Assembly (NCBI RefSeq): GCF_006345805.1 | Contig: NW_021833453.1 | Location: 8,255-72,254, forward strand | From: Octopus sinensis | Lineage: Eukaryota | Length of the DNA stretch: 64,000 nucleotides | Direction of reading: 5' to 3' | Shown here: positions 1 through 64,000 of the stretch, piece by piece | Numbering within the stretch: position 1 is the first letter of the stretch | Layout: each line of letters opens with the position of its first letter | Notes under the pieces: model-generated | What the model was told of the DNA's origin: nothing | The model's database searches: none | What the model saw: only the letters and a program-made list of their open reading frames with translations | Made by a program: the position numbers and the translations under genes

Positions 1-1739
1 TTTGTTTTAGCTAGGTTGACTCTAAGGCCCTTCGATTCTAATCCTTGCTTCCACACCTGAAACTTCTCTTCCAGTGCTGATAGCGACTCAGCAATTAGAG
101 CAAGGTCGTCAGCATAGAGGAGCTCCCAGGGGCATCCTGTCTTGCATTCCTCTGTTATTGCCTGGAGGACTATGATAAATAGGAGGGGGCTGAGGATTGA
201 ACCTTGGTGGACTCTTACCTCTACCCGGAATTCTTTAGTATACTCGTTGCCAATCCTCACCTTACTAACCACATCCCTGTACATGGCTTTCACAGCTCTC
301 ACTAATCATTCATCTATCCCTAGTTTCCTCATTGACCACCAGATAAGGGATTGGGGGACTCTGTCAAAGGCTTTCTCCATGTCAACGAAAGCCAGGTACA
401 GGAGCTTATCTTTGGTTAGGTATTTCTCCTGCAGCTGTCTTACCAGGAATATAGCATCAGTGGTACTTTTCCCTGGCACGAAACCAAACTGCATCTCATC
501 TAAACTGACTCTCTCTCTAATCAGTTGGGCTATGACCCTCTCCGTAACCTTCATTACCTGATCCAACAGCTTGATACCTCTGTAATTATTTGTATCTAAA
601 GTGTCACCTTTACCTTTGTAGCAGTTGACTATTATGCTGCTACACCAGTCATTGGGTCTGACTCCTTCGTGTATCACCTGGTTAACTATACTGGTGACTA
701 GGCTATAGCCGACACTACTAGATATTTTAAGCATCTCTGCAGTAATTCCTGGTGGGCCTGGGGCTTTCCTTGTCTACATGCTTCTAATTGCCTTAACTAC
801 TATGGAACTGTCAACTTGGATAGCTGGTCCCTCTCTTTATCCCATTCATTTTCTTTATTCAGCAACCTTTCATTGTGGTGTCTCCAAACCTCTCTCTTTG
901 CATCCTCATTTAGCGCAAGTGAACCATCATCCATGCGAACACATTTCTCTCCTACCACATCACGATTCTCTCTCACACACTGTCTTGCAACACGAAATAC
1001 CTCAAGTCTTTCATCCTCACGGTGCAGGACATTGGCAAATTTTTCCTTATCTGGCTAAATAAACCTGTCTCCTAGCTTCCCTTTTGGCTGTCTGATACAA
1101 TTCCCTGCTACCTCCGTTCTTCCAGTCCTTCCAAGCCTGTTTCTATTGTCTAATAGCCCTGTCAACCACATTGTTCCACCACCACGTTACCTTGGGTCGA
1201 GAGGGGACTTTGCACCAGCCACAGATCTGGTCAGTGGCTCTCAGCAGGTTGTCCCGTAGAAACCTCCAATTGTCTTCCACATTATGTGATGCTATATCCC
1301 CTTCTATTTCATCGAGGGCTTCGAGTAATACGTTTCTAAATCTCTGCTCATTTGCAGGATCTTTAAGTCTCCAGACCCTTCTCCTCCAGGCTGGTCTTCT
1401 TCTGGGCATCCATTCAGCCCCGTTCCTGAAGTCACTAACTACTAATCTATGTTGAGTGGTACATTCTTCGCCTGGGAAGGTTTTGGCATTTATAAGCAGC
1501 CCTCTTTCCCTTTTTCTGGCAAGGATATAGTCAATTTGGCTGGTGTGTCTGCTAGAACGATAGGTGACTAGGTGACAGGCAGGTTCCTGAAGTTGGTATT
1601 GCAAACCATAAGGTCATTTGCATCGCAGAACTCCAGCAGTCCGGTTCCCTCCTCATTGCGGAAGCCCCCTGCACGTTGTCCAACATGTCCATTGAAATCA
1701 CCAGCCACAAAGAGAAGGTCTCTGTCGTTCATCAACGAC
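1..1739 (-). mobile_element. RTE-clade non-LTR retrotransposon fragment (APE C-terminus + RT), 5'-truncated, frameshifted, continues beyond position 1
   Basis: Minus strand encodes the APE motifs GDFNGHVG (~1700) and QIDYIL...GEECTTQHRLVVSDF (ORF 1143-1604), and RT motifs NYRGIKLL...QFGFVPGKSTTDAIF...LAFVDMEKAFDRVP (ORF 306-734). Broken into several frames. Confidence 0.93.
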
Positions 1740-1759
1740 ATATATATATATATATATCG

Positions 1760-1792
<33 letters not shown>

Positions 1793-1980
1793 ATATACTT
1801 TATTTTAAGCAGCAAAAAATTCAACAAAATCTGTTACTCTGAGTTTCTCGTTGCCGTTCATCAGACAGTTTTTGCTAGAATATATATATATATATAGATA
1901 TATATATATATATCGTCAACAATATATATATATATATATATGATGATGATATATATATATATATATTTATATAAATATAT
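1740..1980. repeat. Interrupted (TA)n microsatellite cluster
   Basis: Three TA runs separated by short unique islands. Confidence 0.95.
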
Positions 1981-1982
1981 AA

Positions 1983-2388
1983 CTAGCAGTATCGCCTGGC
2001 GTTGCTCGGGTTTGTAAGGGGAATAACTATATGAGCATATTTAGAGTATAAATGTAAAGTATAATAGCCATCACAATATGGCTAACCACAAAGGGGGGGG
2101 GGGTGTTACTGTAGCTTTTTACATTCTGAGATTTAATAATACATTTTTAGAGAGTTACTTCCCTTATATAAACTGAGCGAAAATGCATTAAAAATACGGA
2201 AAAATTATGGTAAATTTTTTTTTAAATCGTAGACTCATCGTAGACGCGTACTAATACCCAGAAGGGCTCGATATGAATCACGACTATAAGATACCCGCTT
2301 TTGGTTAAACTGCACCGCAAAATGTGGGAGTAGTTAGGAAACTAAATCGTAGGAGACAGACACACAACTTGACTTTTATATATAAAGA
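1983..2388 (-). mobile_element. Non-autonomous Helitron-like element (~406 bp)
   Basis: Minus strand begins TC (TCTTTATATATAAAAGTC) and ends CTAG. An imperfect GC-rich hairpin (CCCGAGCAACGCCAGG) lies just before the CTAG. It sits between host A and T with no TSD. These are established Helitron hallmarks. Confidence 0.75.
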
Positions 2389-2419
2389 TATCTAGTCTAG
2401 TTGTCATTGTTATTGTTTC

Positions 2420-2530
2420 ACATATCTTTTTCCATGCTGTCATGGGTTTGACTGGAACTGATGATCCAAAAGGCTGCACTGAAGTCTAATGTTTGTTTTG
2501 GCAAGGTTTCTACAGTTGCATGTTACACTT
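2420..2530 (-). mobile_element. Old, degenerate RTE 3'-tail remnant
   Basis: TTCCATGCTGTCATGGGTTTGAC...GGCTGCAC...GGCAAGGTTTCTACAG aligns by eye with the tail at 4030-4130. Confidence 0.5.
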
Positions 2531-2839
2531 CACATAGTATACTGGCTGCTTTTTCTGTGTCACCTGCACTAGTTAGGCTAGAAAGTATTTGCAAGACAAG
2601 GCCTCTCAACTCTGTGGGTTATATTACTATGAAAGTATGAGAGACAGGACAGGTGTCTTGCTGAAGAGGTGACTACATAGTCTCCCCTACTGGGAAGATT
2701 TTGTGTGTATATGTGTGTACACATATACATAGGTGCACACACACTACCTGAAGGAAGTGCTCCATCATAACTGTAATTCAAAGCCTGGATCCATTACAAG
2801 GATAAAGGAATAAGAGAATCTGTCTTTTTAATTTTTCAG

Positions 2840-2954
2840 GTTGCTGACTGCTATGATGGAGATGAAGAGACTGACAACAGAATCCATCACATTTTTAATG
2901 ATGAAAGAGAAAAGCAAATACAGCTACTCCAAAGAAAAACCTATGTTTAATGTT
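2840..2954 (+). CDS. MAN2A1: Golgi alpha-mannosidase II (GH38) internal coding exon
   Basis: TTTTTCAG acceptor and GTGAGT donor. Encodes (R)LLTAMMEMKRLTTESITFLMMKEKSKYSYSKEKPMFNV, positionally matching the recalled vertebrate RLFHSLMVLEKIIGNSAFLLILKDK segment. Splices in frame to the next exon. Invertebrates have one MAN2A1/2 co-ortholog, so the symbol denotes the family. Confidence 0.8.
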
Positions 2955-3425
2955 GTGAGTTGAATGACTGCTTTTGATTTTCTTTCCTTCCTAAGCACTT
3001 CCATGACTGAAAAGAAATCTGGCATGAAAGTAATTACAAAAGATTGTTGATTCAGGATACTGAATGGGAAATAGAGAGTCTGATGCAGTAAATAATAATT
3101 GAGGCTACTCCTTTATAAGTATTCATTGGGGGATATTCTTCAATAAATGTTTGGTCAGATCACTTTAAAACAGGAAGTTTGTATCTCAGGAGAAGTGGGA
3201 GCTGTGTCAAATTGGTTGATATCAAAAAGAGACTTTGCTTGAAATTTGTTTTTGTCCCTTGCGACACAGTAAAATTTTCGATGCATCATTTTAGGAAAAT
3301 TGTTGTTTTAAATACTTCTGTGTCATGCATTTTAAAGTGTGATTTGAGGAAGATTTGGTTGCTATTCTCACAAATGTAAATGCTGAGAGTAAATTACAAT
3401 CTATTTCTTTTTTTTTTTAATACAG

Positions 3426-3493
3426 GATGAAAAAAGGGAGAAGCATTTTTCTATACCAGAACGTTCTGTTTTGAAAATAAGTGATACTCCTCA
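3426..3493 (+). CDS. MAN2A1: Golgi alpha-mannosidase II internal coding exon (68 nt)
   Basis: Poly-T...TACAG acceptor and GTAAGT donor. Encodes DEKREKHFSIPERSVLKISDTP(Q). Phase 0 in and phase 2 out join the flanking exons exactly. Confidence 0.82.
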
Positions 3494-3814
3494 GTAAGTA
3501 ACAATTGGTAATACACCTCTATAAATTATAATTGCAGGTACTCTGTAAGGACTGTGTACACTTTGGACAAGTGTCTCCTATTATAGTTTCTGGTTGTCTG
3601 AAATGCTTTTGTGAGTAGAATTTGTGTGTCTCTGTGGAAACCTGTATTGTTATAGGTATGTGTATCCACACACACACACTACATACATACACTATACTTG
3701 TTAGTGATAATATATGCTTGTATAATATTTACCTGTAATTATGAGCAATGAAATCTCGATAAAAAAGTATCTCTTGCTTATAATAAACACTGCCTTTTAT
3801 TGTTATTGTCTTTT

Positions 3815-4003
3815 AATTTTTACATGTTTCAGTGATTAGAATGCTGAGACACCACCTTGAAGAATTTTAGTAGAATTTTTATTTAGCCTAGTACTTGTTC
3901 TATCAGTATCTTTTGTTGAACTGCTAAGTTAGAGGGGTGTAAGCATACCAAGCAGTAGTGAGGGACAAACACAAAGACACAAACATATATGCATATATTC
4001 ATA
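3815..4003 (-). mobile_element. Degenerate SINE-like interspersed repeat
   Basis: CCTAGTACTTGTTCTATCAGTATCTTTTGTTGAACTGCTAAGTTA...GGGACAAACACAAAGACAC resembles an abundant octopus SINE. Recalled from memory, not searched. Confidence 0.5.
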
Positions 4004-4592
4004 CATCATCATCATCGTTTAACGTCCGCTTTCCATGCTGGCATGGGTTGGACGGTTCGACTGGGGTCTGGGAAGCCAGGAGGCTGCACCAGGCCCAGTC
4101 TGATCTGGCAGAGTTTCTACAGCTGGATGCCCTTCCTAATGCCAACCACTCCGGGAGTGTAGTGAGTGATTTTATGTGCCACCGACACAGGTGCCAGATG
4201 AGGCTGGCGAACGGCCACGCTTGGATGGTGCTTTTTATGCGCCACCGGCACGGAGGCCAGGCGAGGCTGGCAATGGCCACAATCGGATGGTGTTTGTCAC
4301 ATGCCACCGGCATGGAGGCCAGTCAATGCGGCGCTGGCTACAGCCACGTTTGGATGGCTCTCTTACGTGCCACCAGCACTGGTATCACAACTACAAATTC
4401 CATTGATGTTGAGCGATTTCGAATTTCACTTGCCTCAACAGGTCTTCACAAGTAGAATTTTGTGTCCCAAGAAGGAAGGTATGCACAGGTGGACTGACTA
4501 CATCCCAGGTAGAGGCCATGGGTTATGGCCTCACTTGTCCTGCTGGGTCTTCTCACGCACAGCATACTTCCAAAGGTCTCGGTCTCTGGTCA
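4004..4592 (-). mobile_element. RTE LINE 3' end (ORF end, 3'UTR, (GAT)n tail)
   Basis: (CAT)n on + equals a (GAT)n tail on the minus strand. Contains the GGATGCCCTTCC 3'UTR motif. Colinear with 5545-6055, which is joined to RT coding sequence. Confidence 0.88.
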
Positions 4593-5116
4593 TTTCCTAT
4601 ATATATTTATATAATCCAAATAAGAAGACTTCAACACATCTTTAATGGTCAGTTGTAGTTGTTTTTGTTCGAGCTCAGCTTTTAATGTAAGCTCACACAA
4701 AAGTTCCGAATGAAAATTGACATATTTGCAATCACAAAACCGTTATAGATATGATACTCCCTACATTGAGGAACCTTATTAAACTAGATCTTTGGTCAGA
4801 CACAACTGATGTTATTGACTGGTTTAAGAATTTACTTTACAAAATACAAAAAAATTCATACAGATAGATATCAACTTGTACTACTCATCTATTAAACTTG
4901 TACTTCTCAGTGAGGCTATAATCTTTGCCATCAGGAACACCTCTTTATTTAAGGACACCAAACCAATTGTAGCAGCTAGGAAAACAATATTTACTTTGAA
5001 TGACAGCCTCATAAGGACAGACTAGAATATTTCAATGTAACTATGGGTGCAAGCAACTCAGCCCAAGTTACCAATTTGGTAGGGTGAAACTTATTGCTGC
5101 AAATATCTTTGTGTGT

Positions 5117-5155
5117 GTGTATATATATATATATATATTATATATATATATATAT

Positions 5156-5190
<35 letters not shown>
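5117..5190. repeat. (TA)n microsatellite
   Basis: Direct reading. Confidence 0.95.
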
Positions 5191-5194
<4 letters not shown>

Positions 5195-5271
5195 ATAAGA
5201 TTAGATCGTATACGAGTGGGTATATATTTGTAAAAAAGAAGTTTGAAAATGCCACTATATTAGATAAATTT

Positions 5272-5323
5272 TAATTTTTACATGTTTCGGTTCTTGAAGT
5301 AACGAACCTTATCAAAAAGAATT
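5272..5323 (-). ncRNA. Candidate degenerate minimal type I hammerhead ribozyme motif
   Basis: Minus strand reads AATTCTTT-TTGATAA-GGTTC-GTTACTTCAA-GAACC-GAAA-CATG-TA-AAAATT. It has a perfect 5-bp stem II, GAAA, a palindromic mini stem III and a GUA triplet. The core is UUGAUAA instead of CUGAUGA, and stem I is weak. Confidence 0.35.
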
Positions 5324-5539
5324 TTTTTATAATAAAGATTATAATGGAATAGTTCATAATTGTTTCATACATTCAATAGAGTCCATGCTATATACATTCA
5401 ATAGAATCCATGTTCTTGAAAAGGCGAAAAATATATTATAAGGTGTAAGTCGTTCTTTACTGTTTTGTCAAGTGTAGTGCAGGAGTTCATTATAGATTTT
5501 ACCTTGTGTTCCGATGGGAGCAACAGTAGTGATTCTACT

Positions 5540-7241
5540 ACCAGGCCCAGTCTGATCTGGCAATGTTTCTACGGCTGGATGCCCATCCTAACGCCAACCA
5601 CTCCATGAGTGTAGTGGGTGCTTTTTACGTGCCACCAGCACAGGGGCCAGGCGAGGCTGGCAATGGCCATGACCGGATGGTGCTTTTTACGTGCCACTGG
5701 CACGGGGGCCATGTGAGGCTGGCAACGGCCATGATTGGATGGTGCTTTTTACATGCCACCGGCATGGAGGCTCGTCAGGGCGGCACTGGCAATGGCCACG
5801 TTCGGATGGTTCCCTTACGTGCTGCTAGCACTGGTATCACAGCTGCAATTTCCATTGATGTTGATCGATTTCGAGTCTGATTCTCACTTGCCTCAACAGG
5901 TCTTCACAAGTAGAGTTTTGTGTCCCTAGAAGGAAGGTATGCATAAGTGGGCTGGCTACATCCCAGGTAGAGGCCATGGGTTATGGTCTCACTTGTCCTG
6001 CCAGGTCTTCTCACGCACAGCATACTTCCATAGGTCTCAGTCTCTGGTCATTTCCTCAGTGAGACCTAAAGTTCGAAGGTCGTGCTTCACCACCACATCC
6101 CAGGTTTTCCTGGGTCTACCTCTTTCACAGGTTCCCTCAACCGCTAGGGTGTGGAACTTTTTCACACAACTATCTTCATCCATTCTCGCCACATGACCAT
6201 ACCAGCGCAAACGTCTCTCTTGCACACCACAACTGATGCTTCTTAGGTCCAACTTCTCTCTCAAGGTACTTACACTCTGTCGAGTATGAACACTGACATT
6301 ACACATCCATCGGAGCATACTGGCTTCATTTCTTGCAAGCTTACGCATATCCTCAGCTGTCATGGCCCATGTTTCACTGCCATGTAGCATGGCTGTTCGC
6401 ACACATGCGTCATACAGTCTGCCTTTTGTCACCAGCAGAAGTAAGAGCTCTCTGAACTTTTCCCAGGCTATTCTTACTCTAGCAGTTACGCTTTTAACAC
6501 ACCCGCCCCCGCTACTGACTTGGTCACCTAGGTAACGGAAGCTATCAACTATTTCTAGTTTTTCTCCCTGGAATGTGGCGGAAGTTGGTCTCTGCGCATT
6601 TTCAGTGTTTATTGCTCCTGAGCATCTGCCACATACAAAAACTATTTTCCTAGTTAGCCTTCCCTTGACGTTGCTGCACCCCTTATGTGTCCATAGCTTA
6701 CACTTGGTGCATCTTATAGAGTTTCTACCTACGCCTTTTCTACAGATCGAGCAGGGCCATCTACCTGAAGGCGTTTGTGATTTGTCTACGTTCCTACTTA
6801 TTAGGACTTTGGTTTTAGCTAGGTTGACTCTAAGGCCCTTCGATTCTAATCCTTGCTTCCACACCTGAAACTTCTCCTCCAGTTCTGATAGTGACTCAGC
6901 AATTAGAGCAAGGTTATCAGCGTAGAGGAGCTCCCAGGGGCATCCTGTCTTGAATTCCTCTGTTATTGCCTGGAGGACTATGATAAATAGGAGGGAGCTG
7001 AGGACTGAACCTTGGTGGACCCCTATCTCTACCCGGAATTCTTCACTGTACTCATTGCCAACCCTCACCTTACTAGCAGCGTCCCTGTACATGGCTTGCA
7101 CAGCTCTCACTAACCATTCATCTATCCCTAGTTTTCTCATTGACCACCAGATAAGGGATTGGGGGACCCTGTCGAAGGCTTTCTCCATGTCAACAAAAGC
7201 CAGGTACAGGGGCTTATCTTTGGCTAGATATTTCTCCTGCA
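5540..7241 (-). mobile_element. RTE LINE 3' half (RT C-terminal part + 3'UTR), 5'-truncated
   Basis: 401-aa ORF 6037-7242 with LAFVDMEKAFDRVP, GVHQGSVLS, LLYADNLALI (degenerate YADD), FRYLG and RLRWYGHV. 6800-7240 is highly similar to 1-432. Confidence 0.95.
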
Positions 7242-9190
7242 ATGCTGAAGCAAAGTAACACCAAATATATAGTGCGTGTGTTTTTATTGGCTAAACTGGC
7301 AAAATGACCATTCCTAAATACAATAATATCTGTTTCAACACACGATTTCACATCAAAAATCTTGCAAAGCAATAAACGTAATTATCTTTATTACTATTAA
7401 TAATAGTAGTAGTAGTAGTATTGCTATCATTATTTTCTTCTCATTATTCTTGCTGTCTTTGTTGATATTGTTTTACAATTAGCCTTCCTTTTTTTATTTG
7501 TTATTTTCTTTATTTTATCACTCTATATTTATGATTCTACACCAAAATTACTTTTCACTTTTCCATTATAATTTGATTCTGGTAATTCTGGCATCACAAT
7601 CCACATCACTCCTCTTCTTCCTTTCAACTATTCACTTTCGCTTTCTTCTCTTCTTTCTCCTCCCACTTCTTCCACTTCTACCTCATTTTTTTGTCCTCTT
7701 CCTCTTTTACTACTTATTCATCCCCTAACCATATTTTTACTTACTTTGGTATTAACAATGTTCTTGTCCTGTCCATTTTTCACAGTCAGTTTACATTTTT
7801 ATCTTTATTCTGTTTACTTTTTTGTTTTCTCCTGATGTAAGCAAAACACACAGCCTGGCAGATGCACAATGTAAGTGCGTACTTTTGTCGTAGGTCTGAA
7901 GAAATGCCACTCTAACTCTTCACAAAATCCATACAACGGTTTTACCTTTGTGAAGCCTAGATTTTCTACACCTGAAGAATTTTGATATTAGTCTGAAATC
8001 TGACAGTGTAGATAGCCTAAAATTCAGGTTGAGTGCTGCATAGGATATATCCTATCTTTCTACCATCCCAGGACCTTATATACAACAGGCTTCTTTCAGT
8101 TTCCATCTAATAAATCCACTCACAAAGACACTTTCCAATGTGCCATGCAGTGGGACTGAACTAGGAACTAGGTGGTTGGGAAGCTTTCTTGACACACAAT
8201 TGTAATTTCTATATAAAATATATTGAAAATATTCACATATCTTAAATGAAACAAAATACAAATTTAAAGTTGATCTTTGAGCTTCACTGGTGTTTTCCAT
8301 GAAAGTGCAAATGGATGTTAGGAGGAGAACTCCTCTAACAACATTTGTCTCATTTAATGCCTCCTTAAGCAAGGTACATAACTCCTTATACCATTTGCTT
8401 GTTTGGCTTCTGCTTATAAGTCTTTTGATACTGACTGGTCTGAACTCATCCTGGTGCAACTATACAAAACCTAATTTTTAAAAGTTTTCATGTGTAAATA
8501 ATTTATTATAATTATTATAATAATAAGCTTGTTTGTAAGTTTGTCCAAAATCATGCAATAAGGAAGTAGCAATGTAAGTAAGAGTAAAAAAGAGAAGAGA
8601 CAAAATGGTGATAACAATGAGAGAGGGAGTCAAACAGTGCCTCTTGCCTTCTCTCTCAACAAAACCCTTTTCCCTTTATTGATGAATGCTGCCTCTCTCT
8701 TTCTCTCACTGTCTCTCTCTATCTACAGATGCACACACTCTCTCATTCTCTCTCTCTCTCTCTCTCTCTCAACAACAATATTTTCAGTTTTTATTCAATG
8801 AACGCTGATTTTTTTCTGGTAAACATTAATAACAATATATAAGACAAGTACTTAGGATTACCTAACTCAGGTGGTTATATAGAATTGAATTTCTTTTTCC
8901 TATGGCTTTCATTACATCATCATTGCCCACTGTAGTTCACTCTTTTATATTTGGTTATATAGAGGTCTGTGTAACCAAAATTGTTGGATATTGTTGGTTC
9001 CCTCTCTCCTATTCCCCAGAATGTGTGACTGTGCCTATTTTAGGAACCATTACTATCATCATCATCATTATCCATTTTCCTTTGCTGGAAAGGTTCCGAT
9101 GGATTTCTTTGCATCATTCCATGTACAAAGTAGCATGTAAGTGTGATTGACTGATTCCTTCCTTGTTGCTGTTGCCTTTCTTAGAATTAT

Positions 9191-10025
9191 TGGCAGAATC
9201 CTTACCACAGTGAGCAAAATGCTTAGCATTTCGTCCACCTTTACATCCTAAGTTCAAATTCCGCCTAGGTCAATTTTGCTTTTCATCCTTTTGGTCTCAG
9301 TAAATTAAGTACCAGTAAACATTGGGGTCAATGTAATCAACTAGTACCCTCCTGCCAAATTCAGGTCTTGTGCCTATAGTAGAAAGGATTTTTTCTTCTA
9401 GCAGAATCGTTAGCACTCTGGGCAAAATGCTCAACAGCATTTCATCCAACTTCACGTTCTGAGTTCAAATTCTACCACAGTCGACTTTGCATTTCATCCC
9501 TTCGGGCCAGTAAAATTAGAAACCAGTTAAACACTGGAAGTGGTGTAATTGACTTAACCCCTTCCCCCAAATTTCAGGCCTTGTGCCAAAATTTGAAATC
9601 AATATTTAAGGTGGTGAGCTGGCAGAATTGTTAGCACACCAGGGAAAAATGTCTCTCTTTATGTTCTGAGTTCAAATGCCTCCAAAATCACCTTTGCCTT
9701 TCATCCTTTTGAAGTTAAAATAAGCTGTAGTCGATATAATCAACTTAACCCCTCCCCCAAAATTGCTAACCTTGTGCCAAAATTTGAAACCATTGTTGTT
9801 GTTAAAGCAGTAGATTGTCAGAACTGTTATAAGCACTGGACAAGAAACTTTCTTGCTCTATTTGTTCTGGCTTTTTACATTTTGAGTTCAAATTCTGCAT
9901 TAGTCAACTTTATGTTACATTCCTTTTCAGTCAATAAAGTGAAATACTAGTCATATACTGGATTAATTGTAATTGACAAACACCCTTTTCCCCAAATTGC
10001 TGGCCTTATCACCTAAATTAGAAAC
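9191..10025 (+). mobile_element. Four head-to-tail tRNA-headed SINE copies (~200 bp each)
   Basis: Units start near 9191, 9400, 9608 and 9805. Each has an A-box-like (T)GGCAGAA, a B-box-like GAGTTCAAAT, a TTTCATCC core (degenerate in the fourth copy) and a CCAAATT...GGCCTTGTGCC tail. Confidence 0.75.
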
Positions 10026-10414
10026 AATTCTCATTAGTTCAGTAATATAATTGTTACGATATATTTTCACTACACAGCTCTGTCTACCCCAGGGATAGAC
10101 CATGTTTTGCTTTGTTTTTCTTTCTTTATATATTATGATTACAATAATTTAATTATGGAAGAAGGAAAAGGAAAGAAAAAATTAAGCTTCTAACAATGCC
10201 AAAAGTTTTATAAAATCCTTGATATTTAAGGCACAAAAGTCCATCCTCAGAAGGAAACAGTCTGGGAAATGTCCAGTTATATCTGGTGTGACTGAACATT
10301 TCCTACACTGTTTCCTTCTGAGGATCGGCCTTTGCACTTTCCCTTCTTCTACAATGCTTCAAGCAAACTACAACACTCTTATTGATTTAATTATATTTTA
10401 TTGTAATTTTCTAG

Positions 10415-11462
10415 GTCTGTTATATTTTACAACTCATTGGCGCATAAGCGAGATACTGTGGTGAGTGTCTATGTTGACTCCCCATTTGTTATTGTCAGAG
10501 ATCCTAGGGGAAAGATCATTCCTTCACAGATTGACTTGTTCTGGACTGACCGGGATTCTGTCTCCACAGACGTCTACAAGGTGTCATTTGTGATGGCCAT
10601 CCAAGCATTGGGCATTTGCCAATACACAATCGAGAAAACACACAAACTGTCCACAAAAAAAGCTGTGCCATCGGAGATAACATTTTACAACTCAAACATG
10701 AACATGGAACATTCCAGTTCAGTGTTCACAATAAAGAAGTCCCCATCAAAGCCGTTCAGTCTTGAGAACTATTACATGAAGGCTGGCTTCAGCCAGGCAA
10801 CAGGGCTGTTACAAAACATCACATTTAAAGCAGAGGGTATTACACACCCAGTCAGCATCAAATTTGTAACATATGGCACTCGAAAATCTTCTGAAAAGAG
10901 TGGTGCTTATCTATTCCTGCCAGATGGTGAAGGTCGAGAAGTAACAATTGTCGACCCATTCATTCGTGTCATTCAAGGCACTGTTGTATCTGAAGTGAGT
11001 GTCTTTGTGGAAAATGTAGAGCATGTTGTGAGGTTATATAATTCACCAGGTGCAGACAGTTTGTCACTGGACATCTACAATATAGTGGACATTAGAGACA
11101 AGCTGAACTTTGAGATGGCCATGAGGGTGTGTAGTGATATTAAGAGTGAGGACAACTCTTTCCACACTGACCTAAATGGTTTCCAGATGCACCGGCGTAA
11201 AACATACAGCAAGTTGCCTTTGCAGGCCAACTACTATCCCATGCCAACTGCTATGTTTGTGGAGAATTCCCAGAAACAATTAAACATCCTGTCTGGTCAG
11301 TCACTTGGAGCTGCCTATCTGAAGCCTGGTGAGATGGAAGTGATGTTGGACCGTCGCCTCAACCAAGATGATAGCCGAGGTCTGGGCCAGGGTGTGCTTG
11401 ATAACAAACAGACCCCTAACAAATTCTGGCTTCTTCTTGAAATAAGAAAGATTTCCCCTCTT
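10415..11462 (+). CDS. MAN2A1: Golgi alpha-mannosidase II large coding exon (1048 nt), GH38 C-terminal region
   Basis: TTTTCTAG acceptor. Encodes SVIFYNSLAHKRDTVVSVYV...SGAYLFLPDG...FHTDLNGFQM...KLPLQANYYPMPTAMF...EVMLDRRLNQDDSRGLGQGVLDNK, which are characteristic alpha-mannosidase II motifs. The phase-0 donor CTT|GTGAAT is weak and was inferred from frame. Confidence 0.93.
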
Positions 11463-11559
11463 GTGAATAATTTTGTGTTGAGTCTGAATATTTTGACAAA
11501 TGAATGAGTGAGTGAATGAGGGCATATCACCTCTTTGTACTACATGACTGACTACACAA

Positions 11560-12480
11560 GTGACTAGCACTATCCCTACTTTGATTTTCACCACTTCATT
11601 GACTATCCTTGACAGGCCACCTGCCTTCCCTCCTTTGACTCTACAGGTGTCATCTTCTTAACTCATCCTTCTGTTGGCTTTATATAGAGAAGGCTTCTCT
11701 TTCCCACACTTTCTCTATATTCATCAACTTTTCATAGCAGCATTTCCAAGAATTTCTTCTCAGCATGGTAATGGAGAGTGTACTATTGTCACTCTAGATA
11801 TACTTTTCCTGAATGATGTATTGATTCACATACTGACACACTGCGTTGCAATTTAAAACACTTTACCCCTCTCATCATAGTACATTGACAAACCTCTTAT
11901 TTTCTGCTTCTTTCTTTGCTTTATGTTGTCTAGCTTTTCATCTAGTTTCTTGATGTTCTTCCCTACTCTCATCTTATCAGTCATATAGCTTTGATGGGTC
12001 TGTCTCTTGTACCATTCCCCCATCATATCATCATGTTTGGTTGAAACTTTGCTGCAGCAGGCTGTCTTGTATATTTATACTCTTTGTCTTAGGTCATTTT
12101 TCCTTCTCAACATATTCCTCATCTGAAATCTCTTTGAATCAGTGTTTTATAGAGATCTTTCAGTTTCCACACCTTTCTCCAGATTGTCTCATCTCTGAGT
12201 CTGTCTAATTCTTGTTTTTCAAGTTACTAATCATCAAACTATGTTGAATGCTACATTCTTCACCCGTGAAAAACTTAGCTTTCATAATTAGCTGGCCGTC
12301 CTGTTTCCTAGTGAGTGTGTAATTTTTTTGGCATACATGTTCACATGAGCAGCAGATGGTCATGTGACTGGGTTTTTTTCTGGAAGATAACGTTGCAAAT
12401 GTCTTGGTCATTTGTGCTACAAAACACTGAGCCTTCATTCCTTTTACTATATCTATAGCTTCCATGTGTGCATGAGTAGG
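11560..12480 (-). mobile_element. Ancient, heavily decayed RTE fragment
   Basis: Minus-frame YTLTRKQDGQLIMKAKFFTGEECSIQHSLMISNL is homologous to YILARKRERGLLINAKTFPGEECTTQHRLVVSDF of the 1-1739 copy. Boundaries are approximate. Confidence 0.6.
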
Positions 12481-13247
12481 TATCTATGTGTAGCCTAACA
12501 TATCCATTTAAGTCATCAGCCATGATAATAAGGTTGCTGTTTATTCATTATCAAAATGGTCTATAATAGAGCCACATTATAGGAATACAGTGGGTGTAAG
12601 ACAGACCCCCAAATGTTTGTATTATTCATCCTACCACTACTACCATTACCATCACCATCCTCAGTTTTCTGTCCATTTTTTTCTCCCCATTCCTTCAAGC
12701 TTTCACCATTTCTTCCCATGTCATCCTTGGTCTCTTCCTTTCACAAATTCCATCACTTGGACTGCTCAACAGTTTTGGCATGACTGAAATTTTCCATAGA
12801 CATTACTTACCTATGTCTTCCCTCTTATGCATTATGTACAATTCTTCTCAACCACAGTAATTTGTGCATAGTATTGCATTTTTTGTTTGGTTTTTAAGCC
12901 TAAATATTAGAGAATATTACAAGAGAAGTAATTGTTAATCTTTTTTTTTATTCACTTCGGTGCATTGCCATTTTTGGGATTGCATGACTAGAGGAAGTTA
13001 AATGATGTGTCATGAAGAGTTTAAAATCTCAATAATAGAAGAATGTATTCTTCTATGTTGATGTTAATTTGGCACAACTTACATGTCCTAATTAGTAGTG
13101 AAGTAGAGCTTTTGAAAGTATAGCAACTTGTTAAATCAGATTCCTTTTTAATTATTGTTAAAATTTTTCTTTGAAATTATAAAGCTCTAACAAACTATAT
13201 CACATACATTATATTTCAACTATCTCCCCCAAATATATTTTTTGCAG

Positions 13248-13580
13248 CTTGAAATGAAGAACCAAGTAAAACCTCTCTCATTGCTGGCCCATCTTACTTC
13301 ATTGCACCTCATCCACCCACTGTATGTGTCACCAAGGAATCCCGACAGTAGTAATATTGATCTTGAGCTGTTACCTTCCTTCTCTTCTACCCTTGATGGC
13401 AGTAGCAGTGGTCTGACATGTGATGTGCATCTGTTGAACCTACGCACTTTGCAGAACAAGGATGATGACCCCAGCCTAAAATTTGTGCCACAGAACAGTG
13501 CTGCACTCATCTTGCACCGCTTCTCATTTGACTGTGATTTCCCCAACCTGGGACTCAGTTGCACAATTGGAAATGGAAAG
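13248..13580 (+). CDS. MAN2A1: Golgi alpha-mannosidase II penultimate coding exon
   Basis: TTTTTTGCAG acceptor and AAG|GTAAGA donor. Encodes SLLAHLTSLHLIHP...LTCDVHLLNLRTLQ...AALILHRFSFDCDF...CTIGNGK, matching the recalled MAN2A1 LPCDIHLVNLRTIQ and AALILHRKGFDC segments. Confidence 0.92.
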
Positions 13581-13985
13581 GTAAGAATCTTATAGCTACC
13601 TTTTGCAACACCTGTCACTACCACCACCATCCTACTAACACTGTTACTATAACAACACAGAGACAACGGAGCCTCTGTATCGTTACTTGATCTGTTAGAA
13701 ATATCAGTTAGCTCTCCCTCAAATCCAGTCTTTGGATCAAGAGTAACTTTCTTTTATCTCTCACCCAGGGGAAAAAGGAAGAAAACACACACTCAGGTGC
13801 TCACAGACACACACACAAGGCTACTGCCCTACCCTCTCTGAAAGTAAAAAAAAAAATTATTTTGTTAATTTTCACTTGCATATCCCTCATCGTTTTTAAT
13901 TGAATGATTTTTTTGATTTTTTTTTAACTGTCTTTAAATGAAATTATCTAATTAGTTAATTTGTTTCTTTTTATTTTGTTACTAG

Positions 13986-14138
13986 GTGGACTTGAACTCT
14001 TTATTCAAAGATATAAAACTGAAGGACATTCGCAGCACATCTCTGTCTTTGCTGTATGAGAGTAACTCCTCTCTCTCTCAGTCTCACCTCTTCATCAAAC
14101 CAAATGACATAAGTGCCTTCAAGATCACACCATATTAA
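13986..14138 (+). CDS. MAN2A1: Golgi alpha-mannosidase II terminal coding exon
   Basis: TTTTGTTACTAG acceptor. Encodes VDLNSLFKDIKLKDIRSTSLSLLYESN...FIKPNDISAFKITPY then TAA at 14136-14138, matching the TSLSL...L-P-EI-TF C-terminal pattern of the family. Confidence 0.9.
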   Translation: MDLNSLFKDIKLKDIRSTSLSLLYESNSSLSQSHLFIKPNDISAFKITPY

Positions 14139-14819
14139 GCTGATCAATCGATTCACTGCACTGACACACTGATTCTCTGGCCAAAGGAATTGATCCACTT
14201 ACTGAATGGAATCAACAACAGAACTGTTATTCTGGAATGACCATGTGGTTGCTCATCTTACTAGAAATAACAGTGAAATTCCCTGTTTCTCCTGTAAATA
14301 TTACACTGTACCATCCGTAAACTAAAAGATAAAAACAATATGCCTAGAATTTTAAAAAATGGGATGGTCATGACTGGAATACCTTTGAATAGGTTGGACC
14401 TTAGGGTTTAAGCAATAACTAGAATGACTGACTGTCTGACCATCATTGTTGAAGTAGTTTAAATAATGGTGTCAGTAGTGGTGGAGGTTTCGACTGCTAC
14501 TGGCTCTGCAACCACCACCACCACCACTATGACCACAACCACTGCTGTCACTGTGTCCATCCCTCCCAGTGCCACCTGGTGACAAGAGAGCCTCTATGTG
14601 ATCACCCGACATGCTAGAAATAGCAGCAAAAAAGTGAAAGACAAATTGGATAATGCAGTCCACAGGACATAGTGCCTAGAAAATGAATAAATGGGATGGT
14701 TGTAGCCGGAAACTAATGAATGGGATGGTTATAGCCTTTAATCCTGAATAGATATGCTCAATCAAAGCTGACATTGGGCTAAAACCATTACAGCAACAAC
14801 AACAACTAAAACTACTACT

Positions 14820-15740
14820 ACTAACTATCATTGTTGATGGTCGTGGTTGGGAAGGTGAGAATAATGTTGTTGATTGTGATGGTAACTGATGATGACAGTA
14901 TTAAGGATAAAAGATGGTGATGATGGGGATAGAGTATTAAGGATGCTGGATGGTAGTGATGATGATGTTTCTGATGACAACAGTTGATGGTACAGTACGG
15001 ATGAAAGATGTACAACTATGCTTGCTCATACAGGTGATGATGATGATGATGATGATGATGAGAATAAGGGATTACTGATGTTAACAATGATGGTGGTAAT
15101 GATGACTGGCTGAGATGGTGATGGTGGAGCCTGTTACTCCCTCCCTTTCTCCATGCATTTGTTTCCTTCTTGCTCCACACCTCCATCACCCTCCATCCAC
15201 TCAATCACCCAACCACAAACTGAGAACACTTCACCTGTCCCTTTCAATTGGTGCCACTGTCACCACCATTACCACCACCACCTTTCAACACTATATAAGT
15301 CAACGGGAGTGGGAGGGGGACATACTTCCCTATGCTACATTTTGGCTTGTTAGAAATAGAAGTCAAATTGCCCTTGAATCACAACTTGTCTTTAAAAAAA
15401 GTGACCACCACCACCACTATGAGACAAAACAATGTATGTCTTTAGATATTACGCTCTATTGCTTGAAATAGCAGCCAAATTTCCCTTAAATCACAATCCT
15501 AGTTTTAAAAAAGAGACTTCAACTTTGAATCATAGCCTGCCAGGACCATTAAATAAGTCATATTTCACTTAGATTTAAAAAACAAATGAAGACAATTGTG
15601 TTACTGTTATTTATTGCTGCTGCTGCTGTTGAGTATGTGATGATTGTGAAGGTCAAAGTTTGAGATTCTATGGTGGTGGTGGTGGTGGTGGTGGTGGTTG
15701 TGGTGGTGGTGGTGGTGGTGGCGGTGGTGGTGGTGGCTAA
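14820..15740. repeat. Trinucleotide microsatellite cluster: (GAT)n, (CAC)n, (GGT)n
   Basis: Runs at ~15035-15060, 15260-15282 and 15672-15736. Confidence 0.85.
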
Positions 15741-16698
15741 AAGAGAATTTTCTTTGATTGTCACAAATGTTTACTTGGTTTTTTTTTAAACCATATATTT
15801 GAATTTGAATATTTTCACGTGTATGTATCTGTGCATGTAATCAGAGGTGTATATGATGCCACATGCTTCATACTGCTAGTGTTTAATGCAGTTCTATGTG
15901 ATTGGTAATAAAATAAAAAAATTTCTCTTGTGTATGAATGTGTGTGTGCATGCGTATAATATATAAATATGTATGTATGTGTATATATGTATGGATGAAT
16001 GTATATATGTGCATGTACGTCTATATATATATTATGTAAACAGATATATTTGTATATATGTATTTACCTGTATGAGTATCTATCTGTTTATATATGTACA
16101 CACATGTATATTTGTGTGCGACTCACACAAGTACATGTATTTGTATACACATATACATACATATAACTACACTCAACAAACATATATATACATTTGTTCG
16201 CAGATTTAATGTTTGGTCCCCCCCCCTTTAGTATAGGTTAGACAAACGCTTTTTATTGAAGCGTTCCACTCTGCTGCTCTTCCTCTTGCTGACTCTTTTT
16301 TCAAGTTAGTGATTTTTATTCTGCTTGTCTTTGAAGGAGGATTTCTTGACTGGCAGTTGTCAGCATAATGTCACTGCTTTTGTCTTTCAAGCAAAAACAT
16401 TACTAAAACAAAAACACAGAGAGAGAGAGAGAGAGATTCCATCTATCAATTTCTCTCACAAAGCTATAGTAGAAGATGCTGGCCCAACATGCTGCACAGG
16501 GGTATTGAATCCGAAAATCATGTGGTTGCAAATAAAATTTCTTAATCATATAGCCATGCCTGTGTGTGTGTGTGTGTGTGTGTGTGCACATACATACACC
16601 TGTATATACACACAGATATTATGTATAAAACTATAACAGATGAAGCAATTTACATTTCTTGAGAGCCAAAGCACATACCATTCACTCTAGAATTGAAA

Positions 16699-16736
<38 letters not shown>

Positions 16737-17260
16737 AACGTATTGAATGACTTCCAATTTCTTAGTGTCTTGCTACAGACCAAATATCACTCAGTGGAGC
16801 CAGGACTACAGCTAATAATGTTTTCTTTGTCTGAAGAACATTTTATGTAGTTATAGTCATGACTCCATTGATTGTTCTAGTGTTGTATTTCCCTGAATCA
16901 GCTAAGACATGCTCACAGGTACACACACACATACACACACCTACTTACCTACACCTATTTTGGCTTAATTTGGGCAGAGGGAATGACAGGTGCTCTATGA
17001 TGTAATCATTAACAGGATCACCTTGAACTGACCTCTTAGACTGTAAATATCTTACATTATTTATGTGTGTGTGTATATAAATATATATATATGTATATAG
17101 ACATATATGCATTTTTTAAATCATCTGTATTAAATTTTTAAATATTTCTTTTTCATAAAGATTTTGTTGTTCCTTTTTTCTTGTTGAGAAGAGAAAAATA
17201 ATTCCAGATATTGTATACTGTTCTGTTTGTAATTCCATACATTCATATATCTGTCTGTTT

Positions 17261-18030
17261 TGTTACGACCTGGTGGCCATAACCCGAATTTACAGATTCA
17301 ACAAAGATAGGATGAACCCAAATCAACAACACCATGAAATTATTAACAATTGTCAGCATGGAAAAAGCAGCCTACATACAAAAACAAATATATACATTAA
17401 CAAAAAACCAATGCCACACAATACATGCAGTCAAAATATTTACAAAGGTAACATAAATACAGTTCAGAAATTCAGACTCAGAATCACAGCTTCACCAACT
17501 TGATTTCACAAACTTGGATCTGTAACTCTGGATTCACAATTTTTGGTTTCACCAAAATTGGCCTCACACAAACCCTGGCCATACAAATTTGCTTTTTCAA
17601 AAAGATGGATTCCAAACATTTAGATTTCATAAAATCTGGACTTCCATTTTAGTACAAATTCAATTTTTGAACCTTAGACCCAGATGTGACACAGAAATTT
17701 TTTAAAATCTGACGGCAGTTCTGGCGAATTCCTGGAGCATAAAATAAATCCCTAAATACCTAACACAAAGCACAGAGTGCGTAAACTAAGCAGACAATCA
17801 CAGCTTCCAAAATCCAATTGAACAACTTTGTCTCACAGAAAAAACTGTCAGAAAAACTGCGGGGTATAATTATCTTTGCTTATAAAGGTTTGCCAAGGTC
17901 TAGCCAATATGTTATAGTTTCACAGTTTTGGCTAATAATACCTAGCTTCCCCCATTTTGACAATGGACAGTGCAGCATGAAAAACTGTTTACCTGTTTAA
18001 CTTAACATTAGGATTTAATATTTCCTAACA
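17261..18030 (-). mobile_element. 3' LTR (~770 bp) of a Ty3/gypsy element
   Basis: Minus strand TGTTAGG...GTCGTAACA (5-bp inverted termini TGTTA/TAACA), immediately preceded by a polypurine tract and a pol remnant. Confidence 0.75.
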
Positions 18031-18043
18031 TTCCTTTCCCCTT
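18031..18043 (-). promoter_or_regulatory. Polypurine tract (plus-strand primer site)
   Basis: Minus strand AAGGGGAAAGGAA directly abuts the LTR TG. Confidence 0.75.
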
Positions 18044-18155
18044 AAAAGGGAAAATTTTTATGCGCAATAAACAATTTTCAAAAAGATACAAATATCATCC
18101 AGAAAATGTAGAAGTCAAATATGTACTTGTACATAAAATATATACATGGTAAGTG

Positions 18156-18552
18156 CTAACACCTGGATAGTGCAAGTAAATTAGCATTTCCTGCAATATG
18201 ACAAATATTCAAACTAAATTGTGTTGCAGGTACAAGCTCCACCTCAGAATCCTCTGATTAGTGCCTTTCACTTTATTAATGAAAAGTAAGGGATTGTGAT
18301 CTGCTTCACCAAAGCATCAGCTACAGTAGTTGCAGAAACTTCTTTCAACGGAATTGTCTCTGGTGATCCAATACAGTTAATAAGTAGTGATATCCTGCCT
18401 TTGTTCTGGGCAATGGACCAACCACATCAATAATAATCTTGGAAAAGGATTCTTTTACAGCCAGAATGGGCTTTAAGGGTGCCTTGTCCATGGTTGCATT
18501 GGGTTTTCCCACTAACTGACGTGTTACAAGTTCTACAATCACAGACAACATT
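18156..18552 (-). pseudogene. Internally deleted gypsy pol remnant: integrase N-terminal part fused to RNase H C-terminus
   Basis: Reads CRTCNTCQLVGKPN...APLKPILAVKESFSKIIIDVVGPLPRTKAGYHYLLTV...ETIPLKEVSATTVADALVK (integrase), then DHNPLLFINKVKGTNQRILRWSLYLQ...ICHIAGNAN..ALSRC-stop (RNase H tail). Confidence 0.85.
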
Positions 18553-19871
18553 GAATGTACCCCACAACATAGACTAATAGTTAGTGACTTCAGGATCAGG
18601 TCTAAGAGACGACCAACATGGAGAAGAAGGATCTGGAAGCTTAAAGATCCTGCGAATGGACAGAGACTTAGGGACATATTACTTGAAGCCGTTGACGAAG
18701 TAGTAGGAGATATAGCTTCACATAGGGTAGAAGACTACTGGAGGTCTCTAAGGGACAACCTGCCACGGACCAGATCTGTGGATGGTGTAAAGTACCCTCT
18801 CGACTCAAAATAACGTGGTGGTGGAACAATGTTGTAGACAGGGCTATTAGAGAAAAGAGACAGGCTTGGAAGGACTGGAAAAATGGTGGTAGCAGGGAAT
18901 TGTATCAGACTGCCAAAAGAGAAGCTAGGAGACAGGTTTATTTAGCCAGAGGGGAAGCAGATAAGAAAAAATTTGCCAATGTTCTGCGCCGTGAGGACCA
19001 AAGGCTGGAGGTATTCTGTGTTGCAAGACAGTGTGTGAGAGAGAATCGTGATGTTGTAGGAGAGAAATGTGTTCGCATAGATGATGGTTCATTAACACTG
19101 AATGAGGCTGCAAAGAGAGAGGTTTGGAGACACCACTATGAAAGGTTGCTGAATAAAAAAAATGAATGGGATAAAAAGAGTCTGCCGAATGTCGACCCAA
19201 CAGAGGGACCAGCTATCTGAGTTGACAGTTCCTTAGTAGTTAAGGCAATTAGTGGAATGAAGACAGGGAAAGCCCCAGGCCCATCAGGAATTACTGCAGA
19301 GATGCTTAAAATATCTGGTAGTGTCGGCTATAGTCTAGTCACCCATATAGTTAACCAGGTGATACATGAAGGAGTCATACCCAATGACTGGTGTAGCAGC
19401 ATAATAGTCAATTGCTACAAAGGTAAAGGTCACGCTTTTAGATACAAATAATTACAGAGGTATCAAGCTGTTGGATTAGGTAATGAAGGTTACGGAGAGG
19501 GTCATAGCCCAACTGATTAGGGTGAGTGTCAGCTTGGATGAGATGCAGTTTGGTTTAGTGCCAGGGAAAAGCACCACTGATGCTATATTCCTGGTAAGAC
19601 AGCTGCAGGAGAAATATCTAGCCAAAGATAAGCCCCTGTACCTGGCTTTCGTTGACATGCAGAAAGCCTTTGATAGAGTCCCCCGATCCCTTATCAATGA
19701 GGAAACTAGGGATAGATGAATGGTTAGTGAGAGCTGTACAAGCCATGTACACGCTGTCAGTAAGGTGAGGGTTGGCAACGAGTATACTAAAGAATTCAGG
19801 GTAGAGGTAGGGGTCCACCAAGGTTCTGTCCTCACCCCCCTCCTATTTATCATAGTCCTCCAGGCAATAAC
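18553..19871 (+). mobile_element. RTE LINE internal fragment, truncated at both ends
   Basis: Runs from ECTPQHRLIVSDF to GVHQGSVLTPLLFIIVLQAIT. Reverse-complement homolog of the 1-1739 copy, with several frameshifts. Confidence 0.93.
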
Positions 19872-19892
19872 TCCTTCTGAGTCGACTTCACT

Positions 19893-19956
19893 GTCCATAC
19901 CCTTCGGTCCATACCCTTCCGTCCATACCCTTCCGTCCATACCCTTCCGTCCATAC
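19893..19956 (+). repeat. 14-bp minisatellite (GTCCATACCCTTCC) x ~4.6
   Basis: Units at 19893, 19907, 19921, 19935 and a partial at 19949. Confidence 0.95.
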
Positions 19957-20033
19957 ATTATACCTGCCAAATTTAAGACACATTTACAATATTTCAAATC
20001 TCACTTAAAAATTAAAAAATATAAATCCTATTG

Positions 20034-21665
20034 TAAGGGTTAGGGTTAGGGATAGGGGTAGGGTTAGGGTTAGGGTTAGGGTTAGAGTTAGGGAAAGGGT
20101 TAGGGTTAGGGTTAAGTGTAGGGTTAGGGATAGGGTTACGGTTTGGATTAGGGTTTGGATTAGGGTTACGGTAAGGTCTAGGGTCAGGGTTAGGGTAAGG
20201 GGTAGAGTTAGGGTTAGGGTTAGGGTTAAGTGTAGGATTAGGGTTAGGGTTATGGTTTGGATTAGGCTAAGGTAAGGAATTAGAGTCAGGGTTAGGGTTA
20301 GGGTAAGGGGTAGAGTTAGGGTTAGGGTTAGGGGTTAGAGTAAGGGTTAGGGTTAAGTGTAGGTTAGGGTTAGGGTTAGAGTTAGGTTAGGGTTAGGGTA
20401 AGGGTTAGGGTTAGGGTTAGGGTAAGGGATAGAGTTAGTGTTAGGGTTAGGGTTAGGGTTAAGTGTAGGGTTGGGGTTAGGGTTAGGGTTAGCATTAGGG
20501 TTAGGGTTAGGGTTATGGTTTGGATTAGGCTAAGGTAAGGGATTAGAGTCAGGGTTAGGGTAAGGGGTAGATTTAGGGTTAGGGTTAGGTTGTGGGTTAA
20601 GTGTAGGGTTAGGTTAGGGTTAGGGTAAGGGATAGAGTTAGTGTTAGGGTTAGGGTTAGAGTTAGGGTTAGGGTTAGGGTTAGGTTGTGGGTTAAGTGTA
20701 GGGTTAGGGTTAGGGATAGGGTTAAGGTTAGGGTTAGGGTTAGGGCGAGGTTCAGGGATTAGGGTTAGGGTTAGGGTAGGGTTAAGTTTAGGGTTAGCGT
20801 TAGGATTAGGATTAGGGTTAGGGTTAGGGTTAGTGTTAGGGTTAGAGTTAGGGTTAGGGTTATGGTTTGGATTAGGGTTACGGTTAGGGCTAGGGTCAGG
20901 GATTAGAGTCAGGGTTAGGGTAAGGGGTAGAGTTAGTGTTAGGGTTAGGGTTAGGGTAAGGGTTAGGGTTAAGGAAAGGGTTGGGGTTAGGGTTATGGTT
21001 TGGATTAGGGTTACGGTTAGGGCTAGGGTCAGGGATTAGATTCAGGGTTAGGGTAAGGGGTAGAGTTTGTGTTATGGTTAGGGTTAAGGTTAGGGTTAGG
21101 GTTAGGGTTAGGGTTGGGTTTTGGGTTAGGGATAGGGTTAGGGTTAGGGTTACGGTTACGGTCAGGGATTAGAGTCAGGGTAAGGGGTAGAGTTAGGGTT
21201 AGGGTTAGGGTTAGGGTTAGGGTTAGAGTTAGGTTAGGGTTAGGGTTAGGGTTAATGTTAGGGTTAGGGTTAGCTGTAGAGTTAGTGTAAGGGATAGGGT
21301 TAGGGTTAGGTGTAGAGTTAGTTTTAGGGTTAGGGTTAAGTTTAGGGCTAGGGTCAGGGGTTAGAGTCAGGGTTAGGGTTAGGGTTAGGGGTAGAATTAG
21401 GGTTAGGATTAGGTTAGGGTTTGATTAATTTTAAGGTTAGTGTTAGGGTTAGGGTTAGCGTTTGGAGTAGGTTTACGGTTAGGGCTAGTGGTTAGAGTCA
21501 GGTTAGGGTTAGTTTTAGGGTGAGGGGTTAGGGTTAGGGTTGGGGTTAGAGTTTGGCTTAGGGTTAGGGTTAGTGTTGGGGTTAGGGTTAAGGTTAGGGT
21601 TGGGGGTTAGGGTTGGAGTTAGGTTGGGGTTAGGTTTATGGTTAGCATTAGGGTTTGAGTTAGTG
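20034..21665 (+). repeat. Degenerate interstitial telomere-type array (TTAGGG)n, ~1.6 kb
   Basis: About 270 hexamers, canonical TTAGGG mixed with variants such as TTAGAG, TAAGGG, TCAGGG, TTAAGT and TTTGGA. Confidence 0.96.
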
Positions 21666-21756
21666 TCAAATATAAGTTAATTGATAGAAAATAAGCTTAC
21701 GTTGATTGTAAGAGTTCACTGAAATCAGAAAAAGTTTTCAGAAAAGTATTGCAAAT

Positions 21757-22144
21757 GCACACACAAAACTCACATAAAACACAGAAAACATCGACAAAAC
21801 ACACGCAAAATGCACACAATACACACAAAACAAATAAAACACACACCAAAGGCACAAAAAACACGAAAAACTACAAAACAAACAATACGCACACACTAAA
21901 CTCACACAAAACAGACAAAATATACACAGAAGACAAACAAAATACAACTAACAGGAACGCAAAACACAAAAAACAGCAACAAAACAAACAAGACATAAGA
22001 AATATGCAAAACACACCTGAAATCACACAACCCACACAACACAACTACTACTACTATTACTAATACTACTACTACTATTACTAATATTATTACGTCTACT
22101 ATGACAACTACTTCTACTACTACTAATATTACTACTACTATTTT

Positions 22145-22179
<35 letters not shown>

Positions 22180-22214
22180 ATTCTACTAGTACTACTATTT
22201 GTACTACTACTACT
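21757..22214 (+). repeat. G-poor low-complexity module: AC-rich tract then (TAC)n
   Basis: AC-rich 21757-22036, then (TAC/TAA)n 22040-22214. Flanked by the direct repeat AGTATTGCAAAT. Confidence 0.85.
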
Positions 22215-22656
22215 AGTATTGCAAATAAGCATGAAAAAGTCAACAAAATTGCAAATGAGAAATTGTTGCTTCTTAGTGGACATTTAACACATTTGTGACA
22301 TCACTTTTCTGACTCACTTAATGTTGTTTTGGAACTATGTATTAGCTGGTCGATAATAAGATTGTATGTAATAAAATATTTTATTACAATCACTAAAGTC
22401 ATTCATAGAAATCTAAATGTATCAAAATAATGCAAATATGTAAGAATGATAATAATATTAATAATTATAATGATAATAACAAAGTGTTTGTCAGAAAAAT
22501 GACATCTAACAAATGTGTAACGAGTGCACTGAAAAAACAAATTTAAATTTGCAATTTTGTTCACATTTACTTGCTTATTTGCAATACTTAGAATTTTGTT
22601 TTCTGAAAACTTTTCTGATTTCAGTGAACTCTTAAATCAATGCAAGTTTATTTTCA

Positions 22657-22811
22657 AACCAACCCCAACACTAACCCTAACAAAAACCCTAAAATTTACC
22701 CTAACTGTATCCCAAACCCCAAAAACCTAACCTTAAACATAACCCTAATTCCAACAGTATCGGTAACCCAACCCCTGAACACTAACCCTATCCCTAAACG
22801 TAACCCTAACC
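22657..22811 (-). repeat. Short, highly degenerate telomere-type tract in the opposite orientation ((CCCTAA)n on +)
   Basis: ACTAACCCTAA, ACCCTAAC, ACCCTATCCCTAA and GTAACCCTAACC. Confidence 0.75.
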
Positions 22812-22815
22812 ATTT

Positions 22816-23535
22816 TCTACTAATACTACTACTATTTGTACTACTACTACTACTAATAATAATACTTACTATAACTACTACTACTATAACTACTACTACT
22901 ACTACTAATACTACTAATACTAGTACTACTACTTCGACTACTACTACTACTAATACTTCTACTATTTGAACTACTACTAATTCTACTAATGCTACACAAA
23001 ACAAACGAAAAAACACGCCTCACGCACAAAACACCCGCGAAACAGACGCAAAGCACACAAAACAAACAAAAAACACAGACAAAACAAATACAAAACACAC
23101 AAAACACAAAAAGCACAAAAAACACAGAAAAAACACCATAAGGCAAAACTAACACACTAAAAACAAGCATTACCCAAAAAACACAAAAAGCACAAAAAAC
23201 AAGCAAAACTCACATAAAACAAAAACAAAAGACTTTTCAAATGCATAAAAAAGATGCATAAAAAAGACAAAACACAAAAAGTCTTGTGTTTACAAGACAC
23301 TCTCAAAACACACTCAAAACACACTCAAAACACACAAAAACTACACACAAAACAAGCACTAAAGACTCTTAAAAGACACAAAACACTCTTGAAAGCACAA
23401 ATAAAACACACAAAATACACACAAGAAACATAGTAAAAAAAATCAAAATACTCAAAAGTCACAAAAAACAGACACAAAAACACACAAAACAAACACAAAA
23501 ACTCTTCAAAGACACTAAAAAGACACAAAAAACAC
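22816..23535 (+). repeat. (TAC)n tract followed by AC-rich low-complexity tract
   Basis: Same two sequence types as 21757-22214, in reversed order on the same strand. Confidence 0.85.
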
Positions 23536-23539
23536 TTTT

Positions 23540-24317
23540 TTGACTTGAGTGATCTCTTCGGTAAATATAAGTTAACTGATTGATAAAAAGCTTATATTTA
23601 TCCAAGAGGTCACTGAAGTCTCGAAAGTTTTCAGGCATATGTCTTTTGGATCAGTTTTTTGTGACTTTTTTGTTTTGAGTGTCTTTTGAGTGTTTTCGGT
23701 TGTTTTCTGTGTATTTTTTGTGTGTTTTCAAAATTGCTAATTTAAATTTGCAATATTGGATCCTTCGGGATACAATATTGCAAATTTAAATTAGCAATTT
23801 TGATAAATTTTGATAAATTTAATTTTTTTATCAATCAGCTAACTTGTATTTACCCAAAGAGATCACTCAATTCATAAAAGCTTTCAGAAAAGAAAACCTG
23901 TCAAATAAGCATAACAAATTGAACAAAATTGCTAATTCAAATTTGTTGTTTTTTAGTACTTATTTGCAATATTTTCATGTATTTTTTTAATCTGAAAACT
24001 TTTGACACTTTAGTGATCTCTTTGATAAATATAAATCCAAGAGTTCACTCAATTCATAAAACTTTTCAGAAAATAAAATGTGTCAAAATATTGCAAATAA
24101 GTATTAAAAAAAAAAAGTGTCAAAAGTTTCCAAGATACATGTGTCAATGTATTGCAAATGCGTATTTAAAAAACAACAAATATGAATTAGCAAATTTTGT
24201 TCATTTTTTATGCTTATTTGCAATATTTTGACACATTTTATACCCTGAAAACATTTGAGACTTCAGTGATTTCTTGAGTAATTATAAGATCAAAAGTTTT
24301 CAAGATACAGAATATGT
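23540..24317. repeat. Diverged monomers related to the 141-bp AT satellite, mixed orientations
   Basis: GTGATCTCT, ATAAGTTAACTGATTGATAAAAAGCTTATATTTATCCAAGAG and CAAAATATTGCA motifs and their reverse complements. Confidence 0.8.
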
Positions 24318-24825
24318 CAGTGCCTCTGACTCACCAAAGATTATGTCAAACCTCTGGAGATCGTTTATCATGTTCAGTCATCTGGTGCAGGGCTTGCCAT
24401 GGGGACCTTCCAGCTTATGGCTGAATGGTCTTAGGGAGGTCATCGTGCATATAGCTGACCAGGTAAAATGATGCTTTGCATCCCTGGCAACCCTGTAACA
24501 GTGCCTCTGCATCACCCAAGATTATATCAAAACTCTGGAGATCATCGTTTATCATGTTCAATCATCTGGTGCAGCGTTTCCCATGGGGTCCCTTTCAGCC
24601 TCTAGCTGAATGGTCTTAGGGAGGTCATCGTGCATAGAGCTGACCAAGTCCAAAAATGCTTCCAATCCCTGGCAACCCTGCACCAGTGCTTCTGCATCAC
24701 CCAAGATTATATAAAACCTCTGAAGATCATTCTTTATCATGTTCAGACATCTGGTGCAAGGCTTGCCATGGGGTCCCTTCCAGCCTGTAGCTGAATGGTC
24801 TTGGGGAGTTCATCGGGCATAGAGC
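24318..24825 (-). repeat. 185-bp GC-rich satellite, ~2.7 inverted copies
   Basis: Reverse complement of the 24835-28547 unit. Confidence 0.9.
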
Positions 24826-24834
24826 AGAGTCCAA

Positions 24835-27800
24835 TATGCACGATGACCTCCCTAAGACCATTCAGCTACAGGCTGGAAGGGAACCCTGCACCAGATGACT
24901 GAACATGATAAACGAAAATCTCCAGAAATTTGATATAATCTTGGGTGATTTAGAGGCACTGGTACAGGGTTGGCAGGGATGGGAAGCATTATTGGACTTG
25001 GTCAGCTCTATGCACGATGACCTCCCCAAGACCATTCAGCTACAGGCTGGAAGGGACCCCATGACAAGCCCTGCACCAGATGGCTGAACGTGATAAACGA
25101 TGATCTCAAGAGGTTTGATATAATCTTGGGTGATACAGATGCACTAGTACAGGGTTGCCAGGGATGGGAAGAATTATTGGACTTGGTCAGCTCTACGCCC
25201 GATGACCTCCCCAAGACCATTCAGCTACAGGCTTGAAGGGACCCCATGGCAAGCCCTGCACCAGATGTCTGAACATGATAAAGAATGATCTTCAGAGGTT
25301 TGATATAATCTTGGGTGATGCAGAGGCACTGGTGCAGGGTTGCCAGGGATGGGAAGCATTATTGGACTTGGTCAGCTCTGTGCACGATGACCTCCCTAAG
25401 ACCATTCAGCTACAGGCTGGAAGGGTCCCCAAGGCAAGCCCTGCACCAGATGGCTAAACATGATAAACGATGATCTCAAGAGGTTTGATATAATCTTGGG
25501 TGATACAGATGCACTGGTACAGGGTTGCCAGGGATGGGAAGCATTGTTGGACTTGGTCAGCTATATGCACGATGACCTCCCTAAGACCATTCAGCTACAG
25601 GCTGGAAGGGACCCCATGGCAAGCCCTGCACCAGATGTCTGAACATGATAAAGAATGATCTTCAGAGGTTTGATATAATCTTGGGTGATGCAGAGGCATT
25701 GGTGCAGGGTTGCCAGAGATGGGAAGCGTCATTGGACTTGGTCAGCTATATGCACGATGACCTCCCTAAGACCATTCAGCTACAGGCTTGAAGGGACCCA
25801 ATGGCAAGCCCTGCACCAGATGGCTGAACTTGATAAACGATGATCTCAAGAGGTTTGATATAATCTTGGGTGATGCAGGGGCACTGGTACAGGGTTGGCA
25901 GGGATGGGAAGCATTATTGGACTTGGTCAGCTCTATGCACGATGACCTCCGCAAGACCATTCAGCTACAGGCTTGAAGGGACCCCAAGGATAGCCCTGCA
26001 CCAGATGACTGAACATGATAAATGAACATCTCCAGATGTTTGATATAATCTTTGGTGATGCAGGGGCACTGGTACAGGGTTGCCAGGGATGGGAAGAATT
26101 ATTGGACTTGGTCAGCTCTATGCACGATGACCTCCCTAAGACCATTCAGCTACAGGCTGGAAGGGACCCCATGGCAAGCCCTGCACCAGATGGCTAAACA
26201 TGATAAACGATGATCTCCAGAGGTTTGATATAATCTTGGGTGATGCAGAGGCACTGGTACAGGGTTGCAAGGGATGGGAAGCATTATTGGACTTGGTCAG
26301 CTATATGCACGATGACTTCCCTAACACCATTCAGCTACAGGCTTGAAGGGACCCCATGGCAAGCCCTGCACCAGATGTCTGAACATGATAAACGATGATC
26401 TTAAGAGTTTGATATAATCTTGGGTGATACAGAGGCATTGGTACAGGGTTGCCAGGGATGGGAAGAATTATTAGACTTGGTCAGCTCTATGCCCGATGAC
26501 CTCCCCAAGACCATTCAGCTACAGTCTGGAAGGGACCCCATGGCAAGCCCTGCACCAGATGGCTAAACATGATAAACGATGATCTCAAGAGGTTTGATAT
26601 AATCTTGGGTGATACAGAGGCATTGGTACAGGGTTGCCAGGGATGGGAAGAATTATTGGACTTGGTCAGCTCTATGCACGATGACCTCCCTAAGACCATT
26701 CAGCTACAGTCTGGAAGGGACCCCATGGCAAGCCCTGCACCAGATGGCTAAACATGATAAACGATGATCTCCAGAGGTTTGATATAATCTTGGGTGATGC
26801 AGAGGCACTGGTACAGGGTTGCAAGGGATGGGAAGCATTATTGGACTTGGTCAGCTATATGCACGATGACTTCCCTAACACCATTCAGCTACAGGCTTGA
26901 AGGGACCCCATGGCAAGCCCTGCACCAGATGGCTGAACATGATAAACGATGATCTTAAGAGGTTTGATATAATCTTGGGTGATACAGAGGCATTGGTACA
27001 GGGTTGCCAGGGATGGGAAGAATTATTAGACTTGGTCAGCTCTATGCCCGATGACCTCCCCAAGACCATTCAGCTACAGGCTGGAAGGGACCCCATGGAC
27101 AGCCCTGCACCAGATGGCTAAACATGATAAACGATGATCTCAAGAGGTTTGATATAATCTTGGGTGATACAGAGGCATTGGTACAGGGTTGCAAGGGATG
27201 GGAAGCATTATTGGACTTGGTCAGCTATATGCACGATGACTTCCCTAACACCATTCAGCTACAGGCTTGAAGGGACCCCATGGCAAGCCCTGCACCAGAT
27301 GGCTGAACATGATAAACGATGATCTCCAGAGGTTTGATATAATCTTGGGTGATGCAGAGGCACTGGTACAGGGTTGCAAGGGATGGGAAGCATTATTGGA
27401 CTTGGTCAGCTCTATGCACGATGACCTCCCTAAGACCATTCAGCTACAGGCTGGAAGGGTCCCCATGGCAAGCCCTGCACCAGATGGCTAAACATGATAA
27501 ACGATGATCTCAAGAGGTTTGATATAATCTTGGGTGATGCAGAGGCACTGATGCAGGGTTGCCAGAGATGGGAAGCATCATTGGACTTGGTCAGCTATAT
27601 GCACGATGACCTCCCTAAGACCATTCAGCTACAGGCTTGAAGGGACCCCATGGCAAGCCCTGCACCAGATGTCTGAACATGATAAAGAATGATCTCAAGA
27701 GGTTTTATATAATCTTGTGAGATGCAGAGGCACTGGTACAGGGTTGCCTAGGGATGGGAAGAATTATTGGACTTGGTCAGCTCTATGCCCGATGACCTCC

Positions 27801-28547
27801 CCAAGACCATTCAGCTACAGGCTTGAAGGGACCCCATGGCAAGCCCTGCACCAGATGTCTGAACATGATAAAGAATGATCTTCCGAGGTTTTATATAATC
27901 TTGGGTGATGCAGAGGCACTGGTACAGGGTTGCCTAGGGATGGGAAGAATTATTGGACTTGGTCAGCTCTATGCCCGATGACCTCACCAAGACCATTCAG
28001 CTACAGGCTTGAAGGGACCCCATGGCAAGCCCTGCACCAGATGTATGAATATGATAAAGAATGATCTTCAGAGGTTGATATAATCTCTGGTGATGCAGAG
28101 GCACTGGTGCAGGGTTGCCAGAGATGGGAAGCGTCATTGGACTTGGTCATCTATATGCACGATGACCTCCCTAAGACCATTCAGCTACAGGCTGGAAGGG
28201 ACCCCATGGCAAGCCCTGCACCAGATGGCTGAACTTGATAAACGATGATCTCAAGAGGTTTGATATAATCTTGGTGATACAGAGGCATTGGTACAGGGAT
28301 GCCAGGAATGGGAAGCATTATTGGACCTGGTCAGCTCTATGCACGATGACCTCCCTAACACCATTCAGCTACAGGCTGGAAGGGACCCCAAGGATAGCCC
28401 TGCACCAGATGACTGAACATGATAAATGAACATCTCCAGATGTTTGATATAATCTTTGGTGATGCAGGGGCACTGGTACAGGGTTGGCAGGGATGGGAAG
28501 CATTATTGGACTTGGTCATCTCTATGCACGATGACCTCCCTAAGACA
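24835..28547 (+). repeat. 185-bp ~50% GC tandem satellite, ~20 copies
   Basis: The marker CCCTGCACCAGATG recurs every ~185 bp. ORF starts at 25460 and 26015 differ by 555 (3x185), and 26897 and 27267 differ by 370 (2x185). Confidence 0.97.
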
Positions 28548-30440
28548 GACACAAAAGACTCTTAAAAGACATTTAAAAAGACATAAAAAATATTTTTGTT
28601 TTCTCTGTGTTTTATAAGAACTTATAAAACACAGACAAAACAAAAATAAGAAAACAAAAATAAGAAAAAAAATAAGAAAAAAATATGCAAAAATAACACA
28701 AAAAACACAAAACAATACCAAAATGTCACTAAAGTGTTAAAAGTTTTCAGGTTAGAAAATGTCAAAATATTGCAAATATGTACTAAATTAAAACAAATTT
28801 CAATTGGCAATTTTGATCACTGTGTTATGCTTATTTGCAATACTTTGACACATTCTGAAAACTTCTGAGATATGAATAAAACGTGTCTAAATATTGCAAA
28901 TAATTTCTAAACAATCAGAAAATTGAATTAGCAATTTTGGTCACTTTTTTATGCTTCTTTGCAATATTTTGATACATTTTGTTTTCTGAAACTTTTGTGA
29001 ATTGTATGATCTCTCGTTAACTGGTTGATTATAAGATTATATTTATCCAAGAGATCACTGAATTCTCGAACGTTCTCAGGCTACAAAATGTGAACAAAAT
29101 TGCAAATTGAAATTTGTTGTCTTTTAGTACATATTTGCAATAATTTGACACATTTTGTATCCTAAAAAATTTTGACATTTTTTTATCTATTTCATAAATA
29201 TAATCAGCTAACTTGTATTTACACTAGAGATCACACAAGTTTGTTGTTTTTTCGCACTTATTCACAATATTTTGACATATTTTGTATCCTGGAAACTTTT
29301 CACAATTTGGTGATCTCTTTGATAAATATAATCTTATTATTTACCGAAGAGATCACAGTTTTTGTGCTTAGTTTGTGTGAGTTTTGTTTTATTTTGTTTC
29401 ACATGTCTTTTGTGTCAGTTTTTTGTGACTTTTGTGTTTTAAGTGTCTTTTGAGTGTTTTTATTTGTTTTCTGTGTATTTTGTGTGTGTTTTCAAAATTG
29501 CTAATTTAAATTTGCAATATTGTATCCTGAAAACTTTTGATAAATTTAATTTTTTTATACACAAGAGATCACTGAATTCATAAAAGCTTTCAGAAAAATA
29601 AAACCTGTCAAATAAGCATAACAAATTGAACAAAATTGCTATTTCAAATTTGTTGTTTTTTAGTACTTATTTGCAATATTTTAACGTATTTTTTTAATCT
29701 GAAAACTTTTGACAATTTAGTGATCTCTTTGATAAATCTAATCTTATCAATCAGCTGTTACATTTATCCATGAGTTCACTCAATTCATAAAAACTTTTCA
29801 GAAAATAAAATGTGCCAAAATATTGGAAATAAGCAAAAAAATCTGAACAAAATTGCAAATTTAAATTAAACTTTTGATACTTCTGTGATCTCTGATAAAT
29901 ATAATCAGTTTTACCAAATAGAGAAAACAAAATGTGTCAAAATATTGCAAATAAGCATAAAAAAGTGAACCACGTTGCTAATTCAAATTTGTACTTCTTT
30001 AGTATATGCAATATTTTAAAACATTTTGTATCCTGAAATCTTTTGATACTTTAATGATCTCTTTGATAGATATAATCTCTAAGAAACAAATTTGAATTAG
30101 CAACTTTGTTCACTGCTTAGTGTTTGGGTAATAAAATTATATTTATCACAGAGATCACTAAGGTTTTCAGAATAGAAAATGTGTCGAGATATTGCATAAA
30201 AAAAACAAATTTAAATTAGCAAACTTTTGTGATTTCAGTGATCTCTTGGGAAAATCTTTAATAAGATTATAATAAGATTACATTTATATAAGTATTCACT
30301 AAACTTTTCAGAATACAAAATGGGTCAAATATTGCAAATGGGTATTAAAAAAACAACAAATTTGAATTAGCAAATTTTGTTCATTTTTTATGCTTATTTG
30401 CAATATTTTGACACGTTTTGTATCCTGAAAAGTTTTCAAG
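28548..30440. repeat. AC/GT-rich tracts and diverged, palindromic AT-satellite-related monomers
   Basis: AC-rich 28548-28720, GT-rich 29358-29495, and many CAAAATATTGCAAAT / ATTTGCAATATTTTG pairs. Confidence 0.8.
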
Positions 30441-30444
30441 ATAC

Positions 30445-31430
30445 ACAATGTATCAGTGCCTCTGATTCACCCAAGATTATATCAAACTTCTGGAGATCAT
30501 TGTTTATCATGTTTAGTCATCTGGTGCAGAGCTTGCCGTGGCGTCCCTTCGAGCTTATAGCTGAATGGTCTTAGGGATGTCATCGTGAACAGAGCATACC
30601 AGGTCAAATAATGGTGCCCATCCCTGGCAAACCTGCACCAGTGCCTCTGCATAACCGAAGATTATATCAAACCTCTGTAGATCATTGTTTATCATGTTCA
30701 GACATCCGGTGCAGGGCTTGCCATGGAGCCCCTTCCAGCCTGTAGGTGAATGGTTTAGGGAGGTCATCGTGAACAAAGATGACCAGGTCCAATGATGCTC
30801 CCAATCCCTGGCAAAACTGCACCAGTAGCTCTGCATCACCCAAGATTATATCAAACCTCTGAAGATCATTCTTCATCATGTTCAGACATCTGGTGCAGGG
30901 CTTGTCATTGGGTCCCTTCCAGCCTGTAGCTGAATAGTCTTAGGGAGGTCATCGTGCACAGAGCTGACCAGGTCCAATGATGCTTCCCAACTCTGAATAA
31001 AACCAGACCAGTACCTCTGCATCATCCAAGATTATATTAAACATCTGGAGATCATCGTTTATCATGTTCAGTAATCAGGTGCAGGGCTTGCCATGGGATC
31101 CTTTCAGCCTGTAGCTGAATGGTCTTAGGGAGGTCATCGTGCACAGAGCTGACCAGGTCCAATGATGCTTCCCATCCCTGGCAACACTGCACCAGTGCCT
31201 CTGCATCATCCAAGATTATATCAAACCTCTGAAGATCATTGTTTACCATGTCCAGACATCTGGTGTAGGGCATGCCATGGGGTCCCTTCCAGCCTGTAGG
31301 TGAATGGTCTTAGGGAGGTCATCGGGCACAGATTTGACCAAGTCCAATAATGCGTCCCATCCCTGGCAACACTGTAACAGTGCCTGTAAGTCACCTGAGA
31401 TTATATCAAACCTCTGGAGATCATAGTTTA
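30445..31430 (-). repeat. 185-bp GC-rich satellite, ~5.3 inverted and more diverged copies
   Basis: Reverse-complement units with more substitutions than the + array. Confidence 0.92.
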
Positions 31431-34400
31431 TCAAGTTTTCAGGTTAGAAAATGTCAAAATATTGCATGTGTACTTGAAAAAACAACAAAAAATTTAGTGA
31501 TCTCTTAGCTAAATATGAATTAACTGATTGATAAACAGCTTATATTTATCCAAGAGATCACTAAAATCTCAAAAGTTTTCAGGTCAGAAAATGTCAAAAT
31601 ATTGCATATGTGTACTTGAAAAACAAAAAAAAATTTAGTGATCTCTTAGCTAAATATAAGTAAACTGAATGATAAAAAGCTTATATTTACCCAAGAGATC
31701 ACTAAAATCGCTAAAGTTTTCAGGTTAGAAAATGTCAAAATATTGCATATGTGTACTTAAAAAACAAAAAAAATTTAGTGATCTCTTCGCTAAATATAAG
31801 TTAACTGATGATAAAAAGCTTATATTTATCCAACAGATCACTAAAATCTCAAAAGTTTTCAGGTTAGAAAATGTCAAAATATTGCATATGTGTACTTGAA
31901 AAACAACAAAAAATTTAGTGATCTCTTAGCTAAATATAAGTTAAATGATTGATAAAAAGCTTTTATTTATCCAAGAGATCACTAAATTCGCAAAAGTTTT
32001 CAGGTTAGAAAATGTCAAAATATTGCATATGTGTACTTGAAAAACAACAAAAAATTTAGTGATCTCTTAGCTAAATATATGTTAACTGATTGATAAAAAG
32101 CTTATATTTATCCAAGAGATCACTAAAATCTCAAAAGTTTTCAGGTTAGAAAATGTCAAAATATTGCATATGTGTACTTGAAAAACAACAAAAAATTTTG
32201 TGATCTCTTAGCTAAATATAAGTTAACTGATTGATAAAAAGCTTATATTTATCCAAGAGATCACTAAAATCGCAAAAGTTTTCAGGTTAGAAAATGTCAA
32301 AATATTGCATATGTGTACTTGAAAAACAACAAAAAATTTAGTGATCTCTTAGCTAAATATAAGTTAACTGATTGATAAAAAGCTTATATTTATCCAAGAG
32401 ATCACTAAAATCGCAAAAGTTTTCAGGTTAGAAAATGTCAAAATATTGCATATGTGTACTTGAAAAACAACAAAAAATTTAAAGCTAAATATAAGGTAAC
32501 TGATTGATAAAAAGCTTATATTCATCCAAGAGATCACTAAAATCTCAAAAGTTTTCAAGTTAGAAAATGTCAAAATATTACATATGTGAACTTGAAAACA
32601 ACAAAAAATTTAATGATCTCTTAGCTAAATATAAGTAAACTGAATGATGAAAAGCTTATATTTACCCAAGAGATCACTAACGCAAAAGTTTTCAGGTTAG
32701 AAAATGTCAAAATATTGCATAAGTGTACTTGAAAAACAACAAAAAATTTAGAGATCTAATAGCTAAATATAAGGTAACTGATTGATAAAAAGCTTATATT
32801 TATCCAAGAGATCACTAAAATCTCAAAAGTTTTCAGGTTAGAAGATATCAAAATATTGCATATGTGTACTTGAAAAACAACAAAAAATTTAGTGATCTCT
32901 TCGCTAAATATAAGTTAACTGATTGATAAAAACCTTATATGTATCCAATATATCACTAAAGTCTCAAACGTTTTCAGGTTGGAAAATGCCAAAATATTGC
33001 ATATGTGTTCTTGAAAAACAACAAAAAATTTAATGATCTCTTAGCTAAATATAAGTTAGCTGATTGATAAAAAGCTTAACCAAGAGATCACTAAAATCGC
33101 AAAAGTTTTCAGGTTAGAAAATGTCAAAATATTGCATATGTGTACTTGAAAAACAACAAAAAATTTAGAGCTAAATATAAGTTAACTGATTGATAAAAAG
33201 CTTAGATTCATCCAAGAGATCACTAAAATCTCAAAAGTTTTCAGGTTAGAAAATGTCAAAATATTGCATATGTGAACTTGAAAAACAACAAAAAATTTAG
33301 TGATCTCTTAGCTAAATATAAGTTAACTGAATGATAAAAAGCTTATATTTACCCAAGAGATCACTAACGCAAAAGTTTTCTGGTTACAAAATGTCAAAAT
33401 ATTGCATATGTGTACTTGAAAAACAACAAAAATTTAGTGATCTAATAGCTAAATATAAGGTAACTGTTGATAAAAAGCTGATATTTATCCAACAGATCAC
33501 TAAAATCTCAAAAGTTTTCAGGTTAGAAAATGTCAAAATATTGCATATGTGTACTTGAAAAACAACAAAAATTTAGAGCTAAATATAAGTTAACTGATTG
33601 ATAAAAAGCTTATATTTATCTAAGAGATCACTAAAATCTCAAAAGTTTTCAGTTAGAAAATGTCAAAATATTGCATATGTGTACTTGAAAAACAACAAAA
33701 AATTTAGTGATCTAATAGCTAAATATAAGCTAACTGATTGATAAAAAGCTTATATTTATCCAAGAGATCACTAAAATCTCAAAAGTTTTCAGGTTAGAAG
33801 ATATCAAAATATTGCATATGTGTACTTGAAAAACAACAAAAAATTTAGTGATCTCATAGCTAAATATAAGTTAACTGATTGATAAAAACCTTATATGTAT
33901 CCAATATATCACTAAAGTCTCAAACGTTTTCAGGTTAGAAAATGCCAAAATATTGCATATGTGTTCTTGAAAAACAACAAAAAATTTAATGATCTCTTAG
34001 CTAAATATAAGTTAGCTGATTGATAAAAAGCTTAACCAGAGATCACTAAAATCGCAAAAGTTTTCACGTTACAAAATGTCAAAATTTGCATATGTGTACT
34101 TAAAAAACAACAAAAATTTAGAGCTAAATATAAGTTAACTGATTGATAAAAAGCTTATATTCATCCAAGAGATCACTAAAATCTCAAAAGTTTTCAGGTT
34201 AGAAAATGTCAAAATATTGCATATGTGAACTTGAAAAACAACAAAAAATTTAGTGATCTCTTAGCTAAATATAAGTTAACTGAATGAAAAAAAGCTTATA
34301 TTTACCCAAGAGATCACTAACGCAAAAGTTTTCTGGTTACAAAATGTCAAAATATTGCATATGTGTACTTGAAAAACAACAAAAAATTTAGTGATCTAAT

Positions 34401-37400
34401 AGCTAAATATAAGGTAACTGGTTGATAAAAAGCTGATATTTATCCAACAGATCACTAAAATCTCAAAAGTTTTCAGGTTACAAAATGTCAAAATATTGCA
34501 TATGTGTACTTGAAAAACAACAAAAAATTTAGAGCTAAATATAAGTTAACTGATTGATAAAAAGCTTATATTTATCCAAGAGATCACTAAAATCTCAAAA
34601 GTTTTCAGGTTAGAAAATGTCAAAATATTGCATATGTGTACTTGAAAAACAACAAAAAATTTAGTGATCTAATAGCTAAATATAAGCTAACTGATTGATA
34701 AAAAGCTTATATTTATCCAAGAGATCACTAAAATCTCAAAAGTTTTCAGGTTAGAAGATATCAAAATATTGCATATGTGTACTTGAAAAACAACAAAAAA
34801 TTTAGTGATCTCATAGCTAAATATAAGTTAACTGATTGATAAAAACCTTATATGTATCCAATATATCACTAAAGTCTCAAACGTTTTCAGGTTGGAAAAT
34901 GCCAAAATATTGCATATGTGTACTTGAAAAACAACAAAAAATTTAATGATCTCTTAGCTAAATATAAGTTAGCTGATTGATAAAAAGCTTAACCAAGAGA
35001 TCACTAAAATCGCAAAAGTTTTCAGGTTAGAAAATGTCAAAATATTGCATATGTGTACTTGAAAAACAACAAAAAATTTAGAGCTAAATATAAGTTAACT
35101 GATTGATAAAAAGCTTATATTCATCCAAGAGATCACTAAAATCTCAAAAGTTTTCAGGTTGGAAAATGTCAAAATATTGCATATGTGAACTTGAAAAACA
35201 ACAAAAAATTTAGTGATCTCTTAGCTAAATATAAGTTAACTGAATGATAAAAAGCTTATATTTACCCAAGAGATCACTAACGCAAAAGTTTTCAGGTTAG
35301 AAAATGTCAAAATATTGCATATGTGTACTTGAAAAACAACAAAAAATTTAGTGATCTCTTAGCTAAATATAAGTTAGCTGATTGATAAAAAGCTTAACCA
35401 AGAGATCACTAAAATCGCAAAAGTTTTCAGGTTAGAAAATGTCAAAATATTGCATATGTGTACTTGAAAAACAACAAAAAATTTAGTGATCTCTTAGCTA
35501 AATATAAGTTAACTGATTGATAAAAGCTCATATTTATCCAAGAGATCACTAAAATCGCGAAAGTTTCAGGTTAGAAAATGTCAAAATATTGCATATGTGT
35601 ACTTGAAAAACAACAAAAGATTTAGTGATCTCTTGGCTAAATATAAGTTAGCTGATTGATAAAAAGCTTATATTTATCCAAGAGATCACTAAAATCTCAA
35701 AAGTTTTCAGGTTAAAAAATGTCAAAATATTGCATATGTGAACTTGAAAAACAACAAAAAATTTAGTGATCTCTTGGCTAAATATAAGTTAGCTGATTGA
35801 TAAAAAGCTTATATTTATCCAAGAGATCACTAAAATCTCAAAAGTTTTCAGGTTAGAAAATGTCAAAATATTGCATATGTGTACTTGAAAAACAACAAAA
35901 AATTTAGAGCTAAATATAAGTTAACTGATTGAAAAAAAGCTTATATTCATCCAAGAGATCACTAAAATCTCAAAAGTTTTCAGGTTAGAAAATGTCAAAA
36001 TATTGCATATGTGAACTTGAAAAACAACAAAAAATTTAGTGATCTCTTAGCTAAATATAAGTAAACTGAATGATAAAAAGCTTATATTTACCCAAGAGAT
36101 CACTAACGCAAAAGTTTTCAGGTTACAAAATGTCAAAATATTGCATATGTGTACTTGAAAAACAACAAAACATTTAGTGATCTAATAGCTAAATATAAGG
36201 TAACTGATTGATAAAAAGCTGATATTTATCAAGAGATCACGAAAATCTCAAAAGTTTTCAGGTTAGAAAATGTCAAAATATTGCATATGTGTACTTGAAA
36301 AACAACAAAAAATTTAGAGCTAATATAAGTTAACTGATTGATAAAAAGCTTACATTTATCCAAGAGATCACTAAAATCTCAAAAGTTTTCAGGTTAGAAA
36401 ATGTCAAAATATTGCATATGTGTACTTGAAAGACAACAAAAAATTTAGTGATCTAATAGCTAAATATAAGGTAACTGATTGATAAAAAGCTTATATTATC
36501 CAAGAGATCACTAAAATCTCAAATGTTTTCGGTTAGAAGATATCAAAATATTGCATATGTGTACTTGAAAAACAACAAAAAATTTAGTGATCTCTTAGCT
36601 AAATATAAGTTAACTGATTGATAAAAGCTCATATTTATCCAAGAGATCACTAAAATCGCGAAAGTTTTCAGGTTAGAAAATGTCAAAATATTGCATATGT
36701 GTACTTGAAAAACAACAAAAGATTTAGTGATCTCTTGGCTAAATATAAGTTAACTGATTGATAAAAAGCTTATATTTATCCAAGAGATCACTAAAATCAC
36801 AAAAGTTTTCAGGTTAGAAAATGTCAAAATATTGCATATGTGTACTTGAAAAACAACAAAAAATTTAGTGATCTCTTGGCTAAATATAAGTTAACTGATT
36901 GATAAAAAGCTTATATTTATCCAAGAGATCACTAAAATCGCAAAAGTTTTCAGGTTAGAAAATGTCAAAATATTGCATATGTGTACTTGAAAAACAACAA
37001 AAAATTAGAGCTAAATATAAGTTACTGATTGATAAAAAGCTTATATTCATCCAAGAGATCACTAAAATCTCAAAAGTTTTCAGGTTAGAAAATGTCAAAA
37101 TATTGCATATGTGAACTTGAAAAACAACAAAAAATTTAGTGATCTCTTAGCTAAATATAAGTAAACTGAATGATAAAAAGCTTATATTTACCCAAGAGAT
37201 CACTAACGCAAAAGTTTTCAGGTTACAAAATGTCAAAATATTGCATATGTGTACTTGAAAAACAACAAAACATTTAGTGATCTAATAGCTAAATATAAGG
37301 TAACTGATTGATAAAAAGCTGATATTTATCCAAGAGATCACGAAAATCTCAAAAGTTTTCAGGTTAGAAAATGTCAAAATATTGCATATGTGTACTTGAA

Positions 37401-40400
37401 AAACAACAAAAAATTTAGAGCTAAATATAAGTTAACTGATTGATAAAAAGCTTACATTTATCCAAGAGATCACTAAAACTCAAAAGTTTTCAGGTTAGAA
37501 AATGTCAAAATATTGCATATGTGTACTTGAAAGACAACAAAAAATTAGTGATCTCATAGCTAAATATAAGGTAACTGATTGATGAAAAGCTTATATTTAT
37601 CCAAGAGATCACTAAAATCTCAAATGTTTTCGGTTAGAAGATATCAAAATATTGCATATGTGTACTTGAAAAACAACAAAAAATTTAGAGCTAAATATAG
37701 TTAACTGATTGATAAAAAGCTTATATTTATCCAAGAGATCACTAAAATATTAAAAGTTTTAAGGTTAGAAAATGTCAAAATATTGCATATGTGTACTTGA
37801 AAAACAACAAAAAATTTAGTGATCTAATAGCTAAATATAAGTTAACTGATTGATAAAAAGCTTATATGTATCCAATATATCACTAAAGTCTCAAACGTTT
37901 TCAGGTTGGAAAATGCCAAAATATTGCATATGTGTACTTGAAAAACAACAAAAAATTTAGTGATCTCTTAGCTAAATATAAGTTAGCTGATTGATAAAAA
38001 CTTATATTTATCCTAGAGATCACTAAAATCTCAAAAGTTTTCAGGTTAGAAAATGTCAAAATATTGCATATGAGTACATGAAAAACAACAGAAAATTTAG
38101 TGATCTCTTAGCTAAATATAAGTTAGCTGATGATAAAAAGCTTAACCAGAGATCACTAAAATCGCAAAAGTTTTCAGGTTAGAAAATGTCAAAATATTGC
38201 ATATGTGTACTTGAAAAACAACAAAAAATTTAGTGATCTCTTAGCTAATATAAGTTAACTGATGATAAAAGCTCATATTTATCCAAGAGATCACTAAAAT
38301 CTTAAAAGCTTTCAGGTTAGAAAATGTCAAAATATTGCATATGTGTACTTGAAAAACAACAAAAAATTTAGAGCTAAATATAAGTTAACTGATTGATAAA
38401 AAGCTTATTTATCCAAGAGATCACTAACGCAAAAGTTTTCAGGTTACAAAATGTCAAAATATTGCATATGTGTACTTGAAAAACAACAAAAAATTTAGTG
38501 ATCTAAAAGCTAAATATAAGGTTACTGGTTGATAAAAAGCTGATATTTATCCAAGAGATCACTAAAATCTCAAAAGTTTTCAGGTTAGAAAATGTTAACT
38601 GTCAAATATAGCATATATGTACTTGAAAAACAACAAAAAATTTAGAGCTAAACATAAGTGAACTGATTGATAAAAACTTATATTTATCCTAGAGATCACT
38701 AAAATCTCAAAAGTTTTCAGGTTAGAAAATGTCAAAATATTGCATATGTGTACTTCAAAAACAACAAAAACTTTAGTGATCTAATAGCTAAATATAAGGT
38801 AACTGATTGTTAAAAAGCTTATATTTATCCAAGAGATCACTAAAATCGAAAAAGTTTTCAGGTTAGAAAATGTCAAAATATTGCAAATGTGTACTTGAAA
38901 AACAACAAAAAATTTAGTGATCTAATAGCTAAATAAGTTAACTGATTGATAATGAGCTTAATATATCCAATATATCACTAAAGTCTCAACGTTTTCAGGT
39001 TGGAAAATGCCAAAATATTGCATATGTGTACATGAAAAACAACAAAAAAATTTAGTGATCTCTTAGCTAAATATCAGTTAGCTGATTGATAAAAAGCTTA
39101 ACCAGAGATCACTAAAATCGCAAAAGTTTTCAGGTTAGAAAATGTCAAAATATTGCATATGTGTACTTGAAAAACAACAAAAAATTTAGTGATCTCTTTG
39201 CTAAATATAAGTTAGCTGATTGATAAAAAGCTTATATTTATCCTAGAGATCACTAAAATCTCAAAAGTTTTAAGGTTAGAAAATGTCAAATTATTGCATA
39301 TGGTGTACTTGAAAAACAACAAAAAATTTAGACCTAAATATAAGTTAAATGATTGATAAAAAGCTTATATTTATCCAATATATCACTAAAATCTCAAAAG
39401 TTTTCAGGTTAGAAAATGTCAAAATATTGCATATGTGTACTTGAAAGACAACAAAAAATTTAGAGATAAATATAAGTTAACTGATTGATAAGAAGCTTAT
39501 ATTTATCCAAGAGATCACTAAAATCTCAAAAGTTTTCAGGTTAGAAAATGTTAAAATATTGCATATGTGTACTTGAAAAACAACAAAAAATTTAGAGCTA
39601 AATATAATTTAACTGATTGATAATAAGCTTATATTTATCCAAGAGAACACTAAAATCTCAAAAGTTTTCAGGTTAGAAAATGTCAAAATATTGCAAATGT
39701 GTACTTGAAAAACAACAAAAAATTTAGTGATCTAATAGCTAAATATAAAGTAACTGATTGATAAAAAGCTTATATTTATCCAAGAGATCACTAAAATCGA
39801 AAAAGTTTTCAGGTTAGAAAATGTCAAAATATATAGTGATCTCTTAGCTAAATAAAAGTTAACTGATTGATAAAAACTTATATTTATCGAAGTGATCTCT
39901 TAGCTAAATAAAAGTTAACTGATTGATAAAAACTTATATTTATCGAAGAGATCACTAAAATCTTAAAAGTTGTCAGGTTAGAAGATATCAAAATATTGCA
40001 TATGTGTACTTGAAAAACAACAAAAAATTTAGTGATCAAATAGCTAAATATAAGTTAACTGATTGATAAAAAGCTTAAATGTATCCAATATATCATTGAA
40101 GTCTCAAACGTTTTCAGGTTGGAAAATGCCAAAATATTGCATATGTGTACTTGAAAAACATCAAAAAATTTAGTTATCTCTTAGCTAAATATAAGTTAGC
40201 TGATTGATAAAAAGCTTAACCAAGAGATCACTAAAATCGCAAAAGTTTTCAGGTTAGAAAATGTCAAAATATTGCATATGTGTACTTGAAAAACAACAAA
40301 AAATTTAGAGCTAAATATAAGTTAACTGATTGATAAAAAGCTGATATTTATCCAAGAGATCACTAAAATCCAAAAAAGTTTTCAGGTTAGAAATTTTCAA

Positions 40401-43400
40401 AATATTGCATATGTGTACTTGAAAAACAACAAAAAATTTAGTGATCACATAGCTAAATATAAGTTAACTGTTTGATAAAAACTTATATTATCCTAGAGAT
40501 CACTAAAATCTCAAAAGTTTTCAGGTAGAAAATGTCAAAATATTGCATATGTGTCCTTGAAAGACAACAAAAAATTTAGAGCTAAATAAAGTTAATTGAT
40601 TGATAAAAAGCTTATATTTATCCAAGAGATCACTAAAATCTCAAAAGCTTTCAGGTTAGAAAATGTCAAAAAATTGCATATGTGTACTTGAAAAAAAACA
40701 AAAAATTTAGAGCTAAATAAAAGTTAACTGATTGATAAAAAGCGTATATTTATCCAAGAGATCACTAAAATCTCAAAAGTTTTCAGGTTAGAAAATGTCA
40801 AAATATTGCAAATGTATACATGAAAAACAACAAAAAATTTAGTGATCTAATAGCTAAATATAAGGTAACTGATTGATAAAAAGCTTATATTTATCCAAGA
40901 GATCACTAAAATCTCAAAAGTTTTCAGGTTAGAAAATGTAAAAATATTGCATATGTGAACTTGAAAAACAACAAAAAATTTAGTGATCTCTTAGCTAAAT
41001 ATAAGTAAACTGAATGATGAAAAGCTTATATTTACCCAAGAGATCAGTAACGCAAAATTTTTCAGGTGACAAAATGTCAAAATATTGCATATGTGTATTT
41101 GAAAAACAACAAAAAATTTAGAGCTAAATATAAGTTAACTGATTGATAAAAAGCTTATATTTATCCAAGAGATCACCAAAATCTCAAAAGTTTTCAGGTT
41201 AAAAAATATCAAAATATTGCATATGTGTACTTGAAAAACAACAAAGAATTTAGTGATCTCTTAGCTAAATATAAGTGAACTGATTGATAAAAACTTATAT
41301 TTATCCTAGAGATCACTGAAATCTCAATAGTTTTCAGTTAGAAAATATCAAAATTATTGCATATGTTTACTTGAAAACAACAAAAATTTAGTGATCTCTT
41401 AGCTAAATATAAGTAGCTGATTGATAAAAAGCTTATATTATCCCAGAGATCACTAACGCAAAAGTTTTCAGGTTACAAAATGTCAAAATATTGCATATGT
41501 GTACTTGAAATAAGACAAAAATTTAGTGATCTAATAGCTAAATATAAGTTAACTGATTGATAAAAAGCTGCTATTTATCCAAGAATCACTAAAATCTCAA
41601 AAGTTTTCAGGTTAGAAAATGTCAAAATATTGCATATGTGTACTTGAAAACAACAAGAGATCACTAACTCAAAAGTTTCCAGGTTAAGAATGTCAAAATG
41701 TGCAAATATGTACTTGAAAAACAACAAAAATTTAGTGATCTAATAACTAAATGTAAGTTAACTGATTGATAAAAAGCTTATATTTCTCCAAGAGATCACT
41801 AAAATCGCAAAAGTTTTCAGGTTAGAAAATGTCAAAATTTTTGCATATGTGTACTTGAAAAACAACAAAATGTATAGCTAAATATAAGTTAACTGATTGA
41901 TAAAAGCTTATATTTATCCAAGTGATCACTAAAATCTCAAAAGTTTTCAGGTTAGAAAATGTAAAAATATTGGATATGTTACTTGAAAAACACAAAAATT
42001 TAGTGATCTCTTAGCTAAATATAAGTAAACTGATGATAAAAAGCTTATATTTACCCAAGAGATCAGTAACGCAAAAGTTTTCAGGTTGACAAAATGTCAA
42101 AATATTGCATATGTGTATTGAAAAACAACCAAAAATTTAGCTAAATATAAGTTAACTGATTGATACAAAGCTTATATTTATCCAAGAGATCACTAAAATC
42201 TCAAAAGTTTTCAGGTTAAAAAATATCAAAATATTGCATATGTGTACTTGAAAAAAAAAAAAAAAATTTAGTGATCTCTTAGCTAAATATAAGTGAACTG
42301 ATTGATAAAACTATATTTATCCAAGTGATCACTAAAATCAATAGTTTCTCAGGTTAAAAAATATCAAAATATTGCATATGTGTACTTGAAATAAAACAAA
42401 AATTTAGTGATCTAATAGCTAAATAAAGGAACTGATTGATAAAAAGCGCATTTATCAAGAGATCACTAAAATCTCAAAAGTTTTCAGGTTAAAATACAAA
42501 AACATATTGCATATGTGTACTTGAAAAACAACAAAAATTTACAGCTAAATTAAATTAACTGATTGATAAAAAGCTGATATTCATCCAAGAGATCACTAAA
42601 ATCTCAAAGTTTTCAGGTTAAAAATATCAAAGTTGCATAGGTGTACTTGAAAACAACAAAAATTTAGTGATCTCATAGCTAAATATAAGTGAACTGATTG
42701 ATAAAAACTTATATTTATCCTAGAGATCACTAAATCTCAAAAGTTTTCAGGTTAGAAAATGTCAAATATTGCATATGTTTACTTGAAAAACACAAAAATT
42801 TAGTGATCTCTTAGCTAAATACAATTCATCTGATTGATAAAAAGCTTTACCAAGAAATCACTAAAATCTCAAAAGTTTTAGGTAGAAAATGTCAAAATAT
42901 TGCATATGTGTACTTGAAAACAACAAAAAATTTAGTGATCTCTCAGCTAATACAAGTTAGCTGATGATAAAAAGCTTATATTTAATCCAAGAGATCACTG
43001 AACGCAAAGTTTTCAGGTTACAAAATGTCAAAATATGCATATCTGTACTTGAAATAAAACAAAAAATTTAGTGATCTAATAGCTAAATATAAGGTAACTG
43101 ATTGATAAAACGATATATTTATCCAGAGATCACTAAATCTCAAAAGTTTTCAGGTTAGAAAATGACAAAATATTGCATATGTACTTGAAAAACAACAAAA
43201 AATTTACAGCTAATATAAGTAACTGTTTGATAAAAAGCTGATATTTATCCAGAGATCACACAAAATCGCAAATGTTTTCAGGTTAAAAAAAATCAAAATA
43301 TTGCATATGGTTACTTGAAAAACAACAAAAATTTAGTGATCTCATAGCTAAATACAAGTTAACTGATTGATAAAACGCTTAACCAAGAGATCACTAAAAT

Positions 43401-46400
43401 CTCAAAATTTTCAGGTTAGAACAACGTCAAAATATTGGCATATGTGTACTTGAAAAGCACAAGAGATCACTAACGCAAAGTTTCCAGGTTAGAAAATGTC
43501 AAAATATTGCAATGTGTACTTGAAAAACAACAAAAAATTTAGTGATCTCTTACTAAATAATTTAACTGATTGATAAAAAGCTTATATTTATCGAAGAGAT
43601 CACTAAAATCTCAAAAGTTTTTCAGGTCAAAAAATGTCAAAATATGGCATATGTGTACTTGAAAACAACAATAAATTTAGTGATCTCTTAGCTAAATATA
43701 AGTTAACTGATTGATTCAAAGCTTATATTTATCCAGAGATCACTAAAATGGCAAAAGTTTTCAGGTTAGAAAATGTCAAATATTGCATATGTGTACTTGA
43801 AAAACAACAAAAATTTAGTGATCTCTAACCTAAATATGAATTACTGATTGATAAACAGCTTATATTATCCAAAGATCACTAAAATCTCAAAAGTTTTCAG
43901 GTAAAAATGTCAAATTATTGCATATGTGTACTTGAAAAACAACAAAAATTTAGTGATCTCTTAGCTAAATATAATTTAACAGATTGATAAAAGCTTATAT
44001 TTATCCAAGAGATCACTAAAATCTCAAAAGTTTTCAGGTTAGAAAATGTCAAAATATTGCATATGTGAACTTGAAAACAACAAAAAATTAAGTGATCTCT
44101 TAGCTAAATATAAGTAACCTGAATGATGAAAAGCTTATATTTACCCAAGAGATCACTATCGCAAAATTTTCAGGTTACGAAATGTCAAATATTGCATATG
44201 TGTACTTGAAAATCAACAAAAAATTTAGTGATCTAATAGCTAAATATAAGGTAACTGATTGATATAAAGCTGATATTATCCAAGAGATCACTAAAATCTC
44301 AAAAGTTTTCAGGTGAGAAAATGTCAAATATTGCATATGTGTACTTGAAAAACACAAGAAATTTAGTGATCTCTTAGCTAATATTAGTAAACTGAATGAT
44401 AAAAAGCTTATATTTACCCAAGTGATCACTAACGCAAAGGTTTCAGGTTATAAAATGTCAAAATATTGCATACGTTTACTTGAAAAACAACAAAAAATTT
44501 AATGATCTAATTGCTAATATAAGTTAACTGATTGATAAAAGCTTATAGTTATCCAAGAGATCACTAAATCTCAAAAGTTTTTCAGGTTACAAAATGTCAA
44601 AAATTGCCTATGTGTACTTGAAAAACAACAAAAAATTTAGTGATCTCTTAGCTAAATATGAATTAACTGATTGATAAACAGCTTATATTTATCCAACAGA
44701 TCACTAAATTCTCAAAAGTTTTGAGGTCAGAATATGTCAAAATTGCATATGTGTACTTGAAAACAACAAAAAATTTAGTGATCTCTTAGATAAATATAAG
44801 TTAGCTGAATGATAAAAAGCTTAACCAAGAGATCACTAAGATAGCAAAAGTTTTCAGGTTAGAAACTGTCAAAATATTGCATATGTGTACTTGAAAAACA
44901 CAAAAATTTAGTGATCTCTTAGCTAAATAATGTTAACTGATAAATAAATAACTTATTTTTATCCAAGAGATCACTAAAATCTCAAAAGTTTTCAGGTTAG
45001 AAAATGTCAAAATATTGCATATGTGTCTTTGAAACAACAAAAAATTAAGTGATCTCTTAGCTAAAAATATGTTAACTGATTGAAAAAAAATTATATTTAT
45101 CCAAGAGATCACTAAAATCGCAAAGGTTTCAGGTTAGAAAATTTGAAAATATTGCATATGTGTACATGAAAAACACAAAAATTTAGTGATCTCTTAGCTA
45201 AATATATCTTAACTGATTGATAAAAAGCTTATATTTATCCAAGAGATCACTAAAATCGCAAAAGTTTTCAGGTTAGAAAATGTCAAAATATTGCATATGT
45301 GTTCTTGAAAAACAACAAGAAATTTAGTGATCTCTTAGCGAAAAATAAATAAACTGAATGATAACAAGCTTATATTTATCGAAGAGATCACTAAAATCTC
45401 AAAAGTTTTTCAGGTTAGAAAATGTCAAAATATTGCATATGTGTACGTGAAAAACAACAAAATTTTAGAACTAAATATAAGTTAACTGATTGATAAAAAG
45501 CTTATACATATCCAAGACATCACTAAAATGTCAAAAGTTTACAGGTTAGATAATGTCAAAATATTGCATATGTGTACTTGAAAAACAACAAAGAATTTAG
45601 TGATCTCTTAGCTAAATATAAGTTAACTGATTGATAAAAACTTATATTTATCCAAGTGATCACTAAAATATCAATAGTTTTCAGGTTAGAAGATGTCAAA
45701 ATATTGCATATGTGTACTTGAAAAACAACAAAAAATTTAGTGATCTCATAGCTAAATATAAGTGAACTGATTGATAAAATTTATATTTATCCTAGAGATC
45801 ACTGAAATCTCAATAGTTTTCAGGTTAGAAAATGTCAAATTATTGCATATGTTTACTTGAAAAACAACAAAATTTAGTGATCTCTCAGCTAAATACAAGT
45901 TAGCTGATTGATAAATAGCTTATATTTATCCAAGAGATCACTAACGCAAAAGTTTTCAGGTTACAAAATGTCAAAATATTGCATATGTGTACTTGAAATA
46001 AAGCAAAAAATTTAGTGATCTAATAGCTAAATATAAGGTAACTGATTGATAAAAGCTGATATTTATCCAAGAGATCACTAAAATCTCAATAGTTTTCAGG
46101 TTAGAAAATGACAAAATATTGCATATATGTACTTGAAAAACAACAAAAATTTACAGCTAAATATAAGTTAACTGATTGATAAAAAGCTGATATTTATCCA
46201 AGAGATCACTAAAATCACAAATGTTTTCAGTTAAAAAACATCAAAATATTGCATAGGTGTACTTGAAAAACAAAAATTTAGTGATCTCTTAGCTAAATAT
46301 AAGTTAGCTGAGTGATAAAAGCTTAACTAAGTGATCACAAAAATCGCAAAAGTTTTCAGGTTAGGAAATGTCAAAATATTGCATATGTGTACTTGAAAAA

Positions 46401-49400
46401 CAACAAAAATTTAGTGATCTAATAGCTAAATATAAGGTACTGATTGATAAAAAGCTTATATTTATCCAAGAGATCACTAAAATCGCAAAAGTTTTCAGGC
46501 TAGAAATGTCAAAATATTGCATATGTGTACTTGAAAACAACAAAAATTTCGAGCTAAATGTAAGTTAACTGATTGATAAAAAGCTTATATTGATCCAAGA
46601 GAGATCACTAAAATCGCAAAAGTTTTCAGGTTAGAATATGTCAAAATATTGCATAGGTGTACTTGAAAACAACAAAAATTTATAGCTAAATATAAGTTAA
46701 CTAATTGATAAAAGCTTATATTCATACAAGAGATCACTAAAATCTCAAAAGTTTTCACGTTAGAAAATGTAAAAATATTGCAAATGTGTACTTGAAAAAC
46801 AACAAAAAATTTAGAAGATCTAATAGCTAAATGTAAGTTAACTGATTGATAAAAAGCTTATATTTATCCAAGAAATCACTAAAATCGCAAAAGTTTACAG
46901 GTTAGAAAATGTCAAAATATTGCATGTGTACTTGAAAAACAACAAAAATTTAGTGATCTCTTATCTAAATATAAGTAAACTGAATGATGAAAAGCTTATA
47001 TTTACCCAAGAGATCACTAAGGCAAAAGTTTTCAGGACACAAAATGTCAACATATTGCATATGTGTACTTGATAAACACAAAAATTTAGTGATCTCTTAG
47101 CTAAATATAAGTTAGCTGATTGATAAAAAGCTTTACCAAAGATCACTAAAATCAAAAGTTTTCAGGTTAAAAATATCAAAATATTGCATATGTGTACTTG
47201 AAAAACAACAAAGAATTTAGTGATCTCTTAGCTAAATATAAGTTACTGATTGATAAAAACTTATATTTATCCAAGTGATCACTAAAACATCAATGGTTTT
47301 CAGGTTAGAAGATGTCAAAATATTGCATATGTGTACTTGAAAAACAACAAAATTTAGTGATCTCATAGCTAAATATAAGTGAACTGATTGATAAAACTTA
47401 TATTTATCCTAGAGATCACTGAAATCTCAATAGTTTTCAGGTTAGAAAATGTCAAATTATTGCATATGTTTACTTGAAAAACAACAAAAAATTTAGTGAT
47501 CTCTTAGCTAAAGACAAGTTATATGATTGATAAAAAGCTTTACCAAGAAATCACTAAAATCGCAAAAGTTTTTATGTTAGAAAATGTCAAAATATTGCAT
47601 ATGTGTACTTGAAAAACAACAAAAAATTTAGTGATCTCTTAGCTAAATACAAGTTAGCTGATTGATAAAAAGCTTATATTTATCCAAGAGATCACTAACG
47701 CAAAAGTTTTCAGGTTACAAAATGTCAAAATATTGCATATGTGTACTTGAAATAAAACAAAAATTTAGTGATCTAATAGCTAAATATAAGTTAACTGATT
47801 GATAAAAAGCTGATATTTATCCAAGAGATCACTAAATCTCAAACGTTTGCAGGTAAGGAAATGTCAAATATTGCATATGTGTACTTGAAAAACACAAAAA
47901 TTTAGCGATCTCTTAGCTAAATATAAGTTAGCTGATTGATAAAAAGCTTAACCAAGAGATCACTAAATCGCCAAAGTTTTCAAGTTAGAAAATCTCAAAT
48001 ATTGCTTATGTGTACTTGAAAAACAACCAAAATTTAGTTATCTCTTAGCTAAATTTAAGTAAACTGAATGATAAAAAGCTTATATTCACCCAAGAGATCA
48101 CTAACGCAAAAGTTTTCAGGTTAGAAAATGTCAAAATTTGCATGTGTACTTGAAAAACAACAAAAAATTTAGTGATCTATTAGCTAAATATAAGTTAACT
48201 GATTGATAAAAAGCTTATATTTATCCAAGAGATCACTAAAATCTCAAAAGATTTCAGGTAAGAAAATTCAAAATATTGCATATGTGTACTTGAAAAACAA
48301 CAGAAATTTAAAGCGAAATAAGTTACTGATTGATAAAAAGCTAATATTTATCCAAGAGATCACTAAACTCTCAAAAGTTTTCAGGTTAGAAAATGTCAAA
48401 ATATTGCAAATGTGTACTTGAAAAACAACAAAAAATTTAGTGATCTAATAGCTAAATATATGTTAACTGATTGATAAAAAGATTATATTTATCCAAGAGA
48501 TCACTAAAATCTCATAAGTGTTCAGGTTAGAAAATGTCAAAATATTGCATATGTGTACTTGAAAAACAACAAAAAATTTAGTGATCTCTTAGCTAAATAT
48601 AAGTTAGCTGAGTGATAAAAAGCTTAACCAAGTGATCACAAAAATCGCAAAAGTTTTCAGGTTAGAAAATGTCAAAATATTGCATATGTGTACTTGAAAA
48701 ACAACAAAAAATTTAGTGATCTAATAGCTAAATATAAGGTAACTGATTGATAAAAAGCTTATATTTATCCAAGAGATCACTAAAATCGCAAAAGTTTTCA
48801 GGCTAGAAATCAAAATATTGCATATGTGTTCTTGAAAACAACAAAAAATTTCGAGCTAAATGTAAGTTAACTGATTGATAAAAAGCTTATATTCATCCAA
48901 GAGATCACTAAAATCTCAATTTTCAGGTGAGAAAATGTCAAATATTGCATATGTGAACTTGAAAAACAACAAAAAATTTAGTGATCTTTTACCTAATATC
49001 AGTAAACTGAATGATGAAAAGCTTATATTTACCCAAGAGATCACTAACGCAAAAGTTTTCAGGTTACAAAATGTCAAATATTGCATATGTGTACTTGAAA
49101 TACACAAAAATTTAGTGATCTAATAGCTAAATATAAGTTAACTGATTGATAAAACTTATATTTATCCAAGAGAACATTAAAATCTCAAAAGTTTTCAGGT
49201 TAGAAGATGTCAAAATATTGCATGTGTGTACTTGAAAAACAACAAAAAATTTAGTGATCTCATAGCTATATATAAGTGAAATGATTGATAAAAACTTATA
49301 TTTATCCTAGAGATCACTAAAATCTCAAAAGTTTTCAGGTTAGAAGATGTCAATATATTGCATATGTGTACTTGAAAAACAACAAAAATTTTAGTGATCT

Positions 49401-52400
49401 CTTAGCTAAATATAAGTTAACTGATTGATAAAAGCTTATATTGATCCAAGAGATCACTAAAATCGCAAAGTTTTCAGGTTAGAATATGTCACAATATTGC
49501 ATAGGTGTACTTGAAAAACAACAAAAAAATTTATAGCTAAATATAAGTTAACTAATTGATAAAAAGCTTATATTCATCCAAGAGATCACTAAAATCTCAA
49601 AAGTTTTCACGTTAGAAAATGTAAAAATATTGCAAATGTGTACTTGAAAAACAACAAAAATTTTAGTGATCTAATAGCTAAATGTAAGTTAACTGATTGA
49701 TAAAAGCTTATATTTATCCAGAGATCACTAAAATCGCAAAAGTTTACAGGTTAGAAAATGTCAAAATATTGCAGATGTGTACTTGAAAACAACAAAAATT
49801 TAGTGATCTCTTATCTAATATAAGTAACTGAATGATGAAAAGCTTATATTTACCCAAGAGATCACTAAGGCAAAAGTTTTCAGGTCACAAAATGTCAACA
49901 TATTGCATATGTGTACTTGATAAACAACAAAAATTTAGTGATCTCTTAGCTAAATATAAGTTAGCTGATTGATAAAAAGCTTTACCAAGAGATCACTAAA
50001 ATCTCAAAAGTTTTCAGGTTAAAAATATCAAAATATTGCATATGTGTACTTGAAAAACAACAAAGAATTTAGTGATCTCTTAGCTAAATATAAGTTAACT
50101 GATTGATAAAACTTATATTTATCCAAGTGATCACTAAAACATCATTTTTTTTTCAGGTTAGAAGATGTCAAAATGTTGCATATGTGTACTTGAAAAACAA
50201 AAATTTAGTGATCTCATAGCTAAATATAAGAACTGATTGATAAAAACTTATATTTATCCTAGAGATCACTGAAATCTCAATAGTTTTCAGATTAGAAAAT
50301 GTCAAATTATTGCATATGTTTACTTGAAAAACAACAAAAAATTTAGTGATCTCTTAGCTAAATACAAGTTATATGATTGATAAAAAGCTTTACCAAGACC
50401 TAAAATCGCAAAAGTTTTTATGTTAGAAAATGTCAAAATTTGCATAAGTGTACTTGAAAAACAACAAAAAATTAGTGATCTCTTAGCTAATACAAGTTAG
50501 CTGATTGATAAAAAGCTTATATTTATCCACTAACGCAAAAGTTTTCAGGTTACAAATGTCAAAATATTGCATATGTGTACTTGAAATAAAACAAAAATTT
50601 AGTGACTAATAGCTAAATATAAGGTAAGTGATTGATAAAAAGCTGATATTTATACCAAGAGATCACTAAAATCTCAATAGTTTTTTCAGGTTAGAAAATG
50701 ACAAAATATTGCATATATGTACTTGAAAAACAACAAAAATTTACAGCTAATATAAGTTAACTGATTGATAAAAGCTGATATTTATCCAAGAGATCACTAA
50801 AATCACAAATGTTTTCAAGGTTAAAAATATCAAAATATTGCATAGGTGTACTTGAAAAACACAAAAATTTAGTGATCTCATAGCTAAATACATTAGCTGA
50901 TTGATAAAACGCTTAACAAGAGATCACTAAAATCGCAAAAGTTTTCAGGTTAAAAATGTCAAAATATTGCATATGTGTACTTGAAAAACAACAAGAGATC
51001 ACTAACGCAAAAGTTTTCCAGGTTAGAAAATGTCAAAATATTCAAATATGTACTTGAAAAACACAAAAATTTAGTGATCTAATAACTAAATGTAAGTTAA
51101 CTGATTGATAAAAAGCTTATATTTTCCCAGAATCACTAAAATCGCAAAAGTTTTCAGGTTAGAAAATGTCCAAAAATAGGCATATGTGTACTTGAAAAAC
51201 AACAATAAATTTCGTGATCTCTTAGCTAATATAGTTAACTGATTGATAAAAAGCTATATTTATCCAAAGATCACTAAATGCAAAAATTTTCAGGTTAGAA
51301 AATGTCAAAATATTGCATATGTGTACTTGAAAAACAACAAAAATTTAGTGATCTCTACCTAAATCTGAATTACTGATTGATAACAGCTTATATTATCCAA
51401 GAGATCACTAAAATCTCAAAAGTTTTCAGGTAAGAAAATGTCAAAATATTGCATATGTGTACTTGAAAATCAACAAAAATTTAGTGATCTCTTAGCTAAA
51501 TATAATTTAACAGATTGATAAAAAGCTTATTTTATCCAAGAGATCACGAAAATCTCAAAAGTTTTCAGGTGGAGAAATTCAAATATTGCATATGTGAACT
51601 TGAAAAACACAAAAAATTAAGTGATCTCTTAGCTAAATATAAGTAACCTGAATGATGAAAACTTATATTTACCCAGAGATCACTATCGCAAAATTTTCAG
51701 GTTACAAATGTCAAAATATTGCATGTTGTACTTGAAAATCAACAAAAAATTTAGTGATCTAATAGCTAAATTAAGGTAACTGATTGATATAAAGCTGATA
51801 TTTATCCAAGAGATCACTAAAATCTCAAAAGTTTTCAGGTGAGAAAATGTCAAAATATTGCCTATGTGTACTTTGAAAAAACAGAAATTTAGTGATCTCT
51901 TAGCTAAATATTAGTAAACTGAATGATAAAAGCTTATATTTACCCAAGTGATCACTAACGCAAAGGTTTTCAGTTATAAATGTCAAAATATTGCATACGT
52001 TTACTTGACATACAACAAAAATTTAATGATCTAATGCTAAATATATTAACTGATTGATAAAAAGCTTATAGTTATCCAAAGATCACTAAAATCTCAAAAG
52101 TTTTCAGGTAGAAAATGTCAAATATTGCCTGTGTACTTGAAAACAACAAAAATTTAGTGATCTCTTAGCTAAATATGAATTAACGGATTGATAAAAGCTT
52201 ATATTTATCCAACAGATCACTAAATTCTCAAAAGTTTTGAGGTCAGAAAATGTCAAAATATTGCATATGTGTACTTGAAAACAACAAAAATTTAGTGATC
52301 TCTTAGCTAAATATAAGTTAGCTGATTGATAAAAAGCTTAACCAAGAGATCACTAAGTTAGCAAAAGTTTTCAGGTTAGAAAATGTCAAAATATTGCATA

Positions 52401-55400
52401 TGTGTACTTGAAAAACAACAAAAAATTTAGTGATCTCTAACCTAAATATGAATTAACTGATTGATAAACAGCTTATATTTATCCAAGAGATCACTAAAAT
52501 CTCAAAAGTTTTCAGGTAAGAAAATGTCAAATTATTGCATATGTGTACTTGAAAAACAACAAAAAATTTAGTGATCTCTTAGCTAAATATAATTTAACAG
52601 ATTGATAAAAAGCTTATATTTATCCAAGAGATCACTAAAATCTCAAAAGTTTTCAGGTTAGAAAATGTCAAAATATTGCATATGTGAACTTGAAAACAAC
52701 AAAAAATTAGTGATCTCTTAGCTAAATATAAGTAACCTGAATGATGAAAAGCTTATATTTACCCAAGAGATCACTATCGCAAAATTTTCAGGTTACGAAA
52801 TGTCAAAATATTGCATATGTGTACTTGAAAATCAACAAAAAATTTAGTGATCTAATAGCTAAATATAAGGTAACTGATTGATATAAAGCTGATATTTATC
52901 CAAGAGATCACTAAAATCTCAAAAGTTTTCAGGTGAGAAAATGTCAAAATATTGCATATGTGTACTTGAAAAACAACAAGAAATTTAGTGATCTCTTAGC
53001 TAAATATTAGTAAACTGAATGATAAAAAGCTTATATTTACCCAAGTGATCACTAACGCAAAGGTTTTCAGGTTATAAAATGTCAAAATATTGCATACGTT
53101 TACTTGAAAAACAACAAAAAATTTAATGATCTAATTGCTAAATATAAGTTAACTGATTGATAAAAAGCTTATAGTTATCCAAGAGATCACTAAAATCTCA
53201 AAAGTTTTTCAGGTTACAAAATGTCAAAAAATTGCCTATGTGTACTTGAAAAACAACAAAAAATTTAGTGATCTCTTAGCTAAATATGAATTAACTGATT
53301 GATAAACAGCTTATATTTATCCAACAGATCACTAAATTCTCAAAAGTTTTGAGGTCAGAATATGTCAAAATATTGCATATGTGTACTTGAAAAACAACAA
53401 AAAATTTAGTGATCTCTTAGATAAATATAAGTTAGCTGAATGATAAAAAGCTTAACCAAGAGATCACTAAGATAGCAAAAGTTTTCAGGTTAGAAACTGT
53501 CAAAATATTGCATATGTGTACTTGAAAAACAACAAAAAATTTAGTGATCTCTTAGCTAAATATATGTTAACTGATTAATAAATAACTTATATTTATCCAA
53601 GAGATCACTAAAATCTCAAAAGTTTTCAGGTTAGAAAATGTCAAAATATTGCATATGTGTCTTTGAAAAACAACAAAAAATTAAGTGATCTCTTAGCTAA
53701 AAATATGTTAACTGATTGAAAAAAAATCTTATATTTATCCAAGAGATCACTAAAATCGCAAAGGTTTCAGGTTAGAAAATTTGAAAATATTGCATATGTG
53801 TACATGAAAAACAACAAAAAATTTAGTGATCTCTTAGCTAAATATATCTTAACTGATTGATAAAAAGCTTATATTTATCCAAGAGATCACTAAAATCGCA
53901 AAAGTTTTCAGGTTAGAAAATGTCAAAATATTGCATATGTGTTCTTGAAAAACAACAAGAAATTTAGTGATCTCTTAGCGAAAAATAAATAAACTGAATG
54001 ATAACAAGCTTATATTTATCGAAGAGATCACTAAAATCTCAAAAGTTTTTCAGGTTAGAAAATGTCAAAATATTGCATATGTGTACGTGAAAAACAACAA
54101 AATTTTAGAACTAAATATAAGTTAACTGATTGATAAAAGCTTATACATATCCAAGACATCACTAAAATGTCAAAAGTTTACAGGTTAGATAATGTCAAAT
54201 ATTGCATATGTGTACTTGAAAAACAACAAAGAATTTAGTGATCTCTTAGCTAAATATAAGTTAACTGATTGATAAAAACTTATATTTATCCAAGTGATCA
54301 CTAAAATATCAATAGTTTTCAGGTTAGAAGATGTCAAAATATTGCATATGTGTACTTGAAAAACAACAAAAAATTTAGTGATCTCATAGCTAAATATAAG
54401 TGAACTGATTGATAAAAACTTATATTTATCCTAGAGATCACTGAAATCTCAATAGTTTTCAGGTTAGAAAATGTCAAATTATTGCATATGTTTACTTGAA
54501 AAACAACAAAAAATTTAGTGATCTCTCAGCTAAATACAAGTTAGCTGATTGATAAATAGCTTATATTTATCCAAGAGATCACTAACGCAAAAGTTTTCAG
54601 GTTACAAAATGTCAAAATATTGCATATGTGTACTTGAAATAAAGCAAAAAATTTAGTGATCTAATAGCTAAATATAAGGTAACTGATTGATAAAAAGCTG
54701 ATATTTATCCAAGAGATCACTAAAATCTCAATAGTTTTCAGGTTAGAAAATGACAAAATATTGCATATATGTACTTGAAAAACAACAAAAAATTTACAGC
54801 TAAATATAAGTTAACTGATTGATAAAAAGCTGATATTTATCCAAGAGATCACTAAAATCACAAATGTTTTCAGGTTAAAAAACATCAAAATATTGCATAG
54901 GTGTACTTGAAAAACAACAAAAAATTTAGTGATCTCTTAGCTAAATATAAGTTAGCTGAGTGATAAAAAGCTTAACTAAGTGATCACAAAAATCGCAAAA
55001 GTTTTCAGGTTAGGAAATGTCAAAATATTGCATATGTGTACTTGAAAAACAACAAAAAATTTAGTGATCTAATAGCTAAATATAAGGTAACTGATTGATA
55101 AAAAGCTTATATTTATCCAAGAGATCACTAAAATCGCAAAAGTTTTCAGGCTAGAAAATGTCAAAATATTGCATATGTGTACTTGAAAAACAACAAAAAA
55201 TTTCGAGCTAAATGTAAGTTAACTGATTGATAAAAAGCTTATATTGATCCAAGAGATCACTAAAATCGCAAAAGTTTTCAGGTTAGAATATGTCAAAATA
55301 TTGCATAGGTGTACTTGAAAAACAACAAAAAATTTATAGCTAAATATAAGTTAACTAATTGATAAAAAGCTTATATTCATACAAGAGATCACTAAAATCT

Positions 55401-58400
55401 CAAAAGTTTTCACGTTAGAAAATGTAAAAATATTGCAAATGTGTACTTGAAAAACAACAAAAAATTTAGAGATCTAATAGCTAAATGTAAGTTAACTGAT
55501 TGATAAAAAGCTTATATTTATCCAAGAAATCACTAAAATCGCAAAAGTTTACAGGTTAGAAAATGTCAAAATATTGCAGATGTGTACTTGAAAAACAACA
55601 AAAAATTTAGTGATCTCTTATCTAAATATAAGTAAACTGAATGATGAAAAGCTTATATTTACCCAAGAGATCACTAAGGCAAAAGTTTTCAGGACAAAAA
55701 TGTCAACATATTGCATATGTGTACTTGATAAACAAAAAATTTAGTGATCTCTTAGCTAAATATAAGTTAGCTGATTGATAAAAAGCTTTACCAAGAGATC
55801 ACTAAAATCTCAAAAGTTTTCAGGTTTAAAAATATCAAAATATTGCATATGTGTACTTGAAAAACAACAAAGAATTTAGTGATCTCTTAGCTAAATATAA
55901 GTTAACTGATTGATAAAAACTTATATTTATCCAAGTGATCACTAAAACATCAATGGTTTTCAGGTTAGAAGATGTCAAAATATTGCATATGTGTACTTGA
56001 AAAACAAAAAAAATTTAGTGATCTCATAGCTAAATATAAGTGAACTGATTGATAAAAACTTATATTTATCCTAGAGATCACTGAAATCTCAATAGTTTTC
56101 AGGTTAGAAAATGTCAATTATTGCATATGTTTACTTGAAAAACACAAAAAATTTAGTGATCTCTTAGCTAAGACAAGTTATATGATTGATAAAAAGCTTT
56201 ACCAAGAAATCACTAAAATCGCAAAAGTTTTTATGTTAGAAAATGTCAAAATATTGCATATGTGTACTTGAAAAACAACAAAAAATTTAGTGATCTCTTA
56301 GCTAAATACAAGTTAGCTGATTGATAAAAAGCTTATATTTATCCAAGAGATCACTAACGCAAAAGTTTTCAGGTTACAAAATGTCAAAATATTGCATATG
56401 TGTACTTGAAATAAAACAAAAAATTTAGTGATCTAATAGCTAAATATAAGTTAACTGATTGATAAAAAGCTGATATTTATCCAAGAGATCACTAAAATCT
56501 CAAACGTTTGCAGGTAAGGAAATGTCAAAATATTGCATATGTGTACTTGAAAAACAACAAAAAATTTAGCGATCTCTTAGCTAAATATAAGTTAGCTGAT
56601 TGATAAAAAGCTTAACCAAGAGATCACTAAAATCGCCAAAGTTTTCAAGTTAGAAAATCTCAAAATATTGCTTATGTGTACTTGAAAAACAACAAAAAAT
56701 TTAGTTATCTCTTAGCTAAATTTAAGTAAACTGAATGATAAAAAGCTTATATTCACCCAAGAGATCACTAACGCAAAAGTTTTCAGGTTAGAAAATGTCA
56801 AAATATTGCATGTGTACTTGAAAAACAACAAAAAATTTAGTGATCTATTAGCTAAATATAAGTTAACTGATTGATAAAAAGCTTATATTTATCCAAGAGA
56901 TCACTAAAATCTCAAAAGATTTCAGGTAAGAAAATTTCAAAATATTGCATATGTGTACTTGAAAAACAACAGAAAATTTAAAGCGAAATATAAGTTAACT
57001 GATTGATAAAAAGCTAATATTTATCCAAGAGATCACTAAACTCTCAAAAGTTTTCAGGTTAGAAAATGTCAAAATATTGCAAATGTGTACTTGAAAAACA
57101 ACAAAAAATTTAGTGATCTAATAGCTAAATATATGTTAACTGATTGATAAAAAGATTATATTTATCCAAGAGATCACTAAAATCTCATAAGTGTTCAGGT
57201 TAGAAAATGTCAAAATATTGCATATTGTGACTTGAAAAACAACAAAAAATTAGTGATCTCTTAGCTAAATATAAGTTAGCTGAGTGATAAAAAGCTTAAC
57301 CAAGTGATCACAAAAATCGCAAAAGTTTTCAGGTTAGAAAATGTCAAAATATTGCATATGTGTACTTGAAAAACAACAAAAAATTTAGTGATCTAATAGC
57401 TAAATATAAGGTAACTGATTGATAAAAAGCTTATATTTATCCAAGAGATCACTAAAATCGCAAAAGTTTTCAGGCTAGAAAATGTCAAAATATTGCATAT
57501 GTGTTCTTGAAAAACAACAAAAAATTTCGAGCTAAATGTAAGTTAACTGATTGATAAAAAGCTTATATTCATCCAAGAGATCACTAAAATCTCAAAAGTT
57601 TTCAGGTGAGAAAATGTCAAAATATTGCATATGTGAACTTGAAAAACAACAAAAAATTTAGTGATCTTTTACCTAAATATCAGTAAACTGAATGATGAAA
57701 AGCTTATATTTACCCAAGAGATCACTAACGCAAAAGTTTTCAGGTTACAAAATGTCAAAATATTGCATATGTGTACTTGAAATACAACAAAAAATTTAGT
57801 GATCTAATAGCTAAATATAAGTTAACTGATTGATAAAAACTTATATTTATCCAAGAGAACATTAAAATCTCAAAAGTTTTCAGGTTAGAAGATGTCAAAA
57901 TATTGCATGTGTGTACTTGAAAAACAACAAAAAATTTAGTGATCTCATAGCTATATATAAGTGAAATGATTGATAAAAACTTATATTTATCCTAGAGATC
58001 ACTAAAATCTCAAAAGTTTTCAGGTTAGAAGATGTCAATATATTGCATATGTGTACTTGAAAAACAACAAAAGATTTAGTGATCTCTTAGCTAAATATAA
58101 GTTAACTGATTGATAAAAAGCTTATATTGATCCAAGAGATCACTAAAATCGCAAAAGTTTTCAGGTTAGAATATGTCAAAATATTGCATAGGTGTACTTG
58201 AAAAACAACAAAAAATTTATAGCTAAATATAAGTTAACTAATTGATAAAAAGCTTATATTCATCCAAGAGATCACTAAAATCTCAAAAGTTTTCACGTTA
58301 GAAAATGTAAAAATATTGCAAATGTGTACTTGAAAAACAACAAAAAATTTAGTGATCTAATAGCTAAATGTAAGTTAACTGATTGATAAAAAGCTTATAT

Positions 58401-61400
58401 TTATCCAAGAGATCACTAAAATCGCAAAAGTTTACAGGTTAGAAAATGTCAAAATATTGCAGATGTGTACTTGAAAAACAACAAAAAATTTAGTGATCTC
58501 TTATCTAAATATAAGTAAACTGAATGATGAAAAGCTTATATTTACCCAAGAGATCACTAAGGCAAAAGTTTTCAGGTCACAAAATGTCAACATATTGCAT
58601 ATGTGTACTTGATAAACAACAAAAAATTTAGTGATCTCTTAGCTAAATATAAGTTAGCTGATTGATAAAAAGCTTTACCAAGAGATCACTAAAATCTCAA
58701 AAGTTTTCAGGTTAAAAAATATCAAAATATTGCATATGTGTACTTGAAAAACAACAAAGAATTTAGTGATCTCTTAGCTAAATATAAGTTAACTGATTGA
58801 TAAAAACTTATATTTATCCAAGTGATCACTAAAACATCAATAGTTTTCAGGTTAGAAGATGTCAAAATGTTGCATATGTGTACTTGAAAAACAACAAAAA
58901 ATTTAGTGATCTCATAGCTAAATATAAGTGAACTGATTGATAAAAACTTATATTTATCCTAGAGATCACTGAAATCTCAATAGTTTTCAGATTAGAAAAT
59001 GTCAAATTATTGCATATGTTTACTTGAAAAACAACAAAAAATTTAGTGATCTCTTAGCTAAATACAAGTTATATGATTGATAAAAAGCTTTACCAAGAAA
59101 TCACTAAAATCGCAAAAGTTTTTATGTTAGAAAATGTCAAAATATTGCATAAGTGTACTTGAAAAACAACAAAAAATTTAGTGATCTCTTAGCTAAATAC
59201 AAGTTAGCTGATTGATAAAAAGCTTATATTTATCCACTAACGCAAAAGTTTTCAGGTTACAAAATGTCAAAATATTGCATATGTGTACTTGAAATAAAAC
59301 AAAAAATTTAGTGATCTAATAGCTAAATATAAGGTAAGTGATTGATAAAAAGCTGATATTTATCCAAGAGATCACTAAAATCTCAATAGTTTTCAGGTTA
59401 GAAAATGACAAAATATTGCATATATGTACTTGAAAAACAACAAAAAATTTACAGCTAAATATAAGTTAACTGATTGATAAAAAGCTGATATTTATCCAAG
59501 AGATCACTAAAATCACAAATGTTTTCAGGTTAAAAAATATCAAAATATTGCATAGGTGTACTTGAAAAACAACAAAAAATTTAGTGATCTCATAGCTAAA
59601 TACAAGTTAGCTGATTGATAAAACGCTTAAACAAGAGATCACTAAAATCGCAAAAGTTTTCAGGTTAGAAAATGTCAAAATATTGCATATGTGTACTTGA
59701 AAAACAACAAGAGATCACTAACGCAAAAGTTTCCAGGTTAGAAAATGTCAAAATATTGCAAATATGTACTTGAAAAACAACAAAAAATTTAGTGATCTAA
59801 TAACTAAATGTAAGTTAACTGATTGATAAAAAGCTTATATTTATCCAAGAGATCACTAAAATCGCAAAAGTTTTCAGGTTAGAAAATGTCAAAATATGGC
59901 ATATGTGTACTTGAAAAACAACAATAAATTTCGTGATCTCTTAGCTAAATATAAGTTAACTGATTGATAAAAAGCTTATATTTATCCAAGAGATCACTAA
60001 AATGGCAAAAATTTTCAGGTTAGAAAATGTCAAAATATTGCATATGTGTACTTGAAAAACAACAAAAAATTTAGTGATCTCTAACCTAAATCTGAATTAA
60101 CTGATTGATAAACAGCTTATATTTATCCAAGAGATCACTAAAATCTCAAAAGTTTTCAGGTAAGAAAATGTCAAAATATTGCATATGTGTACTTGAAAAT
60201 CAACAAAAAATTTAGTGATCTCTTAGCTAAATATAATTTAACAGATTGATAAAAAGCTTATATTTATCCAAGAGATCACTAAAATCTCAAAAGTTTTCAG
60301 GTGAGAAAATGTCAAAATATTGCATATGTGAACTTGAAAAACAACAAAAAATTAAGTGATCTCTTAGCTAAATATAAGTAACCTGAATGATGAAAAGCTT
60401 ATATTTACCCAAGAGATCACTATCGCAAAATTTTCAGGTTACAAAATGTCAAAATATTGCATATGTGTACTTGAAAATCAACAAAAAATTTAGTGATCTA
60501 ATAGCTAAATATAAGGTAACTGATTGATATAAAGCTGATATTTATCCAAGAGATCACTAAAATCTCAAAAGTTTTCAGGTGAGAAAATGTCAAAATATTG
60601 CCTATGTGTACTTGAAAAACAACAAGAAATTTAGTGATCTCTTAGCTAAATATTAGTAAACTGAATGATAAAAAGCTTATATTTACCCAAGTGATCACTA
60701 ACGCAAAGGTTTTCAGGTTATAAAATGTCAAAATATTGCATACGTTTACTTGAAATACAACAAAAAATTTAATGATCTAATTGCTAAATATAAGTTAACT
60801 GATTGATAAAAAGCTTATAGTTATCCAAGAGATCACTAAAATCTCAAAAGTTTTTCAGGTTAGAAAATGTCAAAATATTGCCTATGTGTACTTGAAAAAC
60901 AACAAAAAATTTAGTGATCTCTTAGCTAAATATGAATTAACTGATTGATAAAAAGCTTATATTTATCCAACAGATCACTAAATTCTCAAAAGTTTTGAGG
61001 TCAGAAAATGTCAAAATATTGCATATGTGTACTTGAAAAACAACAAAAAATTTAGTGATCTCTTAGCTAAATATAAGTTAGCTGATTGATAAAAAGCTTA
61101 ACCAAGAGATCACTAAGTTAGCAAAAGTTTTCAGGTTAGAAAATGTCAAAATATTGCATATGTGTACTTGAAAAACAACAAAAAATTTAGTGATCTCTTA
61201 GCTAAATATAAGTTAGCTGATTGATAAAAAGCTTATAACCAAGAGATCACTAAGATAGCGAAAGTTTTCAGGTTAGAAAATGTCAAAAATTGCATATGTG
61301 TACTTGACAAACAACAAAAAATTAGTGATCTTAGCTAAATATATGTTAACTGATTTAATAAGTAACTTATATTTATCCAAGAGATCACTAAAATCTCAAA

Positions 61401-64000
61401 GTTTCGGGTTAGAAAATGTCAAAATATTGCATATGTGTCTTTGAAAAACAACAAAAAATTAAGTGATCTCTTTCTAAATATATGTTAACTGATTGAAAAA
61501 AGCTTATATTTATCCAAGAGATCACAAAATCGCAAAAGTTTTCCGGTTAGAAAATTTGAAAATATTGCATATGTGTACATGAAAAACAACAAAAAATTTA
61601 GTGATCTCTTAGCTAAATATATCTTACTGATTGATAAAAAGCTTATATTTATCCAGAGATCACTAAAATCGCAAAAGTTTTCAGGTTAGAAAATGTCAAA
61701 ATATTGCATATGTGTTCTTGAAAAACAACAAGAAATTTAGTGATCTCTTAGCGAAGTATAAATAAACTGAATGATAAAAAGCTTATATTTATCCAAGAGA
61801 TCACTAAAATCTCAAAAGTTTTTCAGGTTAGAAAATGTCAAAATATTGCATATGTTTACGTGAAAAACAACAAAATTTTAGAACTAAATATAAGTTAACT
61901 GATTGATAAAAAGCTTATACATATCCAAGACATCACTAAAATGTCAAAAGTTTACAGGTTAGATAATGTCAAAATATTGCATATGTGTATTTGAAAAACA
62001 ACAAAAAATTTAGAGCTAAATATAAGTTAACTGATTGATAAAAAGCTTATATTTATCCAAGAGAACACTAAAATCCCAAAAGTTTTCAGGTTAAAAAATA
62101 TCAAAATGTTGCATATGTGTACTTGAAAAACAACAAATAATTTAGTGATCTCTAGCTAAATATAAGTTAAATGATTGATAAAAACTTATATTTATCCAAG
62201 TGATCACTAAAATATCAATAGTTTTCAGGTTAGAAGATGTCAAAATATTGCATATGTGTACTTGAAAAACAACAAAAGATTTAGTGATCTCATAGCTAAA
62301 TATAAGTGAACTGATTGATAAAAACTTATATTTATCCTAGAGATCACTGAAATCTCAATAGTTTTCAGGTTAGAAATGTCAAATATTGCATATGTTACTT
62401 GAAAAACAACAAAAAATTTAGTGATCTCTTAGCTAAATACAAGTTATCTGATTGATAAAAAGCTTTACAAGAAATCACTAAAATCGCAGAAGTTTTATGT
62501 TAGAAAATGTCAAAATATTGCATATGTGTACTTGAAAAACAACAAAAAATTTAGTGATCTCTTAGCTAAATACAAGTTAGCTGATTGATAAAAAGCTTAT
62601 ATTTATCCAAGAGATCACTAACGCAAAAGTTTTCAGGTTACAAAATGTCAAAATATTGCATATGTGTACTTGAAATAAAAAAAAACATTTAGTGATCTAA
62701 TAGCTAAATATAAGGTAACTGATTGATAAAAAGCTGATATTTATCCAAGAGATCACTAAAATCTCAAAAGTTTTCAGGTTAGAAAATGACAAAATATTGC
62801 ATATGTGTACTTGAAAAACAAGAAAAAATTTACAGCTAAATATAAGTTAACTGATTGATAAAAAGCTGATATTTATCCAAGAGATCACTAAAATCTCAAA
62901 TGTTTTCAGGTTAAAAAATATCAAAATATTGCATAGGTGTACTTGAAAAACAACAAAAAATTTAGTGATCTCATAGCTAAATACAAGTTAGCTGATCGAT
63001 AAAACGCTTAACCAAGAGATCACTAAAATCGCAAAAGTTTTCAGGTTAGAAAATGTCAAAATATTGCATATGTGTACTTGAAAAACAACTAGAGATCACT
63101 AACGCAAAAGTTTCCAGGTTAGAAAATGTCAAAATATTGCAAATATGTACTTGAAAAACAACAAAAAATTTAGTGATCTAATAACTAAATGTAAGTTTAC
63201 TGATTGATAAAAAGCTTATATTTATCCAAGAGATCACTAAAATCGTAAAAGTTTTCAGGTTAGAAAATGTCAAAATATGGCATATGTGTACTTGAAAAAC
63301 AACAATAAATTTAGTGATCTCTTAGCTAAATATAAGTTAACTGATTGATAAAAAGTTTATTTATCAAGAGATCACTAAAATTGCAAAAGTTTTCAGGTTA
63401 GAAATGTCAAAATATTGCATATGTGTACTTGAAAAACAACAAAAAATTTAGTGATCTCTAACCTAAATATGAATTAACTGATTGATAAACAGCTTATATT
63501 TATCCATGAGATCACTAAAATCTCAAAAGTATTCAGGTAAGAAAATGTCAAAATATTGCATATGTGTACTTGAAAAACGACAAAATATTTAGTGATCTCT
63601 TAGCTAAATATAATTTAACAGATTGATAAAAAGCTTATATTTATCCAAGAGATCACTGAAATCTCAAAAGTTTTCAGGTTAGAAAATGTCAAAATATTGC
63701 ATATGTGAACTTGAAAAACAACAAAAAATTAAGTGATCTCTTAGCTAAATATAAGTAACCTGAATGATGAAAAGCTTATATTTACCCAAGAGATCACTAT
63801 CGCAAAATTTTCAGGTTACAAAATGTCAAAATATTGCATATGTGTACATGAAAATCAAAAAAAATTAGTAATCTAATAGCTAAATATAAGGTAACTGATT
63901 GATATAAAGCTGATATTTATCAAGAGATCACTAAAATCTCAAAGCTTTCAGGTGAGAAAATGTCAAAATATTGCATATGTGTACTTGAAAAACAACAAGA
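31431..64000 (+). repeat. ~141-bp AT-rich (~75% AT) tandem satellite, about 230 monomers, runs off the window end
   Basis: Consensus GTTTTCAGGTTAGAAAATGTCAAAATATTGCATATGTGTACTTGAAAAACAACAAAAAATTTAGTGATCTCTTAGCTAAATATAAGTTAACTGATTGATAAAAAGCTTATATTTATCCAAGAGATCACTAAAATCTCAAAA. GTTTTCAGG recurs about every 140 bp. Single orientation throughout. Confidence 0.99.

What the first reader, a model, noticed from the sequence alone, without database searches (positions are those of the whole stretch)
20034..22811. Buried telomere: head-to-head TTAGGG / CCCTAA tracts bracketing a ~1 kb palindrome
Seen: the (TTAGGG)n array ends at 21665 and a degenerate (CCCTAA)n starts at 22657. The DNA between them is an inverted repeat: 21688-21756 plus 22215-22320 are the reverse complement of 22482-22655, around a ~160-bp spacer. 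The variant TTAGGGTTAGTGTTGGGGTT (~21558) reappears inverted at ~22660-22680. Established: head-to-head degenerate telomeric arrays mark end-to-end fusions (e.g. human chromosome 2), and fold-back palindromes mark breakage-fusion-bridge repair. Inference: a former chromosome end that was capped by satellite-type DNA and fused or folded back, then internalised next to a large satellite. Because the arms are copies of each other, fold-back or sister fusion fits better than fusion of unrelated ends.
Basis: partly seen in the sequence, partly recalled or inferred. Interest (0 to 1): 0.75.

Follow-up and report, generated by a model that had tools for sequence, protein, structure and literature searches.

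The report
Degenerate interstitial telomere array beside satellite
A decayed 1.6-kb telomere-type repeat block lies where ordinary gene-bearing DNA meets a large satellite domain in what looks like an octopus genome, and its junction with the satellite was copied once in mirror image; it is real and old, but a familiar kind of feature and not yet evidence of a chromosome fusion.

Summary
A degenerate (TTAGGG)n array (20036-21665) is 86% identical to the perfect repeat. A short (CCCTAA)n tract (22657-22811, 76%) faces it head-to-head. Between them lies an inverted repeat: 21687-21756 plus 22215-22320 against 22482-22655, with a 161-bp spacer.

Four findings weaken the fusion or fold-back reading:
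- The array behaves like a satellite. Blocks of already-mutated repeats were re-duplicated (147 repeated variant 24-mers against 0.2 expected), and decay is uniform along it.
- The arms are diverged monomers of the neighbouring 141-bp satellite family, which forms at least seven more inverted pairs nearby.
- Half of the "1 kb" is a 458-bp low-complexity insertion with a 12-bp target duplication, present in the left arm only. The original palindrome was about 520 bp.
- Inverted homology stops about 155 bp into the right tract, and the outer flanks are unrelated.

Arm divergence of roughly 18-26%, plus the one-sided insertion, rules out a fold-back read artefact.

Best reading: an interstitial telomeric sequence at a gene/satellite boundary, with an old local inverted duplication of its junction. 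A former chromosome end is possible, because the polarity fits, but chromosome position and synteny could not be tested.

The parts
18600..19871 (+). Decayed LINE reverse-transcriptase fragment, 3'-truncated at 19871. It is the last recognisable 'ordinary' DNA before the telomere-type array.
   Evidence: The translation shows RT motifs with stops and frameshifts. Positions 19604-19871 are 89% identical to the LINE copy at 7241-6962, which continues to about 5700, so this copy is cut in mid-RT.
19872..20035 (.). 164-bp linker, unique within the window. It includes a 14-bp minisatellite (GTCCATACCCTTCC x4.6, 19893-19956) and an AT-rich stretch ending ...TTGTAAG|GGTTAGGG.
   Evidence: TRF. No other copy in the window. 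Sequence read directly.
20036..21665 (+). Degenerate (TTAGGG)n array with the G-strand on +, so its polarity points rightwards. It has 114 perfect hexamers and is 86% identical to the perfect repeat. It is built partly of re-duplicated variant blocks.
   Evidence: Variant motifs recur at 95-360-bp spacings. There are 147 repeated variant-rich 24-mer pairs against 0.2 expected. Block 20843-20953 matches 20976-21086 at 94.6%.
21666..21756 (+). Left arm, part A: a diverged monomer of the local satellite family. Inverted homology starts at 21687.
   Evidence: Positions 21668-21699 are 88% identical to the monomer at 23563-23594 (D8).
21757..22214 (+). 458-bp insertion in the left arm only: a CA-rich (ACACAAAAC-like) tract at 21757-22040, then (ACT)n at 22044-22215. 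It is flanked by the 12-bp direct duplication AGTATTGCAAAT (21745-21756 and 22215-22226).
   Evidence: The right arm holds a single copy of the 12-mer (22577-22588, - strand), which is the empty site. TRF.
22215..22320 (+). Left arm, part B: continuation of the interrupted monomer.
   Evidence: 78% identical to the reverse complement of the right arm over 101 bp. Alignment.
22321..22481 (.). 161-bp AT-rich spacer, or loop, of the inverted repeat. It contains a fragment of the same monomer family.
   Evidence: Positions 22385-22442 match family copies at 83-89%.
22482..22655 (-). Right arm: an uninterrupted monomer in inverted orientation.
   Evidence: It is the reciprocal nearest relative of the left arm.
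22657..22811 (-). Short, more decayed telomere-type tract, read as CCCTAA on + (76% identical to the perfect repeat). Its polarity points leftwards, head-to-head with the main array.
22817..23535 (+). (CTA)n block of 172 bp (22817-22988), then a CA-rich tract (22994-23535). The (CTA)n block is a direct (same-strand) relative of the (ACT)n block inside the left-arm insertion.
   Evidence: TRF. Positions 22824-22995 against 22046-22213 are 80% identical over 174 bp on the same strand.
23563..24310 (.). Mosaic of family monomers in alternating orientation, forming several small palindromes. It is directly duplicated at 29400-30431.
   Evidence: Self-palindromes at 23725-23807 (90%) and 23949-24116 (78%).
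24318..28546 (.). 185-bp satellite in two blocks of opposite orientation, with a fold-back junction at 24770-24886 (52-nt arms, 92%, 13-nt spacer). A third block lies at 30454-31437.
28726..30437 (.). Second mosaic of family monomers in alternating +/- orientation.
31433..64000 (+). 141-bp satellite, also scored at 273- and 411-bp periods. All copies are on +, and the array runs off the window end. It belongs to the same family as the palindrome arms.
   Evidence: TRF. 206 BLAST hits of the arm, all on +. Internal dyad in the monomer.

Best explanation
This is an interstitial telomeric sequence (ITS): a decayed telomere-type array lying exactly where gene-bearing DNA meets a satellite domain of more than 40 kb. 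The genome is probably that of an octopod.

Shown:
- The array is real, 14% diverged from TTAGGG, and evenly decayed.
- It has grown or been reshuffled by tandem duplication of already-mutated blocks, which is satellite dynamics rather than telomerase synthesis.
- Its distal end abuts a monomer of the neighbouring satellite family.
- That junction exists twice in mirror image around a 161-bp loop: about 155 bp of telomere-type repeat plus a ~175-bp monomer.
- One arm later received a 458-bp low-complexity insertion with a 12-bp target-site duplication.

Inferred:
- The mirror copy arose by a local fold-back or template-switch event during replication or repair. This fits a satellite family that is itself full of inverted repeats and forms such pairs repeatedly. 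It does not require fusion of chromosomes or sister chromatids.
- The sequence to the right of the short tract is then simply the original continuation.
- The array may have started as a healed or true chromosome end that later acquired distal satellite DNA. The polarity fits this, but nothing here proves it.
- Today the block is most likely inert heterochromatin. With 51 tandem TTAGGG dimers it could still bind telomere-repeat proteins and act as a fragile or recombination-prone site, as ITSs do in vertebrates.
For: - Array and tract are real and oriented head-to-head.
- Internal block duplication: 13-mer variant motifs recur six times each at 95-360-bp spacing. 147 variant-rich 24-mer pairs against 0.2 expected, maximum 6 in 500 shuffles. 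111-bp and 73-bp duplicated blocks at 93-95%.
- Uniform decay of 84-87% per quarter.
- The arms belong to the satellite family: 206 same-strand hits in the 141-bp satellite and 25 alternating-strand hits at 23.6-24.3 and 28.7-30.4 kb. Other inverted pairs show 78-90% arm identity. A further fold-back junction lies in the 185-bp satellite.
- The arms are reciprocal nearest relatives, and the hairpin is far beyond chance, z = -15.5.
- One-sided insertion with a 12-bp duplication and an empty site in the other arm.
- No inverted copy of the left flank or LINE lies to the right.
- The left side is genic: alpha-mannosidase II exons at 10413-11462 and 13251-13589.
- Octopod affinity: LINE RT is 82-84% identical to Octopus proteins.
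- TTAGGG is the cephalopod telomere motif (PMC13218726).
- ITSs are reported on all chromosomes of a mollusc (PMC12506671).
Against: - The chromosomal position of the window is unknown, so a fusion point or a live subtelomere cannot be excluded.
- Both outer boundaries have exactly the polarity expected of two chromosome ends meeting. A local template switch explains this only because it copies the junction.
- The right tract is not detectably closest to the junction-proximal part of the left array, and the two junctions differ by about 20 bp. Homology of the two telomere-type tracts is therefore inferred from position, not shown base by base.
- The margin by which the arms are each other's closest relatives is modest (74% against 69%).
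- No related genome could be examined.
Confidence: 0.55

Rival explanations
1. Relic of an end-to-end fusion of two chromosomes, or of two ends that shared the same subtelomeric module. Each end had the order proximal DNA - (TTAGGG)n - satellite monomer. The ends lost their terminal parts and joined within the monomers, leaving the arrays head-to-head.
For: Head-to-head polarity, with both outer boundaries of the chromosome-end type. Both arrays are decayed, as at the human 2q13 fusion site (established knowledge). The arms are related but 18-26% diverged, which is compatible with paralogous subtelomeres. Octopods have fewer chromosomes than decapodiform cephalopods (established knowledge; karyotype numbers are discussed in PMC13218726).
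Against: 991 bp of non-telomeric DNA separates the arrays. The two arms break off at nearly the same monomer position, a symmetry that is natural for a fold-back and coincidental for two independent ends. The arrays are extremely unequal: 1628 against 155 bp. The right flank is microsatellite and satellite, not a second gene-bearing arm within the window. The array shows satellite-type internal duplication.
Confidence: 0.15
2. Sister-chromatid fusion or fold-back at a broken chromosome end, followed by breakage-fusion-bridge cycles.
For: Inverted duplication with a short (161-bp) spacer, and arms that are reciprocal closest relatives.
Against: A sister fusion should give arms extending far into the flank. 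Here inverted homology ends about 155 bp into the telomere-type tract, and there is no inverted copy of 19872-20035 or of the LINE. This would require a second break inside the short tract. Small inverted pairs of the same family are common locally, so a large-scale event is not needed.
Confidence: 0.1
3. Live subtelomere. The window runs toward a present-day chromosome end, the 141-bp satellite is the telomere-associated repeat, and the array is a subtelomeric ITS of the kind found between subtelomeric blocks in human and yeast.
For: The main array has the orientation expected if the chromosome end lies to the right. The order genic DNA, then ITS, then satellite is the classical subtelomere order. 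This reading is compatible with the best explanation, of which it is a positional sub-case.
Against: No terminal array is seen in 42 kb of downstream sequence. No further telomere-type tract occurs inside the 141-bp satellite. Position is untestable here.
Confidence: 0.15
4. Assembly or read artefact: a chimeric or fold-back read, or a false join of two telomere-bearing contigs.
For: Palindromes and head-to-head telomere joins are classic assembly errors (general knowledge).
Against: The arms are only about 74-82% identical with several indels, and one arm has a 458-bp insertion with a target duplication. A fold-back read would give near-identical arms. Both arrays are far too decayed to be live telomeres (86% and 76%, longest perfect run 5 units).
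Confidence: 0.03
5. Part of a mobile element: a foldback-type or Helitron/MITE-type element that carries satellite monomers, microsatellites and telomere-like repeats in its inverted termini.
For: Inverted termini made of tandem subrepeats resemble foldback elements. In bivalves, ~160-bp satellite monomers plus a microsatellite sit inside Helentron-derived non-autonomous elements (recalled knowledge, a lead only). The 458-bp insertion shows that low-complexity mobile DNA is active here.
Against: No target-site duplication flanks the whole block...TTGTAAG on the left against CATTTTC... on the right. The termini are grossly unequal, and there is no second copy in the window.
Confidence: 0.02

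Closest known systems
Heterochromatic interstitial telomeric sequences (het-ITS / telomere-like satellite) of vertebrates, e.g. the pericentromeric (TTAGGG)n blocks of Chinese hamster (Meyne 1990; Ruiz-Herrera 2008; Bolzan 2017, the last cited in PMC12506671)
   Same: A degenerate telomere-type array embedded at the edge of satellite heterochromatin. It evolves by amplification of variant blocks rather than by telomerase. Origin from an ancient end or fusion is often proposed but usually unproven.
   Different: It is small: 1.6 kb against tens to hundreds of kb. Pericentromeric location is not shown. A mirror-image copy of the array/satellite junction is not a standard feature.
Head-to-head fusion ITS at human 2q13 (IJdo et al. 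1991)
   Same: (TTAGGG)n facing (CCCTAA)n, both decayed by about 14-24%, and internal to a chromosome-scale sequence.
   Different: At 2q13 the arrays abut directly and are flanked by inverted subtelomeric duplicons of two ancestral chromosomes. Here 991 bp of satellite-type palindrome lies between them, the arrays are 10-fold unequal, and the flanks are unrelated.
Subtelomeric ITSs: human subtelomere block boundaries; yeast X-(TG1-3)-Y'
   Same: The order proximal unique DNA, then telomere-type tract, then repeated telomere-associated DNA. The tract is oriented like a terminal array on that side.
   Different: Proximity to a chromosome end is not shown. The inverted second copy is atypical.
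Fold-back inversions and palindromic duplications from hairpin-primed or template-switch repair (McClintock's BFB cycle; short-inverted-repeat-induced palindromes in Tetrahymena, yeast and human fold-back inversions)
   Same: An inverted duplication around a short unique spacer, arising in DNA rich in short inverted repeats.
   Different: The arms are only about 330 bp and are old (18-26% diverged). There is no evidence of a terminal deletion or of long arms.
Mollusc satellite-carrying non-autonomous Helentron/MITE elements (pearl, DTC84, HINE). Recalled from memory and offered as a lead only.
   Same: Monomers of about 140-170 bp are associated with an adjoining microsatellite tract.
   Different: No element termini, target-site duplications or multiple copies were demonstrated. 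Those elements are described in bivalves, not cephalopods.

Membership tests
Fusion-type ITS (telomere-telomere fusion, 2q13 type) | Two telomere-repeat arrays in head-to-head orientation | tested here: met
   TTAGGG on + at 20036-21665; CCCTAA on + at 22657-22811.
Fusion-type ITS (telomere-telomere fusion, 2q13 type) | The arrays abut directly, or nearly so, at the fusion point | tested here: not met
   991 bp (21666-22656) of satellite monomers, spacer and an insertion lie between them.
Fusion-type ITS (telomere-telomere fusion, 2q13 type) | Flanks are two different ancestral chromosome arms, giving a synteny break against outgroups | not testable with these tools
   No cephalopod genome was available. 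The metagenome scans found nothing related.
Heterochromatic ITS / telomere-like satellite | A long degenerate telomere-type array adjoining satellite DNA | tested here: met
   1.63 kb at 86% identity, followed by more than 40 kb of satellites.
Heterochromatic ITS / telomere-like satellite | Amplification of variant repeat blocks (higher-order or segmental structure) | tested here: met
   147 against 0.2 repeated variant 24-mer pairs. Duplicated blocks at lags of 133 and 263 bp. The periodicity is irregular (95-360 bp), not one fixed higher-order unit.
Heterochromatic ITS / telomere-like satellite | Pericentromeric or otherwise heterochromatic chromosomal location | not testable with these tools
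   The position of the window is unknown.
Subtelomeric ITS | Lies within the terminal ~100 kb of a chromosome, in the same orientation as the terminal array | not testable with these tools
   The orientation is compatible with an end to the right, but no terminal array is in the window.
Fold-back inversion / BFB palindrome | Inverted duplication around a short spacer | tested here: met
   Arms of ~175 bp plus telomere-type tracts, 161-bp spacer, hairpin z = -15.5.
Fold-back inversion / BFB palindrome | Arms extend for kilobases into the proximal flank, because sister chromatids are identical | tested here: not met
   Homology ends within the 155-bp right tract. There is no inverted copy of 19872-20035 or of the LINE downstream.
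Fold-back or chimeric read artefact | Arms identical within sequencing error | tested here: not met
   74-82% identity, indels, and a one-sided 458-bp insertion with a 12-bp duplication.
Foldback-type transposon | Target-site duplication flanking the whole inverted-terminal element, and multiple copies | tested here: not met
   The flanks ...CCTATTGTAAG and CATTTTCTACT... share no duplication. No second copy is in the window. Genome-wide copy number was not testable.

The most novel reading that the evidence does not exclude
The array is a true molecular fossil of a cephalopod chromosome end. The end was healed or capped, acquired distal satellite DNA, and was then internalised by one of the fusions that reduced the octopod karyotype relative to decapodiform cephalopods. 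If so, this locus pinpoints a fusion breakpoint at base-pair resolution. It would also show that the adjoining hairpin-bearing 141-bp satellite was formerly telomere-associated DNA.
Probability: 0.1. Interest if true: 0.65.

Novelty: new member of a known kind. Interest (0 to 1): 0.3.

Why it matters
Interstitial telomeric sequences are used as markers of past chromosome rearrangements, and they are fragile, recombination-prone sites. Almost nothing is published on them, or on satellite organisation, in cephalopods: the literature searches found no description.

This locus is a clean, base-level example of three things. A telomere-type array can turn into an ordinary satellite. An array/satellite junction can be mirrored by a small local event. 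A head-to-head pattern alone should therefore not be read as a chromosome fusion. If placement on a chromosome-scale assembly showed a synteny break here, the locus would become a dated landmark of octopod karyotype evolution. Otherwise it is an ordinary heterochromatin-boundary feature.

Tried and rejected
- A simple autocorrelation of the array for one fixed higher-order period showed only the 6-bp series. The block duplications have irregular lags and needed k-mer and sliding-window tests. Two BLAST self-comparisons of the array returned nothing usable.
- I tested whether the right tract is specifically derived from the junction-proximal end of the left array. It is not distinguishable from background, so the shared 20-mer is not used as evidence.
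- A first alignment to a perfect repeat with Biopython end-gap settings gave unreliable identities. It was replaced by my own semiglobal alignment.
- The metagenome scan for the 141-bp satellite core gave 0 hits. The scan for an array variant motif gave 4 hits, all unrelated protist-like or GC-rich contigs with short telomere-like tracts. No related genome was reachable. The bacterial, viral, plasmid and E. coli collections are irrelevant and were not used.
- The protein route to an orthologous locus failed. The alpha-mannosidase exon had no hit above 48% identity and none from a cephalopod, so synteny could not be examined.
- Rfam and tRNA scans of 18-32.5 kb and of the whole window found nothing. 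The 458-bp insertion could not be assigned to a SINE or other family.
- My impression that the 185-bp satellite derives from a LINE ORF2 C-terminus was not supported by comparison with the local LINE ORF (E = 0.53), and I dropped it.
- I considered unequal recombination between two monomers as the origin of the left-arm interruption. I rejected it as less parsimonious than an insertion with a 12-bp duplication, given the single-copy empty site in the other arm. The 12-mer is part of a conserved family motif, so homology-mediated insertion remains possible.
Full report
**What is there**

The window has two halves.

The left 20 kb is ordinary gene-bearing DNA. It holds two exons of an alpha-mannosidase II gene at 10413-11462 and 13251-13589 on the + strand. 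It also holds several decayed LINE copies. The LINE reverse transcriptase is 82-84% identical to Octopus bimaculoides and O. vulgaris proteins, so the source is most likely an octopod. This is an inference.

From 20 kb to the window end, almost everything is tandem repeat:
- a telomere-type array (20036-21665);
- a mosaic of ~140-175-bp monomers and CA-rich / (ACT)n tracts (21.7-24.3 and 28.5-30.4 kb);
- a 185-bp satellite in three blocks of alternating orientation (24318-24825, 24884-28546, 30454-31437);
- a 141-bp satellite of more than 32 kb (31433-64000).

**Check of the observation**

The array is real. It has 271 period-6 copies, 114 perfect TTAGGG and a longest perfect run of five units. 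It is 86.3% identical to a perfect repeat, and 84-87% in every quarter.

The opposing tract at 22657-22811 is short and poorer, at 76.3%, with six perfect CCCTAA. It is still far above chance: score 78 against 4.7 +/- 5.5 for shuffles.

The inverted repeat is real. 21687-21756 plus 22215-22320 pairs with 22482-22655 around a 161-bp spacer. With the insertion described below removed, the block folds as one long hairpin: -135.7 kcal/mol against -58.3 +/- 5.0, z = -15.5.

It is not informative, because the right tract matches other parts of the array equally well.

**New anatomy**

1. The left arm is interrupted after AGTATTGCAAAT (21745-21756) by 458 bp, made of a CA-rich tract and then (ACT)n. 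The arm resumes with a second AGTATTGCAAAT (22215-22226). The right arm carries that 12-mer once, at the matching position. This is an insertion with a 12-bp target duplication, so the original palindrome was about 520 bp, not 1 kb.

2. The arms are diverged monomers of the same family as the 141-bp satellite, with 206 hits all on the + strand. The same family gives 25 further hits of alternating orientation at 23.6-24.3 and 28.7-30.4 kb.
   - At least seven of these form +/- inverted pairs of the same polarity as the finding's palindrome, with 78-90% arm identity.
   - The 185-bp satellite has its own fold-back junction with a 13-nt spacer.
   - Part of the mosaic is directly duplicated: 23636-24251 matches 29400-30431.
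   - Inverted and direct local duplications are therefore the norm in this stretch.

3. The telomere-type array carries blocks of already-mutated repeats that were re-duplicated.
   - Two 13-mer variant motifs recur six times each at 95-360-bp spacings.
   - Variant-rich 24-mers form 147 repeated pairs against 0.2 expected, with a maximum of 6 in 500 unit-order shuffles.
   - 20843-20953 matches 20976-21086 at 94.6%.
   - This is satellite-style turnover, not telomerase synthesis, and there is no proximal-to-distal purity gradient.

4. The left LINE is cut at 19871 in mid-RT. A 164-bp linker, unique within the window, precedes the array.

5. Inverted homology stops within the 155-bp right tract. 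Neither the linker nor the LINE reappears inverted to the right.

**Polarity**

This is read directly from the sequence. The G-strand of the main array runs 5'->3' rightwards, and that of the short tract runs leftwards. Both outer boundaries therefore look like 'proximal DNA, then telomere' junctions, and the ~1 kb between them lies beyond both 'ends'.

The inner junction (array followed by a monomer) has the wrong polarity for telomerase healing of a broken satellite. It must come from recombination or end-joining of a telomere-type array to satellite DNA.

**Interpretation**

The most economical reading is an interstitial telomeric sequence at a gene/satellite boundary. Its distal junction was duplicated once, locally and in inverted orientation, by a fold-back or template-switch event. 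The duplicated unit was about 155 bp of array plus one monomer. This happened in DNA whose monomers are themselves dyad-rich and repeatedly form such pairs.

Afterwards the arms diverged to about 74-82% identity, and one of them took an insertion.

This excludes a read or assembly artefact. It also makes the palindrome weak evidence for breakage-fusion-bridge.

A true former chromosome end is a reasonable origin for the array. The polarity fits, and TTAGGG is the experimentally determined cephalopod telomere motif (PMC13218726). However, ITSs occur on all chromosomes of at least one mollusc (PMC12506671). The array's current length reflects satellite dynamics.

Three alternatives remain open, because neither chromosomal position nor synteny could be examined:
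- fusion of two chromosome ends;
- sister-chromatid fusion;
- a present-day subtelomere.

No related genome was reachable with the collections on hand.

**Comparison with known kinds**

The block fits the vertebrate category of heterochromatic or subtelomeric ITS. It meets the tests for a degenerate array next to a satellite and for amplification of variant blocks.

It fails one defining test of a classical fusion ITS, because the arrays do not abut. It fails one defining test of a BFB fold-back, because the arms are not long. Location-based criteria are untestable.

It is therefore a new member of a known kind, with a mirrored junction as a minor peculiarity.

**Verdict**

Interest is low to moderate (0.3). 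It would rise to about 0.65 if a synteny break were shown at this site, which I estimate at about 10%.

Noticed in passing
window 21745-22226: A 458-bp low-complexity insertion (a CA-rich ACACAAAAC-like tract, then a 172-bp (ACT)n) is flanked by a perfect 12-bp duplication, AGTATTGCAAAT. Its (ACT)n block is 80% identical on the same strand, and equal in length, to the (CTA)n block at 22817-22988. There, however, the CA-rich tract lies on the other side, giving a mirror order that is neither direct nor inverted. The nature of the inserted element is unknown; it may be a retroposon with a microsatellite tail, or a local templated insertion.
   Followed up: partly
window 31433-64000: The 141-bp satellite runs for more than 32 kb in uniform orientation, with 273- and 411-bp higher-order periods. 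Each monomer contains a dyad, AGTGATCTCTTAGCTAAATATAAG...CTTATATTTATCCAAGAGATCACT (DNA fold z = -2.35). A ~73-bp partial-monomer variant recurs at about 43384, 50915, 59630 and 63015. Dyad-bearing satellites are typical of centromeres, so this could be a centromeric or a telomere-associated repeat.
   Followed up: partly
window 24318-28546 and 30454-31437: The 185-bp satellite (GC about 49%, against about 26% for its neighbours) lies in three blocks of alternating orientation. A near-perfect fold-back junction sits at 24770-24886, with 52-nt arms, 92% complementarity and a 13-nt spacer. One reading frame stays open for about 54 codons per unit, but shows no significant similarity to the local LINE ORF.
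   Followed up: partly
window 23636-24251 and 29400-30431: A direct segmental duplication (87-92%) of a monomer/TG-rich mosaic includes the same junction into the 185-bp satellite (about 24310 and about 30450). The inverted 185-bp block lies between the two copies.
   Followed up: partly
window 10413-11462 and 13251-13589 (+): Two exons of an alpha-mannosidase II (GH38 C-terminal domain) gene. The first is an unusually long, uninterrupted ~350-codon exon. The best database hit is only 48% identical (oyster), and no cephalopod hit was listed.
   Followed up: partly
window 1-433, 5700-7242, 18600-19871; 4170-4322 and 5617-5771: Three copies of one LINE family (89-93% identical to each other). 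The copy next to the telomere-type array is 3'-truncated, which is unusual for LINEs and implies a later break or rearrangement at 19871. GC-rich 62-bp tandem repeats lie just downstream of the ORF, at 4170-4322 and 5617-5771.
   Followed up: partly
window 19893-19956: A 14-bp minisatellite, GTCCATACCCTTCC x4.6 (98% matches), lies between the truncated LINE and the array. It is unique within the window.
   Followed up: no
L003 (marine metagenome contig Ga0115011_10230539), 225-298, 637-770, 1151-1235: This unrelated GC-rich contig was pulled in by chance. It carries three short telomere-like tracts, two of which (637-770, 1151-1235) are head-to-head mini-palindromes (GGGGTA...TACCCC), inside what looks like coding sequence. 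They are possibly intron-like or mobile insertions in a protist. L002 and L004 share one 95-bp ACCCTA-like tract within a spliced-looking gene.
   Followed up: no
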